Source of the DNA: Candidatus Ghiorseimicrobium undicola
Lineage (GTDB): Bacteria; Omnitrophota; Gorgyraeia; Ghiorseimicrobiales; Ghiorseimicrobiaceae
Length of the DNA: 64,000 nt
Assembly (NCBI GenBank): GCA_002796125.1
Contig: PCWA01000035.1
Span: forward strand, 457-64,456
Reading direction: 5' to 3'
The position numbers and the translations under genes were made by a program. The notes below the pieces were generated by a model, which had not been told where the DNA came from, did no database searches, and saw nothing but the letters and a program-made list of their open reading frames with translations. This document shows, one piece after another, positions 1-64,000 of the stretch. Within the stretch, counting starts at the first letter, position 1; each line of letters starts with the position of its first letter.

Positions 1-795
1 TCAAGATTTTCTAAAGCCCAAGATGAATTAGATAAGATTACAGAGGAGTTATCGCGAAAAACAAAAGAATACACCGCTTTAGATAAAGATCTCTCGGACG
101 CCCGCCACAATATGGATAAGCAGAAGAGTGATTATGAATCGGTGTTGAATCAATTGCGTAATAAAAATGAAGCTATAGCCGCTGAACTTGGCAAGGCTAA
201 AGAGGAGAATAAGTCTTTAAGCCATGCTATAGACAACCTTAATCAAACGCTTAAAAACAGGGATAAGGCGCTGGCCGATCTAGGGAAAAAAGTACAGAAT
301 TTGAATGGAGAGGTTAAATCTAAGGATATTGGACTAAAAGATAGAATAGCCGAATTAGCAAAGCTCAAAGATGAACAGGGCCGGGATAAAGCAGCAGTAA
401 AGGAAAAAGACGCGCTTATTCAAAAATTGAATAATTCTGTTAAAGATTTAAGTTCCAAAATTGAAAAAATAAATTTGGTGAAATCTATCCTTGAGGATGA
501 TGTAGCCAGATTTAAAAATGAATTAAAGCAAAAAGCTCCGCCGCCTCAGGTTAGTGAACAAAAACCGCCTATGGCCGTTGTTTCACAAGAGCAGGCCTTG
601 CCTGCCCGTAAAGAAAAACTCACTGATTATGAGATGGTGCATATCCGCCTTTCCAAAGCAGATGAGTTTATCAACCGCGGTGAATATGAATCAGCCAGGA
701 AAGAATTACAGGAAGTATTAAAGATAGATTTTGAAAACAGAGAGGCTTTGGATTTATTGATGCGCGTGGATAATATTTTGAATATCCTTAAATAA
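1..795 (+). CDS. Coiled-coil protein with C-terminal TPR-like segment; 5' end truncated by the window edge (reading frame is open from position 1).
   Basis: No stop upstream of the M at 112 in frame. The translation is strongly K/E-rich heptad-like (coiled coil). The C-terminus (EYESARKELQEVLKIDFENREALDLL) looks TPR-like. It sits directly upstream of the secretin. Confidence 0.5.
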   Translation, partial: SRFSKAQDELDKITEELSRKTKEYTALDKDLSDARHNMDKQKSDYESVLNQLRNKNEAIAAELGKAKEENKSLSHAIDNLNQTLKNRDKALADLGKKVQNLNGEVKSKDIGLKDRIAELAKLKDEQGRDKAAVKEKDALIQKLNNSVKDLSSKIEKINLVKSILEDDVARFKNELKQKAPPPQVSEQKPPMAVVSQEQALPARKEKLTDYEMVHIRLSKADEFINRGEYESARKELQEVLKIDFENREALDLLMRVDNILNILK

Positions 796-814
796 TAAAA
801 TTACAGGAGGACTG

Positions 815-2578
815 ATGAGAATTATAAAAAATGCTGTGTGTTTTTTTCTGGCTGTTTGTTTTCTACTGGGGTTTCCTTTAGGCGTATTCGCCGAGGTGGC
901 AGAAGACTATTTTCAAAGTGCCGCGCAATATTACCTGAGAGGGGATTTGGAGCAGGCCAGGATCCAGCTTGATACAGCCCGGAAAATAGACCCGAATTAT
1001 GAACCGGCTAATAAGTTAAATTCTTTAATTAAGGAAAAGATTGGCTTGGGCGAAAAAGGTGATACGCTTTTGTCTTTGGATTTTCATGACGCGGATATTA
1101 CAGTCGTGCTTCAGGCCCTTTCTAAAGCATACGGTTTAAATATTATCGCCGGTGAAAAGGTTAATGGTAAAGTTACGGTGAGTTTCCGTGAGGTAAATTT
1201 AGAGCAGGCTTTAGATGCTGTTCTGAAGGTGAATGGCTATACTTATGAGCGCAAAAATAATATTATTACGGTATTGCCGGAAAAAGGAGATAAAGAAACG
1301 CTGGTGATTCCTTTAAAATACAGCTCAGCAGACGCGGTTAAAGAGATGTTCGCCAAAACCATTTCTGTCGATGGCGCTATTGAAGTACACCGGGAAGCGA
1401 ATTCTTTGGTTGTAACCGATCTTTCCGGGAATATTAAAAAAATTAAAACTTTAATGAAAGATGTTGATGTTCCGCCTGTGCAGATAAGCATTGAGGCAAA
1501 GCTGGTGGATATACAATCTAAGGATTTGCGCGCCTTGGGAGTAAAATATACCGCGGATTATACGGATACGGATATTTTTGGGCACAGAGGATCGTCTAAT
1601 ACCACGGAAGAAGAAATAAAAGGTACCTTTGATTTAGGCGAGGAGTCATCGAGCCTTTCTGGCGGGCAATTTAGTTTAGAAACATTTAATATCAAGCATT
1701 GGGTTGCCGATGCTACTATTGATGCGCTTATTTCCAAGCAGAAGGCGCATCTTTTAGCCAGCCCCAGTATTACCACTTTAAACAATAGTGAAGCAAAAAT
1801 AATCATCGGTGAAAAGGTTCCTTATAGAGAAGAAACGCAGACGCCCGTAGGTACGACTGAAACGACTAATTTTATTGATGTCGGTATATCGTTAAGTGTT
1901 ACCCCCCGCGTAAGCGACGACGAATATGTCACAATGACTATTCATCCCGAAGTCAGCTCGGTTTCAGAATTGCTGGATGCCGGCCCCCGCATTACTACCC
2001 GTGAAGCGGATACTGTAGTGCGCGTGCGCGATGGCGAAACCGTTGTCATAGGCGGATTAATCAAAAATCAGAATGACGGAGTGCGTTCTCGGATACCTAT
2101 TTTAGGCAATATTCCAATACTTGGTTTATTATTCAGCAATAAGAGTGAAGACAGGCTTCAAACAGAGTTAGCGGTTTTTATTACGCCTCATATTGTGCGC
2201 CCAGGCGTTAAGACAAAACTGGAAAATACATTTAGTCCGGTAAGCGCTGAATCTTTATATACCCGGGCAATGAATTTAATAGACAGGTTGGGAGTGGAAA
2301 CTTGGGATAGGACCAAGGAAGAAACCTTGAGAGAGGCCGCGTCAATTTTTGAGCAGTTAATTAAAGATTATTCCTCTAGCGAAAAAGCAGACGACGCGCT
2401 TTATAATCTTGGGATGATTTATTATCGGGAGAAATCGTTAAAAAATCTGGATAAATCCAAGGCGGCATTTGAACAGTTATTGAAGTGGTATCCGGAATCA
2501 AGGTATGTATCCAGGGCCCAGACAATCCTTAAGAAAATCGCAAGCATACAAAAAAGAGAAAAGGCAAGAAAGAAATAG
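815..2578 (+). CDS. Type II/IV secretion system secretin (GspD/PilQ family) with N- and C-terminal TPR-like modules.
   Basis: Signal peptide present. The secretin C-domain signature is present: VRVRDGETVVIGGLI...IPILGNIPILGLLF...ELAVFITPHIV. A C-terminal extension (about 120 aa) has TPR-like repeats (ALYNLGMIYY..., AAFEQLLKWYPES). Confidence 0.85.
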   Translation: MRIIKNAVCFFLAVCFLLGFPLGVFAEVAEDYFQSAAQYYLRGDLEQARIQLDTARKIDPNYEPANKLNSLIKEKIGLGEKGDTLLSLDFHDADITVVLQALSKAYGLNIIAGEKVNGKVTVSFREVNLEQALDAVLKVNGYTYERKNNIITVLPEKGDKETLVIPLKYSSADAVKEMFAKTISVDGAIEVHREANSLVVTDLSGNIKKIKTLMKDVDVPPVQISIEAKLVDIQSKDLRALGVKYTADYTDTDIFGHRGSSNTTEEEIKGTFDLGEESSSLSGGQFSLETFNIKHWVADATIDALISKQKAHLLASPSITTLNNSEAKIIIGEKVPYREETQTPVGTTETTNFIDVGISLSVTPRVSDDEYVTMTIHPEVSSVSELLDAGPRITTREADTVVRVRDGETVVIGGLIKNQNDGVRSRIPILGNIPILGLLFSNKSEDRLQTELAVFITPHIVRPGVKTKLENTFSPVSAESLYTRAMNLIDRLGVETWDRTKEETLREAASIFEQLIKDYSSSEKADDALYNLGMIYYREKSLKNLDKSKAAFEQLLKWYPESRYVSRAQTILKKIASIQKREKARKK

Positions 2579-2606
2579 CTAAAAATTTAAAGACGTTTAT
2601 TCTGCC

Positions 2607-3827
2607 ATGCCATTTTTTAGATATAAGGTAAGAGATAGGTTCGGAGATGCGGTTAGCGGCCTTGTGGAGGGAGCTAACCCCGCGAGTGTCGCATTGGATC
2701 TGCGTAAGTTAGGTTATAGCGTTATAGACATAGAAGAACAGGGTAGTTTTGAAACAGCTGTAAATAACATATTAAACCGGTTTCGCAAGATTACAAAAGA
2801 AGAGGTGCTGCTCTTTACACGCCAGATATCCGCGATGATGAAGTCCGGCCTCCCGCTGTTGATCAGTCTTGAGAGTACGCTTAGTGAGATGCGGAATAAG
2901 AAATTCAAGGATGTTATTTTGACCATTAAAAAAGATGTGGAATCGGGGAGCGCTTTTAATGAAGCCCTGGCTAAGCATCCGCTGGTTTTTTCGGACTTAT
3001 TCGTAAATATGGTTAAGGCGGGCGAGTCAGCCGGTATATTGGATGATATTTTAGAGCGTCTAACACAGCTTGGAATACGCGATATCGAGTTGAGGAGCAA
3101 GGTGAAGGCGGCATTTACCTATCCTATAGTATTGTTGACCGTGGCAGGCGCGGTAATAATTTTTCTGCTGGTAGGTTTTTTGCCAAATTTTATTTCAAAG
3201 ATTCAGGCTGCCGGGATAAAATTACCTGCCCCCACTTTGTTTTTAATCACTCTGAGTAATTTTTTGCAGAAGTTTTTCGTTTTTATCATATTTGGAGTTA
3301 TTTTTGCGGTCATGTCTTTTTTTAGATACATTAAGACTGAAAAAGGCCGTTATAATTTTCATCATTTTCTTTTAACTATGCCGATATTCGGGCCTTTGTA
3401 TCTTAAAGTTTTGGTAGCGCGCTTTGCCTATACGTTGGCAGCATTGACAAAAAGCGGCATACCTATATTACAGGCTTTGGCGATAGTCGAGGGTACTGTC
3501 GGCAACGCGGTCTTAGTTCATGCAATACAACATGTGCGTTCAAGCCTTAGTGAGGGCCAGAGCCTGGCAGAGCCTTTTCGCGCGAGCGGGCTTTTTCCGG
3601 CGATGGTTACGCAAATGATTTCTGCGGGTGAAAAAACCGGTAAATTAGATAATATGCTGGAAGATGTGGCAAATTTTTATGAATTAGAGACAGGTTATTC
3701 TATACGCAATGTAACGACATTGCTTGAGCCGATTTTATTATTAGGCATGGGTTTGATTGTAGGATTTATTGCGCTGTCGGTGCTTTTGCCTGTTTTGAAT
3801 GTAGTTAAATCAATGCAATACACATAA
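2607..3827 (+). CDS. gspF: Type II secretion / type IV pilus inner-membrane platform protein (GspF/PilC family).
   Basis: 406 aa with two T2SSF-like repeats and three TM segments. Typical motifs are LTRQISAMMKSGLPLL and LTKSGIPILQAL. Confidence 0.85.
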   Translation: MPFFRYKVRDRFGDAVSGLVEGANPASVALDLRKLGYSVIDIEEQGSFETAVNNILNRFRKITKEEVLLFTRQISAMMKSGLPLLISLESTLSEMRNKKFKDVILTIKKDVESGSAFNEALAKHPLVFSDLFVNMVKAGESAGILDDILERLTQLGIRDIELRSKVKAAFTYPIVLLTVAGAVIIFLLVGFLPNFISKIQAAGIKLPAPTLFLITLSNFLQKFFVFIIFGVIFAVMSFFRYIKTEKGRYNFHHFLLTMPIFGPLYLKVLVARFAYTLAALTKSGIPILQALAIVEGTVGNAVLVHAIQHVRSSLSEGQSLAEPFRASGLFPAMVTQMISAGEKTGKLDNMLEDVANFYELETGYSIRNVTTLLEPILLLGMGLIVGFIALSVLLPVLNVVKSMQYT

Positions 3828-3854
3828 AACTGAATATTTCACAAGGAGGTTTAA

Positions 3855-4328
3855 ATGTTATTTAAGAGAGAAAAAATGCCAAGAGGAAAAAAAGGTTTTA
3901 CATTAATCGAGCTTTTAATAGTAGCTACGATTATTGCGATATTGGCAATGATAGTTATACCGAATTTTGCGGGATTTGATGTTGGGGCGAGAGTCGCCGC
4001 GACCCAAAGTAACTTAAATATTATCCGCACCGCAATTACCGTATTCAGAAGCAAGGAAGGGGCTTATCCTGTTTCTCTTGCGGATTTAGTCAATACAACC
4101 TATCTGGACGCCGGTATTCCCCGGCCGTATCTAAGAAAGATGCCGCCTGAGTTAATCAGCGATAAATCAGGCAATAGTTTCTATGTAGATCAGTTGTCTA
4201 CGGATCCTTTGTCGGGTGCAGGAGGATGGGCATATTTTACAAACCAAGCCGATGTAGTGGTAAATATTAATGCGCCTTTAGATGTGAAATGGAGCGAATA
4301 TAAAGGCGAAAATCCTTCCCAATGGTGA
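3855..4328 (+). CDS. gspG: Major pseudopilin / prepilin, GspG-like.
   Basis: Canonical prepilin N-terminus KKGFTLIELLIVATIIAILA (class III signal: G-FTLIE plus hydrophobic helix). SD aggagg lies 6 nt upstream of the ATG. Confidence 0.85.
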   Translation: MLFKREKMPRGKKGFTLIELLIVATIIAILAMIVIPNFAGFDVGARVAATQSNLNIIRTAITVFRSKEGAYPVSLADLVNTTYLDAGIPRPYLRKMPPELISDKSGNSFYVDQLSTDPLSGAGGWAYFTNQADVVVNINAPLDVKWSEYKGENPSQW

Positions 4329-4699
4329 GGTTGTCAGGTAATTATACTCTAAAACATTTACGCGGAGCAACATTATTATTAGCAATAATTGCACTCTCCG
4401 CGCTTTCTTTGTTCGGCTTGAGTTTAATCAATCTAACTATATCGCGCATAATTAACGTTGATTTAGAGATAGATAAAGTAAAAGCCCTCTATGTGGCGGA
4501 GGCGGGCATAGCCAAATCATTACATGAGCTTAAGAAAGGCCTGGATCCTGATGGCGACGGGATAGGAGTAATAGCCCGTAGTAAATTTTTTGAAGGCACT
4601 TTCGAAGTAACTTATAATGCTGCCTTGTTTACGTTTACATCTATAGGCAGAGTAAATGGAGTGGAGCGTTTAATTCAACTGAAGTGTGTGGGAGGCTGA
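4322..4699 (+). CDS. Small membrane-anchored pilus-assembly / minor pseudopilin-like protein (no canonical prepilin motif).
   Basis: Single N-terminal TM (LLLAIIALSALSLFGLSLINLTI). Embedded between pilin genes and overlaps its neighbours (4-nt and 1-nt overlaps). Function is inferred from context only. Confidence 0.35.
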   Translation: MVRLSGNYTLKHLRGATLLLAIIALSALSLFGLSLINLTISRIINVDLEIDKVKALYVAEAGIAKSLHELKKGLDPDGDGIGVIARSKFFEGTFEVTYNAALFTFTSIGRVNGVERLIQLKCVGG

Positions 4700-5112
4700 T
4701 GCAAAATAAAAAATTAAACACGGCATTTACCTATATTGAAATGATGGTGACAGTGGTGATCGTTGCCATCTGTTTTGTTCCGTTGATACAGGTTTTTTCG
4801 GACAGTATAGCTAAAATTGGTTATGCCGGAGATAAACTGACTGCTCTTAATTTAGCCAGGGATGAAATGGAGAAGATCAAAAATCTAAATTTAACTGAGG
4901 CGCAGTTTATATCGATGGGCAATGTTATTATTCCCGCTAAAGATAAGCCTCCTTTAAAGCGGAATAAGGCGTATTGGAGAATTGAGCGCATATTAAAAGA
5001 AAATTCAGATCCTTTGGAAGTGCGTGTAATTGTCTATCGCCAAGGAAAAGAAGCATACAAGGTGTTAGAATTGGCGACGCTGATAGAAGACCTGGAATGG
5101 AGCGCCGATTAA
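4699..5112 (+). CDS. Minor pseudopilin (prepilin-type N-terminal domain, atypical Ala at -1).
   Basis: N-terminus MQNKKLNTAFTYIEMMVTVVIVAI has the F-T-x-I-E-M motif plus a hydrophobic helix, with Ala in place of the usual Gly at the cleavage site. The ATG at 4699 overlaps the preceding stop (tgATG) and is preceded by gggagg. Confidence 0.6.
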   Translation: MQNKKLNTAFTYIEMMVTVVIVAICFVPLIQVFSDSIAKIGYAGDKLTALNLARDEMEKIKNLNLTEAQFISMGNVIIPAKDKPPLKRNKAYWRIERILKENSDPLEVRVIVYRQGKEAYKVLELATLIEDLEWSAD

Positions 5113-5144
5113 AAAGATATGCCGGATAAAAAGGCGTTAATTTT

Positions 5145-6386
5145 ATGATTAGGAAAGCAGAATCATTTTTCAGGATTTTTAGCCCTAAAAAGCGTTTATT
5201 TCCGGCTGGGCTGACACTTGTTGAACTGCTGGTGGTTATTGTCTTGGCTGTTATAGTGACCAGCGTAGTTAGTTTGACTTTGAGGGCCGGGTTGGGATCA
5301 TGGCAGATAGGCGAGGGAGAGATAGCCTTGCAGCGCCAGGCACAGCGAATAATGGAGGAAATTATAGAAGGCAAAGATGATATTCCGGGAATTAGAGAAG
5401 CTTTAAGTGTTGTGGAAGCGGACGTTAATTCTTTAGGAGTTGTGCCATTATGGGAAGATATTTATAGGAATTATCAAAAAGAAGAAGCGGAATTCGTATT
5501 GACAAAGCCGTTTAGTCCGGGAGCGCCGCTTCCCATTGGGCAAATGAAGACTCCCGGCTCAAAAAAATATATATCCGTGCCGGCAGTTTTTCTTTATGAT
5601 GAAGACGGTACTTCGCGGGCTGGCGGAAATACGGTAAAATTCCTTAATTCCGTCCCCAGGGGCAGCGATGTCAGGTTGTTATATTTTCCGGACGCCTCAG
5701 GAGACTCCAGTGTTATTATGCGATATTATTGGGATAGGAATTCCAGGAAAATATTCAGGGAATACCGCGGCAGAAAAGAAGAGGTGGTTAAATATGACAG
5801 GAATGTTAATATCGCCGATTTAAAATTTTTATATTATGATAATTTAAATAATATGCTCAGTGTGGGAAAAAAAAGTTCTCTTTCTGCAGTTGGGATAGAT
5901 TTTATTGTTGAAAAAAACAATGTTTTACGGGAGCTTTCTTCTTTTGTTTCTATACGGGGATTGGGCGGTAATTTGGGCAGCGGTTTGGCCTTAAATGAAG
6001 AGATGGAGGTTTTGATTCCCGATAGTAAGCAGATACGCACACTCGCCTTAGATAATATATGGGGAATATCAGACGATGATAAGCTTGATATCGAAATTTC
6101 CGGATACGGCCGCACATGGAAAATTAGTATAGATTTTGGCATATCCGGGGCAGAGCCGTCGATATTAGGATTTAATATCGAGTATCCGCCCGGTTCAGTC
6201 GTATATACGAATAAGCGTATCAGGCCTGCCAAAAGCGGTTTAAATTTATTAAAATTAGGTAATGATTATTATGATTATGACGACGATGCCAATGTCGAAG
6301 ACATAGTTGATGTAAGCGGGGAGGAAGTAAAATTTAGAGTTACGCGTATGGATATATCCGCCGCGGCAATATTTGTAAGGCCTTAA
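5145..6386 (+). CDS. Large pseudopilin-like protein with prepilin N-terminus (GspK/PilX-like).
   Basis: N-terminus FPAGLTLVELLVVIVLAVIVTSVV is a G-LTLVE prepilin cleavage/methylation motif, followed by a ~380-aa domain. Confidence 0.6.
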   Translation: MIRKAESFFRIFSPKKRLFPAGLTLVELLVVIVLAVIVTSVVSLTLRAGLGSWQIGEGEIALQRQAQRIMEEIIEGKDDIPGIREALSVVEADVNSLGVVPLWEDIYRNYQKEEAEFVLTKPFSPGAPLPIGQMKTPGSKKYISVPAVFLYDEDGTSRAGGNTVKFLNSVPRGSDVRLLYFPDASGDSSVIMRYYWDRNSRKIFREYRGRKEEVVKYDRNVNIADLKFLYYDNLNNMLSVGKKSSLSAVGIDFIVEKNNVLRELSSFVSIRGLGGNLGSGLALNEEMEVLIPDSKQIRTLALDNIWGISDDDKLDIEISGYGRTWKISIDFGISGAEPSILGFNIEYPPGSVVYTNKRIRPAKSGLNLLKLGNDYYDYDDDANVEDIVDVSGEEVKFRVTRMDISAAAIFVRP

Positions 6387-6397
6387 AAAAACGGAGA

Positions 6398-8104
6398 ATG
6401 CACATGGAAAACCTGGATAAGAAAAGAATGCTGATAGGGGAAATCCTGTTGAAGGAGGGTGTGATAAACGATAAACAGCTAAAGGATGCCTTAAAAGAAC
6501 AGCAGGCTACCGGAAGGCCGCTGGGAGATATTTTAGTCCAGAAGCGGATTATCAGCGAGGAGGATGTGGCGATTAGGCTCAGCGAGCAGCTAAAAATTCC
6601 TTATGTGGATTTAGCGTTTTATTCAATTGAGAATAATATTTTGAACCTTATTCCGGAAAAAGTTGCCAGGAAGTTTAATGTCATGCCGCTTTTTAAAATA
6701 GGCGATTCGCTTACAGTGGCTATGGTTGATCCTTTGGACATAGGAGTAGTTGACCAGCTTATGCAGGTGGCAAAATGCGAAATAGAGCCTGTATTTGCGA
6801 CTAGCTCAAATATTCATGAGGCGATAGATAAATATTATGGCGCCGGCCTTAAGCCATTTGAACAGGCGATAGAAGATATTAAAATAACGCATCAGGAAGA
6901 GTCGCTAAAGCGCCCGGCAGGCAGGGCCGCGGTTGCAAAGTTTTCCTCTCCAGATCAGGCGCCGATAGTTAAATTGGTTAATTCCTTAATAGAGGATGCC
7001 GTAGCTAATGATGTCAGCGATATCCACATCGAGCCGGCTGACAATGCTTTGTTTGCCCGCTATAGGATAGACGGGGTACTTTACGATGTTACGGCCCCTC
7101 CGCGCAAGTTCCAGGAGGCGATAGTTTCCCGTATTAAGATTATGGCGAATATGGATATTGCCGAAAAACGGCTTCCGCAGGAAGGGCGTATTCAAATGCG
7201 CGTTTCCGGAAAGGAAATAGACCTAAGGATTTCTACTTTTCCGACAATCTATGGCGAAAATTTGGTTATCCGCATATTAGACCGCAGTAATGTTCTTTTA
7301 GAGATAGGCGATTTAGGTTTTAATCCGCAGCATTTAACACAATTTGAACAATTAATTACGAGGCCATATGGAATAATACTTGTTACCGGCCCCACCGGAT
7401 CAGGAAAGACGACCACGCTTTATGCCTCTTTAAACAAGATAAATTCTACCGACAAAAATATAATTACTCTGGAAGATCCGGTAGAGTATCGCCTGGAGCG
7501 GATAAGGCAATCACAGATCGATGTTAAATCCGGCTTGACTTTCGCAAAAGGCCTGCGTTCAATATTAAGGCAGGATCCGGATGTGATAATGGTCGGTGAA
7601 ATCAGAGATTTGGAAACAGCCGAAATCGCAATTCATGCCGCCCTGACCGGGCATTTGGTTTTTGCCACGCTTCATACGAATGACGCGGCAGGGGCTATCG
7701 GGCGGCTTGTGGATATGGGTATTGAGCCGTTTTTAATATCTTCTTCGCTTGCCGGTGTTTTAGCACAGCGGCTTATCCGTCGCATCTGCCAAAATTGTAA
7801 AGAAACTTACAAGGCGCAGGAAGGAGTCGTTAAAGAGTTAAAGCTGGATAAAGATGATCTTTCTAGAGGTAAAGGCTGCGATAAATGCCGTGGCACCGGA
7901 TATAAGGGGCGAACGGCTATTTTTGAGCTGCTTATCCCGAATGAACAAATAAAAGAATTAATTATTGAGAAGGCCTCGTCTGATAAAATAAGAAAAGCCG
8001 CCATTGCCGCAAAAATGCAGACACTCTACGAGCACGGATTGTTAAAAGTTAAATCCGGGTTAACTACGGCGGAAGAAGTAATGCGGCTTACCATCGAAGA
8101 ATAG
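6398..8104 (+). CDS. Type II secretion / type IV pilus assembly ATPase (GspE/PilB family).
   Basis: N-terminal T2SSE_N domain, Walker A GPTGSGKTTT, Asp box, Walker B, and a C-terminal tetracysteine zinc motif (CQNCK...CDKCRGTGYKGR). Confidence 0.9.
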   Translation: MHMENLDKKRMLIGEILLKEGVINDKQLKDALKEQQATGRPLGDILVQKRIISEEDVAIRLSEQLKIPYVDLAFYSIENNILNLIPEKVARKFNVMPLFKIGDSLTVAMVDPLDIGVVDQLMQVAKCEIEPVFATSSNIHEAIDKYYGAGLKPFEQAIEDIKITHQEESLKRPAGRAAVAKFSSPDQAPIVKLVNSLIEDAVANDVSDIHIEPADNALFARYRIDGVLYDVTAPPRKFQEAIVSRIKIMANMDIAEKRLPQEGRIQMRVSGKEIDLRISTFPTIYGENLVIRILDRSNVLLEIGDLGFNPQHLTQFEQLITRPYGIILVTGPTGSGKTTTLYASLNKINSTDKNIITLEDPVEYRLERIRQSQIDVKSGLTFAKGLRSILRQDPDVIMVGEIRDLETAEIAIHAALTGHLVFATLHTNDAAGAIGRLVDMGIEPFLISSSLAGVLAQRLIRRICQNCKETYKAQEGVVKELKLDKDDLSRGKGCDKCRGTGYKGRTAIFELLIPNEQIKELIIEKASSDKIRKAAIAAKMQTLYEHGLLKVKSGLTTAEEVMRLTIEE

Positions 8105-8110
8105 GCTTTA

Positions 8111-8620
8111 ATGGAGATGTTGGATTATATAAGGCAGAGGCGTGCTGTGCGCAGGTATAAGGATGCTGTCCCCGAAGAAGGCTATATAGAAAAGATTTTA
8201 GAGGCAGGCCGTTGGGCCCCTTCCGGTTTGAATAACCAGCCGTGGCGGTTTTTAGTAATTAAGGATAAAGAAAGAAAAGCCGCCATATCAAAATTTACAA
8301 AATACGCGAAGATTATAGAATCTGCCCCGGTATTAGTTATAGTCTGCATGGATGTAGCAGATTCTTACAATCGCGACAAGGATTTAATGGCAATTGGTGC
8401 CTGCATACAAAACATATTGCTTGAGGCGCACTCGCTTGATATGGGGGCTTGCTGGCTGGGAGAAATATTGAATAATAAAGGCCGCCTGTCGAAGTATCTC
8501 GGCTTAGATGATGATTTTGAAATTATGGCAGTTTTGGCGGTTGGGTTTTCGGATGAGGAACTAACGGAAGGCTGCCGTAAGCCTTTAATGAAATTAATGA
8601 TAAAAGCCGATGAAAATTAG
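8111..8620 (+). CDS. Nitroreductase-family flavoprotein.
   Basis: RRAVRRY...GRWAPSGLNNQPWRF motif typical of the NADH oxidase / nitroreductase fold. Confidence 0.7.
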   Translation: MEMLDYIRQRRAVRRYKDAVPEEGYIEKILEAGRWAPSGLNNQPWRFLVIKDKERKAAISKFTKYAKIIESAPVLVIVCMDVADSYNRDKDLMAIGACIQNILLEAHSLDMGACWLGEILNNKGRLSKYLGLDDDFEIMAVLAVGFSDEELTEGCRKPLMKLMIKADEN

Positions 8621-8621
8621 C

Positions 8622-8650
8622 TTGACAACTTTATTATGCTATGGTATATT
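8622..8650 (+). promoter_or_regulatory. Sigma-70-like promoter candidate upstream of the heme operon.
   Basis: TTGACA at 8622-8627, a 17-nt spacer, TATATT at 8645-8650. A ~100-nt AT-rich leader runs to sirC. Confidence 0.5.
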
Positions 8651-8754
8651 ATTTTTTCTGGTTGAAATATAAGTAATTGGTAGATAAGTAGTTAAAGATA
8701 TTTTTTTTATTTTTATTTGTGAAAAAATTAACAAGGTAATCAACAAAAATAATT

Positions 8755-9405
8755 ATGCCCGGATATTATCCTGTTAACTTAAATCTCAAGGCGAAAAAAT
8801 GTGTTGTTGTCGGCGGCGGAGATGTTGCTCTGCGTAAGGTAAGGCGCCTTATTTCTTGCGGGGCTAAAGTTGAAGTCATAAGCCCTAAATTTGCGCCGCA
8901 TTTTAAAAAAGCGGCTGTTCACGGGCGCGCGGTTTTGAAAAAAAAGCATGTAAATATATGCGATATAAATGACGCTTTTTTGGTAATCGCCGCTACAGGC
9001 GATCGGCGAATAAATAATTTGATATCATCTTACTGCATGGAAAAAGGCACGCTGGTTAATGTAGTCGACTGCCCTGATGATTGTAATTTTATCCTGCCTT
9101 CCATAGTGGAAAAAGGAGACCTTACTATTAGCATATCTACCTCTGGGGTAAGCCCGGCGCTATCTAAGAAAATCCGCGTAGAGCTGGAGAAAAAATTCGG
9201 CAGTGAATACGCGGAATTTTTGCGCCTGATGAAAAAAATCCGTCCCCGGGTGATTTCGCTTGTAAATAAACCGGCGGCGCGGAAGGCGTTTTTTAAGAAA
9301 GTCGCTAGTTCTCAGGCGCTGACTCTTATCAAAAAACACAAAAGAAAACAGCTGGAAAAGAAGATTGCGCGAATGTTAAAAGATATCCCCAGGATACCCC
9401 GGTGA
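8755..9405 (+). CDS. sirC: Precorrin-2 dehydrogenase / sirohydrochlorin ferrochelatase (SirC/Met8-like, CysG N-terminal domain family).
   Basis: N-terminal Rossmann VVVGGGDVALRKVRRLISCGAKVEVISP, about 216 aa, matching siroheme synthase N-domain proteins. Confidence 0.75.
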   Translation: MPGYYPVNLNLKAKKCVVVGGGDVALRKVRRLISCGAKVEVISPKFAPHFKKAAVHGRAVLKKKHVNICDINDAFLVIAATGDRRINNLISSYCMEKGTLVNVVDCPDDCNFILPSIVEKGDLTISISTSGVSPALSKKIRVELEKKFGSEYAEFLRLMKKIRPRVISLVNKPAARKAFFKKVASSQALTLIKKHKRKQLEKKIARMLKDIPRIPR

Positions 9406-9409
9406 TTTT

Positions 9410-9850
9410 ATGCCCTCAATAGACAATTTCTATTTATCGCTTCACCTTTTATCTATACATTTAAGTTATTTCGCGTTTTTTTCCGCTTTTATTGCCGCGA
9501 TAGCCTACTTGATACAGGATGCCAGCCTCAAGAGCAGAAAATTACACCCTTTGCTTATGCGCATGCCTGATTTGTCATTTCTGGACAAATGGAATTATTC
9601 TTCTATCGGGCTGGGGTTTCCCGTATTGACCATGGCTATTATTTCCGGCTCTCTTTGGCTCAATGATACTACCGGCTCTTTCTGGCAGTGGAATCCCCGC
9701 GCGTTATATTCTCTTGTTTTATGGCTGACATACGCGGTTATACTCCACGTGAGGCTTTCTTCTAAAATCCGCGGCAGAAAAGTAGCTTTTTTATCCATAG
9801 TAGCTTTTTTAATAATTATTTTTACCTTTTTCAGTAATTGCAATTTTTAA
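9410..9850 (+). CDS. HemX / CcsA-family cytochrome c assembly-like membrane protein (short form).
   Basis: Polytopic membrane protein with a degenerate W-rich segment (LWLNDTTGSFWQWNPRALYSLVLWLTYA). Its position between sirC and hemA matches the hemAX arrangement of Firmicutes. Only 146 aa, so possibly truncated. Confidence 0.45.
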   Translation: MPSIDNFYLSLHLLSIHLSYFAFFSAFIAAIAYLIQDASLKSRKLHPLLMRMPDLSFLDKWNYSSIGLGFPVLTMAIISGSLWLNDTTGSFWQWNPRALYSLVLWLTYAVILHVRLSSKIRGRKVAFLSIVAFLIIIFTFFSNCNF

Positions 9851-9877
9851 AACTGCCTAACCGCTTGAGGAATTTGG

Positions 9878-10921
9878 ATGAGATTAGTTGTAACGGGCAT
9901 AAACCATAAGACAGCCCCGGTTGAAATAAGAGAAAGGCTGTCTTTCAGCATTAAAGAAACAGTGGAAGCAAACCGCCTGTTTAAGAAAAATCTTGCTGTT
10001 TCAGAGGGGCTGATTTTATCAACCTGCAACCGGATGGAGATTTATGCCGTGCTTAATAATCATGACGGCGATTATATCGCAAAGCTTACGAGCTTTTTAA
10101 GCGAGTTTCGCGATATTGACAGTCGCCAATTTAAAGACCGCCTCTATATACATGAAGGCAAGGCGGCTATTGAGCATTTGTTCAGGGTCGCCGCCGGCCT
10201 TGATTCTATGGTTATCGGGGAGATGGAAATATTGGGGCAGGTTAAGCAGGCATATTATGACGCGCAGGAAAGCCGCACGACCGGTAAAATCCTAAACCGC
10301 CTTTTTCAGAAAACTTTTAATACGGCCAAGAAAATACGCACGGATACTTTTATTACCCGGGGTTCTGTTTCCGTAAGTTCGGTTGCGGTAAAATTGGCGG
10401 AAAAAATACTCGGGGATTTATCGGATAAAAAAGTTTTGATAGTAGGAGCCGGACAAATCGGCGAACAATTGCTGGTTTATTTGAAGAAAAACGGGGTAAA
10501 GGCGATATTGGTTGCCAACCGTACCTTTGAAAAAGCCTTAGCTTTAGCCGACAGGTTCGCGGCCTCCGCCATTAAATTTGACGATTTTATTAACAGCCTT
10601 ATTGATGCCGATATCGTTATTAGTTCTACCGGCGCTCCTCATAATATAATCCGCAAAGAAGACGTTGCCCATATCATGCCCAAGAGAAGGCAAAAACCGT
10701 TTTTTATCATTGATCTGGCGGTCCCGCGTGACGTGGAAGCCGAGGTTAATAAAATAGACAACGTTTATCTTTACGATATAGATGATTTGCAGAAAATAGT
10801 GGATGGAAACCTGGCTTTGCGCAAGAATGAACTGAGCAATTGCGATAAGATTATTGAAAGCGCCTCGGCTCATTTTGAGAATTGGCTGGTAAAGGAAAAT
10901 ATAAAACACCATGAAGGATAA
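9878..10921 (+). CDS. hemA: Glutamyl-tRNA reductase.
   Basis: MRLVVTGINHKTAPVEIRERLSF... with a catalytic Cys in STCNRMEIY and an NADPH-binding VLIVGAGQIG. Confidence 0.9.
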   Translation: MRLVVTGINHKTAPVEIRERLSFSIKETVEANRLFKKNLAVSEGLILSTCNRMEIYAVLNNHDGDYIAKLTSFLSEFRDIDSRQFKDRLYIHEGKAAIEHLFRVAAGLDSMVIGEMEILGQVKQAYYDAQESRTTGKILNRLFQKTFNTAKKIRTDTFITRGSVSVSSVAVKLAEKILGDLSDKKVLIVGAGQIGEQLLVYLKKNGVKAILVANRTFEKALALADRFAASAIKFDDFINSLIDADIVISSTGAPHNIIRKEDVAHIMPKRRQKPFFIIDLAVPRDVEAEVNKIDNVYLYDIDDLQKIVDGNLALRKNELSNCDKIIESASAHFENWLVKENIKHHEG

Positions 10922-11831
10922 TTATATAGTTATTGGTTCGCGCGGCAGCAAGCTGGCGCTTGCGCAGACAGGGCTGATAAGGGCGGCTTTAAGTAAAAAT
11001 TTCCCTCAATTAAAAATAGATGTTAGAATAATTAAGACTACCGGAGATAAGATTTTGGATACTCCGCTTGCTAAAATCGGAGACAAGGGTTTGTTCACCA
11101 AAGAGCTTGAAGAGGCGCTGTTGGCTGTCGAAATTGATTTAGCGGTGCATAGCATGAAAGACCTGCCGACGGAACTTCCCGACGGCTTGGAAATAGGCGC
11201 AGTCAGCGCGCGCGAAGAAGCATGCGATGTTTTGGTCTCCAGAGAAGCTTTTACAATTAATAATTTGCCGCAAGGCGCAAAAGTCGGCACCAGCAGCCTG
11301 AGGCGCCGTGCCCAGGTTTTAGCTTTAAGGCAGGATTTGGAAGTATTAGATTTACGCGGGAATCTGGATACGCGATTAGCGAAGTTAAATAGCGGTAGGT
11401 ATGATGCGATTATTTTGGCTTACGCGGGGATAAAGCGGTTAGGGCTTGATTTAAATATGTCTAAGCTGTCATTTGATGAAATGCTTCCACAGGCAGGACA
11501 GGGAGCTTTAGGAATTGAGATCCGTAAAAATGATTTGGATGTGTGTAATCTTATTAACGTCTTGGATGACAACGATTCACGACTCTCAACAGAGGCAGAG
11601 CGGGCGCTATTGGCGGGTTTAGGCGGCGGATGCCAGGTGCCTATCGGGGTATATGCGCGGATTGAGGGCGGAAAAATCGCAATAAAAGCGGGGGTATTTT
11701 CTTTAGACGGAAAACGCGCGATAAAAGATGAAACAGCCGGAGATAAAAAAGACGCGCTTAGGTTAGGCAAGGAATTAGCGCAAGCGCTGCTGAAAAAAGG
11801 GGCGAAAGAGATTTTAGATGAAATTATTTAA
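10911..11831 (+). CDS. hemC: Hydroxymethylbilane synthase (porphobilinogen deaminase).
   Basis: IVIGSRGSKLALAQT N-terminus, about 306 aa with typical HemC motifs. Confidence 0.9.
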   Translation: MKDNYIVIGSRGSKLALAQTGLIRAALSKNFPQLKIDVRIIKTTGDKILDTPLAKIGDKGLFTKELEEALLAVEIDLAVHSMKDLPTELPDGLEIGAVSAREEACDVLVSREAFTINNLPQGAKVGTSSLRRRAQVLALRQDLEVLDLRGNLDTRLAKLNSGRYDAIILAYAGIKRLGLDLNMSKLSFDEMLPQAGQGALGIEIRKNDLDVCNLINVLDDNDSRLSTEAERALLAGLGGGCQVPIGVYARIEGGKIAIKAGVFSLDGKRAIKDETAGDKKDALRLGKELAQALLKKGAKEILDEII

Positions 11832-13356
11832 TTCTGATATTATGCAAAAATCAACCGTATATCTAACAGGTGCCGGGCCCGGGGATGCAAAGTTAATTAC
11901 CGTAAAGGCGCTTGAGCTTATCAAGCGCGCCGATTGCGTTATCTACGATTATCTGGCAAATCCGGATTTACTTAAATTTGCCGGTGAGAAATGTAAAGTA
12001 ATTTATGTCGGTAAAAAAGGTAGTGCGCATACCCTGCCGCAGGCGAAGATTAACCGGCTTTTAGTTAGCTCCGCCAAAAAATATAAAACCGTTGTGCGGT
12101 TAAAGGGCGGAGACCCGTTTATTTTCGGCCGGGGAGCGGAAGAGGCGGTTTTCCTGAAGAAGCATAAAATAAATTTTGAAATTGTCCCCGGAGTTACCAG
12201 CGCGATCGCGGTCCCTGCCTATGCCGGTATTCCTTTGACCGCGCGCGCGCATAATTCCAGTGTTGGATTTATCACCGGCCACGAAGACCCCGGCAAAGAA
12301 AAATCAAATATTGACTGGCAGGCATTGGCTAGGGGGTTGGGTACCTTGGTATTTTTAATGGGGGTGGGCAATTTAGCCTCAATTACGAAAAAATTAATTA
12401 CTGCCGGAAAAGATAAGAGTACGCCTGTGGCGGTAATCCGCTGGGGAACAACTACAGAGCAGAAAACAATAGTCGGTAATTTAGGAAATATCGCCGGGCT
12501 GGTTAAGAAAAATAAAATAAAACCTCCGGCGATAACCGTAGTGGGTGAGGTGGTAGGTTTGCGTAAAGAATTAAGCTGGTTTGAAAAAAAGCCGCTTCTC
12601 GGCAAGAGGGTGGTTGTTACGCGCGCCCGGCATCAGGCAAGCATCTTATCTGAAAAACTCGGTGAGTTGGGAGCTGATGTCGTAGAATCGCCGGCAATAA
12701 ATATCGTATCTTTAAAAGCGGATGGAGCCGTAGAAAAGGCTTTGCTTGGCGAAAAATATGATTGGGTATTTTTTACCAGCCAAAACGGCGTATATGAATT
12801 CGCGGAAATTTTGGATAGAATAAAAAAAGATACTAGATTATTGAGCCAGGTGAAGATTTGCGCCATAGGCTCTGAAACCGCTAAAAGCCTGAATAAAATA
12901 GGCATAAAGCCGGATTATGTGCCAAACCGTTTTTACGCCGAAGAAATAATAAAACATTTTGAATCAGCTAGATTTCGCAATCTTCGCGCTTTAATTTTAA
13001 GGGCTAAAAAAGCGCGCGATGTCCTACCGCAAGGATTACGTGATGCCGGGATGCTGGTTAAGATAATAGATCTTTATGATACATGTATTGATGAAGAAGC
13101 AAAATCATTAGTAAAGAAGGCGTTTGGCGAAAAAGTAGATTGGGTTACTTTTACCAGCTCATCTACGGTTGAGAATTTTATTAAACTCTTAGGTAATGAT
13201 TACCGGAAAAAACTAATTAAGGTAAAATTGGCATCTATCGGCCCGATTACATCGCAGGCGCTTCGCAGGTTCGGCTTAAAGCCGCATGCTGAGGCAAAGG
13301 TTTATACGATTGATGGGCTAATAGAAGCAATAGTAAAATCAAGGGGTAAGGGTTAA
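11818..13356 (+). CDS. Bifunctional uroporphyrinogen-III C-methyltransferase / uroporphyrinogen-III synthase (CobA-HemD fusion).
   Basis: N-terminal SUMT motifs (VYLTGAGPGDAKLITVKALELIKRADCVIYDYL, VVRLKGGDPFIFGRG). C-terminal ~250 aa match the HemD fold. Confidence 0.85.
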   Translation: MKLFNSDIMQKSTVYLTGAGPGDAKLITVKALELIKRADCVIYDYLANPDLLKFAGEKCKVIYVGKKGSAHTLPQAKINRLLVSSAKKYKTVVRLKGGDPFIFGRGAEEAVFLKKHKINFEIVPGVTSAIAVPAYAGIPLTARAHNSSVGFITGHEDPGKEKSNIDWQALARGLGTLVFLMGVGNLASITKKLITAGKDKSTPVAVIRWGTTTEQKTIVGNLGNIAGLVKKNKIKPPAITVVGEVVGLRKELSWFEKKPLLGKRVVVTRARHQASILSEKLGELGADVVESPAINIVSLKADGAVEKALLGEKYDWVFFTSQNGVYEFAEILDRIKKDTRLLSQVKICAIGSETAKSLNKIGIKPDYVPNRFYAEEIIKHFESARFRNLRALILRAKKARDVLPQGLRDAGMLVKIIDLYDTCIDEEAKSLVKKAFGEKVDWVTFTSSSTVENFIKLLGNDYRKKLIKVKLASIGPITSQALRRFGLKPHAEAKVYTIDGLIEAIVKSRGKG

Positions 13357-13411
13357 GTGATAAGGGTTAAGTAACTTAACCCATAACCCTTAATCCGTAA
13401 CCCTATTTTTT
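13345..13411 (+). repeat. Heptamer-repeat inverted structure (gggttaa / ttaaccc units) overlapping the cobA-hemD stop, followed by a T-run. Possible terminator/attenuator.
   Basis: taagggttaagtgataagggttaagtaacttaacccataacccttaatccgtaaccc then tatttttt. The ahbC start follows immediately. Confidence 0.4.
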
Positions 13412-14570
13412 GATGATTAACTGCACACGTTTACTTTGCGGGAAATTAGGCGTTCAGGACGAAATCCGCTATAAAAAGGGGAAACCGGCGGATACAAACC
13501 GTCCTATTGTGGTCTGGAACTCTACCCGCCGCTGCAATCTTAAATGCATCCATTGCTATATTGACGCAAAGCGCACTCAGGACGCAGGCGAGCTTACCAC
13601 AGAACAGGCAAGGGTATTAATTGATGACTTGGCACAGTTTGGCGCGCCGGTTTTTTTATTTTCCGGAGGCGAGCCTTTTATCCGCGAGGATTTGTTTGAG
13701 CTTGGCAAATACGCTAAGGATAAAGGCCTGCGTACGGTAATTTCAACTAACGGTACGTTGATTACCGACGATATGGCAAAAAAGGTGAGAGATGCCGGTT
13801 TTTCTTATGTGGGCATAAGTTTAGACGGGCTTGAGGCGACGAATGACAAATTCCGGGAGCAAAAAGGCGCCTTTAAAAAGACGCTGGAAGGTATTAGAAA
13901 TTGCCTGAAAAATAATGTGCGCGTGGGCCTGCGTTTTACGATTAATAAACATAATTTTATGGACTTATCCGGCATATTTGATTTAATAGAAAATGAGGGT
14001 ATTCCGCGCGCCTGTTTTTATCACTTGGTTTATTCCGGCCGCGGCAGTTCTATGATAGAGGAAGATTTAGCGCATCCCCAAGCGCGCGCGGCGGTGGATT
14101 TAATTTTTGAGCGTTCAAAACAGCTCTGCGCTAAAGGTAAAGATGTTGAGATATTGACTGTAGATAATCATACCGATGGGGTTTATTTGTATTTGAAGCT
14201 AAGGAAAGAGGATCCGAAACGCGCGGTAGAGGTGCTTGAGCTTTTAAAGATTAACGGCGGCAATAAGACCGGTATCGGCATTGCCGATATAGATAATTTA
14301 GGCGATGTTCATCCCGACCAGTTCTGGCGGGGCTATACTTTAGGTAATGTAAAGGAGCGTAAGTTTAGCGAGATTTGGATGGATGAGAGCAATGAGCTCT
14401 TGAAGAATCTGCGTAACCGCCTGCCGCTTTTAAAAGGCAAGTGCGGCATTTGTCATTTTCAGGATATCTGCGCCGGAAACTTCCGCGCCCGCGCTGAGGC
14501 ATTCTATAACGATACTTGGCAGGAAGACCCTGCGTGTTATTTGACCGAAGATGAGGTGTTGAGTAGGTAG
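13410..14570 (+). CDS. ahbC: Radical SAM / SPASM enzyme of the alternative heme pathway (AhbC/AhbD family; tentatively AhbC, Fe-coproporphyrin III synthase).
   Basis: CNLKCIHCY radical SAM cluster motif near the N-terminus and a C-terminal Cys-rich SPASM-like region (CGICHFQDICAGNFRARA). It sits in an operon with ahbA/B. The C-versus-D assignment rests on size only. Confidence 0.5.
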   Translation: MMINCTRLLCGKLGVQDEIRYKKGKPADTNRPIVVWNSTRRCNLKCIHCYIDAKRTQDAGELTTEQARVLIDDLAQFGAPVFLFSGGEPFIREDLFELGKYAKDKGLRTVISTNGTLITDDMAKKVRDAGFSYVGISLDGLEATNDKFREQKGAFKKTLEGIRNCLKNNVRVGLRFTINKHNFMDLSGIFDLIENEGIPRACFYHLVYSGRGSSMIEEDLAHPQARAAVDLIFERSKQLCAKGKDVEILTVDNHTDGVYLYLKLRKEDPKRAVEVLELLKINGGNKTGIGIADIDNLGDVHPDQFWRGYTLGNVKERKFSEIWMDESNELLKNLRNRLPLLKGKCGICHFQDICAGNFRARAEAFYNDTWQEDPACYLTEDEVLSR

Positions 14571-14689
14571 GGTTTTATATACATTATGGCACTTTTCACT
14601 CTGGTTGCAATTTTTTACGTCAGCTTCTCGGTATTTTAAGGCGCCTGCGGAACTCGTTCTTCGGCGCTATCGCGCCAGGAATGAACTCA

Positions 14690-14879
14690 GACAGTCCTCA
14701 GATTAGGAAATCGGGGGACACAATACTAATTTAATGGCATCTCCCGTAAGGAAAAAGATTAGAAACTACTAATTCTAATAACCGGACAGTCCTCAGATTA
14801 GGAAATCGGGGGACACAATACTAATTTAATGGCATCTCCCGTAAGGAAAAAGATTAGAAACTACTAATTCTAATAACCG
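14690..14879. repeat. Perfect tandem duplication: 2 x 95 bp (14690-14784 and 14785-14879) in the ahbC-hemB intergenic region.
   Basis: The two copies are identical base for base. Each contains a small stem (CGGGGGA...TCTCCCG) and no ORF. Confidence 0.9.
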
Positions 14880-14921
14880 CGTAGGTTGATAAAGTCAGAA
14901 AATGCGGCTTAAAGAAATAAT

Positions 14922-15956
14922 ATGACTTTTCCAAAAATTAGAATGAGAGATAGGCGTAAGGATGAGGCAACGCGCAAGAGGTTTCGCCAAACGCCGGAGG
15001 TCTCGGCGCGGGATTTGATTATGCCTCTTTTTGTCAAAGAGGGTATAGGTAAGAAGAAAGAAATTAAGTCAATGCCCGGCATTTATCAATTTTCGCTAAA
15101 CGACGTAGTCGCGGAGGCAAAGAGCGTTTATAAATTAGGCATTGGCGCAATAATCCTTTTCGGCATCCCCAAGTATAAAGACGAAATTGGTTCTTTCGCT
15201 TATGATGACAACGGCATAACCCAAGAGGTAATCCGGCTGATAAAGAAGGCCGTGCCGAAATTGACGGTCATTGCCGATGTGTGCATGTGTGAATATACCT
15301 CACACGGCCACTGCGGGGTTTTAAAAAGACCCAATACCCAATACTCAATACGCAATACATTTACGATTGATAATGATAAGACAACCGAGATATTAGCCAA
15401 GATTGCGCTATCGTATGCTATAGCCGGGGTGGATATAGCCGCGCCGAGTGCGATGATGGATGGCCAGGTTAGGGCGATAAAAGAAGCATTGCTTAAAAAT
15501 AAATTTCCAAAAGTTAAAATAATGAGTTATTCATCAAAATACGCCTCAAGTTTTTATGGGCCATTTCGCGATGCCGCGGAATCGCCTCCGCGGTTTGGCG
15601 ACCGCAAGACATACCAAATGGATTATTATAATAGCGATGAGGCGGTAATTGAGGCAAAATTAGATATTGCCGAAGGTGCTGATATGGTAATGGTTAAGCC
15701 GGCTTTGGGTTATCAGGATATTATTTATCGCTTAAAGAAAGAGCTAAAATTTCCACTTGCCTGTTATAACGTAAGCGGTGAATACGCGATGATTAAAGCA
15801 GCCGCGCAGCGTGGATTACTCGATGAGAAAAAAGTTGTCTTAGAGATGCTTACCGGTTTTAAGCGCGCCGGTGCCGATAAAATCATAACGTATTACGCGA
15901 AATCCGCCGCCTATTGGCTTAAAAACCATGTAGACCTACGCGGTCTACATGGTTAG
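14922..15956 (+). CDS. hemB: Porphobilinogen synthase (delta-aminolevulinate dehydratase) carrying an in-frame heptamer-repeat insertion.
   Basis: Motifs VCMCEYTSHGHCGVL, active-site Lys region and C-terminal YYAKSAAYW. The inserted NTQYSIRNT is encoded by cccaata cccaata ctcaata cgcaata at 15330-15357. Confidence 0.9.
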   Translation: MTFPKIRMRDRRKDEATRKRFRQTPEVSARDLIMPLFVKEGIGKKKEIKSMPGIYQFSLNDVVAEAKSVYKLGIGAIILFGIPKYKDEIGSFAYDDNGITQEVIRLIKKAVPKLTVIADVCMCEYTSHGHCGVLKRPNTQYSIRNTFTIDNDKTTEILAKIALSYAIAGVDIAAPSAMMDGQVRAIKEALLKNKFPKVKIMSYSSKYASSFYGPFRDAAESPPRFGDRKTYQMDYYNSDEAVIEAKLDIAEGADMVMVKPALGYQDIIYRLKKELKFPLACYNVSGEYAMIKAAAQRGLLDEKKVVLEMLTGFKRAGADKIITYYAKSAAYWLKNHVDLRGLHG

Positions 15957-17015
15957 GTGGTTGAAAATATGGATAAACAAAATGCGAATTTGAGGATGGT
16001 GGCTTGGGAGGTTACGCGCAGCTGTAACTTATCCTGTGCGCATTGCCGCGCATCCAGTAAACACGGCCCGTATCCGGGCGAGCTTTCCAAAGAAGAATGC
16101 TTTAAGGTCTTAGATGAGATTGTCTCTTTTGCCAAGCCGGTAATTATACTTACAGGCGGTGAGCCGTTATTACGGGAAGATATTTTTGAGATTGCCGCCT
16201 ACGGAAAAAAATGCGGCTTGGTCATGGTAATGGCGCCCAACGGCCTGCTTTTAACAGATGAAAATATCAAAAAAATAATCGCCTCAGGAATTAAGCGCAT
16301 ATCAGTAAGCTTAGACGGGCCTAACGCAAAAATACACGATAACCTAAGGCAGGTGCCCGGTGCATTTGATGGAGCGATTGCAGGGATAAAGCGGGCAAAA
16401 AAATTAGGTCTTGAGTTTCAGATAAATTCTACGATCACCAAAAGAAATATCCAGTATTTGCCAGAGATGATGAAGTTGGCCAAGGATCTGGGGGCGGCAG
16501 CGCATCACATATTTTTGCTTGTGCCGACAGGCCGCGGAAAAGATATGGAAAAAGAAGAGCTCTCGCCTCTCGAATATGAAGAAACACTTAAATTTTTAGA
16601 AAAGGAAAAAAATAATTTCCCTTTGCAGATAAAAGTTACCTGCGCACCGCATTATAATAGAATACTTGCGCAGAATAATCCGCAAACGGCCGGTTCTTTG
16701 CGCGGCAGGGGTTGTATGGGAGGTGTGAGTTTTTGTTTTATCTCACATGTGGGAGAGCTTTCGCCCTGCGGTTATTTAGAATTAAAATGCGGCAATGTCA
16801 GGAAAGAGGGTTTTAAAAAGGCATGGCTTGAGTCGGAAGTATTTAATAATTTACGGGACTTTTCCAGGTTTAAAGGTAAATGCGGCGTATGTGAATTCCG
16901 CTACGTCTGCGCGGGGTGCCGGGCGAGGGCGTACGCAAAATGCGGCGATTATTTGTCGGATGAACCGTATTGTATTTACCAGCCTGCGGTTGCTAAAGAA
17001 CAGAGCGAAACATGA
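15957..17015 (+). CDS. ahbD: Radical SAM / SPASM enzyme of the alternative heme pathway (AhbC/AhbD family; tentatively AhbD, heme synthase).
   Basis: CNLSCAHC radical SAM motif plus a C-terminal auxiliary Cys cluster (CGVCEFRYVCAGC). It lies directly upstream of ahbA/ahbB. Confidence 0.5.
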   Translation: MVENMDKQNANLRMVAWEVTRSCNLSCAHCRASSKHGPYPGELSKEECFKVLDEIVSFAKPVIILTGGEPLLREDIFEIAAYGKKCGLVMVMAPNGLLLTDENIKKIIASGIKRISVSLDGPNAKIHDNLRQVPGAFDGAIAGIKRAKKLGLEFQINSTITKRNIQYLPEMMKLAKDLGAAAHHIFLLVPTGRGKDMEKEELSPLEYEETLKFLEKEKNNFPLQIKVTCAPHYNRILAQNNPQTAGSLRGRGCMGGVSFCFISHVGELSPCGYLELKCGNVRKEGFKKAWLESEVFNNLRDFSRFKGKCGVCEFRYVCAGCRARAYAKCGDYLSDEPYCIYQPAVAKEQSET

Positions 17016-17470
17016 ATAGGGCATTAACAGCTTTGGATAAGAGAATATTGAACAGATTACAGCAGGATATTCCTTTTACGGCCGAGCCCTGGAAAAAAAT
17101 CGCCGGAGAATTGAACATTCAAGAAGCGCGTTTATTAAATCGTATTGCAATTTTGAAGAAACGCGGTATAATCCGGAGAATAGCCGCGGTTTTTAATCCA
17201 AGGAAGGTCGGTTTTGTTTCTACGCTGGCGGCGGCAAAAGTAGCGCCTGAGAATATTGAGGCGGCAGCCAGGGCCGTAAATAAGTATCCGGAAGTTACCC
17301 ATAATTACAAACGGCAGGAGGAATATAACCTTTGGTTTGCCTTGGTCGCCCCAAGCAGGAAAAAAATTACGCTTATAATTAACCGGCTAAAAAAGAACAA
17401 AAAATTTAAAAAAGTTATAGAATTGCCGGCAGTCAGACTCTTTAAGATAGACGTTAGCCTGAAAGTATGA
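17012..17470 (+). CDS. ahbA: Siroheme decarboxylase subunit (AsnC/Lrp-like, NirD/L/G/H family).
   Basis: LDKRILNRLQQDIPFTAEPWKKIAGELNIQEARLLNRIAILKKRGIIRRI is typical of AhbA/AhbB. Confidence 0.75.
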   Translation: MNRALTALDKRILNRLQQDIPFTAEPWKKIAGELNIQEARLLNRIAILKKRGIIRRIAAVFNPRKVGFVSTLAAAKVAPENIEAAARAVNKYPEVTHNYKRQEEYNLWFALVAPSRKKITLIINRLKKNKKFKKVIELPAVRLFKIDVSLKV

Positions 17471-17471
17471 T

Positions 17472-17936
17472 ATGCTCTCGCCGCTGGATAAAAAAATAAT
17501 CAGCCTGGTTTCTAAGGATATGCTTTTGAGCAGTCGGCCATTTAAGGTAATGGCCGGTAAAGCCGGCATCAGCGAAGATAAGCTTTTGGCGCGCCTGAAA
17601 TCCTATAAAAAAAGCGGGATGATGCGCAAGTTTTCCGCCGTCCTGCACCATATAAACGCCGGGTTTAAGCACAACGCGATGTGCGTCTGGAATGTGCCGG
17701 AAAAATCAGCCCTGAATGCCGGAAGGATAATCGCCGCCTTTGACTATGTCAGCCATTGTTATCAGCGGAAGAGGCGCGCTGATTGGAAATATAACCTATA
17801 CGCGATGGTGCACGGAAAGACCAGGGCGGAATGTATTAAGGCCGCAAAAAAAATATCCGGGAAAATCGGTTTTCCCGATTGCAAAATCTTATTTTCATCA
17901 AAAGAGTATAAAAAGACCGGGGTGAAGTACGGCTAA
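17472..17936 (+). CDS. ahbB: Siroheme decarboxylase second subunit (AsnC/Lrp-like).
   Basis: Paralogue of the preceding gene (LDKKIISLVSKDMLLSSRPFKVMAGKAGISEDKLLARLKSYKKSGMMRKF). Confidence 0.7.
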   Translation: MLSPLDKKIISLVSKDMLLSSRPFKVMAGKAGISEDKLLARLKSYKKSGMMRKFSAVLHHINAGFKHNAMCVWNVPEKSALNAGRIIAAFDYVSHCYQRKRRADWKYNLYAMVHGKTRAECIKAAKKISGKIGFPDCKILFSSKEYKKTGVKYG

Positions 17937-17946
17937 AAGGATATTA

Positions 17947-18534
17947 TTGGGCATTATTTTTGGGGGATTATTCTTTTCATTTGGCATTTGTCAGGAATCA
18001 GGCCGGAGGCTTCATTCGGAAGCTTTATCTAATAATGAAACAGTTAAACTGCCTTTTGAAACTATAAGATTTATAAAGCGATCAGTGGGTCAAGGGGATT
18101 ATGTCCAAGATGAGCGTTCGCCTATGGAGGCCTGTGATACAATTAAAAAATCTGTTTGTGAGGATAACCCCGGTTTTGATTGTAAGTTGATCGATTCTGC
18201 CAGAATTGATTCGCCGGAGCAATTTGGTAAATGTGTGGATGGGGCAACTGCGGGAGGATGTTTTACTTGTACATTCAAATGTGATTTCATTGAGTCAAAG
18301 CTAGATATTGCAAATACGGGGGAGAAAAAAGATATTTCTAAAGATGAAGCCTTGAAAATCGCCCAAGAGGTTTGTGAAAAAGAGGGCTGGGAATGGAAAG
18401 ATGTTTATGTAGAATTATACGAAGATAAATGGTGGGGAATACATACCAATGCTGGTGTTTTAGGTGGTAATGCTTTTATTCGTATAGATAAAGAAACAGG
18501 AGAGGTGGTAGAGAAATTTTTTAATCGTGAATAA
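17947..18534 (+). CDS. Hypothetical Cys-rich secreted/membrane protein with a C-terminal PepSY-like domain.
   Basis: Hydrophobic N-terminus, ~10 Cys in the middle, and a PepSY-like C-terminus (ISKDEALKIAQE...WWGIHTNAGVLGGNAFIRIDKETGEVV). Embedded in the heme operon. Confidence 0.3.
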   Translation: MGIIFGGLFFSFGICQESGRRLHSEALSNNETVKLPFETIRFIKRSVGQGDYVQDERSPMEACDTIKKSVCEDNPGFDCKLIDSARIDSPEQFGKCVDGATAGGCFTCTFKCDFIESKLDIANTGEKKDISKDEALKIAQEVCEKEGWEWKDVYVELYEDKWWGIHTNAGVLGGNAFIRIDKETGEVVEKFFNRE

Positions 18535-19849
18535 GATGCCTATTTTTATAAAATCTAAACAATATTTTAGCCAAGCGCAAAAGGTTATCCCCGGTGGGGT
18601 AAACAGCCCGGTGCGGGCGTTTGGGGCTGTGGGCGGGGAGCCTGTTTTTATTGCTAAGGGCAAGGGGGCTTATATTTGGGATGTTGACGGTAATAAATAC
18701 ATAGATTATGTTTTGTCCTGGGGGCCGATGATTTTGGGGCATGCGGATAGCTTGGTAATAAAAGAAGTTACCAAAACCCTAAAAAATGGCACCAGTTTCG
18801 GCGCGCCTACTAAAAAAGAAACCGACTTAGCAAAGTTAATTAGCGAAATTTATCCTTCAATTGAAAAGGTGCGTCTTGTTTCATCCGGGACAGAGGCGGC
18901 AATGAGCGCAATACGGCTTGCGCGCGGGTATACCGGAAAAGATAAGATAATCAAGTTTGAAGGGTGTTATCATGGCCATTTTGACAGCCTGTTGGTTAAG
19001 GCAGGCTCAGGCCTGGCCACTTTTGGCGTGCCGTCATCCGCCGGCGTAACCAAAGGGATCGCGCAGGACACTATAACCTTGCCATTTAATGATATCGTGA
19101 AAGTAAAAGAGGTTATTGAGAAAGAAAAAGATAATCTTGCCTGCGTAATAGTCGAGCCGGTTCCGGCAAATATGGGCGTTATTTTACCAAGGGATAATTT
19201 TTTAAAAGAACTGCGGGAGATTACGCAAAAGTATAATATCGTTTTAATTTTTGATGAGGTAATCAGCGGTTTTCGTCTAGCCTTAGGCGGGGCGCAGGAA
19301 GTTTTTGGGGTTAAGCCGGATTTAACGGTTTTGGGAAAAATTATCGGAGGCGGATTTCCCATAGGCGCTTTCGGCGGGAAAGCCCAAATAATGGGATATC
19401 TCTCGCCGGGTGGGCCGGTATATCAGGCAGGGACGCTTTCCGGAAATCCTGTGGCGGTAAGCGCGGGCCTTGTCACGATAAAAAAACTCACGAAAAAAAA
19501 CGTATATCGGAAATTAGACGCTATAGCAGAAATACTCATTGGAGAGCTTTGTAAGATAAGCGCGAAAGCAGGGCAGAGGATAGTAATAAACCATATTGGT
19601 TCATTGTTTACAATATTTTTTGCCCCGACGCTTCGGTCGGGGCAGGTTGACAAAAATGTAATCTCTAATTATAATGATGTCTTAAATTGCGACCTTAAAA
19701 AGTTTGCCGGCTTCTTCAGGGGCATGCTTAGGGATGGGGTATATTTGGCGCCTTCGCAGTTTGAGGCAAATTTTATCAGCGCCAAACATATATTGAAGGA
19801 TATTAAAAATACCTTAAGTGCGGCTAAAAAAGTTTTAAGATCGTTGTAA
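18527..19849 (+). CDS. hemL: Glutamate-1-semialdehyde 2,1-aminomutase.
   Basis: Class III aminotransferase with SPVRAF, GTFGAP-like and the PLP-lysine region (VLGKIIGGGFPIGAFGG), about 440 aa. Confidence 0.9.
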   Translation: MNKMPIFIKSKQYFSQAQKVIPGGVNSPVRAFGAVGGEPVFIAKGKGAYIWDVDGNKYIDYVLSWGPMILGHADSLVIKEVTKTLKNGTSFGAPTKKETDLAKLISEIYPSIEKVRLVSSGTEAAMSAIRLARGYTGKDKIIKFEGCYHGHFDSLLVKAGSGLATFGVPSSAGVTKGIAQDTITLPFNDIVKVKEVIEKEKDNLACVIVEPVPANMGVILPRDNFLKELREITQKYNIVLIFDEVISGFRLALGGAQEVFGVKPDLTVLGKIIGGGFPIGAFGGKAQIMGYLSPGGPVYQAGTLSGNPVAVSAGLVTIKKLTKKNVYRKLDAIAEILIGELCKISAKAGQRIVINHIGSLFTIFFAPTLRSGQVDKNVISNYNDVLNCDLKKFAGFFRGMLRDGVYLAPSQFEANFISAKHILKDIKNTLSAAKKVLRSL

Positions 19850-19868
19850 AAACGGAGAGGAGGAAGCT

Positions 19869-20663
19869 GTGGCGCAGGGCTTTAAAAAAATAGTTATCAT
19901 AATATCAATATTGTTTGTTTTGCTTGTAGTTTTTTCAGTTGCCGCTATTGTTTATACCGAGAGGCCGAAATTTTGTATCAGCTGCCATATAATGGACCCT
20001 TATTACGCTTCATGGGAAAAATCCGCGCATAAAGAAGTGAATTGCCTGGAATGCCATTATGAGCCGACATTAACCGCGCATGCCTTAGGCAAGATTAACG
20101 GTTTAGTTCAGGTAGCGCAGTATCTGACTAAGCGGTATTATGGCAGGCCTACGGCTGAAGTCAGCGATGCTTCATGCTTGAGGGGCGGATGCCACCTAAG
20201 AGAAGAGATTGCGGGCAAGGAAATACTTTTTAAAGATAAGATCCGGTTTACGCACGCCAGCCACCTTGAGAGCGTTAAAGGAGGCATTGAGTTGCGCTGT
20301 ACCAGCTGCCATGCGCAAATAACCGATGATGAGCATATCGCCATAGATAAAAATGCCTGTTATATCTGCCACTTTAAAAATGTAAATGCTAAAGAGCTAA
20401 AATTTGAGTGCCTAAAGTGCCACAGTATTAAGGTATCCTCAGGCGAGCATAAGGAGTACGCGGAAAGCCCGATGGCATGTTCGGACTGCCACGGTGAGAT
20501 AAAATTAGGCGATGGAAATGTGCGCGGCCAGATTTGTTTATTTTGTCATGCCGACAAAGAGGCAATAGAAAACATAAAAGACAAAGAATTGATGCATAAA
20601 GCGCATATAAAAGAAAATAAAGTGGATTGCATCAGTTGTCATGATTTTATTGAGCATAAATAA
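19869..20663 (+). CDS. Membrane-anchored NapC/NirT/NrfH-family multiheme cytochrome c (8 CxxCH plus 1 CX4CH); putative quinol dehydrogenase.
   Basis: N-terminal TM followed by FCISCHIMDPYYASWEKSAH, the hallmark of NapC/NirT. Eight CxxCH are counted (CISCH, CLECH, CTSCH, CYICH, CLKCH, CSDCH, CLFCH, CISCH), plus CLRGGCH. Confidence 0.75.
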   Translation: MAQGFKKIVIIISILFVLLVVFSVAAIVYTERPKFCISCHIMDPYYASWEKSAHKEVNCLECHYEPTLTAHALGKINGLVQVAQYLTKRYYGRPTAEVSDASCLRGGCHLREEIAGKEILFKDKIRFTHASHLESVKGGIELRCTSCHAQITDDEHIAIDKNACYICHFKNVNAKELKFECLKCHSIKVSSGEHKEYAESPMACSDCHGEIKLGDGNVRGQICLFCHADKEAIENIKDKELMHKAHIKENKVDCISCHDFIEHK

Positions 20664-20702
20664 TTAACCGGATTATTAGAAAAAAAGAAAGGGGATTTTG
20701 AA

Positions 20703-21233
20703 ATGGCAAAAAAAAGTTTAATTTTAACCATTGGCTTATTGTTTATTTTTTGCGGATTATCCGTAGCCGAAGGAGAGCATAAGTATATCGGTGTTAAGAA
20801 GTGTTCAATGTGCCATCAGTCTGATGCAAAAGGCAACCAGTACAAACAATGGCTCTCTACCGCGCATGCTAAGGCTTATGAAAGATTGGGCAGCCCAGAA
20901 GCTAAAGAAACTGCCGAAAAAGCAGGAGTATCGGGCAATCCTCAAGAAGTAGGCCAATGTTTAAAGTGCCATATAACCGCCTATGGCGCAGATGGAAGCT
21001 TATTAGATTCCGGATTTAAGAAAGAAGACGGTGTGCAGTGCGAAACATGCCATGGAGCAGGAAGCGATTATATGGCAATGAGCGTTATGCAGGATAGGGA
21101 TAAGGCAATTGCCGCGGGCTTGATTATGCCTACGGAAGAGGTCTGCGTTAAATGCCATAATGAAGAAAGCCCGAATTTTAAAGGTTTCAATTTTGACGAG
21201 TATTATCCAAAAATAGCGCACCCAAGGCCGTAA
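20703..21233 (+). CDS. Periplasmic tetraheme cytochrome c.
   Basis: Signal peptide and four CxxCH (CSMCH, CLKCH, CETCH, CVKCH). Confidence 0.75.
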   Translation: MAKKSLILTIGLLFIFCGLSVAEGEHKYIGVKKCSMCHQSDAKGNQYKQWLSTAHAKAYERLGSPEAKETAEKAGVSGNPQEVGQCLKCHITAYGADGSLLDSGFKKEDGVQCETCHGAGSDYMAMSVMQDRDKAIAAGLIMPTEEVCVKCHNEESPNFKGFNFDEYYPKIAHPRP

Positions 21234-21343
21234 TAAAGGCCTTAATAATAAGGATGCAAGCTTGCTGTTGACGGGTTTTTTTGAGATGTTGAATCTTTTA
21301 ATCTGTTGAATCTGCCCCCAGCCGCCTGCATCCGTTTTTAAAA

Positions 21344-22405
21344 ATGTCGATTAAACAAACTAAAATCTGGAAATTTTTTTCATCCATGCAATTGGCAATA
21401 TGGCTATTGGCCGTTATTGCTCTTTTTTCTCTTGTGGGGACCCTGATACCGCAAAATCAGCAGGCCGCTGAATATATTTCGCGCTACGGCCATACGGGTT
21501 ATGAAATTCTCCTAAAAACCGGCCTGCTGAATATGTATTCTTCATGGTGGTTTATTTTTCTTATGGGGTTGCTTTCTTTGAATTTAAGTGTTTGTCTTAT
21601 TAATAGATTTTCGCCGCGCCTGCGCCTTCTCGGGACTTTTTTATCGCATTTCAGCATACTTATGATATTAGCCGGCGCTTTGACAGGAATGTTTTTTGGA
21701 GAAAAGGGCTATGTGCAGATTAAAGAAGGCCAAAGCATAGATTCATTTATCTCCAAAGGAAAACCGGTAGCCTTAAATTTTTCCCTAAAACTGGAAGATT
21801 TTATTTATGAAGAATACATCGATGACGAGGAAAATCTTTTGGTCTATGATAATGAGGGAGCATTGCTTTTAGAGCTCAACGCAGGGGATGATAAAAATAC
21901 CGCAATTGCTGATAGCGGCTACAGCATTAAGATATTGCGCTACGTGCCTGACTTTTCCATGGACTTATCAACAAAGGAAGTCGTAAGCCGGTCACAGGAG
22001 CCGATAAATCCGGCATTGCAGGTTGCGCTTACGGATAAAGATGGCAATTCCGTAGAGTCTTGGGTTTTTGCCCGCTATCCTGATGTCCACATGTCGGCGG
22101 AGAAAAAATTCAATTTTAAATATCAATGGAAGATGCGCAGGCCCAAGGAGTTTATAAGCAGGGTTGCGGTTATAAAAGATAGAGAGATAGTCAGTGAAAA
22201 AGATATAAAGGTAAACAGCCCTTTAAAATACGGCGGCTATGCTTTTTTTCAATCCAGCTATGATAAAGAGAGCTTGGCATGGTCGGGCTTACAAATAGTT
22301 AAGGATCCGGGCGTGCCTATTGTTTATCTGGGTTTTATTTTGCTTATATTTGGGCTGTCGATTATATTTTATGTCAACCCTGCCCTAAGAAGCCGGGCGA
22401 CATAA
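21344..22405 (+). CDS. resB: Cytochrome c biogenesis protein ResB/CcsB (System II), short form.
   Basis: N-terminus KFFSSMQLAIWLLAVIALFSLVGTLIPQ is the conserved ResB start. A periplasmic domain and C-terminal TMs (LWFGLSIIFYV) follow. Confidence 0.75.
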   Translation: MSIKQTKIWKFFSSMQLAIWLLAVIALFSLVGTLIPQNQQAAEYISRYGHTGYEILLKTGLLNMYSSWWFIFLMGLLSLNLSVCLINRFSPRLRLLGTFLSHFSILMILAGALTGMFFGEKGYVQIKEGQSIDSFISKGKPVALNFSLKLEDFIYEEYIDDEENLLVYDNEGALLLELNAGDDKNTAIADSGYSIKILRYVPDFSMDLSTKEVVSRSQEPINPALQVALTDKDGNSVESWVFARYPDVHMSAEKKFNFKYQWKMRRPKEFISRVAVIKDREIVSEKDIKVNSPLKYGGYAFFQSSYDKESLAWSGLQIVKDPGVPIVYLGFILLIFGLSIIFYVNPALRSRAT

Positions 22406-22454
22406 AGTTTAATCCGGAGTCAATTCGCACCGCCTTCAGCGGTGCCCATTGAAT

Positions 22455-22581
22455 AATAACAATATCCCTTGCCTAAGCATCGGGGTAAATCTCTTTGATA
22501 TTTACCCCGATAGGCTGCGGGATCAATTCGCGCAAATAACTTACGTCGCTCTTCGAGCTCCGTAAGTTATGCGCTCATTGA
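22455..22581 (+). repeat. Copy 1 of a structured intergenic repeat element, ending 9 nt before the ccsA start codon.
   Basis: Core cccttgcctaaRcatcggggtaaat-ctctttgat-atttaccccgataggctgcggg, followed by a second hairpin (aacttacg...cgtaagtt) and a ctcattga terminus. Shared with 39497-39607 and 46585-46768. Confidence 0.8.
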
Positions 22582-22590
22582 GGTGATAAA

Positions 22591-23361
22591 ATGCTTCCCG
22601 TATACTTAAATATCAGTTTTGCCGCGTATTTTTTATCAATGTTTTTTTATTTCGCGGCTTTATTTTTTAAACATAAAGCCTTGTCTCTGGCCGCGAGGAT
22701 TTTCTTGTGCCTTGGGGTTGCGGGTTTGACGGCTTATATGCTGCTGCGTTGGCAAGTAGCGCAAAGGCCGCCACTTTCTAATATGTTTGAGTCTGTGGTA
22801 TTGTTTGCTTGGGTGGTGGGCCTGGCAGGATTTTTTATCGATATGCGCTACAGGCTTAAGATTCTGGCAGCATTAGTTTCAGCCTTGAGCCTATTAACGC
22901 TCGGTATCAGTTTTTTATTGGATAAAGAGATAGTACCTTTATTGCCTGCTTTAAAAAGTAATTGGCTTACTATTCACGTATTAACATGTTTTATCGGTTA
23001 TGCCGCCTTGACCGTTGGTTTTGTGGCTAGCGTTGTTTTGTTGTTAACTGATGAAAAAACAGATATCTTGGATGCCATAAGCCATAAAACAATCGCCTTT
23101 GGATTTTTATTTCTGACATTAGGTATTGTAAGCGGAGCGGTCTGGGCAAATTCGGCCTGGGGTACATATTGGAGCTGGGACCCGAAAGAGACATGGTCAT
23201 TGATTACCTGGTTTATATACGCGATATACCTGCATGCGCGGTTCAGAAGAGGCTGGAAAGGGAAAAAAGCCGCCTGGTTTTCTATTATTGGGTTTTTGGC
23301 TATGTTATTTACTTATTTTGGAGTAAACTATTTATTGAGAGGGCTGCATAGTTATGCCTAG
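22591..23361 (+). CDS. ccsA: Cytochrome c-type biogenesis protein CcsA/ResC (heme-handling, System II).
   Basis: WWD-domain signature WANSAWGTYWSWDPKETWSLITW, conserved His residues and eight TMs. Confidence 0.9.
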   Translation: MLPVYLNISFAAYFLSMFFYFAALFFKHKALSLAARIFLCLGVAGLTAYMLLRWQVAQRPPLSNMFESVVLFAWVVGLAGFFIDMRYRLKILAALVSALSLLTLGISFLLDKEIVPLLPALKSNWLTIHVLTCFIGYAALTVGFVASVVLLLTDEKTDILDAISHKTIAFGFLFLTLGIVSGAVWANSAWGTYWSWDPKETWSLITWFIYAIYLHARFRRGWKGKKAAWFSIIGFLAMLFTYFGVNYLLRGLHSYA

Positions 23362-24205
23362 AGCGTTTGGAGTCAAAAATACTATAATTTTAATTTTTAT
23401 ATGTGCTTTTATTTTTCCGGCGCTTTCCTTTAGCGCGCTTGTATTTGCGCAGGAGAGCGAATTTAAGGAAAAATGCCGCTCCTGCCATAAGGAGGTTTTG
23501 GATAAATGGGATATGTCAGCTATAAAGCATTATCCTTATCGTGAAGGAAAGTGTGAGTCTTGTCATGCGGCAGAGCACAAAAAATTTACGGCGGAAGCGG
23601 GCAAGCCATGTTTGATTTGTCATGATTTAACGTCTGAAAAAATAAAGAACAGCCATTTTTCTGTAAATTTAAGTGATGTCGATTGTTTTTCATGCCATTA
23701 TACGCATAGCGCGGAGAAAAAAGGATTATTGAAAGAAAGCGTGCATATGCCGTTCTCTTCCGGCATGTGCGAAATGTGCCATAGCGTTGACGGGGGTAAA
23801 ATAAAAGTAAAAGATATGACTAAAAAATCGTGCCTTGCCTGTCATGGTACTTTGGTAAGCAAGGACGATTCAGTTAAGCATATGGGCTATGAAATGCAGG
23901 AATGTGTGGATTGTCACAATCCACATACTTCAAGCCACGAAAAACTTTTAAAAAGCTCTGTTTCTGAGAACTGCTTTCAATGTCATGATAGAGAACAGGC
24001 TAAGAAGCACCCATACGATGTTAGCGTATCTTCGCGTATTTTAAATAATATGCTTGACAAAGATAAGAAAATATGGTTAACTTATAGCAACAAAATAAGT
24101 TGTACGAGCTGTCATCTTCCGCATTCCGCAAGGATCCCATTTTTGCTGAGAGATTCTCTTGATCAGGGGGAGCTTTGCAATCATTGTCATATAAAAAGTA
24201 AGTAA
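23354..24205 (+). CDS. Decaheme cytochrome c (periplasmic/membrane-associated).
   Basis: N-terminal hydrophobic segment and ten CxxCH in 283 aa. Confidence 0.8.
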   Translation: MPRAFGVKNTIILIFICAFIFPALSFSALVFAQESEFKEKCRSCHKEVLDKWDMSAIKHYPYREGKCESCHAAEHKKFTAEAGKPCLICHDLTSEKIKNSHFSVNLSDVDCFSCHYTHSAEKKGLLKESVHMPFSSGMCEMCHSVDGGKIKVKDMTKKSCLACHGTLVSKDDSVKHMGYEMQECVDCHNPHTSSHEKLLKSSVSENCFQCHDREQAKKHPYDVSVSSRILNNMLDKDKKIWLTYSNKISCTSCHLPHSARIPFLLRDSLDQGELCNHCHIKSK

Positions 24206-24222
24206 AGTAGAGGAGTGAAAGC

Positions 24223-25221
24223 ATGGAAAAGAGAAATATTTTTTTTGAAAGATTAGTGAAATTTTTCACGGTGATACTTTTCACTATTTGTTCGCTATTT
24301 TTTGTCGGTTTTCTGCCATCTTTTTGCGAGTCTGCCCCTTCGGGGAAAATAACACATAAATACTTATTTGAGATAAAACCCGATGCAAATAAAATCGGCG
24401 CTTTAAACCAGCCGGCAGATATAGCGGTTGACGTATCAGGTAATTTATATGCTGCTGATACGGTAAATAGCCGCATAGTAGTTTTTGATGCCTCGGGAAA
24501 TGCTAAATTCGCTTTCGGCAGGCATGGAACCGGAAAGGAAGAATTAAGCGCTCCTATGGCTTTAACCGTTGATTCAAAAAATAAAAAGGTTTATGTGGCT
24601 GATTCTTCAAATTACCGCATACAGATATTTAAGACCGACGGCATTTTTCTATCATCCATTGATTTGAATAAAGATAAGACTGGCGAAGAAAAAGATGTGC
24701 GCCCCATAGGGATTGCCGTAGCCGGAGGCGGCAACATCTATGTATCCGATGCGGATAATAACTATATCCGTATATATTCTTCGGATGGTAAATTTTTATC
24801 GAAATTCGGCGGATTTGGATCGGAGAACGGCAAGTTCTGCATACCGGTAGGCTTATTTGTAGATGCGGATGATAAGTTATACGTAGTGGATATGAATAAT
24901 TCCCGGCTGCAGGTTTTTGATAATCAAGGGAATTTTCTATTTAAAATCGGCTCTGCCGGAGACGCAAGAGGCGATTTTGGCAGGCCTAAAGATGTATGCG
25001 TGGATGAGAATGGGTTTATTTATGTTTCTGACGGAGCAAATTTGGTCATCCAGATTTTTGATAAGAACGGTGAATTTATTGACTTAATAGGTGCGGAGAA
25101 AGAAGTTGATTTACAGTTTGCTTCTCCGTTTGGTTTGGCGGTATTAAATGGACGCCTTTATATAACGGACAGATGGAGAAATAGTATCAGAGTTTATGAA
25201 ATTGAGGAGGTGAGTAAATGA
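24223..25221 (+). CDS. NHL-repeat six-bladed beta-propeller protein, secreted.
   Basis: Signal peptide and repeated NHL motifs (YVADSSNYRIQIF, YVSDADNNYIRIY, YVVDMNNSRLQVF, YVSDGANLVIQIF, YITDRWRNSIRVY). Confidence 0.8.
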   Translation: MEKRNIFFERLVKFFTVILFTICSLFFVGFLPSFCESAPSGKITHKYLFEIKPDANKIGALNQPADIAVDVSGNLYAADTVNSRIVVFDASGNAKFAFGRHGTGKEELSAPMALTVDSKNKKVYVADSSNYRIQIFKTDGIFLSSIDLNKDKTGEEKDVRPIGIAVAGGGNIYVSDADNNYIRIYSSDGKFLSKFGGFGSENGKFCIPVGLFVDADDKLYVVDMNNSRLQVFDNQGNFLFKIGSAGDARGDFGRPKDVCVDENGFIYVSDGANLVIQIFDKNGEFIDLIGAEKEVDLQFASPFGLAVLNGRLYITDRWRNSIRVYEIEEVSK

Positions 25222-26318
25222 AAAAGGTTTTTGTTTTGCTGGCGGGGTTTATTTTTGTGGTCGCGGCTTACGGAACAGCCGTAGCCGGTGTTGCCAATAC
25301 CGATCACGATATGTATGCAGAGGGCAAGGGCACAGATCCCAATGTATGCGGTTACTGTCATATTCCGCATAACGCGGTTGGTAATAAAATCTGGTCTGAC
25401 TGGGGTAATGAAGCACAGCTTACATCAGGCCCTTCCAGCCCGATAGGGAACATGTGTTATACCTGCCATGACGGGACAGCAACTAATGCGGGCCAGACTA
25501 CAGTATTCAATACGGCTCTTCAGCAGCATAAAGTAGGCGGGACCGCCGACTGTAATAGTTGCCACACCGTTCATGATAATACTAACGGTAAATTTGTTGG
25601 TATTGTCGCGACTCAGAGCGCAAATACAGAATTTGCCACTTACTGCGAAACTTGCCATGATGCGACTCAGTATCCCGGGGCAGAGATTCACGGTGACCAC
25701 ATTGCAGGCAGTGAGCATCCCTATAAAGATACTGGTGCGTTGCTGGATACCAGCTGTAACGCCTGTCATCAGATGCACGGAGCTGTTAATTACACAACCG
25801 GTTCTTTAACTAATCCGATATTAAAAGCGGATAATACTGATTCGGCGTTTTGCGCCGGATGCCACCCCGCTAAAATACAGGCAACTTCAGGAGCTAATAA
25901 ACATCCTGCTAATTTAACATCGGGAGGGGCTTGGGGTAAGGTTGATTGTCAAGCCTGTCATGACGTGCATCAACCTAATGATCCGGGCAGGCCGTTTGTA
26001 TTACTGGATGATAATGTTGATTCTGCTTATTGCCTTAGTTGTCATGATGCTTCAAGCACGACTAATGGCCCTAAGATTGGAGCCAATAGCCATCCTGTGG
26101 GGGTCGGTTTTAGTGTTACGCCTACGGATCCGACGCTTACTCCTGCCGGAGATGCCATTGATGATAATAACACCGGCGGGCCGGATTATCCGGGAAATAG
26201 TTCGAGCATAGTTTGCGAAAGCTGTCATTCCATACACAGCAAAGGAGTAGCGGCTCCGCTCTTGCGTATTACCGCAGGCGCGGGCACATTATGTATTAAT
26301 TGTCATCCGAACAAATAG
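25218..26318 (+). CDS. Multiheme cytochrome c, paralogue 1 of a tandem family (10 CxxCH).
   Basis: Signal peptide, then HDMY-x-GKGTDPNVCGYCHIPH...KIWSDWGNEAQLTSGPS...IGNMCYTCHDGT, the N-terminal block shared with 26509, 27736 and 28911. Confidence 0.8.
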   Translation: MKKVFVLLAGFIFVVAAYGTAVAGVANTDHDMYAEGKGTDPNVCGYCHIPHNAVGNKIWSDWGNEAQLTSGPSSPIGNMCYTCHDGTATNAGQTTVFNTALQQHKVGGTADCNSCHTVHDNTNGKFVGIVATQSANTEFATYCETCHDATQYPGAEIHGDHIAGSEHPYKDTGALLDTSCNACHQMHGAVNYTTGSLTNPILKADNTDSAFCAGCHPAKIQATSGANKHPANLTSGGAWGKVDCQACHDVHQPNDPGRPFVLLDDNVDSAYCLSCHDASSTTNGPKIGANSHPVGVGFSVTPTDPTLTPAGDAIDDNNTGGPDYPGNSSSIVCESCHSIHSKGVAAPLLRITAGAGTLCINCHPNK

Positions 26319-26347
26319 ATGCAGTAATGTTTTAGATGATAATAGGG

Positions 26348-26377
26348 AAGGGCTACTATTGTTTGATGGTAGCCCTT
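26348..26377 (+). terminator. Hairpin (aagggctac / gtagccctt), a weak Rho-independent terminator candidate between cytochrome paralogues 1 and 2.
   Basis: 9-bp perfect stem with an 11-nt loop, followed by ttccc (short U-tract). A second GC hairpin (cttcggcg...cgccgaag) lies at about 26456-26485. Confidence 0.35.
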
Positions 26378-26508
26378 TTCCCACAAAAAGATTTTAACCC
26401 GCCTTCGCGGAATTCTCCGCCTTGTAAGGCCGGGATGGATAGCTGAGGAATTCCGCTTCGGCGAGGTTTTCGCCGAAGGGAAGAGAAAGATTCTACGCTC
26501 TTACAGGC

Positions 26509-27678
26509 GTGGAGCTTCAAAAAAATTTAATGAAAATTATACATACCGGAATTATTTTGACGTCATCAATTTTTTTATTCTCTATAGCCGATTTGTCTTT
26601 TGCCGGAGTCGCCGGATCCCGGCACGACATGTATTTTTTGAGCAAAGGAACCGACCCTAATCCCTGCGCATACTGCCACATACCGCATAATGCCGCGGGT
26701 GATAAAATCTGGTCTGACTGGGCAAATGAGGCTCAACTCACCAGCGGCCCGTCAACGACCATTGGTAATATGTGCTATACCTGCCATGACGGGACTGCCA
26801 GCTATCGCGGCTTAAATAGCGTATTTAATCTTTCTCTGCAGCAGCATAAAATATCTGCCGGCCGGGATTGCGATATGTGCCACAGTGTGCATGATAACAC
26901 TAACGGGCAATTTATGAATATAGCGGGTAAGCAGAATTCTTATTGTGCCGCCTGTCATGATGCTGCGGTTAATGCCGGAGGGTTAGGCGACCATGTAAGC
27001 TATCCCGCGAATCATCCAAATTGCGGAGGGTGCCATGGAGTATTTGAACTGGATTCATTAGGGGCAAACGGCGATGATGCCAGCTGCCACCTTTGTCATG
27101 CTAAAGCTCACGGCGCGGTAAATTATACGGCAGGATCGATAACTAATCCTATATTAAAATCCAATAATACGGATAGCCAGTATTGCGGGCTTTGCCATCC
27201 GGATTTGGTCCAGGCGAATTCAGGCGGCAGCAAGCATCCGGCCAATACATCAGGCAGTGCTTATGGTAAGATAACATGCCAGTCATGCCATGACCCGCAT
27301 CAGCCCGGGATAACAAACCAGCTGTATCTATTGACGGACAGCAATATAGACTCGCAGATGTGTATTGATTGTCATAACGGTTCCAGCGGCCCGGACATCG
27401 GGCATTCTCATCCTAATCAAGTTAGTTTTGGCACTATTGTTCCTGTAGATGCTTCGCCGCAGACAGGTACCCCTCCGGGTAATCAAATAAATGATAATGA
27501 TTATGATGATGGACATTCGGATCCGGATACTTACCCTGATTATCCCGCTAATTCCGCCAGCATGATATGCGAAACCTGTCATAGCGTGCATCGCAAAGCG
27601 GATAATGCCGGAATAAAACTTTTAAGAATAACCAATACTAATTCGGCATTGTGCTTAAACTGCCACACGGACAAGTAA
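26509..27678 (+). CDS. Multiheme cytochrome c, paralogue 2 (11 CxxCH).
   Basis: Same N-terminal block (SRHDMYFLSKGTDPNPCAYCHIPH...) and shared C-terminus LLRITNTNSALCLNCHTDK. Confidence 0.8.
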   Translation: MELQKNLMKIIHTGIILTSSIFLFSIADLSFAGVAGSRHDMYFLSKGTDPNPCAYCHIPHNAAGDKIWSDWANEAQLTSGPSTTIGNMCYTCHDGTASYRGLNSVFNLSLQQHKISAGRDCDMCHSVHDNTNGQFMNIAGKQNSYCAACHDAAVNAGGLGDHVSYPANHPNCGGCHGVFELDSLGANGDDASCHLCHAKAHGAVNYTAGSITNPILKSNNTDSQYCGLCHPDLVQANSGGSKHPANTSGSAYGKITCQSCHDPHQPGITNQLYLLTDSNIDSQMCIDCHNGSSGPDIGHSHPNQVSFGTIVPVDASPQTGTPPGNQINDNDYDDGHSDPDTYPDYPANSASMICETCHSVHRKADNAGIKLLRITNTNSALCLNCHTDK

Positions 27679-27735
27679 GTATAGAGTATTGGGTATTGAG
27701 TATAGAGTATCGAGTACGAGAATTAAAAATTAAAA
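27676..27735. repeat. 7-bp-periodic tandem repeats (gagtat-type, then attaaaa/gaatcaa-type) filling the spacer between cytochrome paralogues 2 and 3.
   Basis: gtaagta tagagta ttgggta ttgagta tagagta tcgagta cgag aattaaa aattaaa aATGaag aatcaag aatcaaa. Confidence 0.8.
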
Positions 27736-28914
27736 ATGAAGAATCAAGAATCAAAAACTGCAGGTTATTTGAAAATTCCCTTAGCCATTAGTTTAATAGT
27801 TCTGGCTTATAATTTAAGTTTCGCCGGGGTGTCCGGGACAGTCCATGACATGTATTCTTTAGGTAAGGGAACAGACCCGAACCCCTGCGGCTATTGCCAT
27901 ATGCCGCATAAGGCCGCAGGAGAGAAAATCTGGTCCGACTGGGGCAATGAGACGCAATTAACCAGCGGTCCATCAACCGCCATAGGTAATATGTGCTATA
28001 CCTGCCATGATGGGACAGTGACTAATGTGGGTTTATCGACAGCGTTTAACGCTTCCCGGCAGCAGCATAAAATACCTGCCGGGCAGGATTGCGATATGTG
28101 CCATAGCGTGCATGATAATACGAACGGAAAGTTTATGAATGTTGTAAAGAAACAGCAAACATATTGCGCCGCCTGCCATGATGCAATAGTTAATGCTGGG
28201 GGGCTTGGCGATATGACTTCAGCTGGAAATCATCCCAGTTATTGGGCGTCTACGCCCGCTCATAATATAAATGGTTCACCCACCGGCGCATTCTGTACGG
28301 CTTGTCATGAACGCGTGCATTATTCTCAATTTGACTGCAGGGGATGTAATTTTTGCCATAAAGCACATGACGGGACTAATTATTCAACCGCGCAAGTGCC
28401 TAATCCGATTTTAAAAGCCGACAATACTGATAGTCAGTATTGTGCCTCATGCCATCCATATAAGATTCAGGCATCAAGCGGTGGTGATAAACATCCGGCA
28501 AACCTTGCGGCAGCTGGCAACTGGGGAAAGGTTATTTGCCATGATTGCCACGATCCGCACCAGCCCGGTGTTACGAACCATCCTTTTATATTAACGGATA
28601 CTAATGTTGATTCGGCAATGTGTATTAATTGCCACGATAATACAGCCGGGCCTGAGATAGGAGTTTCGCATCCGCATCAGATTCCTTTTGGCAGTATAGT
28701 TCCGACTGATGGCTCTGCTGCGGCTGGTACGCCCGCTGCGAATGCAATAGATGATGACGGAGAAGACGGAGTTGATTATCCATTAAATTCAGCTAATCTT
28801 ATTTGTGAGACGTGTCATGGAACACACCGCAGAGTTGATGATGCGGGGACTAAACTACTTAGAATAACCAATACTAATTCGGCATTGTGCCTAAACTGCC
28901 ACACGGATAAATGA
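27736..28914 (+). CDS. Multiheme cytochrome c, paralogue 3 (11 CxxCH).
   Basis: Same family. The last ~80 nt are nearly identical to paralogue 2. The N-terminal MKNQESK is encoded by heptamer repeats. Confidence 0.8.
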   Translation: MKNQESKTAGYLKIPLAISLIVLAYNLSFAGVSGTVHDMYSLGKGTDPNPCGYCHMPHKAAGEKIWSDWGNETQLTSGPSTAIGNMCYTCHDGTVTNVGLSTAFNASRQQHKIPAGQDCDMCHSVHDNTNGKFMNVVKKQQTYCAACHDAIVNAGGLGDMTSAGNHPSYWASTPAHNINGSPTGAFCTACHERVHYSQFDCRGCNFCHKAHDGTNYSTAQVPNPILKADNTDSQYCASCHPYKIQASSGGDKHPANLAAAGNWGKVICHDCHDPHQPGVTNHPFILTDTNVDSAMCINCHDNTAGPEIGVSHPHQIPFGSIVPTDGSAAAGTPAANAIDDDGEDGVDYPLNSANLICETCHGTHRRVDDAGTKLLRITNTNSALCLNCHTDK

Positions 28915-30086
28915 TGAAATTAAAAATGAAAAATAAAAAATCTAAAACCGTGACTTATTTTAAAATTCCCTTAGCCGTCAGTTTATTTTTTTTGATTTAT
29001 GATTTAAGTTTTGCGGGGGTGTCTGGGACAGTCCATGATATGTACACACAGGGTAAAGGCACTAGCCAGGAGGTATGCGCTTATTGCCATATTCCTCATC
29101 AGGCCAAAGGTGATAAAATCTGGTCTGACTGGGCAAATGAGGCTCAACTCACCAGCGGCCCGTCAACAACCATAGGCAATATGTGCTATACCTGCCACGA
29201 CGGGACAGTGACCAATATAGGCTTATCAACGGTATTTAATGCTTCGCTGCAGCAGCACGTTATGCCTGCCGGCCAGGATTGCGATATGTGCCATTCTGTG
29301 CACGATAATACTAACGGTAAGTTTATGAATGTCGGCTTAACCGAGAACTATTATTGCGCCAGTTGCCATAATGCTGCGGTAAACGCTGGCGGGCTGGGTG
29401 ATTATACGAATTCAGGAAACCATTTTAATTATGGCGTATATGACGGCGCCCATCCCAAAAGGTTTGGCTCCGGCTGTTATAGCTGCCATTATGATCATAT
29501 GCAAAGCATCGTGAGTTTAGGCAGTTGTAAATTCTGCCATGAAGCTCATGCCGGAGCGAATTATTCTACGCCATCGGTATCTAAACCTATCTTGCGTATT
29601 GATAACACCGATAGCGCATTTTGTATATCTTGTCATCCTGCGATGCAGCAGGCGACGACAGGCGGCAATAAGCATCCCGCTAATTTGACTGCCGGAGGAA
29701 ATTGGGGCATAGTGGATTGCCATGACTGCCATGATGTACATCAGCCGAATAATCCTAATAATCCTTTTATATTACGTAACCAAAATACCGATTCCGGATA
29801 CTGCGCATATTGTCACGAGGCGATTAATGAAACCTATGGGCCTAAAATCGGTAATGGGCATCCGGTAAATATTGCTTTCGGAGCCTATCCTCCGATTGAT
29901 GCGTCTTTGACGCCTGCGGGCAATGCTATAGATGATGACGCATATTACGGGATAGATTATCCGGCAAATTCATCCGATATGATATGCGAAACATGCCATT
30001 CGGTGCATCGAAAGGGCGTGGCAAGCCCTCTATTGCGCATGAGCATTACGGATAGCTCGTTATGCCTTAACTGTCATCAGATGTAA
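28911..30086 (+). CDS. Multiheme cytochrome c, paralogue 4 (11 CxxCH).
   Basis: Same family. Its start overlaps the stop of paralogue 3. A 56-nt stretch is identical to paralogue 2 (gataaaatctggtctgactgggcaaatgaggctcaactcaccagcggcccgtcaac). Confidence 0.8.
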   Translation: MMKLKMKNKKSKTVTYFKIPLAVSLFFLIYDLSFAGVSGTVHDMYTQGKGTSQEVCAYCHIPHQAKGDKIWSDWANEAQLTSGPSTTIGNMCYTCHDGTVTNIGLSTVFNASLQQHVMPAGQDCDMCHSVHDNTNGKFMNVGLTENYYCASCHNAAVNAGGLGDYTNSGNHFNYGVYDGAHPKRFGSGCYSCHYDHMQSIVSLGSCKFCHEAHAGANYSTPSVSKPILRIDNTDSAFCISCHPAMQQATTGGNKHPANLTAGGNWGIVDCHDCHDVHQPNNPNNPFILRNQNTDSGYCAYCHEAINETYGPKIGNGHPVNIAFGAYPPIDASLTPAGNAIDDDAYYGIDYPANSSDMICETCHSVHRKGVASPLLRMSITDSSLCLNCHQM

Positions 30087-30132
30087 TGCGGTTGTTGGCA
30101 GTGAGTTATGAATTAGGCGAGATAAAAGAAAA

Positions 30133-31572
30133 ATGAAAAGCATAAAAACTTTATTACCTATATTTGTTTTTATTGTCTGTCTTTTTGCTGCCAGCCATGT
30201 TTTTGCTTCACACGGCCAGGGACAAAAATGTTATATGTGCCATCATGCTATGCATAATAATAATTCTCATGTAGTTATAGACCGCAAGGCTGTTGACAAT
30301 GGGCAGATAGCTTGTTATGATTGCCATTCTTCGGCCAGCGCAGTGGCAGCCCCGGACACGGAAAAAGAATTTATAAGCGGCTATTCCCGTCATCCTTTAG
30401 GAAGCGATAGCGAGTGCGTTGTCTGTCATGATTTGGGCAGCAGCCATATAGACGGTAATCTTGATAGTTGGCCGGACATAACCTTGAAAGATCCAGACTC
30501 GGCGGATTCCCATGTGTACACCGGAGTTAAAATTAATGATTTTTGCCTTTCCTGCCATGATAACAGCCCGGTTACTTTAGGCGGGGCGGCGAATGTGCCT
30601 GTAGATTTATCCAGCGCTTATGAATTTACCGGCCACGGTAAAATAAGCATAGATGAGCCTTGTAATTCCTGCCATGAACATCATGCGTCCATGACTAAAC
30701 CCTACTTGATTAAAGATGTAATTAACAGCGCCAATGTTACGGGAAACGATAATAGCGTATGTTTTGCCTGCCATAGTTATTCAGAAGGAATTTATCCCGG
30801 AAAGAATGTTTATTTATCTTCCGAGCACGGCATCCAAAACAAACTTTGCATAGACTGCCACAATCCGCATGGGGACAATAAGGATTTATGTTATTTATGC
30901 CACAACGCGAATTACTCGGCGCATTACAGCACGCAGCGCGATAAGCTTTGCATAGACTGCCATAATCCGCACGAAAAGAACGACTTAAAGATGAACAGGG
31001 AAGACGAGGAAAAGCTTTGTTTTATTTGTCACTCCGGACTGGAAAATGAATTTGGGAATATCCGAGACGGCGTCGGAGGGGCATTTTCTCATCATAAAGT
31101 TGACGATGAAGAATTCGCAGGCGGCAGGGTAGAATGTTTTGACTGCCATAATCCGCATGTAGTTACAAAGCTGAATATCATTAGCGACCCGGAAGATCCT
31201 CTGCTCATGCCCAGGCCTTTTTCAAGCGCGTCATACCGCCAGAGAACGGCAGTTTATGATGATTTTTGCCTTTCCTGCCACGATGGTTCACGCATGGGCG
31301 CAAAGGACATAGCTTCAGAATTAAGCGATGAAAATTATCTGGATAGCGGTTTTACCGAAGACGGCAGCAAGAACCTGCATGCAGAGCACAAGGATAAAAA
31401 TTTTGGATGCCAAAACTGTCATGATGCGCATTCCAGCGACGGAACCGGAGGCATGCAGCGGGGGGCTCTTTTACATGAGGAAATAACAGTAAATGATTGG
31501 GATCCATCCGGCGGATATAATAACGGTAAAAATTCATGCGATACTTCAGCTTTAGGTATGAGCTGTCATTAA
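30133..31572 (+). CDS. Periplasmic multiheme cytochrome c (about 13 CxxCH).
   Basis: Signal peptide and 13 CxxCH motifs in 479 aa. Directly upstream of the outer-membrane beta-barrel gene. Confidence 0.8.
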   Translation: MKSIKTLLPIFVFIVCLFAASHVFASHGQGQKCYMCHHAMHNNNSHVVIDRKAVDNGQIACYDCHSSASAVAAPDTEKEFISGYSRHPLGSDSECVVCHDLGSSHIDGNLDSWPDITLKDPDSADSHVYTGVKINDFCLSCHDNSPVTLGGAANVPVDLSSAYEFTGHGKISIDEPCNSCHEHHASMTKPYLIKDVINSANVTGNDNSVCFACHSYSEGIYPGKNVYLSSEHGIQNKLCIDCHNPHGDNKDLCYLCHNANYSAHYSTQRDKLCIDCHNPHEKNDLKMNREDEEKLCFICHSGLENEFGNIRDGVGGAFSHHKVDDEEFAGGRVECFDCHNPHVVTKLNIISDPEDPLLMPRPFSSASYRQRTAVYDDFCLSCHDGSRMGAKDIASELSDENYLDSGFTEDGSKNLHAEHKDKNFGCQNCHDAHSSDGTGGMQRGALLHEEITVNDWDPSGGYNNGKNSCDTSALGMSCH

Positions 31573-31611
31573 TGTTTAGAATATATAATGCAGAATGTAG
31601 AATGTAAAATT
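31570..31611. repeat. 7-bp-periodic tandem repeat (tagaatg-type) spanning the stop of the 13-heme cytochrome and the start of the beta-barrel gene.
   Basis: taatgtt tagaata tataatg cagaatg tagaatg taaaatt. Confidence 0.8.
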
Positions 31612-33387
31612 AACGAGGTAGAAGGGATATTACTATTTTTAGGGGTGTTTTTATGCGCTTTTTTATTTCTTTGCAAAAGTTCTTATGCGAATCCGGCAGA
31701 GAATTTAAATATTAATGCCGAATCCGAATATAAATTCAGTGATTTTGAGCGCGATCCGGAACCAGCCTTGTCATCAACCGGAGCGAATCTTTCCCAGGAG
31801 TATAAGTTTTATTTAGAAGGAGGGGTATTAAAAGACGGGTTGCTTGATGCCGAATTAGGAGTGTCCACGCAGGATAAATACAGGCAAAATGATGCGGATT
31901 TTGAAGATAAGGTGCGTTTTGATTACGGCAGGATTCTACGCATAGAAACAGAGACAACTAGAGAAACCGATGAAGAGATATTCTTTTCAGCCACTACTGA
32001 GCCGCAATCCCCGATATATACAATACGTAAAAAGTATGACGGCCGGCTTGCTCTGGACAGCGTATCAGAATTTGAGTATATTTTAGATCAAAACGAGAGG
32101 AATGATTTGCTTCTTGGCACTGTTACCGGAGAAAAAACCAAAACGCAAATTTTGCGTTTTCGTTCTGATAGGGGGCCTTTGAGTTTTGAAAGCGAATACC
32201 GAAAATCTGACTTTGATGACCTTTTGGGCGTACGCAGCGACATCAGTTCCACGGATTTGAATTTTAATCTTTCTTATCGTCCGGTAAAGTATTTTGGTAT
32301 TTCCGGTTTTTTTGAAGAGAGCAAGGATGAGGATTTAGATAGAAGTACGGAGTTAAATTCCCGTAACTCGCGCCTTGAACTTGAGTTAAAGCCCTTAAAT
32401 GAATTAAAATTGCGTAATCGTTTTAATATCCGGGAAGACGAAGATACAAATACCGGCGAAGACATAACCAATACCTCTGATGAGGTTATACTTAATTTTA
32501 TTCCTGTAAAACAGGTTGACTTACAGCTTAACTATAAAAAAGAGGACGAAGATAAAAACAGAGATTCTTCCTCCATTGTTTCCGAGATTGACGAAAAAAA
32601 AGTCCGCCTAAGAATTAAGCCGGTAAGCGAGCTTGACCTGCAATCGGGATATGAAGTGTCGGATAAGTCAAGTAGTTCAGCGGCTGAAAATATCAAAAAT
32701 ACAAAAGTTTATGCCGATATCGCGTTTGAGCCGTTAACAAGTATCCGGCTAAGCACGAATTACACGAATACAACACAAAAAAATACCTTTACTTCTTTGA
32801 CGGAATCTGATACAAAATCTATATTGGCATCCCTTCAGTATAGGGGAGGCGAAAAGCTGTCTTTCTATTTTCAGGCGGATACAAGTAAAACCGATAATCC
32901 TTCAACGGGGGCGTTTACAAAGACAGATACCCTAAGTTCAAATTTAAATATCGATCTTTTTTCATTTCTTGATGTAGTTGCCCGTAGCAGCCTGCAGGAA
33001 ACCAGCGGATCTTCCGCTTCTGCTTTGGCAAAACGGCTGCTTAGCTCGATAGAATTCAATGCTCGGATTTTTGATAACCTGAAGCTTTCTACTGAGTATG
33101 AATTTATTGATTCAAGCGGAGCGTCTGCTTCAAATGAAGATTTATTTGATGTAGCGGTATTTTACAATATTGGAAAATTTGATTTTTCCTTGCGCCTCCA
33201 GAAGCGGGATGTAGCAGGAGTTAATGCCTTAGATAAAACAACGGTGTTGAGTAATATTAAATACAGATTTACAAAAAACGCGGTATTGAGTTTCAGGTTT
33301 TCCTTAATAGATTTCAGCGATAAAGAGATGGCGGCGAATAGCTATGACTCCACCACGCTGGAGAGTATTTTATCCATGAGGTTCTGA
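31588..33387 (+). CDS. Outer-membrane beta-barrel protein (putative porin component of a porin-cytochrome conduit).
   Basis: Signal peptide, 599 aa of alternating amphipathic S/T/D/N/Y-rich segments, and a C-terminal ...ILSMRF ending in Phe (OMP signature). Flanked by multiheme cytochromes. Confidence 0.6.
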   Translation: MQNVECKINEVEGILLFLGVFLCAFLFLCKSSYANPAENLNINAESEYKFSDFERDPEPALSSTGANLSQEYKFYLEGGVLKDGLLDAELGVSTQDKYRQNDADFEDKVRFDYGRILRIETETTRETDEEIFFSATTEPQSPIYTIRKKYDGRLALDSVSEFEYILDQNERNDLLLGTVTGEKTKTQILRFRSDRGPLSFESEYRKSDFDDLLGVRSDISSTDLNFNLSYRPVKYFGISGFFEESKDEDLDRSTELNSRNSRLELELKPLNELKLRNRFNIREDEDTNTGEDITNTSDEVILNFIPVKQVDLQLNYKKEDEDKNRDSSSIVSEIDEKKVRLRIKPVSELDLQSGYEVSDKSSSSAAENIKNTKVYADIAFEPLTSIRLSTNYTNTTQKNTFTSLTESDTKSILASLQYRGGEKLSFYFQADTSKTDNPSTGAFTKTDTLSSNLNIDLFSFLDVVARSSLQETSGSSASALAKRLLSSIEFNARIFDNLKLSTEYEFIDSSGASASNEDLFDVAVFYNIGKFDFSLRLQKRDVAGVNALDKTTVLSNIKYRFTKNAVLSFRFSLIDFSDKEMAANSYDSTTLESILSMRF

Positions 33388-34331
33388 TGGAATATCAAAT
33401 ACCGAATATTGAAAATCAAAAATACAGATCTATTATTTTTTTGATTTTTATATTTGTTTCTTTGCAGCTTGCGTTTTTTATAGATAAAAATACTGCCTTT
33501 GCCGAAGGGCTAAAGAATCTTAATGATGACTGCCGCGGCTGTCATCAAATAGAAGTTGAAAGTTTTGATTTAACTTTACACTCAGCGGAGATTGATTGTG
33601 CTGCCTGCCATGGTGATGTTAAAAAACATTTAAGCGAAAGCGATAAAAAAGGCAATATAATTAATCCCGCTAATTACGCGTTAAAAAAGGCAAATGCCGT
33701 ATGCCTGCTTTGTCATACGGAAAAAGAAAGAGATGTCCGCGATAAATTCAGGGCGGTTGCTAATCTGCATGATGATATAGCGTGTTTTAGGTGCCATGTT
33801 GTTCATTTGACTGCTGTAGATGCTCCGGTAAGCGATATTGACGGTTTTAGAGATGATTTATCTATAGATTGCGCCTTCTGCCATGATGACCAGGGCCGGA
33901 TTTTTAGCGAGTCGGAGCATGCCTCTTCAGGCCTGATATGTTCCGATTGCCATCTGCTGCATAAGATAAGTACCATAAGCCAGGATATTGAAGAGCAGAT
34001 TGAAAAATGCCTTTCATGCCATCCTCAGCAGCAGCTGGAATTTAAATACCCCTATCCGCATCCATTAAGAGAGCGGCAAATTAAATGTTCGGATTGCCAT
34101 AATCCGCACGGTTGGCAATTTGATAAAATGCTAAAAAAAGACGGCGATAGGGTTTGCGCGGATTGCCATGCCGACGTGGCCATAGAAGGAGGCAGGCATC
34201 CCGCGGGTAAAAACGCGGACCATCCGTTCGGCACTGTAGCGTGTATGGATTGCCACAGGCCGCACGGCTCAATTTTTGATAAAATTTTAATACATAATAT
34301 TGATAGTATTTGCCAAACCTGCCATAATTAG
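33387..34331 (+). CDS. Multiheme cytochrome c (about 11 CxxCH).
   Basis: Signal peptide and 11 CxxCH in 314 aa. Translationally coupled to the beta-barrel gene (start overlaps its stop). Confidence 0.8.
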   Translation: MEYQIPNIENQKYRSIIFLIFIFVSLQLAFFIDKNTAFAEGLKNLNDDCRGCHQIEVESFDLTLHSAEIDCAACHGDVKKHLSESDKKGNIINPANYALKKANAVCLLCHTEKERDVRDKFRAVANLHDDIACFRCHVVHLTAVDAPVSDIDGFRDDLSIDCAFCHDDQGRIFSESEHASSGLICSDCHLLHKISTISQDIEEQIEKCLSCHPQQQLEFKYPYPHPLRERQIKCSDCHNPHGWQFDKMLKKDGDRVCADCHADVAIEGGRHPAGKNADHPFGTVACMDCHRPHGSIFDKILIHNIDSICQTCHN

Positions 34332-34385
34332 GAATACGGATTATGGCGGATAATATATACGGATGCATACGGATTAAATATGGGA
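34332..34385. repeat. 7-bp-periodic tandem repeat (atacgga-type) between the 11-heme cytochrome and the lipoprotein gene.
   Basis: gaatacg gattatg gcggata atatata cggatgc atacgga ttaaata. Confidence 0.75.
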
Positions 34386-34392
34386 GGATTGA

Positions 34393-35250
34393 ATGTATAA
34401 GAACATGAAATGCAAAATATTACTGGTTACGAGTTACTGGCTGCTGGTTACTTTCTTTATTGGCTGCGCGAGCGGGCCATCAAGTTATTGGCGGCCTAAG
34501 CATTTCTCGCGCTCTAAGTACATAAAGGTTGCCATAGTGCCTTTTACAAATCTCAGTAAAGAAAAGGAAGCTGATCAAAGGATAGCCTATTCATTGATAA
34601 CGCATCTTCTCAATACGCATTATTTTAATGTTGTTGAAATGGGGGAAGTGCAAAGGGCTTTGAAGGAAGCCAAGGTGCGCAAGGATGAGGGCCTCTCGGT
34701 AGAGGAAATTAAAAAAATCGGCCGGCTGATTGATGTAGAAGCCTTGCTTATGGGCGCGGTAGAAGAGTATAAGATTGATTCCAGCACTTTACTTGGAGAA
34801 AAAGTATTTGTGCCGGAAGTGTCGATTAACGCGAGGTTAGTCTCTACTGAAGACGCCGAGATAATCTGGGCCGCGAATCACCATCGCAGAGGGGATGACA
34901 GGGTAACTGTGTTTGGGATGGGCAGAATTGACTCTATCAGCGAATTGACAGATGTTATTATAAAGAACATTGTTAATTCTTTGCTTAAAGTGGCAAAAAG
35001 CAAGAGGAGCGCGCTTACCGGGTTAAAACGAAGCGTTATTTTGGAGGATGTCCCAGACGAGGAATTAGAAAATACCGTTTTGGATATTAAGCCTGCCTTA
35101 CGCGAAGATGTCATGGATAAGGCAATGGAAAGCGTAAAAACGGCGTCAAAAGATTCCTCAAGCGCGATAGCGCCTAAAACAGAAGATTCAAAGGCAAAAA
35201 TAAAAAGCGATTACAAAAGAGAGTATGAGCGTGTAAAAAAACAATTTTAA
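34393..35250 (+). CDS. Lipoprotein (lipobox FIGC), unknown function.
   Basis: N-terminal LLVTFFIGCASG signal plus lipobox. Part of the cytochrome/porin cluster. Confidence 0.5.
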   Translation: MYKNMKCKILLVTSYWLLVTFFIGCASGPSSYWRPKHFSRSKYIKVAIVPFTNLSKEKEADQRIAYSLITHLLNTHYFNVVEMGEVQRALKEAKVRKDEGLSVEEIKKIGRLIDVEALLMGAVEEYKIDSSTLLGEKVFVPEVSINARLVSTEDAEIIWAANHHRRGDDRVTVFGMGRIDSISELTDVIIKNIVNSLLKVAKSKRSALTGLKRSVILEDVPDEELENTVLDIKPALREDVMDKAMESVKTASKDSSSAIAPKTEDSKAKIKSDYKREYERVKKQF

Positions 35251-35259
35251 TATATAATC

Positions 35260-35694
35260 ATGACAAGATTTTCCGGGAAAATAATTATATTTTGTTTGAT
35301 ATCGCTTGTAGCGGTTATTTCCTATAGCATTAGCCAGGAAATTTTAAATTCCGGAGAGGACTGCATTAAATGCCATGATCCGGCACTTGGCCCGCAAAGA
35401 AATTTTGTCCATCCGTTAATAAGAGAACATAAGTGCCGTGCTTGTCATATTGATTACGACGCCGAAGAACATATAGAAGGCGATAAGCCCCAAATAGATG
35501 TATGCGCAGGGTGCCATCCGGAGGAAAACCTCGGGCGTTCTCATCCTATTGGCAGCGGGATTACTGACCCTAATACCAATGATACGATGACCTGTGTTTC
35601 CACATGCCATAGGATGCACGGTACGGATTTTAAGCAGCTTGTCCCTTTTAAAAATAATATGGAGCTATGTTTAAGTTGCCATGAAGACTTTTAA
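35260..35694 (+). CDS. Small multiheme cytochrome c (4 CxxCH plus 1 CX3CH).
   Basis: Signal anchor plus CIKCH, CRACH, CAGCH, CLSCH and CVSTCH. Confidence 0.7.
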   Translation: MTRFSGKIIIFCLISLVAVISYSISQEILNSGEDCIKCHDPALGPQRNFVHPLIREHKCRACHIDYDAEEHIEGDKPQIDVCAGCHPEENLGRSHPIGSGITDPNTNDTMTCVSTCHRMHGTDFKQLVPFKNNMELCLSCHEDF

Positions 35695-35721
35695 AATAAG
35701 AGTAGGTAGTATTGATTATCA

Positions 35722-36321
35722 TTGCTTTGGAAGGGAGATAAGATGGAAAATAAGAGCTTTAAGAGAAGAAACTATTTTTTAAAAGATAGCCCCCAGCCTG
35801 GATTAATCGTAAAGACATACCTGATCCTGTTTATTATTATGCTTGTTTCAGGGGTGGTATTTTACTTTATCGGAAACAAAAATTTGTCCCGGGAATTTTT
35901 TCAGGCGCATTCGGTAATAAAGACAACCATGCATCTTCTCCTGCCGTCGCTGATTTTAATTAACCTGATTGCCATCCTAGGCTCGGCTTTTATGGTAATA
36001 AATTTTACGCATTCCGTGGCAGGCCCGATATACCGCTTAAAACACATATCCGAAAAAGTGGCGAATGGCGATTTGACTTTAAAAGTACATTTTCGCAAAA
36101 AAGATACAATCCATCAGCTGGCAGAAATAATAAACCATATTATCAAAGGGCTGCATTTACGCCTCAAAGAGTTTGACGGTTCATTAGCGAAACTGCGCGA
36201 TTTGTCGGAACAGATAAATAATCTGGATAAGCTTTCCTATGATGAATTGGCGCATTTAAAGAAGAAGCTTTTAGCGGTTAGCTTGGAGTTTGAGAAAGAA
36301 ATAGAAAAATTTAAGCTCTAG
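35722..36321 (+). CDS. Membrane protein with a HAMP-like domain and C-terminal coiled coil.
   Basis: Two TMs followed by ISEKVANGDLTLKVHFRKKDTIHQLAEIINHIIKGL (HAMP-like). Confidence 0.4.
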   Translation: MLWKGDKMENKSFKRRNYFLKDSPQPGLIVKTYLILFIIMLVSGVVFYFIGNKNLSREFFQAHSVIKTTMHLLLPSLILINLIAILGSAFMVINFTHSVAGPIYRLKHISEKVANGDLTLKVHFRKKDTIHQLAEIINHIIKGLHLRLKEFDGSLAKLRDLSEQINNLDKLSYDELAHLKKKLLAVSLEFEKEIEKFKL

Positions 36322-36366
36322 GCCTTTGGCGAAGAATCCTGTCATTAAACCTTCCTAATTTACCTT

Positions 36367-36394
36367 TTGCGCTAACTTTATTTCGTGGTATAAT
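36367..36394 (+). promoter_or_regulatory. Promoter candidate with an extended -10 element.
   Basis: TTGCGC at 36367-36372, a 16-nt spacer, TGgTATAAT with TATAAT at 36389-36394. Confidence 0.45.
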
Positions 36395-36456
36395 CAAAAT
36401 TGTTAATCGGCTGTTTTTTTATCTTGCGCGCGCGCAGGATTTATTATGGAGGATAT

Positions 36457-36972
36457 ATGGAAAGCAAGCCTATTAAAGGGCTTATATTAGCGCTGGTGTT
36501 TTTGTCTTTAGGCGGTTTATTGCTGCATTTGCGGATACACCCGGTTTTTGAGGATGGCGTATTGGAATGGGAGTATTTGATACCGCCGGCATTTGGATTG
36601 TTGACGGTTATTCTTTTACCCTTTTTGTTTTGGCGAAAAGATACCGCTGATTTAGCCTATCTTTTAGCCGGCGTTAGCGTAATTTTCGGCATAATCATAA
36701 TGAGCCATTTGTCTATTGTCAATTGGCAGGGGGGAATTACAATTTTTAAGGTTTTATTTACGACCACGCTGGCGGATTCTTTGATGCTTTTGTCTAAATT
36801 TTTTGTTGCCAGGGCTATATTTAACGGTTATTATCCTGAAAGGACAACCTTGAATTATAAATTCCCGCAAAATTTCAGGTTTCTCTTTGACGGCTGGTGG
36901 CTGCTTCATTTTATAGCGATCGGCACAGTTTATTCTTTAGGTGTTGTTCTATCCGTACGAGGTGTGATATGA
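36457..36972 (+). CDS. Integral membrane protein, unknown function.
   Basis: ATG at 36457 with a ggagga SD. 5-6 TM helices. Confidence 0.45.
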   Translation: MESKPIKGLILALVFLSLGGLLLHLRIHPVFEDGVLEWEYLIPPAFGLLTVILLPFLFWRKDTADLAYLLAGVSVIFGIIIMSHLSIVNWQGGITIFKVLFTTTLADSLMLLSKFFVARAIFNGYYPERTTLNYKFPQNFRFLFDGWWLLHFIAIGTVYSLGVVLSVRGVI

Positions 36973-37125
36973 GGCTGATGAAATATTTCGCCATAGGCAA
37001 GCCGGGGTTTTGGATATTGCATTTGATAGTAATATCGCTGGTTTTATTGTTAGGGGCAAAAATAAAGTTTTAGAAACAATTTGTTCGGATATCGCGGATT
37101 GTTACGGATTCCGCAGATAATATCT

Positions 37126-37542
37126 ATGAAGTCTTACAGAGAATACCTGTATTTTAATACAAAGAAGAGGGTTGAATTAATAAATATTACGCCCAGCGTA
37201 GAAGAGGCTGTTAAAAAGAGCGGGGTAAAAGAAGGCCTCTGTCTGGTAAGTGCGATGCACATAACATCCAGCGTATTTGTAAACGACCAAGAGGATGGCC
37301 TGCATAGTGATTTTTTAAGCTGGCTGGATAAACTCGCGCCTTACAGCCCGGAAAAATACCGTCATAATTTAAGCGGCGAGGATAACGCGGACGCGCATTT
37401 AAAAAGAACCGTATTGGGAAGAGAAGCGGTTATGGCTATAACTGAAGGCAGGCTTGATTTTGGCCCCTGGGAGCAGATTTTTTATGGGGAATTTGACGGA
37501 AGGCGTAAAAAAAGGGCCTTGGTAAAAATTATTGGAGAATAA
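37126..37542 (+). CDS. YjbQ/UPF0047-family protein (secondary thiamine-phosphate synthase-like), paralogue 1.
   Basis: [13 protein letters not shown]...[18 protein letters not shown]...[13 protein letters not shown]...[27 protein letters not shown] matches the YjbQ fold and aligns with the 60498-60893 paralogue. Confidence 0.6.
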
Positions 37543-37547
37543 ATAAC

Positions 37548-38273
37548 ATGTCAAAAGAATTAATCATTTTAATATGGACGGCTTTGAGCATAGGGTTTAT
37601 ACATACCGTATTGGGGCCGGATCATTATTTGCCTTTTATCGCGATGTCTAAGGCGAGAAAATGGAGTTTATTTAAAACAGGCCTAATCACATTTTTATGC
37701 GGCCTGGGCCATGTATTAAGTTCTGTGGTATTGGGTTTTATCGGCATAGCTTTGGGCATAGCTGTATTCAGGCTTGAGTCTATTGAGTCATTTCGCGGAG
37801 ATATCGCTGCCTGGTTTCTTTTGATTTTTGGTTTTACTTATTTTATCTGGGGATTACGGGTAGCTCTCCGCAGCAGGCCGCATGTTCATGCGCACGCGCA
37901 TGATAATGAGAAATCCCATAAACATACCCATAGCCATATCGCGGGAGGGCATGTCCATTTACACGAGGTTTCTCGTGATGCCAAAGGAGCTAATATTACC
38001 CCATGGATTCTTTTCACAATTTTTGTATTCGGCCCCTGCGAGCCGCTGATACCGATTCTGATGTACCCTGCCGCTAAGGGCAGTATTATTAGCGTAATAG
38101 CAGTAACCGGAGCGTTTGCGGTAACCACTATTTCCACTATGCTCGCGCTGGTGTTTATGTTTTCATACGGATTGTCCTGGCTGAAATTTAATTGGCTTGA
38201 AAGATATTCCCATGCCTTGGCAGGGTTGATAATTTTTATCTGCGGAGGAGCGATAAAATTTTTAGGGTTATAA
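37548..38273 (+). CDS. Metal (Ni/Co-type) transporter with His-rich loop, NicO/RcnA-like.
   Basis: 6 TMs, a GPDH motif in TM1, and a cytoplasmic loop RPHVHAHAHDNEKSHKHTHSHIAGGHVHLHE. Confidence 0.45.
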   Translation: MSKELIILIWTALSIGFIHTVLGPDHYLPFIAMSKARKWSLFKTGLITFLCGLGHVLSSVVLGFIGIALGIAVFRLESIESFRGDIAAWFLLIFGFTYFIWGLRVALRSRPHVHAHAHDNEKSHKHTHSHIAGGHVHLHEVSRDAKGANITPWILFTIFVFGPCEPLIPILMYPAAKGSIISVIAVTGAFAVTTISTMLALVFMFSYGLSWLKFNWLERYSHALAGLIIFICGGAIKFLGL

Positions 38274-38376
38274 TTTTTGCCATGATTATTACCAGCCCCG
38301 TTTTTCTCATCAAAAAATCCTGTTCAAATATTTAAATTTATAATATAATAAGATTTTTGAAAGAGCTGGAGTTATC

Positions 38377-38688
38377 ATGAAAGGAAGAGCTATGTTTGAT
38401 AAAATGAAGCAGTTATTTGAATTACAGGGTAAAATGAAGGCGGTTAAAAAAGAGCTGGAATCTTCAATCGTGGAAGTAGAATCAAATAACGGCCAAATTA
38501 AGATAGTAATTAGCGGCGACCAAAAAATCAAATCTCTTGAGATAGCCGATGCGTTGATAGTAAAAGAAAATAAAACCGATCTCTGCCGGGACCTGGCGTC
38601 CTGTTTTAATGAGGCGGTAAGAAAATCGCAAAATCTGGCTGCCAGCAAGATGAAGGAAGTTTCCGGAATTAATATACCGGGATTATAA
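38377..38688 (+). CDS. ybaB: Nucleoid-associated protein YbaB/EbfC family.
   Basis: About 100 aa, MKQLFELQGKMKAVKKELESSIVEVESNNGQIKIVISGDQKIKSLEI. Confidence 0.7.
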   Translation: MKGRAMFDKMKQLFELQGKMKAVKKELESSIVEVESNNGQIKIVISGDQKIKSLEIADALIVKENKTDLCRDLASCFNEAVRKSQNLAASKMKEVSGINIPGL

Positions 38689-38705
38689 AATAACGCTACT
38701 TTAAC

Positions 38706-39083
38706 ATGAAACAGGTTATTTTTTTATGTATCGCGGTAATTTTGCTCTCCGGCTGTTTCCGCCATGACAGGGCGCAGGCAATTGCCGTATTAAAAGATTT
38801 TAGCGATGAGAAAGGCGCGCAGGAGAAGGCGGCTAAAGCGGAAATAAAAAAATTCAATGCGTTATCAGCGGATGTAAGAGGCGCTAAGCTTTCTTTGGGC
38901 TCAAGCGTGGAAGAAATATCTTCTCTATATGGCGCGCCGACTTTAATAAAAGATATCAATGAGCCGCCGGGAAGCAAAATTTTGATTTTTATAGAGCCGT
39001 TTAAGTATTTCAGCGGTAAAAGAGTAAGGCTTTATTTTGATAAAAACAATAAGTTGATTAAATATGAATACACCCCGCATTAA
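38706..39083 (+). CDS. Lipoprotein, unknown function.
   Basis: Signal plus lipobox LLSGCF. Confidence 0.45.
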   Translation: MKQVIFLCIAVILLSGCFRHDRAQAIAVLKDFSDEKGAQEKAAKAEIKKFNALSADVRGAKLSLGSSVEEISSLYGAPTLIKDINEPPGSKILIFIEPFKYFSGKRVRLYFDKNNKLIKYEYTPH

Positions 39084-39165
39084 GATATGGGTGTTTCGTC
39101 GTCTGTGAGTACGCCCCACATTTAGAGGAAATGTGGGTGTTTCACCTTCTGTGAAAGGAGTAGTT

Positions 39166-39399
39166 ATGCCATACGATAAGAATCTTGACAAAGAAGTATT
39201 TTCTGAAAGCCTGGATTCCGGAAATACCAAAATAACCGTAAGTTTATTTTCTTACAATAACGCGGAGCCTAAATTACAGATTACCCGCCAGATAAAGAGA
39301 GCGTCAGGCGAGTGGATTTTCGCGAAACTTGGCAGGTTGGCGAAGAATGAAGCTGAGTCAATTTTACCGTTAATTCAGAGAGCCTTGGAAAAAATGTAA
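39166..39399 (+). CDS. Small hypothetical protein (77 aa).
   Basis: ATG at 39166 with an aaaggag SD. The tracked ORF begins at GTG 39133. Confidence 0.35.
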   Translation: MPYDKNLDKEVFSESLDSGNTKITVSLFSYNNAEPKLQITRQIKRASGEWIFAKLGRLAKNEAESILPLIQRALEKM

Positions 39400-39496
39400 G
39401 CGTGGTAGGATTTATCGAATTTGATGAGCATAATAATGAGCATGCTTTTATATTTTAATTCTTTGGTTGGTTGCCCGCTAAGTTACGGGGTCATTT

Positions 39497-39607
39497 CCCT
39501 CGCCTAAACATCGGGGAAATCTCTTCGATATTTCCCCGATAGGCTTCGGGATAATTCGGCCAAATAACTTATGTCGGCTTCGCCTCCATAAGTTATGGCC
39601 TCATTAA
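39497..39607 (+). repeat. Copy 2 of the structured intergenic repeat element, ending exactly at the ATG of the gltD-like gene.
   Basis: ccctcgcctaaacatcggggaaat-ctcttcgat-atttccccgataggcttcggg...aacttatg...cataagtt...ctcattaa. Compensatory changes in both stems relative to copy 1. Confidence 0.8.
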
Positions 39608-40993
39608 ATGAAACACCGTATTCCAAAAGAAAGAATTAAGGATTTTTTTGAAGTAGCGCTTGGCCTTACGGAAGAAGAGGCAGCCGTCGAAGCAAAGCGT
39701 TGTCTTGAATGTAAGAATCCGGTATGCGTTAAAGGCTGCCCCGTTGCGATAGACATACCGGCGTTTATCTCATTGATTAAGGAATCGAAATTCAAGGAAG
39801 CTATTTTAAAGCTGAAAGAAAAAAATTCTCTGCCGGCAGTTTGCGGAAGGGTCTGTCCTCAGGAAAATCAGTGCGAGGCCGCTTGTATTTTAGGCAAAAA
39901 GAAAGTACCAGTGAATATTGGAGCGCTTGAGAGGTTCGCCGCAGATTGGGAGCTGAAAGAAGGGGCGCGAGTTAAGGATAATGCATCGCCAGCACAATAC
40001 TCAATACACAATACTCAATACACAAAGATTGCTGTAGTAGGCAGCGGGCCGGCGGGCTTGACTGCGGCAGGCGCGCTTGCTAAAATGGGTTATGAAGTTA
40101 CGCTCTTTGAGTCGCTGCATTTAGCAGGGGGTGTGCTCGTCTATGGCATTCCGGAATTCCGCTTACCTAAAAAAATAGTCCAGGATGAAGTAGAGTATAT
40201 AAAAAGCCTCGGCGTAGAAATAAAAACCAATACGCTTATAGGCAGGACTTTAACAATTAAAGATTTGTTTAAACATGGCTATGGCGCTGTTTTTATCGGT
40301 ACCGGCGCCGGCCTTCCTCAGTTTTTAGGCATACCCGGTGAAAATCTCGCTGGCGTTTATTCTGCCAATGAATTTTTGACGCGTGTTAATCTTATGAAAG
40401 CCTATAAATTTCCCGAATATGCCACGCCGGTAAATATCGGCGCTCATGTTGCGGTGATAGGCGCGGGTAATGTTGCTTTTGATTGCGCGCGATGCGCTAT
40501 ACGCCTTGGAAGCCAAGTGGTGCTTGTTTACCGCCGCGGCGAAAAAGAAATGCCGGCGCGGGCCGAAGAAATTGCTAACGCCAAAGAGGAAGGGCTGGTT
40601 TTAAATTTGCTTACCCAGCCGCTTGAGATTTTAGATGACGGTAATGGCGGTGTTTCAGGGCTTGAATGTATAAAGATGCGCCTGGGTGAGCCGGATGCCT
40701 CAGGCCGTGCCAAGCCTATCGCGATAGACGGCTCGAATTTTATATTAAAGGTTGATACGGTAATAGTAGCTGTTGGGCAAAGCCCCAATCCTTTATTAAC
40801 CGGGGCGACACCCGGTCTAAAGATAACTTCTAAGGGTACGATTTACGTTGATGAGCATTTTCAGACATCAATCCCCGGTGTTTTTGCCGGCGGAGATATA
40901 ATTACCGGAGCCGATACCGTGATAGCCGCGATGGGAGCCGGCCAGCGCGCGGCAGAGGAAATAGATAAATATATAAAAATGCAGAATGTATAA
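39608..40993 (+). CDS. NAD(P)H-dependent oxidoreductase of the glutamate synthase small-subunit / SudA family (GltD-like), with an in-frame heptamer-repeat insertion.
   Basis: N-terminal Fe-S Cys motifs (CLECKNPVCVKGCP, CGRVCPQENQCEAAC), FAD/NAD Rossmann motifs (VVGSGPAGL, VIGAGNVAFDCAR) and GGD. The inserted AQYSIHNTQYT is encoded by cacaata ctcaata cacaata ctcaata at 39993-40020. Confidence 0.8.
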   Translation: MKHRIPKERIKDFFEVALGLTEEEAAVEAKRCLECKNPVCVKGCPVAIDIPAFISLIKESKFKEAILKLKEKNSLPAVCGRVCPQENQCEAACILGKKKVPVNIGALERFAADWELKEGARVKDNASPAQYSIHNTQYTKIAVVGSGPAGLTAAGALAKMGYEVTLFESLHLAGGVLVYGIPEFRLPKKIVQDEVEYIKSLGVEIKTNTLIGRTLTIKDLFKHGYGAVFIGTGAGLPQFLGIPGENLAGVYSANEFLTRVNLMKAYKFPEYATPVNIGAHVAVIGAGNVAFDCARCAIRLGSQVVLVYRRGEKEMPARAEEIANAKEEGLVLNLLTQPLEILDDGNGGVSGLECIKMRLGEPDASGRAKPIAIDGSNFILKVDTVIVAVGQSPNPLLTGATPGLKITSKGTIYVDEHFQTSIPGVFAGGDIITGADTVIAAMGAGQRAAEEIDKYIKMQNV

Positions 40994-41047
40994 TGTAGAA
41001 TGCAGAATTGAATTTTATATTTTACATTTTAAATTTTACATTCTTGG
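40982..41047. repeat. Heptamer-repeat palindrome (gcagaat units, then their inverted complements tacattt) at the gltD-like stop / panB upstream. Hairpin-forming, a terminator candidate.
   Basis: gcagaat gtataat gtagaat gcagaat tgaattt tatattt tacattt taaattt tacattc. Confidence 0.7.
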
Positions 41048-41055
41048 GAGAAGAT

Positions 41056-41883
41056 ATGAAGATAACTATTGATGATATTCGCGATGCTAAAGGTAAACGC
41101 AAACTCACCATGCTTACCGCCTATGATTATCCGCTGGCTTCATTAATAGACAGGGCGGGAATAGACATGATTTTGGTGGGAGATTCGGTTGCTAACGTAG
41201 TTTTAGGCCTGGATTCCACGACTAAAGTTGGCATGGCTGAAATGCTTCATCACGCCAAAGCAGTGACGCGTGCCGTAAAAAGCGCTTTGGTTATCGGCGA
41301 CATGCCTTATGAATCATACCAGGTTAACAGGAGCGAGTCGGTTAAAAATGCCAAAAGATTTATTGAAGAGGCTAATTGCGATGTAGTAAAGCTGGAATGG
41401 TTTGATGACTGCCTTAAAGTTACGGAAGAAATTATTAAAGCCGGCATATCTGTCATGGGGCATATAGGGCTTACACCGCAGACAGCGCAGCAAATAGGCG
41501 GTTTTAAGGTCCAGGGTAAAGATGCCGGTGCTGCCCAGAAATTAATAAACCAGGCTTTGGATTTGGAAAGATTAGGCTGCTTTGCCATTGTGCTGGAATG
41601 CGTACCGGACAAGATTGCCGCGATAATTACCGAAAAAATTAAGATTCCGACCATAGGTATCGGCGCGGGTGGAGCCTGTGACGGGCAGGTTTTAGTTGCT
41701 CATGATATGCTTGGTTTATTTGAACGGTTTACGCCGAAGTTTGTAAAAAAATACGTTAATTTATCAGAGCATATTCTGAATGGGGTTAAAGCCTATAAAC
41801 AAGATGTTGAGAATGGCCTATTCCCCGCTAAAGAGCATACTTTCAGCATAAAACAGGAAGAAATCGACAAGTTGAAAAAATAA
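41056..41883 (+). CDS. panB: 3-methyl-2-oxobutanoate hydroxymethyltransferase (ketopantoate hydroxymethyltransferase).
   Basis: MLTAYDYP...ILVGDS...VIGDMPY motifs. ATG at 41056 with a gggagaag SD. The tracked ORF starts at 41008. Confidence 0.85.
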   Translation: MKITIDDIRDAKGKRKLTMLTAYDYPLASLIDRAGIDMILVGDSVANVVLGLDSTTKVGMAEMLHHAKAVTRAVKSALVIGDMPYESYQVNRSESVKNAKRFIEEANCDVVKLEWFDDCLKVTEEIIKAGISVMGHIGLTPQTAQQIGGFKVQGKDAGAAQKLINQALDLERLGCFAIVLECVPDKIAAIITEKIKIPTIGIGAGGACDGQVLVAHDMLGLFERFTPKFVKKYVNLSEHILNGVKAYKQDVENGLFPAKEHTFSIKQEEIDKLKK

Positions 41884-41896
41884 AAGGGAGGATTAA

Positions 41897-42307
41897 ATTA
41901 TAGCAAGAGCCGAAATAGTAAAAGAATTTTTAATAAGTACGGAAAATAAGGCCGGCATGCTGGCTGAGATTGTCGATACGTTCAGGGATAATAATATTAA
42001 TATTAAAGATATCGCGGCATACGGCAAAAATAATGAGGCTAAGTTTATGGTTATCGCCGACAGGGAAAAAGAAGAGCTTGTGTTAAAAGCCTTGAAAGGC
42101 AAGGGTTATGTTGCCACGGAAAAAGAAGTGGTTTTGCTTAAGATTATAAATGAAGTTGGGGCTTTATCTGAGGCAGCCGATAAAATAAAATCTTCCGGAG
42201 TGGATTTGGAATATATTTACGGCACGACCTGTGATTGTTCTTGTGACTGTCAGCTGGTAATTTCATCAAACGATAATAAAAAAGTCGTGGAGATTTTAAG
42301 CAAATAA
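41897..42307 (+). CDS. ACT-domain protein, probably using a non-ATG (ATT/ATA) start.
   Basis: A perfect SD gggagg at 41886-41891 is followed 5 nt later by att ata gca... encoding IIARAEIVKEFLISTENKAGMLAEIV. The first ATG (41957) would delete beta-strand 1 of the ACT fold. Confidence 0.5.
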   Translation: MIARAEIVKEFLISTENKAGMLAEIVDTFRDNNINIKDIAAYGKNNEAKFMVIADREKEELVLKALKGKGYVATEKEVVLLKIINEVGALSEAADKIKSSGVDLEYIYGTTCDCSCDCQLVISSNDNKKVVEILSK

Positions 42308-42354
42308 ATTATGCGGCAGCGGCTGGTTTGGCCGGTTTTAAATTTGGCCTGCCC

Positions 42355-42383
42355 TTGACAAAATAGGATTTACGGTTATTATA
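42355..42383 (+). promoter_or_regulatory. Promoter candidate upstream of glyQS.
   Basis: TTGACA at 42355-42360, a 17-nt spacer, ATTATA at 42378-42383. Confidence 0.4.
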
Positions 42384-42423
42384 TAGGTTTTGAAGTTGTC
42401 AGATCCAAGGCGAAACAATAATT

Positions 42424-43731
42424 ATGGATTCAAAAAAAATAGATAAAGTGGTTTCTTTGTGCAAGAGGCGCGGTTTTATTTTTCAGTCTTCGGATATTTA
42501 CGGAGGGCTCGCAAATACGTGGGATTACGGGCCGTATGGCGTAGAGCTTAAGAATAATTTAAAGCGCGCCTGGTGGCAGGCGAATGTTTACGCGCGCGAT
42601 GATATCTATGGCATGGATGCGGCAATTTTAATGCACCCTAAAGCTTGGGAGGCCTCCGGCCATATCGATAATTTTTTTGACTTAAAAAGCGATTGTAAAT
42701 CATGCAAGAAGCGTTTAAAATCCGAGGATTTGAAAAATAAAAGCAAATGCCCGGAATGCGGAGGCGAGCTTACCGAAGCACGGCCTTTTAACTTAATGTT
42801 CAAAACGCATCAGGGGCCGGTTGAAGATACGGCGAACCTGTTATATCTAAGGCCGGAAACCGCGCAGGGGATGTTTGTTAATTTCGCTAATATTTTGGAT
42901 TCCCGCCATCCGAAGCTGCCTTTTGGCATTGCGCAAATCGGCAAATCTTTTCGTAATGAGATTACCCCGGGAAATTTCATCTTCCGCACGCGCGAATTTG
43001 AACAGATGGAGATAGAGTATTTTGTTAATCCTAATGGCGCCGATAAAAAATTGGAAGAATGGATAGAGAACCGTTTCAATTGGTATATAGCTCTTGGGCT
43101 AAATAAGGCAAATTTACGCAAGCGGCCTCACGGCAAAGAAGAGCTTGCGCATTACGCCCTTGCCTGTACCGACATAGAATATAATTTTCCTTTCGGCTGG
43201 TCTGAGCTTGAAGGCATAGCCAACAGGTCTGACTTTGACCTGAAGCGCCATGCTGAATACAGCGGTAAAGATTTACGGTATTTTGATGATACGGCGAAAG
43301 AAAGATTTTTCCCTTATATAATTGAACCTTCCGGAGGAGTGGATAGGAGCCTTTTGGCGTTTTTAACTGACGCTTATCATGAAGAGGACGTCAGGGGTAA
43401 GATACGCGTAGTTTTGAAATTAAGCAGGGAATTGGCTCCGGTAAAAACAGCGGTATTGCCGCTTTTAAAAAACCGGCCCGAGATTATCGAGTTGGCAAGG
43501 AGGATAACACAAGGCCTTAAAAAGCATATTGTTTGTATCTATGACGATACAGCCGCTATCGGCAAGCTTTACCGCAGGCAGGATGAGGTGGGGACGCTTT
43601 ATTGCGTTACCGTGGACGTAGAATCGCTTGAAGATAAACAGGTGACGGTGAGAGAAAGGGATACGATGGAGCAGAAAAGGATAGGAATAGACAGGCTGAA
43701 GGAATATCTATTAGAAAAATTAAATAACTAG
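42424..43731 (+). CDS. glyQS: Glycine--tRNA ligase (class II, homodimeric type).
   Basis: QSSDIYGGLANTWDYGPYGVELK, a Zn-finger insert CKSCKK...CPECGG, class II motifs (FRNEITPGNFIFRTREFEQMEIEYF) and an anticodon-binding C-terminus. Confidence 0.85.
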   Translation: MDSKKIDKVVSLCKRRGFIFQSSDIYGGLANTWDYGPYGVELKNNLKRAWWQANVYARDDIYGMDAAILMHPKAWEASGHIDNFFDLKSDCKSCKKRLKSEDLKNKSKCPECGGELTEARPFNLMFKTHQGPVEDTANLLYLRPETAQGMFVNFANILDSRHPKLPFGIAQIGKSFRNEITPGNFIFRTREFEQMEIEYFVNPNGADKKLEEWIENRFNWYIALGLNKANLRKRPHGKEELAHYALACTDIEYNFPFGWSELEGIANRSDFDLKRHAEYSGKDLRYFDDTAKERFFPYIIEPSGGVDRSLLAFLTDAYHEEDVRGKIRVVLKLSRELAPVKTAVLPLLKNRPEIIELARRITQGLKKHIVCIYDDTAAIGKLYRRQDEVGTLYCVTVDVESLEDKQVTVRERDTMEQKRIGIDRLKEYLLEKLNN

Positions 43732-43765
43732 TTTTTTTGTATTTTGTATGGCGCATAGCGTATTG

Positions 43766-43800
43766 CGTAATACTCAATACTCAATACTTAATACTTAAGA
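43766..43800. repeat. 7-bp tandem repeat (ctcaata-type) between glyQS and ppdK.
   Basis: cgtaata ctcaata ctcaata cttaata cttaaga. Same unit as the in-frame repeats in hemB and the gltD-like gene. Confidence 0.8.
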
Positions 43801-43818
43801 AGGAGGGTTTTAAAGAAA

Positions 43819-46545
43819 ATGGTAAAGAAATATGTTTACAGTTTTGGCGGAGGAAAAGCAGACGGAAACGGAAGCATGAAAAATCTTTTGGGTGGTAAAG
43901 GCGCAAACCTTGCTGAAATGGCAGGCCATAAGGATCTCAAACTTCCTGTTCCTCCCGGTTTTACGATTACTACCGAGGTATGTACTCATTATTATAAAAA
44001 TAAAAAGAAATATCCTCAGGGGCTTAGCGGACAACTAGATTCGGCCCTTAAAAAAATTGAAAAATTAATGGCTAAGAAATTCGGCGACGCCAATGATCCG
44101 CTTTTGGTTTCTGTCAGAAGCGGCGCGAGGGCGTCTATGCCTGGAATGATGGAAACGGTATTAAATGTCGGCCTGACCGAAAAAACTATTCCCGGGCTTA
44201 TAAAGATGAGTGGGAACGCGCGCTTTGTTTATGATGCTTATAGGCGCTTGATCATGATGTATTCCGACGTAGTAATGGAGAAAGCGGCAGGCATTGAACC
44301 AAAAGATGATATGGGTATACGCAAACAGCTTGAGCGTATAATGCATAAGCTTAAGAAGCAGAAAGGTGTAGCCCTGGATACGGACTTAGATGAGAATGAC
44401 TTAAAACAGCTTTGCCGTGATTTTAAGCTGAAGGTCAAAGAAGTTTTAGGCAAGGAATTTCCCGAAGACCATGTCAAGCAATTATGGGGAGCGATAAACG
44501 CGGTATTTTCCTCATGGAACGGCAGGCGGGCAATTTCTTACCGTAGAATAGAAGGTATCCCCGACGAGTGGGGTACGGCGGTTAATGTGCAGACTATGGT
44601 TTTTGGCAATATGGGGGAAACTTCCGCTACAGGTGTTGCTTTTACCAGAAATCCCGGAAACGGCGATAATAAGTTTTACGGCGAGTATCTGATTAACGCT
44701 CAAGGCGAGGATGTTGTCGCCGGCATTAGGACTCCGGCTCCCATAAATGCGTATTCTACCAGCGAGCATAACAAGGATTTGGCCACTTTAGAAAAAAAGA
44801 TGCCCAAGATATACAAAGAGCTTTTTGATATACAGAAAAGGCTGGAAAAGCATTATAAAAATATGCAGGATATCGAATTTACCATAGAAACCGGGCGCCT
44901 GTTTATGCTTCAGTGCAGAGTAGGAAAACGCAATGGGCCTGCGGCGCTTAAGATGGCTATGGATATGTATAAAGAAAAACTGATCGGTAAAGAAGAGGTT
45001 ATCAAACGAGTAACCCCCGCGCAGTTAGATGAATTGCTTCACCCTATAATCGACCCTAATGTTGAGAAAGAGAAAAAGCCGTTAACGAAAGGGCTTCCTG
45101 CCGGTCCGGGAGGAGCAAGCGGCCAGGTAGTTTTTAGCGCCAACGATGCGGTTGAATGGAAAAAGAGCGGCAAGAAGGTAATCTTGGTTCGCGAGGAAAC
45201 AAATCCCGAAGACGTTGAGGGCATGCGCGCGGCCGAGGCAATTCTTACAGCCCGCGGCGGCATGACCTCGCACGCGGCACTTGTCGCCCGCGGATGGGGC
45301 AAATGCTGTATAGTCGGATGCGGAGCTATGCATGTTGATTATGAAAATAAAACTTTTAGCGTCGATGGAAAGACGTTTAAAGAAGGAGATTGGGTCACTT
45401 TAAACGGCACCAAAGGAAATGTTTATGAAGGGCATCTTCCGATGATGGATGCTTCCCAGGAAAACACATTGTTCAATCAGTTTCTGAAACTTTGCGATAC
45501 CGTGCGCAAACTTAAGATCCGCACTAATGCCGATACGCCGGAAGATTCTATGAAGGCCAGGAATTTCGGGGCAGAAGGCATAGGTTTATTCAGGACAGAG
45601 CACATGTTTTATGGGAAAAATTCAGAAGAGCCTTTGTTTAAATTAAGGAAGATGATAATTTCAAAAACTACTGATGAAAGGCGCAAGGCTTTGGGTGAAT
45701 TATTCACGCATGTCAAGAATGATATAAAGGGCACGCTTAGCGCGATGAACGGTTTCCCTGTAACTATACGTTTACTTGATCCGCCTTTGCATGAGTTTGT
45801 GCCTCATCAGAAAGAACAGCTTGAAAGTTTAGCCGGGAGTTTGAATATTTCCATGGAGGAATTGGAAAGCAGGGCTAACTTATTGCGTGAGTCTAACCCT
45901 ATGATGGGGCATCGCGGCGTACGTTTGGGGGTGACCTATCCGGAAGTTACGGAAATGCAGGTTAGGGCAATCCTTGAGGCGGCAGCCGAGCTTATCAAGG
46001 ATAAACGCAAAGTTCATCCCGAGATAATGATTCCGGTTGTTTGTTCAGAGCGTGAGCTGGTTGATCAGTTTAAGATAGTCGAGCGCGTACATAAAGAGGT
46101 GGCGCGAAAATATAATTTAAAGAATATTCCCCATATGGCGGGAACTATGATAGAGATACCGCGCGCGGCTATTTTAGCGGGAAAAATAGCCGAGGTTGCC
46201 GAATTCTTTTCCTTCGGCACCAATGATCTTACCCAGATGGGTTTTGGTTTTTCTCGTGATGATATCGGCGGTTTTATCGGGGAGTACCTGAATAAGAAAA
46301 TCTTAGATGATGACCCGTTTGCCAGCATTGATCAGGAAGGGATAGGAGAGTTGATTAAAATGGCTATTGAACGCGGCAGAAAAACACGGCGTGATTTAAA
46401 GATCGGCATCTGCGGAGAGCACGGAGGAGAGCCGCGTTCCATAGAATTTTGTCATAACGCCGGTATGAATTATGTAAGCTGCTCACCATTCCGTGTGCCT
46501 ATAGCGAGGCTTGCGGCAGCACAGGCAGCGTTGAAAAGCAAGTAG
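43819..46545 (+). CDS. ppdK: Pyruvate, phosphate dikinase.
   Basis: 908 aa with GGKGANLAEM, catalytic His region TARGGMTSHAALVARGWGKCCIVGCG and a C-terminal PEP-utilising domain. Confidence 0.9.
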   Translation: MVKKYVYSFGGGKADGNGSMKNLLGGKGANLAEMAGHKDLKLPVPPGFTITTEVCTHYYKNKKKYPQGLSGQLDSALKKIEKLMAKKFGDANDPLLVSVRSGARASMPGMMETVLNVGLTEKTIPGLIKMSGNARFVYDAYRRLIMMYSDVVMEKAAGIEPKDDMGIRKQLERIMHKLKKQKGVALDTDLDENDLKQLCRDFKLKVKEVLGKEFPEDHVKQLWGAINAVFSSWNGRRAISYRRIEGIPDEWGTAVNVQTMVFGNMGETSATGVAFTRNPGNGDNKFYGEYLINAQGEDVVAGIRTPAPINAYSTSEHNKDLATLEKKMPKIYKELFDIQKRLEKHYKNMQDIEFTIETGRLFMLQCRVGKRNGPAALKMAMDMYKEKLIGKEEVIKRVTPAQLDELLHPIIDPNVEKEKKPLTKGLPAGPGGASGQVVFSANDAVEWKKSGKKVILVREETNPEDVEGMRAAEAILTARGGMTSHAALVARGWGKCCIVGCGAMHVDYENKTFSVDGKTFKEGDWVTLNGTKGNVYEGHLPMMDASQENTLFNQFLKLCDTVRKLKIRTNADTPEDSMKARNFGAEGIGLFRTEHMFYGKNSEEPLFKLRKMIISKTTDERRKALGELFTHVKNDIKGTLSAMNGFPVTIRLLDPPLHEFVPHQKEQLESLAGSLNISMEELESRANLLRESNPMMGHRGVRLGVTYPEVTEMQVRAILEAAAELIKDKRKVHPEIMIPVVCSERELVDQFKIVERVHKEVARKYNLKNIPHMAGTMIEIPRAAILAGKIAEVAEFFSFGTNDLTQMGFGFSRDDIGGFIGEYLNKKILDDDPFASIDQEGIGELIKMAIERGRKTRRDLKIGICGEHGGEPRSIEFCHNAGMNYVSCSPFRVPIARLAAAQAALKSK

Positions 46546-46584
46546 AGAGTTGCAAGTAGATAGTGAACGGAAATTTAACCTTTT

Positions 46585-46768
46585 CCCTTGCCTAAACATC
46601 GGGTAAATCTCTTCGATATTTACCCCGATAGGCTGCGGGTAGGTTCGCGATTGATAAGATCTAACCTACTCCGAAGCTTAAGGGGGAAATTCTCGGAGAG
46701 AATTTACCCCTTGCTTAAGCGAGGAGATAATTCGCGCAAATCTCGCCGTAGGCGGATGCGCTCATTGA
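46585..46768 (+). repeat. Copy 3 (longest) of the structured intergenic repeat element, ending exactly at the ATG of the sigma factor gene.
   Basis: cccttgcctaaacatcgggtaaat-ctcttcgat-atttaccccgataggctgcggg, plus an extra hairpin gggggaaattctc/ggagagaatttacccc, then ...gcgctcattga. The 64-aa ORF 46588-46782 lies inside it and is probably spurious. Confidence 0.8.
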
Positions 46769-47584
46769 ATGGACGCTATTAGGGCTTATTTTAAACAATT
46801 GCGCAAAATCAAGCTTCTTACTCCAAAAGACGAGGTAGAGCTAAGCCGCCGTATCAAAAAAGGCGATGAGGAAGCGCGCAAGAAAATGATCAGCGCTAAT
46901 CTGCGTCTGGTGGTGAGCATTGCCAAGCGTTATTCTTATTTAGGCGTGCCTCTTATGGATTTAATTGAAGAGGGCAATGTTGGCCTGATGCGCGCGGTAG
47001 AAAAATTCAGCGCGAAGCGCGGATTCAGGTTTTCGACATATGCCGCCTGGTGGATAAGGCAGGCAATTACGCGTTCTGTCTTTGACCAGGCAAAAACTAT
47101 CCGTATCCCCGTATACATGAATGAGCAGATAAATAAAATCCGCAAGGTTACGGAAAAGCTCTCTCATAAACTAAAACGCATACCTACAAGCGCAGAAATT
47201 GGCAAGGCAATGCGTATTTCCGCCAGAAAAGTAGAGCGCGTGAATATGTGGATTAAAAAAATATCTTCACTGGAGGCGCCGGTCGGAGATGAAAAAGAAG
47301 GGCAGATGATAGACCTGATTGAGAATGAAAATTCCGTAAGCCCGGATAAGGAATTAAGCCGTTTTATGAACAAAGAGCGGATTAATGATATCCTGGAAGT
47401 TATGGAGGCGCGCGAAAAAGAGATACTGGATTTACGTTTTGGGCTTGTAGATGGGACCATTCATACTTTAGCTGAAGTGGCCAAGCATCTTAAGCTTTCC
47501 CGCGAGCGCGTGCGCCAGATAGAAGAAAGGGCGTTGAAGAAGCTCCGTAAGTTTATCGAAGACCAGGAAGAGGAGTTAAGATAA
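46769..47584 (+). CDS. Sigma-70 family RNA polymerase sigma factor (group 1/2-like, no region 1.1).
   Basis: Region 2 ([19 protein letters not shown]...[13 protein letters not shown]...[17 protein letters not shown]...[14 protein letters not shown]), region 3, and region 4 ([28 protein letters not shown]). Confidence 0.85.
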
Positions 47585-47585
47585 T

Positions 47586-48443
47586 ATGAAGACATCTCTG
47601 CATCATGTATTTGCTTTGGTAGTCAGGCGTTTTGAGGATGCCCTGCATTCTTTTTATGTTTCAGAGGTTATAAAAGGGGCTTCTCTTGCCGCCAGCCGCC
47701 TGAAAATAGACTTGCTTGTCCATGTCACCGAAAAGAAGGTTCACGTCGACTGGCTTAATTCCCCGACGCTTAACCTTGAATATGTGGACGGAATTTTATT
47801 CGCTGATATCGATTGTGACGTAAAGACGCTTAAGAAGGTGCTGGATAAGAAAATACCCTGCCTGGTGATGAATAATTATTTAAAAGACCCCATAAACTGT
47901 ATCTCTATTGACAATAAGAATGCCGCGGTTGAGGCAGTGGAATATTTAATAAATCTTGGGCATACAAAAATTGCCACTATCAGTGGAGATTTGAGTACAC
48001 AGGCAGGCAAAGACAGGCTGGAAGGCTATAAGGTTGCTCTTACGCAAAATAAAATTCCTATCAATTTAAATTATATCCGTACGGGAAATTTTCTGCGCAC
48101 CCCTGCTCATCAGGCGGCAGAAACACTCCTTTCTCTAACTGACAGGCCTACCGCTATATTTGCCGCCAGCGACATCATGGCGCTTGAAGCGATAAGCGTC
48201 GCCGGCAAAAAAAACATAAAAGTCCCTGAACAGTTATCTGTTATCGGTTTTGATGATAATCCTATTCTTTCATATAGCGCGTTAGGGCTTACTACGGTAA
48301 GGCAGCCGATAACTGAAATGGGCAGGCTTGCCGTAGAGAATTTGTACCAGATAGTTAATAAAAAGGCAAAACAGGTTCCGATTAAGGTGCTCTTGCCTAC
48401 GAAGTTAATTAAGAGGGAAAGCTGCAAAGAAGTTAAAAAATAA
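47586..48443 (+). CDS. LacI/PBP1-type ligand-binding domain protein lacking the N-terminal HTH.
   Basis: Periplasmic-binding-protein type 1 fold signatures ([40 protein letters not shown]) with no DNA-binding domain. Start is 2 nt after the sigma factor stop. Confidence 0.55.
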
Positions 48444-48456
48444 AAATGGAGAATTT

Positions 48457-48978
48457 ATGGATATAGAACAACTAAAAAATTCTATACGCGCCATACCCGA
48501 TTTTCCCAAAAAAGGGATTTTATTCAGGGATATAACCACTTTGCTTTCTGATAAGGAGGCGTTTAAAGCGGCTATTGATATGCTCTATGATTACTATAAA
48601 GATAAAAAAATAGATTGCGTTGTAGGCATAGAATCACGCGGTTTTATTCTTGGTTCCGTGCTCGCGTATAAATTAGGCTGCGGCTTTGTGCCGGTGAGAA
48701 AAAAAAATAAATTGCCTTATAAAACGCACAGCATAACCTACAGCCTGGAATATGGCACTGATACCCTGGAAATCCATGAGGATGCTTTTGCTAAAGGCGC
48801 GCGTATTTTAATCGTAGATGATCTTTTGGCAACCGGCGGGACAGTGGCGGCTGTTTGTGATTTAGTCAAAAAAATATCTTCTGATATCGTGGGAATATGT
48901 TTCTTGATTGAACTTACTGCTTTATCCGGCCGTGATAAGCTTAAAGGCCTGCCAGTTTTTTCATTAATTAAATTCTAA
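48457..48978 (+). CDS. apt: Adenine phosphoribosyltransferase.
   Basis: PRPP-binding motif [13 protein letters not shown] and [13 protein letters not shown], about 173 aa. Confidence 0.9.
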
Positions 48979-48999
48979 TTTTTCATTTTGCATTTTAAT

Positions 49000-49073
49000 G
49001 CGCCTGTAGCTCAGTTGGATAGAGCGTCCGCCTCCTAAGCAGAAGGCCCCCGGTTCGACTCCGGGCAGGCGCA
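49000..49073 (+). tRNA. tRNA-Arg (anticodon CCU).
   Basis: Cloverleaf: acceptor gcgcctg/caggcgc, D-arm gctc...gagc, anticodon loop cuCCUaa with U33/A37, T-arm cccgg-ttcgact-ccggg, discriminator A. One mismatch in the anticodon stem. Confidence 0.8.
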
Positions 49074-49074
49074 T

Positions 49075-49125
49075 AAATACAGAACTAAGAACTAAGAGTT
49101 ACGAGCTAAGAGTAAGTGGTTTTGA
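49075..49125. repeat. 7-bp tandem repeat (taagagn-type) immediately 3' of tRNA-Arg. A related attttnn-type repeat lies 5' of the tRNA at 48966-48999.
   Basis: acagaac taagaac taagagt tacgagc taagagt aagtggt. Confidence 0.7.
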
Positions 49126-49154
49126 GGCAGAATTGTGGCAATTGTAAAAAAACC

Positions 49155-49183
49155 TTGACAAAGCAGGCTTTTCTTGATAAATT
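49155..49183 (+). promoter_or_regulatory. Promoter candidate upstream of the outer-membrane protein gene.
   Basis: TTGACA at 49155-49160, a 17-nt spacer, TAAATT at 49178-49183. A long (~190 nt) leader follows. Confidence 0.35.
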
Positions 49184-49375
49184 TAACACAATATATACGT
49201 GCTACAAATGGCTATACCGCCAGAGGTAACTTTAAACATGACGGGAAAGGAGGTGTGGATATTAAAAGTCAAAGTTATCAAACTCCCGGCGATATAACAT
49301 AAATGGTAATTTCTAGGAAAAAGAACCTAGTTTAATATACTTACTGAATTTTTTAAAACTTTAAGGAGGTAGTAA

Positions 49376-50920
49376 ATGAGTAAAAAACTACTTATGTTCT
49401 GCGCGGCAATACTTGCTTTGGCATTAGTAGTGCCTGCATACGCTGAAGTACAGAACGTAAAAGTAAGCGGAGACCTTACCATTAATGCGTTAGATAGGTA
49501 TAATTTCGCATTGGGTAATACTGATGTTAATTGCGGTGGACATCAGGACGTATTGTATTCCGTTGCCCGTTTAAGAGTAGATGCCGAGTTAACCGACAAC
49601 GTATCAGTAGTAACAAGGCTCTTAAATGAAAGAATCTGGGGTGAAGAATATTATACAGACAACGATGGGGCTACCCAGATACCGACCGGAAGCGCTATCA
49701 CATCCAGCATCAGCCTTGATTTGGCATATGCTGTATTAAAAGAGTTCCTTTATTCGCCTTTGACATTGACCTTAGGCCGTCAGGAACTTCATTTCGGAAA
49801 TGACCTGATCATCGGTGATGTTGACGGCAATAGCATTGCCACACCCGCTTCACCTTTGACAATAACACAGGCTTCTTTAACTGACTTAGGCGACTTAAGC
49901 GTGCGTAAATCATTTGACGCTTTGCGCGGCACCTTGAATTACACGGTTGCCGATCAGCCTTTGACGGTTGATATGGTTTATTCCGTAATTGATGAAAATC
50001 TTAACAACAGAGATGATGATGTAAGGTTATACGGCGGAAACGCCAATTATCCGGTAAACAATGATATCTTGACCGAGGCTTATTTCTGGACCAGAGAAAG
50101 AAGGCCTGATTCAGTAGCAAGTATTACCGGCGCTCTTACTCCTGGACAAAATGAATTAAAGACGGAAAGATTGCATGTTATCGGTACAAGAGGAGTTTAT
50201 ACCGGTATAGATAATCTTACCCTTCAGGGCGAGTGGGCATATCAGTTTGGTAACAAATATATGGATTCCACGCTTTTACCTAACCTGATAACAGCGGCAA
50301 CGATTTTAAATAATCCTAATGGTTACAGGCTGGAAGATTCGCTTGAAGATGTAAGCGCGTGGGCATTACAGTTAGGCGCTAATTACGCCTTTGAGGATGT
50401 CCGTCACCTCCCGGTGCTAGGTATAATTTATACCCATTTATCCGGCGAGAATCCGTATGATTGTTCTGGCGGTATAAGCGAGCCAGATGGTGCTGCTTGG
50501 AATGGCTGGGATGCGATGTTTGAAAATCAGGCAACCGGTACAATATGGAATAAACTGCTTGGTTATTCAAACTGCGATCTTATCAATGTAACTGGAAGTG
50601 TTAAGCCTGATTTCATTGATGATTTGACAATCTTTGCTAACTGGTACCATATCAGATTGGATCAGCAATTAAGCAACAGCGAAGCCGGTTTGTATATACT
50701 TAGCGGAGTCGCGGGCGGCCAGACATTCAAGGTAAGCAGCGATAAGCACGTTGGTGATGAAATAGACGTAAATTTGGTCTATGACTACACAGAAGACGTA
50801 CAGTTAGGCTTAAACCTTGGATGGTTTACCCCTGGCGATCTGTTTAAAAGCACTGATGGCAATGAAGTAAACATGAAGACAGCCACACAGGCAATCGCCT
50901 CTTGCAAAGTTACATTTTAA
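49376..50920 (+). CDS. Outer-membrane beta-barrel protein (porin-like), unknown family.
   Basis: Signal peptide MSKKLLMFCAAILALALVVPAYA, alternating-polarity strands, aromatic girdle residues, and a C-terminal ...CKVTF. Confidence 0.55.
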   Translation: MSKKLLMFCAAILALALVVPAYAEVQNVKVSGDLTINALDRYNFALGNTDVNCGGHQDVLYSVARLRVDAELTDNVSVVTRLLNERIWGEEYYTDNDGATQIPTGSAITSSISLDLAYAVLKEFLYSPLTLTLGRQELHFGNDLIIGDVDGNSIATPASPLTITQASLTDLGDLSVRKSFDALRGTLNYTVADQPLTVDMVYSVIDENLNNRDDDVRLYGGNANYPVNNDILTEAYFWTRERRPDSVASITGALTPGQNELKTERLHVIGTRGVYTGIDNLTLQGEWAYQFGNKYMDSTLLPNLITAATILNNPNGYRLEDSLEDVSAWALQLGANYAFEDVRHLPVLGIIYTHLSGENPYDCSGGISEPDGAAWNGWDAMFENQATGTIWNKLLGYSNCDLINVTGSVKPDFIDDLTIFANWYHIRLDQQLSNSEAGLYILSGVAGGQTFKVSSDKHVGDEIDVNLVYDYTEDVQLGLNLGWFTPGDLFKSTDGNEVNMKTATQAIASCKVTF

Positions 50921-50940
50921 CTTAAGCGGTTGTAAAATAA

Positions 50941-50975
50941 AACCCCGCAGGCCAAAAGCTTGCGGGGTTTTTTAT
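50941..50975 (+). terminator. Rho-independent terminator.
   Basis: aaccccgcaGgccaaaagctTgcggggtt stem (9 bp, GC-rich) followed by tttttatt. Confidence 0.8.
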
Positions 50976-51076
50976 TGCTTATGAATAAGTAATTTGTTAT
51001 AATATTTTAGTTAAGCCTAAGTCATTGACAAAAGAGACAGATTTTATTTGACACCATATGTATATATTGTTAAAAT

Positions 51077-51661
51077 ATGAAAAATAGAAAGATTTACGAC
51101 CAGATTGCCGACACTTTTTTAGGAGCAAGAAAAAAAATAGATGTCAAAAGAGATACGCGAAAACAAAAAAAGATTATTGTATTGGCGGTAATAATTATCA
51201 GTATATTATTTACCGCCCTTTTTTTAAAGAAATCCGCTCTTTCTAATGGTAGGGACGCTAAGGATGTAAAAGGGGCGGTTTATGTGCTTAGCGAGCGGTA
51301 TCCGCTGAGATTATCTTATAATTTACAATATCCTTCAAGCGGCATAAAGAATTTTTCATTTTCCCTGCCGCCTGTCGATCTAGGCGCCTATAAATTATTT
51401 GCATTACGCATCAAGGGCGATAAGGAAGCGGACTTTACAAAAATAATCAAGATAGAGTTTGAAAATTCGCGGCACGAGAAGGACTCGTTTTACGCCGACG
51501 GGATTACTGAAAAGTGGCAGGAATTTTCCGCCGCCTTTGATAAATTAAATAATATCAGCGATTGGTCAGAGATTACAAAGATATCTTTTATTTTTGAAGA
51601 TTGGAACGTTAGCCGGAAAAAAGGCATTATATATATTGATAATATAAGGTTTAGCGAGTAG
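51077..51661 (+). CDS. Membrane-anchored hypothetical protein with a beta-sandwich (carbohydrate-binding-module-like) C-terminal domain.
   Basis: One TM (IIVLAVIIISILFTALFL). The C-terminal ...WSEITKISFIFEDWN...GIIYIDNIRF resembles a CBM/jelly-roll terminus. Weak. Confidence 0.3.
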   Translation: MKNRKIYDQIADTFLGARKKIDVKRDTRKQKKIIVLAVIIISILFTALFLKKSALSNGRDAKDVKGAVYVLSERYPLRLSYNLQYPSSGIKNFSFSLPPVDLGAYKLFALRIKGDKEADFTKIIKIEFENSRHEKDSFYADGITEKWQEFSAAFDKLNNISDWSEITKISFIFEDWNVSRKKGIIYIDNIRFSE

Positions 51662-51674
51662 AGGAGGTTAAAAT

Positions 51675-52784
51675 ATGCGTATAATATCTATCGCGAATCA
51701 GAAAGGCGGATGCGGAAAAACTACTACCGCGGTAAATTTATCTGCCGGGCTTGCTTCTTTAGGTTATAAGGTTTTACTTATAGATTTAGACCCTCAGGCG
51801 CATGCTTCTCTCGGCTTAGGCGTATCCCGCGAGATTACTATTTATGACGTGCTTTCAAAGCTTACAAAATATAAGGCAACGCTTTCGCAGATAATAGTTC
51901 CCATAAATGATAACTTTGATTTGGCTCCTTCCAATATACTTCTCTCAACCCTTGAGCAGGAATTATCCGATGAAATATCCAGGGAGGCGTGCCTTCATGA
52001 AGTGCTTTCAAGCTTTAAATCAAATTATGATTTTTGTTTTATAGATTGCCCCCCGAATCTTGGGCTTTTGACGATTAATGCCATCCGGGCGAGTTCCGAG
52101 GTAATCATTCCTGCCGAGGCAAGCCGCTTTTCAGTAGAAGGCGTTAAAAAAATAACCGAAATTATCGACCTCATAAAGAACCGGCTGAATCACGCGGTAA
52201 CCAATAAAGTGTTGGTCACCATGTTTGATTCCCGCCTAAATCATTCATTTGAAGTGCTCAATACAATTAAGAATGTTTTTGCCAAAAACTTATTTGATAC
52301 GATTGTCCATGTTAATGTAAAGCTTAAAGAGGCTCAATCCAGCGGCCTTCCTGTTATCGCGCACGATAAATATTGCCGCGGCAGTAAGGACTACATCAGC
52401 CTTGCCAGAGAACTCACCTTAAATAGCAAGCCGCGGGAACAGGAAAAAGTGACGGAAAAAGCCGTAAAGGCAACATTGGAGAAGAAGATAGAAGAAGAAA
52501 TGCGAAAATTTATCCCTGTCGCTTTTAACCTGCACGCGCCTGATGCGAAGGAAGTTTATTTAGTGGGCGACTTTAATAACTGGACGAAATCCGATGAAGC
52601 GCGCATGATCCGCCAGGGCAACGGCGACGCTAAGTGGTCGATTAATTTACCTTTGGCGCGCGGCGGCTACCGCTATAAATTTATCGTTGATGATAATTGG
52701 ACGGAAGACCCTTTAAACCCCAAAAAGGCGAGGAATTCTTTCGGAGGAGTGGATTCTTTAATAGAGGTTTCAGATAATAATTAA
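51675..52784 (+). CDS. ParA/MinD-family ATPase fused to a C-terminal CBM48 / AMPK-beta glycogen-binding-like domain.
   Basis: Deviant Walker A IANQKGGCGKTTTAVNL and ParA motifs (LLIDLDPQ, FIDCPPNLG). The C-terminus VYLVGDFNNWTKSDEARMIRQGNGDAKWSINLPLARGGYRYKFIVDDNWTEDPLNP matches the CBM48 fold. Confidence 0.7.
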   Translation: MRIISIANQKGGCGKTTTAVNLSAGLASLGYKVLLIDLDPQAHASLGLGVSREITIYDVLSKLTKYKATLSQIIVPINDNFDLAPSNILLSTLEQELSDEISREACLHEVLSSFKSNYDFCFIDCPPNLGLLTINAIRASSEVIIPAEASRFSVEGVKKITEIIDLIKNRLNHAVTNKVLVTMFDSRLNHSFEVLNTIKNVFAKNLFDTIVHVNVKLKEAQSSGLPVIAHDKYCRGSKDYISLARELTLNSKPREQEKVTEKAVKATLEKKIEEEMRKFIPVAFNLHAPDAKEVYLVGDFNNWTKSDEARMIRQGNGDAKWSINLPLARGGYRYKFIVDDNWTEDPLNPKKARNSFGGVDSLIEVSDNN

Positions 52785-52858
52785 AATACCGTTTGATTTA
52801 ATAAATCCCGCATGCTTGGCGCCTTAAATATGCGGGATTTATTTTAACCCATATAAAC

Positions 52859-53863
52859 ATGAAAGAAGCGCTTCTTTATAAAAAACTTGAAAATAAAAAA
52901 GTCGCTTGTTTTCTCTGCGCGCATCATTGCAACATTGCCTCTGGCGGAGTAGGGGTATGCGGCGTGCGGAAAAATATAAACGGAGAGCTTTTTACTTTTT
53001 CCTACGGCAATTTGATATCTGCCAACCTTGATCCTATAGAGAAAAAGCCGCTGTTCCATTTTATGCCCGGTAGTTCATCTTACTCTATCGCTGCCAAGGG
53101 ATGTAATTTCAGGTGCGGCTTTTGCCAGAACTGGCAGATATCGCAGGACAGGGACATTGACGGCAGGGGCGAATTTAACAAAGAATACTTACCTGAAAAT
53201 GTCGTTAAGGCGGCTGTTAAAAGCGGCGCGAAAAGCGTTTCATACACATATACGGAACCTACAATCTTTTTTGAATATGCCATGGATATTGCCAAGGCGG
53301 CAAATTCCAATGGATTAAAAAATGTTTTTGTGACCAACGGCTATATGACCGCCGATGCTCTAAAGTTGATCAGGCCTTATCTTGATGCCGCCAATATTGA
53401 TCTAAAATCATTCAGGGATGATTTTTATAAGAAGGTTTGCGCAGGCAGGCTCTTACCGGTATTAGATACTATACGCTTAATGCATGAGCTTGGCATATGG
53501 ATAGAATTGACTACTTTAGTCATTCCCGGATTAAATGATTCAGAAAAAGAGCTCAGCTCTATTGCCGCTTTTATCGCAAAAGTAGACAAATCCATCCCTT
53601 GGCATGTATCGCGTTTTCATCCTGACTACAAATTACAGGATAACCCGCCTACTTCAGTAAAAACCTTGGAAATGGCTAAACAGGCAGGGGAGAAGGCAGG
53701 CCTGCGCTATGTTTACATTGGCAATGTAATGCAGGAAGAAAATACTTTTTGTTATAATTGCGGAAAGCTATTAATACGCAGGATTATGTTTAATGTAGGC
53801 GAAAACAATATTAAAAATGCCAAATGTTTATATTGCAATTCGCCAATCGATGGTGTATATTAA
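52859..53863 (+). CDS. Radical SAM enzyme of the PflA-like activase clade, with an AmmeMemoRadiSam-type signature.
   Basis: N-terminal CFLCAHHCNIASGGVGVCGVRKN and radical SAM cluster CNFRCGFCQNWQIS. Confidence 0.6.
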   Translation: MKEALLYKKLENKKVACFLCAHHCNIASGGVGVCGVRKNINGELFTFSYGNLISANLDPIEKKPLFHFMPGSSSYSIAAKGCNFRCGFCQNWQISQDRDIDGRGEFNKEYLPENVVKAAVKSGAKSVSYTYTEPTIFFEYAMDIAKAANSNGLKNVFVTNGYMTADALKLIRPYLDAANIDLKSFRDDFYKKVCAGRLLPVLDTIRLMHELGIWIELTTLVIPGLNDSEKELSSIAAFIAKVDKSIPWHVSRFHPDYKLQDNPPTSVKTLEMAKQAGEKAGLRYVYIGNVMQEENTFCYNCGKLLIRRIMFNVGENNIKNAKCLYCNSPIDGVY

Positions 53864-53870
53864 ATACCGT

Positions 53871-53909
53871 TAACTTTACATTTTAGTCAATGACTCTGAT
53901 GTAAAGTTA
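53871..53909. promoter_or_regulatory. Perfect 11-bp inverted repeat (taactttacat...atgtaaagtta) with a 17-nt loop, upstream of uppP.
   Basis: Seen directly. No U-tract, so it is an operator/attenuator-like or terminator-like hairpin. Confidence 0.3.
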
Positions 53910-53955
53910 TGGATAGGTCAAGCCGGGTAATGACGCATCAAATTCAATAGCTATT

Positions 53956-54774
53956 ATGTCAATATATGAATCGATTATTTTAGGCATCGTGCAGGGGCTG
54001 GGTGAATTTTTGCCTATCAGTAGTTCAGGGCATCTTATAATCGTGCCGTATCTTTTTGGGTTTAAGCCGCATAGCTTAAGCTTTGATGTTATGCTGCATT
54101 TAGGCACGTTTTTTGCGCTTTTGATATATTTTTTTTCTGATTGGCTGAAGATTTTAAAAGAAGGATATTTGAGCCTAAAAGAAAAGACCATAAACGGGCC
54201 GTTGGAACGTAAACTTTTCTGGTATATTTTGCTTGCGACAATTCCCGCGGTAATTATCGGTTTATTATTTGAAGGCTTAGCCGAGAATACGTTTCGCAGC
54301 CCTTTACTGGTATCGTTGGTTTTAGCGGGGTTCGGGGTAATTTTTTATTTCGCCCAGAAAAAAAATAAAGGCGTTAAAACTTTAGGCGAAATGAGGCGCG
54401 GGGATGCGTTTTTAATCGGCCTGGCCCAAAGCATTGCCATATTGCCTGGAGTTTCGCGTTCGGGAGCGACGATTACGGCAGCGCTCGCCTTAGATTTAAA
54501 AAAAGAAGAAGCCGTGCGTTTTTCTTTTTTGCTCTCTATGCCGGTAGTATTTGGTGCCGCGATATTAAAACTGAAAGATATATTCCATGATACGGCGAAT
54601 ATATACTGGTATGTTTTACTTGCCGGCTTTTTAGCCGCACTGGTTACGGGGTTATTATCTATTCATTTTTTGCTGCAATTTATTAAGAGGTTCTCTTTTA
54701 ATTTATTTATCGTCTATCGGATTATTTTCGGCATGGCTGTTGCCGGAATCTTCATTTTTGGCGCAAGGCTATGA
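53956..54774 (+). CDS. uppP: Undecaprenyl-diphosphatase.
   Basis: GIVQGLGEFLPISSSGHL and PGVSRSGATI motifs, 8 TMs. Confidence 0.9.
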   Translation: MSIYESIILGIVQGLGEFLPISSSGHLIIVPYLFGFKPHSLSFDVMLHLGTFFALLIYFFSDWLKILKEGYLSLKEKTINGPLERKLFWYILLATIPAVIIGLLFEGLAENTFRSPLLVSLVLAGFGVIFYFAQKKNKGVKTLGEMRRGDAFLIGLAQSIAILPGVSRSGATITAALALDLKKEEAVRFSFLLSMPVVFGAAILKLKDIFHDTANIYWYVLLAGFLAALVTGLLSIHFLLQFIKRFSFNLFIVYRIIFGMAVAGIFIFGARL

Positions 54775-56153
54775 ACAATAAAGATAAAAAAAACGTAAAG
54801 ATTCTGGCTTTATTTTTGCCGGAAATAAAAGAATGCTTAAAGAGCAAGAATTTTATTGAGCTAAAGGGCATATTAGGCAAAATTCCTATTATGGATTTGG
54901 TAGAGGGTTGGCATGAGTTTGAAAAGCAGGAAAAGATCCTTATTTTTAAGCTTTTAAGTATTAAGCATGCTATAGAGCTTTTTGAATCGCTGAGGGTCGA
55001 ACAGCAGTCATTTTTGTTAAGTAATCTTGAAGACGCCAACGTGTCCGAGATATTAAACGAGATGGCCTCTGATGAACGCGCCGACCTTTTTAAAGACCTT
55101 CCGGAAAGGGTTTATAAGAAATTTCTGCGCTTAATGCGGAAAAATGAGGCTGCCGATGTTGCCAGGCTTCTTACTTACGAAGAGGGGACTGCCGGGGCCG
55201 TGATGACCACAGAGTTTGTGGAGCTTGCTAAAGACATGACGGCAAGAAGCGCGATATTAAAGCTCCAGGATACGCTAAAATTTGACAGCGGCATGGATAT
55301 TAATTCCGTTTATGTTACCGATGCCGAGCACAGGCTGATCGGCGCCGTTGACCTGCAGGGCCTGATAAAGGCTCCGGCGGATATGCCGGTAAAAGATTTT
55401 ATGTCCAATATAGACCATTTAAAGGTATACGTGGAGACTTCCGATATTGCCGTTGCCAAAACTTTTAAGAAGTACGATTTGGTAAACGCGCCGGTAATAG
55501 ATTCTTCCGGCAAGCTTATCGGCGTGATTACAGTTGATGATATAGTTGATTTAATAGAAAAGGAAGCCACGGAAGACTTTGAAAAGATAGCGGCTGTTTT
55601 GCCTTTTGAAAAGCCGTACATGGAGGCAAATTTTTTCAAGCTTGTATGGAAAAGGAGCTTTTGGCTTATTGTTTTGGTTGTGGTTGAGTCAATGTCGGCG
55701 TTTGTTTTAAAGTTTAACAACCAGGCAATTAATAATATGGTAGCGCTTACCTTTTTTGTTCCCATATTGATAGCCATGGGCGGTAATGCGGGAACACAGT
55801 CGGCAACGATGATTATAAGAAGCCTGGCTATCGGCGATCTTGGGGTAAAGGATTTTTTCAAGGTTGTTTTAAGGGAGTCGTTTCTGGGTATTTTTATAGG
55901 TGTGACTGTGGCCGTAGTTGGCTCCTTAATTGTTTCTTTTCTTGAGCATGACCCGCTACTGAGCATGGCGGTGGGAATTTCCATGTGTGCCAATATAATA
56001 CTTGCGGCAACAATCGGCGCGGCTTTGCCCATAATCTTTCGGCGCCTGAAGCTTGACCCTGCCCTTATGAGCGGCCCGCTTATCGCCACATGTGTTGATG
56101 TATTCGGCCTGATCATATATTTTAAGGTTGCCGGTTTAATACTCCCCAGTTAA
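54771..56153 (+). CDS. mgtE: Magnesium transporter MgtE.
   Basis: MgtE N-domain, tandem CBS domains, and a C-terminal TM domain with the GGNAGTQSATM motif. Confidence 0.9.
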   Translation: MNNKDKKNVKILALFLPEIKECLKSKNFIELKGILGKIPIMDLVEGWHEFEKQEKILIFKLLSIKHAIELFESLRVEQQSFLLSNLEDANVSEILNEMASDERADLFKDLPERVYKKFLRLMRKNEAADVARLLTYEEGTAGAVMTTEFVELAKDMTARSAILKLQDTLKFDSGMDINSVYVTDAEHRLIGAVDLQGLIKAPADMPVKDFMSNIDHLKVYVETSDIAVAKTFKKYDLVNAPVIDSSGKLIGVITVDDIVDLIEKEATEDFEKIAAVLPFEKPYMEANFFKLVWKRSFWLIVLVVVESMSAFVLKFNNQAINNMVALTFFVPILIAMGGNAGTQSATMIIRSLAIGDLGVKDFFKVVLRESFLGIFIGVTVAVVGSLIVSFLEHDPLLSMAVGISMCANIILAATIGAALPIIFRRLKLDPALMSGPLIATCVDVFGLIIYFKVAGLILPS

Positions 56154-56155
56154 TA

Positions 56156-56524
56156 ATGAAAAAACATTTATTTTTATTCTGTATCGGGATGATGCTTTTA
56201 GCTTGCGGCTGTGCCGGTGCCGGTTTCTACGGCAGGGAGGGGCGGATTCATTACGGAGCTCAATTCGGCCAGAGCGATTCAAGCATGCAAAACCGTAAAA
56301 ATATCGCTATAAACTTTGGTATTATATCTGTCGGTATGAGCAAAAAAGAAGTACTTGATAAGCTGGGTGAGCCGGCAAGCACCACGGTAACTAAAGATAA
56401 TCATTATGTCTGGTATTATAATTCCGTTCCTGCGCTGGATAAATATTCCGAACCGATAAAAGACGTATATATATTTTTTGACGATTATAAGGTAATTAAC
56501 CCTCCCAGCTCTAATGTCAAGTAA
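56156..56524 (+). CDS. Small lipoprotein, unknown function.
   Basis: Lipobox LLACGCAG. Confidence 0.4.
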   Translation: MKKHLFLFCIGMMLLACGCAGAGFYGREGRIHYGAQFGQSDSSMQNRKNIAINFGIISVGMSKKEVLDKLGEPASTTVTKDNHYVWYYNSVPALDKYSEPIKDVYIFFDDYKVINPPSSNVK

Positions 56525-56930
56525 AAACTTAATATTGGAAGACGATAAAATGTGCTTTGCCTGCGGCAGAAATAACGCCATAGGGCTTAAGCTGCGCTTT
56601 GAGCTTAAAACTGACAATCTTATTGAGACAGAATTCATACCCCAGAAGGCCTATCAGGGCTTTAAGGATATTGTTCACGGTGGTATAATTTCCCTGATTT
56701 TGGATGAGTCCATGCTTAATCTTTTATGGAAAACAGGCAGGCCGGCGGTTACGGCATCTTTGACGGTAGATTTTAAGAGCGCGGCGAAGGTAGGGGAGGG
56801 GCTTATTTTTAGTGCCTCAATTGATAAAGAGGATAGGCGTATAATTTATGCCAAGGCTCAGGCGCGCAAGAAAAATGGTGGTGTTCTAATCGCTACAGCT
56901 TTTGCTAAATGTTTTGTTATCTACCAATAA
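56514..56930 (+). CDS. PaaI/YbgC-type hotdog-fold thioesterase.
   Basis: Hotdog thioesterase pattern (GLKLRFELKTDN...HGGIISLILDESM...). Confidence 0.65.
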   Translation: MSSKNLILEDDKMCFACGRNNAIGLKLRFELKTDNLIETEFIPQKAYQGFKDIVHGGIISLILDESMLNLLWKTGRPAVTASLTVDFKSAAKVGEGLIFSASIDKEDRRIIYAKAQARKKNGGVLIATAFAKCFVIYQ

Positions 56931-57038
56931 CGTCATTGCCCGGCTTGACCGGGGGAGGACAATAAACCCGTATTTATTATGAGTATATACCCAAAATAAC
57001 CTACCGGTTAGTATGGGTATTTACCCGTAAAAAATCCT

Positions 57039-57431
57039 ATGATTAAATCCCGCGGCCGTCCGATAAAACCACGAAAAATCCGGCGCCAGCCAAAGATTAT
57101 GCATTTTAGCCCCCGGGGGAAGCCCGGCAGGCCGGATGAAATTGAGCTTAAATTTGAGGAATTTGAGGCGGTTAAGCTGATAGATTACATCGGGCTTTCC
57201 CAGAAAAAGGCCGCCAGTCTGATGGGTATATCCCAGCAGACATTCAGCCGGGTGTTCCGTAGGGCGCATAAAGCCATAGCAAATGGCCTGATTTTGGGCA
57301 AAATAATCAGAATAAGGGGCGGAAACTATGATCTCACCGGCCACGTGCATATTCAGCCGCAAGAGCAAAAACATCTCAAGAGGGCTTCCAGAAGCCGCCA
57401 GTCAAGAGCAGTCCGGAAAAAATCCATCTAA
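57039..57431 (+). CDS. DUF134 (UPF0251) family putative DNA-binding protein.
   Basis: RGRPIKPRKI...FSPRGKPG...ELKFEEFEAVKLIDYIGLSQKKAASLMGISQQTFSRVFRRAHKAIANGL, a sigma-70 region 4-like HTH. Confidence 0.65.
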   Translation: MIKSRGRPIKPRKIRRQPKIMHFSPRGKPGRPDEIELKFEEFEAVKLIDYIGLSQKKAASLMGISQQTFSRVFRRAHKAIANGLILGKIIRIRGGNYDLTGHVHIQPQEQKHLKRASRSRQSRAVRKKSI

Positions 57432-57696
57432 AATTCCTTTAAAAACACAATCTTAATAACTTCTCTGAAGCCAGAATAGCCATATCTATTACTTCCTATA
57501 ATATATCTTATGTTAACTTCAATATGTGGATAATATTGCCATAATTGATTGCGCTATATATAGTTATAGTGAATATGTAATTTCCTGTGGATAAGCAGTT
57601 TTTGGTTTACTTGGATTTACCGGGGTTTTTATTGCTTTCCCCCGTCTTGCGTTTGGTGTGTTTTGCTGTTTATATTTTTGGTAGAAGCTTGTGGGC

Positions 57697-58962
57697 CTAT
57701 TTGATTAGTTCGGGGTTATTTTCTATGATTTTCAGGAAGGTTTCAACTATTTTGGGGTCAAATTTATTGTTTTCATTTGCCGCGATTTCAGCGATGATTT
57801 TCTCAAGCGGCAGTGCCTTGCGGTATGGCCGGTCGGTATGCATGGCGTCAAAGGTGTCTGCCACGGCCAGTATCTTTGCCCCCGACTCGATTTTATTGCC
57901 ATCCAGGCCGTCAGGATAGCCGCTCCCGTCACATCTCTCATGGTGGTGCCTTACCAGCTTCGCCGCTTCTTTTAAGAAAACCAGGGGTTTTATTATCTCT
58001 TCCCCTTTTACCGGGTGTAATTTAATTTGCTCAAATTCTTCCGGAGTCAGGCGCCTTTCGCAAAGAAGAATACTGTCTTTTATGCCGATTTTGCCTATAT
58101 CGTGCAATAAAGCCGCCCTATGCAGGTCTCGCTTCACGGGCGCGCTGAAATTCATTTCATCGGCTATAGCCATAGCATATTTGGCGACATTTTCTGAGTG
58201 CCGCCTTGTGTATTGGTCTCTGGCGTCAAGCGCTAACGCAAGAGCGGTTATAGTTTTCAGGTATTCATTTTGTATGTCTTCATGCAAGAGTATGTTTTTA
58301 AAAATAATCGCCGCAACCTTGGCAATATTTACCATAAGCGAAAATTCTTTGTCGCTGAATTCTTTATCCGGTTTTTTATCGCAAATATAGATAATTCCCA
58401 GTACCTGGTTTTGAAAAATCAACGGTACGCCTATAAAAGATTTCTTTAGGTACGGTTCTTTATTGATATTTTTTAGAAAGCCTTCTTTTTCCAGGTCGTT
58501 TATCATCAGGGGCGCTTTCTGCGCGGCGATAAAGCCAGATATGCCGTCTTTTTTTGACAGGTTAAAATTTATGGTTTCGTCGTTTTTCAGGCCTATGGAA
58601 TGTTCGATTTCAAAATTTTCGCTTTCATTATTGATAGAAAGTAAAATAACCTTTTCCACGTAGAAGAATTTGTTAATACTTTCTACGATATGTTCCGAGG
58701 CTTTTTGGCGCTCAAGAGTTGTCGCTATTTCTTCGTGCAGTTTGAATACGAATTTGGTTTCTTCCTCATGCCATAGTTTATCTTCCAGCTTTATTGCCTT
58801 GGGCGGATAATGATCAGGCATCAGGTAATCATTTTGGGTTATTTGGGAGCTGTATTTTTTATAACGGCGGGCAGTTAACTCTGATTCTGCGGTTTTGAGA
58901 AGCTTACGGGTTATAATTATTACCCCCGACAGCAAGATTAAAAATAAAGCAATTTTCAGCAT
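57697..58962 (-). CDS. HD-GYP domain c-di-GMP phosphodiesterase with N-terminal TM and GAF-like domain.
   Basis: YTRRHSENVAKYAMAIA...ALLHDIGKIGI...HHERCDGSGYPDGL (HD-GYP signature). Confidence 0.8.
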   Translation of the reverse strand: MLKIALFLILLSGVIIITRKLLKTAESELTARRYKKYSSQITQNDYLMPDHYPPKAIKLEDKLWHEEETKFVFKLHEEIATTLERQKASEHIVESINKFFYVEKVILLSINNESENFEIEHSIGLKNDETINFNLSKKDGISGFIAAQKAPLMINDLEKEGFLKNINKEPYLKKSFIGVPLIFQNQVLGIIYICDKKPDKEFSDKEFSLMVNIAKVAAIIFKNILLHEDIQNEYLKTITALALALDARDQYTRRHSENVAKYAMAIADEMNFSAPVKRDLHRAALLHDIGKIGIKDSILLCERRLTPEEFEQIKLHPVKGEEIIKPLVFLKEAAKLVRHHHERCDGSGYPDGLDGNKIESGAKILAVADTFDAMHTDRPYRKALPLEKIIAEIAANENNKFDPKIVETFLKIIENNPELIK

Positions 58963-59034
58963 AGTTTTTTGCCTCCCCCCTGTTTATATTTTTGCCTTTT
59001 TTAGTTTAAAAGAGGAGCCGTTTATCTACTTTTT

Positions 59035-60501
59035 TTATGTTTTTTTGGATAAATGTGAGCATATGATGCTGGATGCGGCAACAATAAGCAATATAAGCCA
59101 GCCGAAGAGAAATAGGGACCATTGGGGGTATCCTTCGTAAGGTGTTGCCATATCTCTTTGTATGGTAGAAATAAGAAGAAAAACAAGCAATATTGGTATA
59201 ATATATTTTATCAGAATTTCCCACCATTTGCCGATTTTTATGTCTGATACGCTGTTGACATATGCCCTTAGTTTATCTGCCCCGTAAAGCCATCCTACAG
59301 CCAGCACTTCCAGCAGCCCCACCGCGACTAATCCGTAATTGGTTATAAAATGGTCAACGATGTCTAAATAGTAGAGCCCGGCAAAAGTAGTAAAGATTAT
59401 TCCTGAGGCGAAACCGAATACGCAGACATAGAGTGAGACGTCCTGGCGCCTGACATGCGGGAAGCTGTCTGATATTACCGTGGAAGCCGCCTCAACTAAA
59501 GAGAAAGCGCTATCAATGCCTAGAGTTATTAGCATAATAAAAAATAATACCGCGAAAAATGGAGCAAACGGAATCAAGGATAATGCTTTTGGAAAAACAA
59601 TAAATGCTAAAGATGGCCCTGAGGCGGCCAGTTCTGAAATAGCCACCCCATTTTTTAATGACATATATCCCAGGGTAGAAAATACGGCAAATCCCGAAAC
59701 AATAGATATTGAGGAATTTACCAAAGATGTAACTATCGCGCTTTTGGCAATATCGCTTGATGTGTGCTGGTAGCTCGCGTAAGCAATCATGATTCCGAAA
59801 GCAAGGCTTAAAGTGAAAAATATCTGGCTCATTGCCGCAGACCATACTTCAAGGTCTAAAAGAGCGCTAAATTTTGGTTTAATGTAGAAAAGAACGCCTT
59901 CCATGGCTCCGGGTAAGGTAATTCCGCGCGCCAGCAGGATCAAGAGTAAAACTACCGGAAGCGGCATGGTGATTAATACCACCTTTCCTACGCTTTTTAC
60001 CCCCTTCCATACCGAGAAATATATCATCAGCCATACCAAAATAAGAGAAAATAATATAGCCGGGGATATAAAGCCTGTTTTTGCCGCGTTATCCGATAGG
60101 TGCAGTATGTTGTTGAAAAAGAAGGTTTTGGTATCTGTTCCCCAGCGCATACTGAAAGAATGTACTAAATATATAATACACCATGCCATAACTACGGCAT
60201 AATAGCCGCATACTACAAATCCGCTTAATACGCCGCCTAATCCTATCCCTGAAAGTTTATGTTTAATATTTTTGAATGAGCCGACTGCCCCCAACTGCAT
60301 CTTCTGGCCGATGGCAAATTCCATTATTAATAAAGGTATGCCTAAAACAAAAAGCATGAAAAGATAAGGGATTAAAAATGCGCCTCCTCCGTACTTGCCG
60401 GCTAAATAAGGAAATCTCCAGACGTTGCCCAGGCCAACAGCCGAGCCGATAGCCGCAAAAATAAAAATCATTTTCGAAGACCATCTTTCTCTTTTTATCA
60501 T
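59035..60501 (-). CDS. Sodium-dependent transporter, SNF/NSS family.
   Basis: AVGLGNVWRFPYLAGKYGGGAFLIPY and 11-12 TMs. The start is probably the second Met (60501), giving an ATGA overlap with yjbQ. The tracked ORF extends to 60528. Confidence 0.85.
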   Translation of the reverse strand: MIKRERWSSKMIFIFAAIGSAVGLGNVWRFPYLAGKYGGGAFLIPYLFMLFVLGIPLLIMEFAIGQKMQLGAVGSFKNIKHKLSGIGLGGVLSGFVVCGYYAVVMAWCIIYLVHSFSMRWGTDTKTFFFNNILHLSDNAAKTGFISPAILFSLILVWLMIYFSVWKGVKSVGKVVLITMPLPVVLLLILLARGITLPGAMEGVLFYIKPKFSALLDLEVWSAAMSQIFFTLSLAFGIMIAYASYQHTSSDIAKSAIVTSLVNSSISIVSGFAVFSTLGYMSLKNGVAISELAASGPSLAFIVFPKALSLIPFAPFFAVLFFIMLITLGIDSAFSLVEAASTVISDSFPHVRRQDVSLYVCVFGFASGIIFTTFAGLYYLDIVDHFITNYGLVAVGLLEVLAVGWLYGADKLRAYVNSVSDIKIGKWWEILIKYIIPILLVFLLISTIQRDMATPYEGYPQWSLFLFGWLILLIVAASSIICSHLSKKT

Positions 60502-60893
60502 GGTTGACTCCCTATTGTTTTTACCCACACCTGCCTTTTCCTCGGGCCGTCGTATTCAGCGAGGTATATCCCCTGCCATGTGCCTAAAAGGGGCTTGCCT
60601 TCTTCTATGATTAGGTTTATAGAAGAGCCGGTAAGCGTTGTTTTAATGTGCGCGGGCGAATTGCCTTCGGCATGCTTAAATCCTGTTTCGGGAATTATCA
60701 TCAGGCCTTTGATGATGTCGTTGATTACGGATGGGTCGGCGTTTTCATTAATGGTGATGCCGCAGGTTGTATGGGGTATAAAAATCACGCATATGCCGTT
60801 ATTAACACGCGAATCGCTGATTATCTTTTCGATTTTCGGCGTTATATCTATGAGCTCTTCTTTTTTTGCTGTAGATACGCTGAACGAAAACAT
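60498..60893 (-). CDS. yjbQ: YjbQ/UPF0047 family protein (secondary thiamine-phosphate synthase-like), paralogue 2.
   Basis: GICVIFIPHTTCGITINENADPSVINDI...SPAHIKTTLTGSSINLIIEEGKPLLGTWQGIYLAEYDGPRKRQVWVKTIG. Confidence 0.8.
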   Translation of the reverse strand: MFSFSVSTAKKEELIDITPKIEKIISDSRVNNGICVIFIPHTTCGITINENADPSVINDIIKGLMIIPETGFKHAEGNSPAHIKTTLTGSSINLIIEEGKPLLGTWQGIYLAEYDGPRKRQVWVKTIGSQP

Positions 60894-60894
60894 T

Positions 60895-61317
60895 TTATGT
60901 AGGCGGCTCCATTATTTCAATAAGATTTTTTTCAGGGTCGCTTGCGAAATATACAAAATGGCTGCCTCGTTTTATTTTCCTGATTTTTACGCCGGATTTT
61001 AAAAGGTATTTAACAAATCGCGCTTTATCCTTTACGAAATATCCCCAGTGGTTTAATCCCCGGAAATTTTTTATTTGTTTTTTAAATTTTATGGAGCGTG
61101 CTGAAAATATTTCCAGGCGGATATGGCCCTTAGAAAGCACCGTCATTAAACAGCCGCAATCTATGCCGAATATTTTTTTTATAATATTTTTAGGGATTAA
61201 GGATTGTTTTTCTTTTGAGAAGCCGAAAATGTTTTCGTAAAACCTGATCAGCGATAATGGCTTATTGCTGAATATCCCGATATGAGCATAGGCGCAAGTT
61301 TTAATTTTTCGGTACAT
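60895..61317 (-). CDS. VOC (glyoxalase/bleomycin-resistance) family protein.
   Basis: AHIGIFSNK...SLIRFYENIFGF and a C-terminal FASDPEKNLIEI pattern. Confidence 0.5.
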   Translation of the reverse strand: MYRKIKTCAYAHIGIFSNKPLSLIRFYENIFGFSKEKQSLIPKNIIKKIFGIDCGCLMTVLSKGHIRLEIFSARSIKFKKQIKNFRGLNHWGYFVKDKARFVKYLLKSGVKIRKIKRGSHFVYFASDPEKNLIEIMEPPT

Positions 61318-61328
61318 ACGTATTATTA

Positions 61329-61697
61329 TTAGTTTATTTCCAGTTTAAGCCCGCGATCTTTGAAGTGATTATAAACTTTACATATGGAAAGGGGGTCTAT
61401 TTTGGTAAACTGAATGCCTATTTCATAGTACGATTTTTGAGCGCTGTTTTCTCTTTTTTTCACCCAGACAACTTCTCCTTTAGCCGGCAGCACATGTTCA
61501 CTGCCTCGAAGCATGATATCTATAGCCAGTAATACGCCTTTTTTTATTTTTTTGGCTATGGCTAATTTTAATCCCCCTCCACCTATATTTATCACGGATA
61601 GCGCGGTTTTCTTGGGAGAGAAAAAACCGTATTTATACGTTACGCTTATTATGTCATCAAAATTCGCAAGCCGTTTTTGCCGCCTTCGGTTAAACAT
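61329..61697 (-). CDS. PilZ-domain c-di-GMP-binding protein.
   Basis: RRRQKR (RxxxR) and NIGGGGLKL (D/NxSxGG) motifs. Confidence 0.65.
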   Translation of the reverse strand: MFNRRRQKRLANFDDIISVTYKYGFFSPKKTALSVINIGGGGLKLAIAKKIKKGVLLAIDIMLRGSEHVLPAKGEVVWVKKRENSAQKSYYEIGIQFTKIDPLSICKVYNHFKDRGLKLEIN

Positions 61698-61745
61698 TCT
61701 GGAGCCTCTCTACTTCGCCATAGGGGGCGACGCCCCTTAATGGGA

Positions 61746-62297
61746 TTAATAACTCATTCTCCATAAGCCGCGCTGAGCGGATTGCGCCTCTTTTTGTATA
61801 GCGAGAAAATTCTCAGCGTATTTCACATTTGGAGGAATGCTTAATATTTGCGCATACCCCTGTTTTAATATTTCGGCGTTTACGAATGTGCCGTCAGGAA
61901 GAAATACATAAGCAAGCAGCCGGCCGTATTTATCCTGTTTCTCCGCGTCAAATTCAAGGCGGACTTTTTTATTGTCTAACAGCTTTTTTGTAAAATCCCG
62001 GGCAAGCTTTCCGAATTTTTTTAGAGTTTCTATGTCTAATCTCTTTTCTCTTGCCTGCCTGAATAATTTATCGCTTTCGTGGAATTCCGGGCAATCTATA
62101 CCTATTAATCTTATCCAGCGGCCGCCCTCTACCTTAACCGTATCTCCGTCAGCCACGTAGGTTATAAGTAAATTATTATAATCGTAACTGCGGCCGAGGG
62201 GAATGGAACATTTTCTGCAAGAAACGGATAGGATGACAACGAGGATACATAGAACTAAAGGAAGAAACTTCCATTTCTTGTTATCTTTTTTAACCAT
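61746..62297 (-). CDS. Thermonuclease (staphylococcal nuclease-like) family protein, membrane-anchored/secreted.
   Basis: N-terminal TM, then SNase motifs (VADGDTVKV, IRLIGIDCPE...YGRLLAYVF). Confidence 0.7.
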   Translation of the reverse strand: MVKKDNKKWKFLPLVLCILVVILSVSCRKCSIPLGRSYDYNNLLITYVADGDTVKVEGGRWIRLIGIDCPEFHESDKLFRQAREKRLDIETLKKFGKLARDFTKKLLDNKKVRLEFDAEKQDKYGRLLAYVFLPDGTFVNAEILKQGYAQILSIPPNVKYAENFLAIQKEAQSAQRGLWRMSY

Positions 62298-62343
62298 GCC
62301 CCTTTAAATTCCGGATTCTATATTCTAAATTTTATATTTCCCA

Positions 62344-63306
62344 TTATACATTAGGTTTTATATTTAGTCCAGCGAATCTCTCAAGGCCCCCTGCTTCTTG
62401 TATCCAGCCGCGTGATAACCCTAATTTTACCATAACATCTTTTGCTTTTTGGTATTCTTCGCGCGTTATGCGGCGGTTTAGCTCGGGGAATTCGCCTGCC
62501 CGGTAGGATGGGAAGTATTGGCTCATCAGGGAGATATGGCATTGTGCGGACAGCTCATTTTTTATAAAGGAAAGTATTTTTTCTGTTTCTGCTATTTTAT
62601 TCGGCAGTACGAGATGCCTGATAATCAGGCCTCTTTCAATTATGCCGTCCCGATTAATTATGGCCTCTTTTGTCTGCCTAAGCATTTCTTTTACAGCGCT
62701 TTGGTTGAAAAAAACGTATTGCCGGGCATTGGAGTATGCGGCTGCCGTATCGTCTTCTCCATAACGCATATCGGCCAGGTATATGTCAACTACGCCGTCA
62801 AGAAGTTTAAGCGCTTGAGGCAATTCATAACCGCTTGTATTATAGACGATTGGTATTTTAAGGCCGTCTCCGGCAGCGATGACAAGGGCGTTTAATATAT
62901 TGGCTAATACATGAGTGGGGCTCACCAGATTAATGTTGTGGGCGCCTGCTTTTTGTAATTCAAGCATAAATTCGGCAAGTTCGCTATCCTCAACCTCCCT
63001 TCCCTCCCCTTGTTGTGATAACTTGTAGTTTTGGCAATATAGGCAACTCAGGTTGCAGTGAGTAAAAAATATCGTACCTGAACCGCGTGTGCCTGAAATG
63101 GGCGGCTCCTCTCCTTGGTGCAGAAAATAGCTGGAAACAACCGATTTTTTACCGGTTTTACAAGCCCCTTTTTCGTTCTCAAGGCGCTTGACAGAGCATT
63201 TCTTCGGGCACAAAGAGCATGATTCCATAATTTTCATTGCCTTGGCCGCCCGTTTTTCTAATTCACCGGTTTTATATAAATTTCGATATGAAGGGTATTC
63301 TTTCAT
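62344..63306 (-). CDS. Radical SAM protein, PflX-like (pyruvate formate-lyase activase homologue family).
   Basis: CSLCPKKCSVKRLENEKGACKTG N-terminal motif. HQGEEPPISGTRGSGTIFFTHCNLSCLYCQNY radical SAM cluster. Confidence 0.65.
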   Translation of the reverse strand: MKEYPSYRNLYKTGELEKRAAKAMKIMESCSLCPKKCSVKRLENEKGACKTGKKSVVSSYFLHQGEEPPISGTRGSGTIFFTHCNLSCLYCQNYKLSQQGEGREVEDSELAEFMLELQKAGAHNINLVSPTHVLANILNALVIAAGDGLKIPIVYNTSGYELPQALKLLDGVVDIYLADMRYGEDDTAAAYSNARQYVFFNQSAVKEMLRQTKEAIINRDGIIERGLIIRHLVLPNKIAETEKILSFIKNELSAQCHISLMSQYFPSYRAGEFPELNRRITREEYQKAKDVMVKLGLSRGWIQEAGGLERFAGLNIKPNV

Positions 63307-63926
63307 TTTTCTACGCGTTCTATTTCCGCTTTTACATTATTTATTCTTTCATCTATCGCCGGATGAGATTCTAGAAATGCTATATGATAATTGAGCGCCT
63401 TTTGGTCTTCTTCTTTTAGTTTTTTAAAGAAGCTGATCATTGCCGCGGGCTTAAAGCCGGCTTTGTATGCGTATTTTACTGCCAGCCGGTCAGATAAGCG
63501 TTCGTCTTCCCTGCTGTAACCAAGAGAAATCAGCCCGAAAACAGTATTTACTGCCCGGGATGTTTCTATGTTTGTCGCTTTATTTAAGGCGATACTCATT
63601 ATGAGCTGATAGCCGATAGTTACCTGCAGTTTCTTTACGGCATGTTTGGCGGCAATATGGCCTACTTCATGCGCGATGACACAGGCGAGTTCATCATCAT
63701 CCGCCTTGTCCATCAGGCCGGAATTTACGTAAACAAACCCTCCGGGCAGGGAGAAAGCATTCAGCGTTTTATCTTTTACTACTTTAAAAACGTATACCAG
63801 GTCTTGGCGGTCGGATACAGCGGCGATTTTTTTACCTATTTTCTTAAGCCGCTTGTTTTGAATTATATCTCCAGATATAGGGTATTCCAGCTCTGCCTGC
63901 CTGGATATTGATTTTCCAAGAGACAC
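63303..63926 (-). CDS. M48-family zinc metalloprotease (HtpX/BepA-like).
   Basis: HEVGHIAAKH HExxH motif plus a downstream Glu region. Confidence 0.7.
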   Translation of the reverse strand: MSLGKSISRQAELEYPISGDIIQNKRLKKIGKKIAAVSDRQDLVYVFKVVKDKTLNAFSLPGGFVYVNSGLMDKADDDELACVIAHEVGHIAAKHAVKKLQVTIGYQLIMSIALNKATNIETSRAVNTVFGLISLGYSREDERLSDRLAVKYAYKAGFKPAAMISFFKKLKEEDQKALNYHIAFLESHPAIDERINNVKAEIERVEK

Positions 63927-64000
63927 CTCCGAGGAGGTGCTTATAAAAATAAATTCTTTTTTTTCCGTGGCAGGATTGTATATTGTGGCACAGCCGCATA

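Follow-up and report, generated by a model that had tools for sequence, protein, structure and literature searches.

A putative outer-membrane electron conduit in Omnitrophota that combines a very large predicted barrel with an MtrA-like cytochrome

A segment of a Crystal Geyser Omnitrophota genome probably builds an electron conduit that would carry respiratory electrons across the outer membrane. The six genes of this operon segment are strictly conserved within a single Omnitrophota lineage, and four of them, for a 13-haem cytochrome, a beta-barrel, an MtrA-like 11-haem cytochrome and a lipoprotein, form its core. The module is supported, on wholly computational grounds, as a variant of the porin-cytochrome systems; the set conserved in these uncultivated bacteria joins a very large barrel to an MtrA-like cytochrome, beside relatives of the OmcE “nanowire” proteins.

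Results

Gene order and its conservation

The stretch of DNA analysed (the window) is 64,000 nucleotides long. In its six-frame translation all 97 CxxCH motifs lie on the + strand, 93 of them between 20 and 36 kb. The conserved segment is made up as follows.

30133-31572, + strand: 13-haem c-type cytochrome, 479 aa (13 CxxCH, type-I signal peptide, no lipobox)
31588-33387, + strand: predicted outer-membrane beta-barrel, 599 aa (AlphaFold model, Foldseek)
33387-34331, + strand: MtrA-like 11-haem cytochrome, 314 aa, the predicted barrel-threaded wire (6R2Q_A match, TIGR03508)
34393-35250, + strand: haem-free outer-membrane lipoprotein, 285 aa (lipobox, Pfam CsgG/LpoB)
35260-35694, + strand: small cytochrome, 144 aa, with four CxxCH and one CxxxCH (the conserved next gene after the lipoprotein)
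35722-36321, + strand: HAMP-domain membrane protein with transmembrane segment and coiled coil, 199 aa (Pfam, synteny)
36421-36440, + strand: terminator-like hairpin, a possible operon end (consensus scan only), 100 nt past the HAMP gene

A sequence-only reading of this DNA had described the first four genes as a putative porin-cytochrome module. All four open reading frames are found on the + strand where it placed them, the fourth encodes a lipoprotein whose family lies on barrel-bearing contigs, and the two large cytochromes have the 13 and 11 haem motifs counted earlier; residue shuffles of these two proteins gave a mean of 0.1 CxxCH and a maximum of 2. The module does not end there, however, but continues through the 5-haem and HAMP proteins. 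The porin-cytochrome assignment itself stands in part: an MtrA homologue, a large predicted barrel and synteny favour it, whereas there is no lipoprotein cytochrome and the lipoprotein carries no haem.

The order 13-haem cytochrome, barrel, 11-haem cytochrome, lipoprotein, small 5-haem cytochrome, HAMP protein is identical in six Omnitrophota loci (the window and five others), whose barrels are only 47-62% identical. The co-occurrence suggested for examination in the earlier reading is also seen, with the barrel, 13-haem and lipoprotein families sharing contigs. The HAMP gene is the last that is conserved in all six loci; its product scores 23.9 bits against Pfam HAMP, under the cut-off of 25. 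The start codon of the 11-haem gene shares one base with the barrel stop codon (TGATG: TTCTGATGG), the overlap for which the earlier reading had called the two genes translationally coupled. This overlap is not kept in the orthologous loci, but the spacing is always small: the gap is 2 nt in L001, 27 nt in L002, 15 nt in L004 and 1 nt in L006, and in L003 the two genes apparently overlap.

The cytochromes and the lipoprotein

By sequence, the 11-haem protein is a true MtrA homologue. It matches MtrA (PDB 6R2Q chain A) with an E-value of 2.1e-24, and its haem motifs 3-11 align to MtrA motifs 1-9, nine consecutively; relative to MtrA, two haems are added at its N-terminus, and MtrA haem 10 has no counterpart in it. 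Its score against TIGR03508 (DmsE family), 144.7 bits, is under the 192.2 cut-off. The possibility had been raised that the flanking cytochromes are too large to enter the barrel lumen; the one coupled to the barrel is of MtrA-like size.

The 13-haem protein has no sequence relative in the PDB, and its AlphaFold model (pLDDT 42) is unusable. With an ordinary signal peptide and no lipobox, it may lie in the periplasm or at the surface. Its close orthologues are found only on barrel-bearing Omnitrophota contigs. The C-terminus is a C-x8-CH arrangement (C469...C478-H479), invariant in 16 aligned homologues, that is possibly a 14th haem site.

Neither of these large cytochromes is a lipoprotein, and no cytochrome in the module has a lipobox. 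The haem-free lipoprotein has the lipobox FIGC, followed by ASGPSSY, and its orthologues have canonical L-[AS]-G-C boxes. It has a CsgG/LpoB/GNA1162-type domain (Pfam CsgG 36.2 bits, LpoB 22.7 bits) and a charged C-terminal tail, and is a conserved accessory of the module.

The barrel

The barrel gene contains no CxxCH. Cleavage between SYA and NP leaves a mature protein of about 564 aa, rather than the 575 or so estimated previously, and this protein lacks Cys, His and Trp; since all three Cys lie within the signal peptide, the MtrB-type N-terminal CxxC is indeed missing, as had been noted. The C-terminus reads ...SMRF, again as described, and its final Phe does not vary among 12 homologues.

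The AlphaFold model (pLDDT 71.5, pTM 0.57) has 30 DSSP strands, far above the 16 below which the earlier reading was to count as refuted. Strands 8-27 are mostly at a block-mean pLDDT of at least 70 and the first seven are of low confidence. There is no plug domain, and the longest loop is of at most 16 aa. Longer connections, the putative outer loops (mean 7.0 aa), regularly take turns with short periplasmic ones (mean 3.1 aa), which is what a correct strand register predicts. Conservation is higher at lumen-facing strand positions (0.76) and in the predicted outer loops (0.77) than on the lipid face (0.64) and in the periplasmic turns (0.66; permutation p 0.003), which fits a barrel that holds a conserved protein partner with its interior and outer rim.

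No match to the MtrB/PioB models PF11854 or TIGR03509 was found, and sequence comparison with solved structures gave no detectable relationship, in line with the earlier remark that similarity to MtrB is not obvious. A Foldseek search of the PDB with the model gave MtrB (6R2Q_B) as its top match, but weakly (E 1.5e-7, TM 0.40), with almost equal scores for TonB-dependent receptors, LptD and SlpA. Among 1.84 billion proteins, a profile search returned a single remote relative, P0016 (E 4e-4; hhalign probability 93%), besides members of the barrel's family. P0016 is flanked on one side by a decahaem protein homologous to the 11-haem cytochrome (E 2e-21) and on the other by a lipoprotein cytochrome; its locus is a classical porin-cytochrome cluster of decahaem protein, barrel and lipoprotein-cytochrome.

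The upstream genes

The genes upstream of the module, all on the + strand, are listed here.

815-8104, + strand: type II secretion / type IV pilus-like cluster (secretin, GspF/PilC, pseudopilins, GspE/PilB ATPase)
8755-19849, + strand: haem biosynthesis genes, including the siroheme-dependent (Ahb-type) branch
19869-20663, + strand: NapC/NirT (NrfH)-like membrane-anchored cytochrome, eight CxxCH and one variant motif
20703-21233, + strand: c554-like tetrahaem protein, after the NapC/NirT-like gene
21344-23361, + strand: System II cytochrome c maturation genes (ResB-like 21344-22405; CcsA-type 22591-23361)
23354-24205, + strand: 10-haem cytochrome, 283 aa, its start overlapping the ccsA end
24223-25221, + strand: NHL-repeat six-bladed beta-propeller with signal peptide and no lipobox (Pfam NHL 126 bits)
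25218-30086, + strand: four paralogous OmcE-like cytochromes (family profile against OmcE structures)
25218-26318, + strand: OmcE-like paralogue 1, 10 haems
26345-26382, + strand: strong hairpin directly 3' of the first OmcE-like gene (-24.8 kcal/mol, z -3.5)
26509-27678, 27736-28914 and 28911-30086, + strand: OmcE-like paralogues 2-4, 11 haems each

The genes for System II maturation, the NapC/NirT-like cytochrome, haem synthesis and the OmcE homologues form one co-directional block. The haem genes encode a sirohaem synthase N-domain, HemA, HemC, CobA-HemD, radical-SAM AhbC/D-like, HemB, NirDL/AhbAB-like and HemL proteins; NCBIfam's name for the model matched by the CcsA-type haem-handling gene is CcsB. 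In the secretion-like cluster the GspE match (632.4 bits) lies just over its cut-off of 630.25, and in L006 a cluster of the same kind directly adjoins the cytochrome genes. None of this upstream context (OmcE homologues, propeller, maturation, haem synthesis and secretion genes) was mentioned in the sequence-only reading.

The family profile of the four paralogues matches OmcE (7TFS_A, E 2.3e-14) and D. soudanensis OmcE (9YUQ_N, 6e-12). An insertion of 6-7 haems separates the OmcE N- and C-terminal halves, and there are 20 invariant His for the 10 shared haems; these are candidate extracellular or polymerising cytochromes. Hairpins of different sequence occupy the same position after the first OmcE-like gene in four of the five other loci. 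The CcsA, NHL propeller and OmcE proteins of the window have homologues in a canonical OmcE cluster (L007), where the propeller is a lipoprotein that shares 31% identity (E 8e-32) with the one in the window; the L007 barrel has no sequence similarity to that of the window.

Discussion

The proposed conduit and its alternatives

In the reading that we favour, the 599-aa protein would form in the outer membrane, as modelled, a plug-less barrel of great width with about 30 strands. The 11-haem cytochrome, made in step with it as the one-base overlap suggests, would thread the lumen by analogy with MtrAB and thereby carry a chain of haems from one side of the membrane to the other. On the periplasmic side this chain may exchange electrons with the small 5-haem cytochrome, probably a periplasmic shuttle, and probably also with the 13/14-haem protein; these soluble cytochromes would connect to the NapC/NirT-like protein encoded 10 kb upstream, a candidate quinol dehydrogenase. 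At the surface, electrons would pass to non-lipoprotein extracellular cytochromes, most plausibly the four OmcE-like proteins whose genes lie, with that of the propeller, immediately upstream of the module; the type II secretion-like cluster is a possible export route for such cytochromes. The CsgG/LpoB-fold lipoprotein could have an accessory structural role, whether in sealing, anchoring or assembly.

Sequence does not reveal whether electrons flow out, to minerals or partner cells, or in. The same conduit might instead run inward, as MtoAB and PioAB do, and supply the quinone pool or periplasmic reductases with electrons drawn from extracellular Fe(II), from minerals or from a partner cell. 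This is a tentative alternative. The source genome is from Crystal Geyser, where the aquifer is iron-rich and Fe(II) oxidisers are dominant. Like MtoAB and PioAB, the module has no MtrC-type lipoprotein terminal reductase, and MtrA/MtoA/PioA homologues are established to operate in either direction (PMC6148476); multihaem cytochrome and NHL propeller clusters of Desulfovibrio ferrophilus have been linked to electron uptake (PMC5815863). Set against this, the window showed no genes whose products could use such electrons (for a terminal oxidase, a nitrate reductase or carbon fixation), and the D. ferrophilus-like cytochromes of Omnitrophia were read as metal-reducing by Seymour et al. (PMC10066038).

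It is rather unlikely that the barrel is mainly a usher-like pore for secreting or anchoring polymerising OmcE-like cytochromes, with the MtrA-like and 13-haem proteins as periplasmic feeders. A 30-strand plug-less barrel is certainly wide, and hairpins such as the positionally conserved one after the first OmcE-like gene occur after major pilin genes. The four upstream paralogues are OmcE homologues, and the content shared with L007 points the same way. OmcE clusters near resB/ccsB always include multihaem cytochromes, beta-propellers and a large barrel, which has been proposed to serve secretion or anchoring (preprint 10.1101/2025.10.22.684050), and the window barrel sits where large barrels do in OmcE/OmcS clusters. 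That role is itself a hypothesis, however, and the window barrel is unlike the L007 barrel in sequence, is translationally coupled to the MtrA homologue and not to an OmcE-like gene, and has its sole remote relative in an Mtr-like cluster, on a short contig (5.2 kb) where no OmcE homologue is seen; moreover, the nearby type II secretion-like system could export folded cytochromes. That the barrel is an ordinary diffusion porin lying by chance among cytochrome genes is very improbable. The generic Pfam family Porin_4 does match it (31.7 bits), and 11 of 12 family members exceed the gathering score, but this partial match spans only the C-terminal residues 427-571, and no substrate-specific porin family, the outcome that would have counted for such a role, was matched. 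The barrel is about twice the size of porins with 16-18 strands, its family occurs only with cytochromes in fixed order, its gene overlaps the MtrA-like one, and, judging from the model, an unplugged 30-strand pore with such short loops would be an intolerably large hole.

Comparison with known systems

In MtrCAB (Shewanella, 6R2Q), MtoAB and PioAB an MtrA-type multihaem cytochrome likewise lies beside a very large plug-less barrel. MtrB has 26 strands against the 30 or so predicted here, and the module differs from MtrAB-type pairs in placing the barrel before the cytochrome. It also adds to the Mtr/Mto/Pio plan a 13/14-haem cytochrome, the haem-free lipoprotein, the 5-haem protein and the HAMP protein. 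The Geobacter conduits OmaB/OmbB/OmcB, ExtABCD, ExtEFG and ExtHIJKL resemble the module in combining a periplasmic multihaem cytochrome, a barrel and one or more lipoproteins. These families are mutually unrelated in sequence (PMC6148476), and one more unrelated barrel family would thus suit the class. The third criterion for Geobacter conduits, a lipoprotein cytochrome (PMC6148476), has no counterpart in the module: MtrC, OmcB and ExtC are lipoprotein cytochromes, whereas the lipoprotein here has no redox motif. ExtB, ExtE and ExtI are predicted to have 18-21 strands, and the module barrel is predicted to be much larger.

Porins syntenic with multihaem cytochromes are likewise found in other uncultured non-proteobacterial phyla, in the EET1-4 clusters of peat Acidobacteriota and Verrucomicrobiota, which pair porins with MtrA-, MtrC- or OmcE-like cytochromes and are only 8-31% identical to model systems (10.64898/2026.05.27.727921). 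The protein families differ, and no relationship of the window barrel to the EET1-4 porins was detected, as the profile search found no such relatives.

Desulfuromonadia OmcE clusters (7TFS, 9YUQ; 10.1101/2025.10.22.684050) share with the window resB/ccsA, multihaem cytochromes, an NHL propeller, OmcE-family proteins and a large barrel. The window differs in having four OmcE relatives with 10-11 haems, a single propeller that lacks a lipobox, no glycosylation genes following the cluster, and a barrel of 599 aa (806 aa in L007) coupled to an MtrA homologue. OmcE homologues have been reported in five phyla, Omnitrophota not among them (10.1101/2025.10.22.684050). By gene content the window can also be likened to D. 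ferrophilus IS5 (DFE_0448-0451, DFE_0461-0465), with its multihaem cytochromes and NHL propellers; of 23 Omnitrophia species, 10 were already known to have homologues (PMC10066038; PMC5815863). For D. ferrophilus the propeller, and not a beta-barrel, was proposed to stabilise the outer-membrane cytochrome complex (PMC5815863), whereas in the Omnitrophota island a propeller and a large barrel occur together.

Organisation and conservation of the module

The four genes that the sequence-only reading had assigned to a putative porin-cytochrome module were all recovered as open reading frames at the same positions:

30133-31572, + strand: 13-haem cytochrome, 479 aa, 13 CxxCH
31588-33387, + strand: barrel, 599 aa, no haem motifs, C-terminal end SMRF
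33387-34331, + strand: 11-haem cytochrome, 314 aa, 11 CxxCH
34393-35250, + strand: lipoprotein, 285 aa, lipobox present

The coupling described for the barrel and 11-haem genes is also seen; the TGA of the former and the ATG of the latter overlap by one base (TTCTGATGG). Residue-shuffled versions of the two cytochromes contained a mean of 0.1 CxxCH motifs, as against the 13 and 11 of the real proteins, and in a six-frame translation of the window all 97 CxxCH motifs fall on the + strand, 93 of them between 20 and 36 kb.

A protein annotated as hypothetical in a Candidatus Omnitrophica genome from Crystal Geyser matches the barrel at 100% identity, and among 5.8 billion proteins only 12 homologues were found (47-100% identity); those with a source name or on examined loci all belong to Omnitrophota MAGs. 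The gene order is common to five other Omnitrophota loci (L001-L004 and L006): a 10-haem protein, an NHL propeller and two or three 10-11-haem paralogues precede the module, which runs 13-haem protein, barrel, 11-haem protein, lipoprotein, small 4+1-haem protein and HAMP membrane protein. Orthologues carry the same haem counts across the loci. The one-base overlap is not kept in them, the gap between barrel and cytochrome being at most 27 nt throughout. The contigs bearing close orthologues of the 13-haem protein and the lipoprotein are the barrel contigs, and the co-occurrence that had been suggested as a check is thus borne out. Next after the operon, the window, L001 and L002 each encode a multi-pass membrane protein without a Pfam match (36457-36972 in the window, the internal ATG at 36457 being the probable true start). 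In L001 the cluster is preceded by a 923-aa protein with 19 CxxCH (157-2928), which has no counterpart in the window.

The barrel is predicted to be large and plug-less

An AlphaFold2 model of the barrel was built on a 12-sequence alignment (pLDDT 71.5, pTM 0.57). It is this one medium-confidence model, together with sequence analysis, on which the whole account rests. The model has 30 DSSP strands spanning residues 39-597, the block-mean pLDDT being mostly at or above 70 for strands 8-27 and weaker for strands 1-7. The predicted strand pairs are all hairpins, the presumed outer loops (mean 7.0 residues) and periplasmic turns (3.1) alternate strictly, and most strands have a two-residue hydrophobic alternation; together these three features support the register. 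The strand number that the sequence-only reading had wanted checked is thus about 30 in the model. No plug domain is predicted and no modelled loop exceeds 16 residues. If the model is right, the pore would be some 15% wider than that of a 26-strand barrel, with circumference scaled by strand number, and so wide a plug-less pore must hold some filling. The conservation pattern agrees with this: positions facing the lumen score 0.76 and outer loops 0.77, higher than the 0.64 of the lipid face and the 0.66 of the periplasmic turns (permutation p 0.003). The conserved outer loops include residues 128-143, 170-181, 399-404 and 437-442. Surface loops tend to be the least conserved region of an ordinary porin. 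The mature protein is very acidic (pI ~4.7) and contains no Trp, His or Cys and only two Met; the lack of Trp is unusual among outer-membrane proteins.

By sequence, the barrel is an orphan. The earlier finding of no obvious similarity to MtrB holds: the MtrB/PioB models PF11854 and TIGR03509 did not match the window barrel at E <= 0.1 or any of the 12 family members at E <= 1, and searches of the PDB with the single sequence and with a profile gave nothing meaningful, only retron reverse transcriptases at E > 0.1. The N-terminal CxxC of MtrB, also reported as missing, is indeed absent; the mature barrel (~564 aa) cannot carry it because the three cysteines of the protein all lie within the signal peptide. 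When the model was compared with the PDB by Foldseek, MtrB (6R2Q_B) came top with E 1.5e-7 and a TM-score of only 0.40, closely followed by TonB-dependent receptors, LptD and the Deinococcus SlpA barrel, which has 30 strands. As far as the model can be relied upon, this ranking shows a giant barrel and not MtrB homology.

A 16-18-strand trimeric diffusion porin was also considered. Porin_4 gives 31.7 bits with the barrel, and this is a partial match, profile positions 162-302 of 310 falling on residues 427-571 of 599; the match is not full-length and the model has about 30 strands, which disfavours this family.

When 1.84 billion representatives were searched with a profile of the barrel, the only hits were members of its own family, fragments, and a single remote protein, P0016 (E 4e-4), whose last 210 residues align with the barrel (hhalign probability 93%). 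Its locus, L005, is a textbook porin-cytochrome cluster:

L005, 388-5214: decahaem MtrA-like cytochrome, 612-aa barrel (P0016), Gly-rich lipoprotein cytochrome truncated where the contig stops

The decahaem protein there is a homologue of the window's 11-haem protein (E 2e-21).

Cytochromes and lipoprotein of the module

The 11-haem protein is homologous to MtrA of the MtrCAB structure (6R2Q chain A, E 2.1e-24; the molecule name given by the depositor is misprinted). Its motifs 3-11 pair with MtrA haem motifs 1-9; it has two additional N-terminal haems and is missing the counterpart of MtrA haem 10. On the DmsE/MtrA model TIGR03508 it reaches 144.7 bits, under the 192.2 cut-off.

The 13-haem protein has a type-I signal peptide and no lipobox. 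Beyond ten orthologues its similarity is that of multihaem proteins in general, and the OmcA/MtrC family model TIGR03507 does not match it. Its AlphaFold model (16-sequence alignment) reached a pLDDT of only 42 and a pTM of 0.27. At the C-terminal end (residues 469-479, window 31537-31569) lies a C-x8-CH motif that is invariant in the 16 aligned homologues and takes up the only cysteines of the protein outside CxxCH; it may be a non-canonical 14th haem site.

The lipoprotein carries a CsgG/LpoB/GNA1162-type domain and a charged tail, and has no sequence relative in the PDB. It contains no CxxCH and only two cysteines, one of which is the lipidated residue.

The genes upstream and the OmcE-like paralogues

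The module forms the tail of a co-directional gene block:

815-8104: type II secretion / pseudopilus (type IV pilus)-like cluster, with secretin, GspF, pseudopilins and GspE-like ATPase
8755-19849: haem biosynthesis, the full haem pathway and a siroheme-dependent (Ahb-type) branch, contiguous
19869-20663: NapC/NirT-like membrane cytochrome, 8-9 haems, then a c554-like protein
21344-23361: System II cytochrome c maturation, ResB-like and CcsA-type genes
23354-30086: 10-haem protein, NHL propeller and four paralogous 10-11-haem cytochromes

The ATPase of the secretion cluster carries an MshEN c-di-GMP-binding domain; the GspE model just passes its threshold, with the PilB, PilQ and GspD models scoring almost as high. 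In L006 a secretion-like cluster (708-7858) directly adjoins the cytochrome genes. The Ahb-type genes comprise a NirDL-like pair and two radical-SAM/SPASM enzymes. Since the haem genes directly precede those of the cytochromes, one block brings together the apoproteins, their maturation and the supply of cofactor. A 12/12 sigma-70 consensus (TTGACA, 17 nt spacer, TATAAT) is present at 19647-19675, inside the 3' end of hemL and ~190 nt upstream of the NapC/NirT-like gene; promoter and terminator scans as a whole were not above shuffled expectation and provide hints only. An Rfam scan of the window gave no regulatory RNA and one tRNA.

Four tandem paralogues with 10, 11, 11 and 11 CxxCH occupy 25218-30086. 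A profile of these and their orthologues finds in the PDB the OmcE filament subunit of G. sulfurreducens (7TFS_A, E 2.3e-14), and the same family profile finds D. soudanensis OmcE (9YUQ_N, E 6e-12). Both halves of OmcE align, the N-half (signal peptide, x-H-D-[LM] motif, haems 1-2) and the C-half (haems 3-4) flanking an insertion of 6-7 haems. The 10 haems shared by the family are matched by 20 invariant histidines. On this sequence evidence the four proteins are OmcE homologues.

Directly 3' of the first of these genes is a strong hairpin (26345-26382, -24.8 kcal/mol, z -3.5), and four of the five other loci have a hairpin of different sequence in the corresponding place (L001 6065-6144, L002 4793-5017, L004 7188-7308, L006 11093-11181). 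The pattern would be a familiar one from the genes of major filament subunits such as the major pilin, and the hairpin could be an intra-operon attenuator or an mRNA stabiliser.

In Desulfuromonadia, omcE clusters are reported to adjoin resB/ccsB and in every case to comprise a pair of multihaem cytochromes, a pair of beta-propeller lipoproteins, OmcE and a large beta-barrel, the latter "putatively functioning as a secretion or anchor" (10.1101/2025.10.22.684050). A canonical cluster of this type was examined in the metagenome locus L007:

L007, 1673-12529: CcsA, 17-haem cytochrome, NHL lipoprotein, 806-aa barrel-like protein, second NHL lipoprotein, 4-haem OmcE

A large multi-pass membrane protein, which may be a glycosyltransferase, follows OmcE in this locus. 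The window has homologues of its CcsA, NHL propeller (E 8e-32) and OmcE (E ~1e-13), and shares with such clusters a large barrel, a beta-propeller and further multihaem cytochromes beside resB/ccsB, but its OmcE-like proteins have 10-11 haems instead of 4 and its NHL propeller lacks a lipobox. The two barrels are not detectably related; an HMM of the window's barrel showed no similarity to the 806-aa protein, and common ancestry is not supported.

Comparison with known conduits and proposed mechanism

It is concluded that the module most likely works like the MtrAB, MtoAB, PioAB and Geobacter porin-cytochrome conduits and is a member of none of them, because its barrel lies outside the MtrB/PioB family and is without CxxC, and because it has neither an MtrC-type partner nor a redox lipoprotein. 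The cytochrome next to the barrel is homologous to MtrA, with 11 haems and different ends where MtrA/DmsE are decahaem proteins, and the barrel, like that of MtrB (26 strands), is predicted to be large, plug-less and sized to sheath a haem wire. Unlike MtrCAB, there is no extracellular lipoprotein decahaem cytochrome of the MtrC/OmcA family. The periplasmic multihaem cytochrome and integral outer-membrane beta-sheet protein of the Geobacter-type conduit (PMC6148476) both appear to be present, as judged from signal peptides, but its outer-membrane lipoprotein with a redox cofactor is not, the window's only lipoprotein being haem-free.

We infer that the 11-haem wire, sheathed by the barrel, would span the outer membrane. 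On the inner side, the 5-haem and probably the 13/14-haem periplasmic cytochromes would link it to the NapC/NirT-type quinol dehydrogenase; at the surface it would meet non-lipoprotein cytochromes, most plausibly the OmcE-like proteins, which may leave the cell via the nearby secretion system. The lipoprotein would seal or stabilise the assembly.

As the chief alternative, the barrel would serve the secretion or anchoring of nanowires, the role put forward for the large barrel of omcE clusters. This is compatible with a conduit and is rated lower, because the barrel is coupled to an MtrA homologue and its only remote relative, P0016, is in an Mtr-like cluster, on a short contig with no OmcE homologue. 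The arrangement at this locus raises the possibility that the "large barrel" of nanowire clusters conducts electrons, instead of or besides being a secretion pore.

A wider and improbable reading is that the island encodes a new type of cytochrome-nanowire machine that is complete in itself. The OmcE-like proteins, with their 10-11 haems, would putatively polymerise by their OmcE-type ends, giving filaments with the longest known haem chain per subunit (a candidate inter-subunit ligand is His30, in the HDM motif of the 25218-26318 protein); the barrel-threaded MtrA-like cytochrome would be the filament base, anchoring the filament and injecting electrons; and the haem-free lipoprotein and NHL propeller would hold the junction. 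If true, this would provide the membrane anchor and the point of electron entry that cytochrome nanowires have so far lacked, and the wiring could serve cell-to-cell electron exchange. Omnitrophota are a phylum of ultra-small, possibly host-dependent cells.

To our knowledge, structural understanding of outer-membrane electron conduits exists for MtrCAB only. The secretion, anchoring and electron feeding of cytochrome nanowires is an openly stated gap (PMC12307469). Here, one conserved operon block unites an MtrA homologue, a new and unusually large barrel family, a haem-free lipoprotein and expanded OmcE relatives. D. ferrophilus-like cytochromes have been reported in 10/23 Omnitrophia species (PMC10066038), CbcL and ImcH homologues in Omnitrophica (PMC6295460) and sequence-divergent porin-cytochrome clusters from other uncultured phyla (10.64898/2026.05.27.727921); in the literature on Omnitrophota no description was found of the barrel, its MtrA-like partner, the lipoprotein or the OmcE-like proteins. 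The locus gives concrete molecular form to the "metal-reducing cytochromes" noted in class Omnitrophia, and extends OmcE-family proteins, reported from five phyla that do not include Omnitrophota (10.1101/2025.10.22.684050), to a sixth. If confirmed, it would change the scoring of extracellular electron transfer in subsurface metagenomes, since current tools that rely on profiles do not see the barrel.

Other features of the window

A magnetosome-related role was set aside, as the window proteins scanned, a subset of the ORFs, contained no magnetosome family match. A second outer-membrane barrel, of the alginate-export (AlgE-like) family, is encoded at 49376-50920, and 51675-52784 encodes a ParA/MinD-type ATPase fused to a CBM48/AMPK glycogen-binding module.

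Follow-up and report, generated by a model that had tools for sequence, protein, structure and literature searches.

The 64,000-nucleotide stretch of DNA analyzed here (the window) carries a gene whose product joins a ParA/Soj-type ATPase to a CBM48/AMPK-beta-type module that is predicted to bind alpha-glucans, and directly 5′ of it lies the gene for a small membrane protein, which we named mem190. Judging from the sequences and the structure models, we tentatively favor, at somewhat less than an even chance, a reading in which the fusion protein acts as a cytoplasmic ParA-type ATPase that carries its own cargo module and tethers or distributes glycogen, with the cytosolic tail of mem190 as its partner. 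The features that bear on this reading are listed in Table 1.

Table 1. Features of the fusion gene and its surroundings (positions are those of the window; aa, amino acids)
Feature	Position	Strand	Basis
Alginate_exp (AlgE-like) outer-membrane porin gene	49376..50920	+	Pfam PF13372, E 5e-19
Terminator-like hairpin (14-bp stem and T tail), separating the mem190 gene from the porin gene	50939..50971	+	Consensus scan alone
Promoter-like TTGACA-17-TAAAAT abutting the mem190 ATG	51048..51076	+	11/12 consensus match
mem190 gene, candidate partner (194 aa, predicted single-pass N-in membrane protein)	51077..51661	+	ORF; adjacency
mem190 cytosolic N-terminal peptide, residues 1-16 (MKNRKIYDQIADTFLG)	51077..51124	+	Conservation; AF2 helix 3-16
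mem190 transmembrane helix, residues 27-57	51155..51247	+	AF2; K/R bias
mem190 periplasmic beta-sandwich, residues 67-193, CBM11-like fold	51275..51655	+	Foldseek PDB; conservation
ParA/Soj-type ATPase-CBM48 fusion gene	51675..52784	+	Single 369-aa ORF; Pfam, homologues, AF2
ATPase domain, residues 1-248	51675..52418	+	Foldseek, phmmer, residue conservation (65 sequences)
Linker, residues 249-278 (variable segment, then conserved amphipathic helix)	52419..52508	+	Alignment, AF2
CBM48/AMPK-beta-type alpha-glucan-binding module (predicted), residues 279-365	52509..52769	+	Pfam, phmmer, conservation, AF2

Both open reading frames described in the initial annotation, 51077-51661 (194 aa) and 51675-52784 (369 aa), were found on the plus strand with a spacing of 13 bp, and a GAGGAGG sequence lies 7 nt 5′ of the ATG of the fusion gene. 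In Pfam searches, the 369-aa protein matched AAA_31 (residues 1-175, E 9e-55) and CbiA (E 3e-20), both above the cut-off, and its AF2 model had a mean pLDDT of 86. More than 120 full-length homologues of about 360 aa showed the same architecture, with 55-72% identity over 99% coverage, and the fusion forms one unbroken ORF in more than 80 loci, the linker being in frame throughout. A scan of GTDB species genomes with patterns specific to the ParA-CBM48 subfamily identified 356 matching stretches, and all the fusion matches among those listed came from Omnitrophota-type MAGs. An assembly or frameshift artefact joining two genes, the hazard named in the initial annotation, was ruled out with a negligible residual probability, since the same ORF recurs in more than 120 protein clusters from independent assemblies and in the 356 stretches.

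The N-terminal domain was as typical of ParA/Soj ATPases as had been claimed. It contains the deviant Walker A motif NQKGGCGKTT (with K10 and K15), and the Walker A′ (D37 and D39) and Walker B (D124) aspartates are present; across 65 sequences, K10, K15, D37, D39, D124, R187, K232, R235 and K238 were invariant. Foldseek matched the domain to the Soj/ParA structures 9A6N, 8RAY, 2BEK and 6IUB, with TM scores (target) of 0.86-0.91 and 36-42% identity, and a phmmer comparison with 8RAY gave an E value of 1e-52. These data indicated that, by sequence and fold, the domain is of the Soj/ParA type with all of its catalytic motifs intact. R187 occupies what we take to be the position of the arginine with which Soj binds DNA nonspecifically, a role reportedly described by Hester and Lutkenhaus in 2007. 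The fusion protein scored below the NCBIfam cut-offs for the ParABS equivalogs (ParA_partition, 101 bits versus 180; RepA, 104 versus 348) and for minD_bact (77 versus 213). It also showed no MinD traits, as the C terminus is formed by the CBM48 module, with no membrane-targeting helix there, and no min genes were found nearby. Equivalog-level similarity to BcsQ was likewise absent (TIGR03371, 61 bits versus a cut-off of 158; 17% identity to 6YB5), and the fetched loci contained no bcs genes. No ParB-like gene was detected in 83 non-redundant loci, using labels from module-gene models together with Pfam lists for nine of the loci.

The linker is far less conserved than the two domains that it joins (mean identity: linker, 17%; ATPase, 65%; CBM, 49%), and its length varies from 24 to 45 aa across the family, as would be expected of a tether. 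Its helix, with the family consensus LEKxMxEILKEELPKL, was modeled by AF2 at residues 255-276 with a low pLDDT (53-76).

The C-terminal module, which had been recognized initially from the sequence, passed the profile thresholds of both relevant families: AMPK1_CBM matched residues 281-367 with 50.5 bits (Pfam cut-off, 26.8), CBM_48 matched residues 282-342 with 34.5 bits (cut-off, 22.4), and PF16561 was annotated in 120/120 listed homologues. The peptide VYLVGDFNNWT...GYRYKFIVDDNWTEDPLNP was located at residues 294-349, and the pLDDT of the region is about 90. Its best PDB match by phmmer was the carbohydrate-binding module of AMPK beta1 (1Z0N/1Z0M, E 3e-10), the structure of which was solved with cyclodextrin. 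In 65/65 homologues, conservation extends to five positions, W303, K/R335, W342, F/Y356 and D/N360, which align with the AMPK beta1 sugar contacts W100, K126, W133, L146 and N150, the roles of which were reportedly worked out by Polekhina in 2005; the position equivalent to T148 of AMPK beta1 is variable across the homologues. From these aligned sugar-site residues, we predict that the module binds alpha-glucans. No signal peptide was found on the ParA-CBM48 protein and the ATPase requires ATP, so the CBM must be cytoplasmic, where glycogen is the alpha-glucan at hand. Among 1.8 billion representative proteins, the nearest relatives of the CBM were secreted proteins with multiple CBM copies, and the domain type is therefore not glycogen-specific. 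A Walker A motif was absent from the top 150 CBM-only matches in that set, and in a tblastn search of 72,556 plasmids, the matches were limited to proteins of the GlgB type and to "glycogen-binding domain" proteins, with no fusion to ParA among them.

The upstream gene had been proposed to encode a membrane-anchored beta-sandwich protein that might be the partner of the ATPase, and the structural part of this proposal held. The AF2 model of mem190 (pLDDT 79.6) showed a transmembrane helix followed by strands over residues 67-193, and on average 7.0 K/R residues were counted in the 15 aa ahead of the helix versus 1.7 behind it (63 sequences), a bias that points to an N-in, C-out topology. Foldseek gave CBM11 as the best match of the sandwich, significant but moderate in strength (1V0A, E 2.6e-7, TM about 0.5, 14% identity), followed by 6R3M and then by CBM8/4/16/28 and CIA30. 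E127, E134, Y139, W147, W163, E174, W176 and N177 are invariant in this domain and N130 is conserved at 90% or above. By sequence, a CBM_17_28 match remained below threshold (E 0.016), and no Pfam or NCBIfam family scored above threshold. The family comprises 1011 members, all labeled "hypothetical" and devoid of a Pfam domain; a search with the single sequence yielded 2 homologues, and the wider family emerged from a profile of homologues taken from the loci. The best-conserved segment is the N-terminal peptide of residues 1-16, which is followed by a poly-Lys/Arg stretch. Here Y7, A11 and L15 are invariant, and K3, K4, I6, E8, H9, L10, I13, Y14 and D16 are conserved at 90% or above. Among the ORFs of 89 loci and the window, this motif was restricted to the mem190 family (78/78). 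The gene lies directly 5′ of the fusion gene in 72/74 loci, with a median gap of 21 bp, and the pair is kept throughout the phylum; this adjacency supports mem190 as the likely partner; the interaction itself is presumed.

In relatives, the surroundings of the gene pair are rich in genes of alpha-glucan metabolism. In 45/59 loci, a GH57 gene was found within 1 kb 5′ of the fusion gene, placed after the porin gene and before mem190. The GH57 proteins of these neighborhoods have no signal peptide, and in the PDB they matched best to the 8ZYI family (E 1e-86), described as an amylopullulanase (PMC12106739). By sequence, they are probably cytoplasmic and amylopullulanase-like; assignment as a glycogen branching enzyme was ruled out (NCBIfam, 29 bits versus a cut-off of 1000). 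One locus (L001), whose fusion protein is 70% identical, carries glgA (TIGR02095, 570 bits) directly 5′, together with a gene for a GH57 4-alpha-glucanotransferase, and a phosphoglucomutase gene lies 3′ of the fusion gene in 5 loci. In the window itself, tblastn with glgA and three GH57 sequences and Pfam searches of 35 ORFs revealed no glycogen genes within the 64 kb. Glycogen synthesis has been reported across Omnitrophota MAGs (PMC8542988).

An Alginate_exp porin gene, a conserved neighbor and at most a putative functional member, lies within 3 kb 5′ in 37/50 loci. One of these loci, L007, retains the core gene set although its far flanks differ, which therefore argues for more than general synteny. 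In the present genome, the hairpin downstream of the porin gene suggests that mem190 and the ParA-CBM48 gene form a transcription unit of their own. Whether the promoter-like site ahead of mem190 is used is uncertain, as the ATG is too near for a normal leader.

The idea that a ParA-type ATPase positions or segregates glycogen, put forward in the initial annotation, thus gained on its glycogen side: the sugar-site residues kept in 65/65 homologues, the cytoplasmic location and the GH57/glgA neighbors in relatives all strengthen that link. Positioning or segregation, like glycogen binding, DNA binding and the interaction with the mem190 tail, is what we infer. In the mechanism that we propose, an ATP-bound dimer would present two CBM48 domains on its flexible linkers (24-45 aa), and these would hold particles of intracellular glycogen, an alpha-1,4/1,6-glucan. 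The ATPase core would grip a surface, most probably nucleoid DNA via R187 and nearby conserved basic residues, and binding and hydrolysis of ATP would make and break the tether between glycogen and that surface. As an outcome, glycogen and the enzymes bound to it would stay dispersed, and each daughter cell would receive a share. The cytosolic part of mem190, consisting of the 16-residue helix and the polybasic stretch, may dock on the dimer to regulate the ATPase or to stimulate it, in the manner of the N-terminal peptides of ParB, MinE, McdB or PomX. In the textbook ParA ratchet, the activator of the ATPase sits on the cargo; a ParA that holds the cargo itself would therefore be a tether, and directed movement is not implied. 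A more specific version, in which an adaptor-less ParA has glycogen as cargo, its dimers bridge nucleoid DNA and glycogen, and the ATPase is switched by the cytosolic peptide of mem190, a protein that would itself read something in the periplasm via its CBM-like domain, is conceivable but rather doubtful. A periplasmic CBM-like domain on a universal membrane partner would fit poorly with nucleoid-based granule partition, and many Omnitrophota are reportedly very small cells, in which active positioning seems less necessary.

The membrane protein lends itself to another reading, in which the fusion belongs to an envelope-bound alpha-glucan complex: a BcsQ/BcsR-like dimer would dock on the mem190 tail and recruit glycogen or nascent glucan together with GH57 to a membrane site, which the CBM-like domain and the AlgE-type porin would tie to glucan uptake or export. 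BcsQ is likewise an ATPase of the ParA/MinD family that works with a polysaccharide system, and bcsR, encoding its small helical partner, is located directly 5′ of bcsQ, an order resembling that of mem190 and the fusion gene. The sole cytosolic part of mem190 is a conserved peptide, its periplasmic CBM11-like fold keeps invariant Trp, Tyr and Glu residues, the porin is a conserved neighbor, a gene for a DUF4870-like small membrane protein comes next after the ATPase gene in most relatives, and CBP_BcsQ scored above its Pfam cut-off on the fusion protein (36 versus 21.3 bits). However, the module contains no polysaccharide synthase, flippase, ABC exporter or sugar transporter and no BcsB/BcsC context, BcsQ itself has no CBM, and the 17% identity to BcsQ structures compares with 40% to Soj, in line with the NCBIfam BcsQ score given above. 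The hairpin also parts the porin gene from the gene pair in the window, and the Soj-type DNA-binding arginine is invariant. We therefore regard an envelope complex as improbable.

That same arginine, together with an identity of 40-42% to chromosomal Soj/ParA, which is like the similarity of chromosomal ParA proteins between phyla, would suit the chromosomal Soj/ParA of the organism, or a regulator descended from that protein, in which CBM48 serves as an AMPK-like glycogen sensor that links segregation, replication or division to reserves. The CBM of AMPK beta serves regulation, and no second ParA was seen within the approximately 20 kb visible per genome. Against this, no adjacent parB was seen in any of the 83 non-redundant loci, the conserved neighbors encode alpha-glucan enzymes and a membrane protein instead of chromosome-maintenance functions, and in the window it is a terminus-like switch of GC skew and gene strand, not an origin, that is found some 5-6 kb from the fusion gene; we give a glycogen-sensing Soj little chance. 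Slightly less probable still is that the C-terminal E-set/CBM48 fold is a protein-interaction module without sugar binding, through which the ATPase positions a protein cargo, such as the membrane protein complex. E-set folds have been put to many uses, diverse secreted proteins are the closest kin of this domain, and the AMPK beta CBM also contacts a protein, the kinase domain; yet the positions aligned to the sugar-stacking Trp residues, the Lys and the Asn/Leu of AMPK are kept in every homologue at a domain identity of 49%, and the neighborhood is rich in alpha-glucan enzymes.

ParA/MinD ATPases organize chromosomes, plasmids, carboxysomes, chemoreceptor arrays and division sites, and in all cases known to us positioning proceeds via a separate adaptor protein. 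For glycogen, the carbon store found most widely among bacteria, we know of no such system, and we know of no ParA with a carbohydrate-binding module. Full-text searches of the literature found nothing on ParA plus CBM48 or on glycogen positioning, and nothing on canonical parAB in Omnitrophota; to our knowledge, the architecture is, as the initial annotation had supposed, undescribed. If the CBM48 binds glycogen, the list of ParA cargos would extend to a polysaccharide, and the fusion would be a natural case of an ATPase that binds its cargo directly, useful for testing ratchet and tether models, as well as a handle on cell organization in the large phylum Omnitrophota, for which there are no cultured model organisms. 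Should the adaptor-less reading be true, the cargos of ParA would gain glycogen as a new class, and the system would be the first bacterial machinery described for the spatial control and inheritance of glycogen, conserved across an uncultured phylum. The fusion protein is small and soluble, and the key claims are directly testable in vitro.

Among known systems, the chromosomal ParA/Soj proteins of type Ib (Thermus thermophilus Soj, 2BEK; Helicobacter pylori Soj, 6IUB; 8RAY) have an ATPase domain of the same fold and a like size (36-42% identity) and share the Walker A with its signature lysine, the aspartates and the arginine. In contrast to them, the fusion adds the linker and CBM48, lacks a parB/parS context, and has a membrane-protein gene as its constant neighbor, joined in many loci by GH57. 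The AMPK beta CBM and plant PTST, a CBM48 plus a coiled coil that brings another protein to glucan, belong to the same CBM48 family and have the same sugar-site residues; unlike these, the fusion has a ParA ATPase as the partner domain and no kinase scaffold or long coiled coil. PhaM and PhaF, reportedly shown by Pfeiffer in 2011 and Galan in 2011 to tether PHB/PHA granules to the nucleoid, resemble the proposed outcome, in which attachment to the nucleoid lets daughter cells inherit a carbon-storage inclusion, but they are non-ATPases with histone-like tails and act on polyester granules, not on polysaccharide. McdA/McdB, PomZ/PomXY and PpfA/TlpT use a ParA-family ATPase for non-DNA cytoplasmic cargo, as is proposed for the fusion, whereas they rely on a separate activating adaptor and the fusion carries the cargo module itself; McdA is about 25% identical. 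Besides the mem190 tail, a candidate for such a partner in most relatives is a small protein encoded 3′ of the fusion (p130), which is absent from the window and whose C-terminal domain had no Pfam, NCBIfam or PDB sequence match; its long, Lys-rich disordered N terminus is a feature of McdB-like partners.

The gene for ParA-CBM48, the fusion of a ParA-type ATPase with a CBM48 module, begins 13 bp after the ORF for the membrane protein mem190, with GAGGAGG 7 nt 5′ of its start codon (see table). Pfam assigned residues 1-227 to AAA_31 (E 9e-55) and CbiA, and residues 281-367 to AMPK1_CBM (50.5 bits, cut-off 26.8) and CBM_48 (34.5 bits, cut-off 22.4), both above cut-off. In NCBIfam, every curated ParA, MinD, RepA, and BcsQ equivalog was matched below threshold only, and the C-terminus gave sub-threshold matches to GlgB N-terminal regions. 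Since these ORFs and domain matches were recovered, the initial annotation was correct in describing a ParA ATPase joined to a CBM48/AMPK-beta domain.

Searching 5.8 billion proteins yielded >120 full-length homologues (55-72% identity, 99% coverage, ~360 aa) with identical Pfam architecture. Their annotations go no further than "ParA family protein," "AAA family ATPase," or "chromosome partitioning protein"; those with a named source were all from Candidatus Omnitrophota/Omnitrophica MAGs. Because the full-length architecture recurs in these homologues, the fusion is real, not two genes joined by a frameshift, and it is old. Scanning one genome per GTDB species gave 356 matching stretches, the best 80 of which were all from Omnitrophota-type MAGs, some labeled "uncultured Planctomycetales" by NCBI. 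Many MAGs with the Omnitrophota-typical module (L014, L016, L022, L037, and others) are titled "uncultured Planctomycetales bacterium" there, which seems to be a mislabeling of their taxonomy. The fusion was absent from all 72,556 plasmids searched. In a 65-sequence alignment, mean identity to the window protein was 65% for the ATPase domain, 49% for the CBM, and 17% for the linker, whose length varied from 24 to 45 residues, a sequence pattern as expected for two functional domains on a flexible tether.

In the AF2 model (mean pLDDT 86), the ATPase domain superposed on chromosomal Soj/ParA 9A6N, 8RAY, 2BEK, and 6IUB (TM 0.86-0.91, 36-42% identity) and was much more distant from McdA (~25% identity), MinD, FlhG, and BcsQ (17%). 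The signature lysine K10 as well as K15, D37, D39, and D124 were invariant in the 65 sequences, as was R187, aligned with the arginine of the Soj "D-x-R" segment, which we take to be the nonspecific DNA-binding residue R189 of B. subtilis Soj; K216, K232, R235, and K238 were likewise conserved. By its sequence, this Soj-type ParA should dimerize on ATP and could bind DNA.

The best solved relative of the C-terminal domain (pLDDT ~90) was the carbohydrate-binding module of AMPK beta1, crystallized with cyclodextrin (1Z0N/1Z0M, E 3e-10), followed by the CBM48s of LSF1, SEX4, GlgB, and neopullulanase. AMPK beta1 W100, K126, W133, L146, and N150, whose roles Polekhina and colleagues reportedly described in 2005, aligned with W303, K/R335, W342, F/Y356, and D/N360, each kept in 65/65 sequences. 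With an ATPase as its N-terminal half and no signal peptide, the protein has its CBM in the cytoplasm, where glycogen is the alpha-glucan at hand. The top-scoring relatives of this domain in a 1.8-billion-protein library were secreted proteins bearing several tandem copies, and thus the CBM type alone is not specific to intracellular glycogen. This AMPK-beta-like type occurred in 8163 protein clusters (E<=1e-3), the top ones secreted with 3-18 tandem copies, many being ~480 aa with four.

As sole query, mem190 had almost no matches, while a profile built from ParA-CBM48 neighbors at other loci found 1011 proteins, all "hypothetical" and without a Pfam domain. Its AF2 model (pLDDT 79.6) bore out the membrane-anchored beta-sandwich proposed earlier for the upstream gene. 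The N-terminal helix has the consensus MDKKEIYEHLANIYLD with invariant Y7, A11, and L15, a motif that was confined to this protein family among all ORFs of the window and 89 loci. The 15 aa preceding the transmembrane helix contained 7.0 basic residues on average, versus 1.7 after it, which places the short N-terminus in the cytosol and the sandwich in the periplasm. The sandwich, containing invariant Trp, Tyr, and Glu residues, best matched CBM11 1V0A (E 2.6e-7, TM ~0.5), then CBM8/4/16/28 and CIA30.

Coordinates of features (window positions unless residues or a relative's locus are named)
Feature	Position	Strand	Remarks
Type II secretion/type IV pilus-like genes	815-8104
Heme biosynthesis cluster	9878-17015; 21344-22405
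Multiheme c-type cytochrome cluster	25218-35250		six cytochrome genes
Five consecutive cytochrome genes	25218-31572
Porin-like gene	31588-33387
Sixth cytochrome gene	33387-34331
CsgG-like gene	34393-35250
Sigma-70 gene	46769-47584		271 aa
LacI-family gene	47586-48443		285 aa
Porin gene (Alginate_exp)	49376-50920	+
Terminator-like hairpin	50939-50971		3′ of porin gene; consensus match only
mem190 ORF	51077-51661	+	194 aa; co-directional with ParA-CBM48 ORF
mem190 helix	residues 3-16		AF2 and family alignment; most conserved segment
mem190 disordered stretch	after helix 3-16		Lys/Arg-rich
mem190 transmembrane helix	residues 27-57		AF2 and family alignment
mem190 beta-sandwich	residues 67-193		AF2 and family alignment
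ParA-CBM48 ORF	51675-52784	+	369 aa
Long ORFs	up to 57431	+	all on this strand
Long ORFs	from 57697 on	-
GC skew change	~57400-59000		positive to negative
Lys-rich protein	L003:11426-11809; L006:11448-11873		and equivalents
60-aa protein	L003:12594-12776; L007:11876-12058		and equivalents
Exopolysaccharide cluster	L007:15533-21110		~4 kb downstream of module

For the genomic context, 89 loci of relatives were fetched and their ORFs labeled using profiles derived from the first nine of them; five near-duplicates were set aside from the counts. mem190 lay directly upstream of ParA-CBM48 in 72/74 loci with sufficient upstream DNA (median gap 21 bp), and in the remaining 2/74 it is still listed upstream, an upstream-extended ParA ORF call apparently overlapping it. 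A GH57 gene was found <=1 kb upstream of ParA-CBM48 in 45/59 loci, between porin and mem190 according to the gene tables, and an Alginate_exp-type porin <=3 kb away in 37/50. The GH57 neighbor begins with its catalytic domain and lacks a signal peptide, and its sequence places it close (E 1e-86) to the 8ZYI family, described as an amylopullulanase cutting alpha-1,4 and alpha-1,6 bonds (PMC12106739). NCBIfam ruled out a GH57 branching enzyme. L001, with a ParA-CBM48 70% identical to that of the window, has GH57, glgA (TIGR02095, 570 bits), and GH57 4-alpha-glucanotransferase genes directly upstream of the porin, and five loci have phosphoglucomutase just downstream. The module association exceeds general synteny, since L007 retains the core despite different distant flanks.

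Downstream, most loci encode a DUF4870-like membrane protein of ~108 aa and then, two genes 3′ of ParA-CBM48, a ~130-160 aa protein with a ~60-residue Lys-rich, histone-H1/McdB-like N-terminus and a conserved ~75-aa C-terminal domain that matched nothing in Pfam, NCBIfam, or the PDB; this protein is a candidate second partner or nucleoid-binding component. The module is frequently followed by a conserved protein of 60 aa, whose N-terminus is a Rho_N/SAP-like helix-extension-helix and whose tail is Cys-rich (CFG...C..xxCCWRxDC). The L007 exopolysaccharide cluster, with Poly_export and Wzz/GNVR, includes a separate 262-aa AAA_31 ATPase resembling BY-kinase; thus, other ParA/MinD-superfamily paralogues exist in Omnitrophota genomes with the module.

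Together with L001/L012, L010, and L011, the window falls into a sub-clade that lacks GH57 and the two small downstream genes at this site and instead has a radical-SAM gene following the ATPase gene. No glycogen genes were detected in the 64-kb window, whether by tblastn using glgA and GH57 proteins as queries or by Pfam on another 35 ORFs. Given the terminator-like hairpin and the promoter-like hexamers (consensus matches only) in the 156-bp gap before mem190, mem190 and ParA-CBM48 look like their own transcription unit.

These data support a Soj-type ATPase in the cytoplasm whose built-in CBM48 binds glycogen and which works with the upstream-encoded membrane protein. The most economical mechanism would be an ATP-controlled tether: the ATP dimer would offer two CBMs on flexible arms while binding a surface, probably the nucleoid, and hydrolysis would cause release. 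N-terminal peptides of ParB, MinE, McdB, and PomX regulate their cognate ATPases, and by analogy the conserved cytosolic peptide of mem190 is the best regulator candidate. Glycogen would thereby be spread out and shared between daughter cells. We infer the glycogen binding, DNA binding, peptide interaction, and cellular outcome alike, and give this mem190-regulated tether not quite an even chance.

The tether leaves the periplasmic domain of mem190 unexplained. An envelope-associated, BcsQ/BcsR-like glucan-handling complex, which the conserved membrane-protein and porin neighbors would suit, we consider unlikely; ParA-CBM48 does not qualify as a BcsQ. A chromosomal Soj equipped with a glycogen sensor, in keeping with the structural matches of the ATPase domain, appears quite improbable: no parB-like gene was seen in any locus with the profiles used. 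Lacking an adjacent parB and scoring below equivalog cut-offs, the protein does not qualify as a ParABS partition ATPase, nor does it qualify as MinD. That the CBM has turned into a protein-binding module is very improbable, the aligned AMPK beta1 positions being retained, and an artefact is scarcely conceivable with such recurrent architecture. Compared with the tether, PhaM and PhaF likewise spread storage granules and share them between daughter cells, but these are polyester. ParA-CBM48 belongs to the ParA/MinD superfamily and its C-terminus to CBM48; full-text literature searches yielded no account of a ParA carrying CBM48 or of glycogen positioning. What is new is a ParA-family ATPase with a cargo-binding module fused on, the likely cargo being polysaccharide.

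Elsewhere in the window, the cumulative GC skew peak coincides with the strand switch of the long ORFs, and this region, ~5-6 kb away from ParA-CBM48, resembles a replication terminus. The LacI-family sugar-binding domain protein lacks the usual N-terminal HTH; its gene starts 2 bp after the sigma-70 stop and is missing from the syntenic position in L003-L009. The cytochrome genes (Paired_CXXCH, cytochrome c7/c3, partly MtrC/MtrF-like), interleaved with porin-like and CsgG-like genes, resemble a conduit for extracellular electron transfer in this Omnitrophota genome. Consistent with this cluster, a gene for the cytochrome c biogenesis protein ResB is located near the heme cluster (HemA, HemC, CobA/HemD fusion, HemB), which includes two radical-SAM genes, possibly of the Ahb type. 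The secretion or pilus-like genes encode a secretin with STN domain and TPR, GspF, and a GspE-type ATPase with an MshEN (c-di-GMP-binding) domain.
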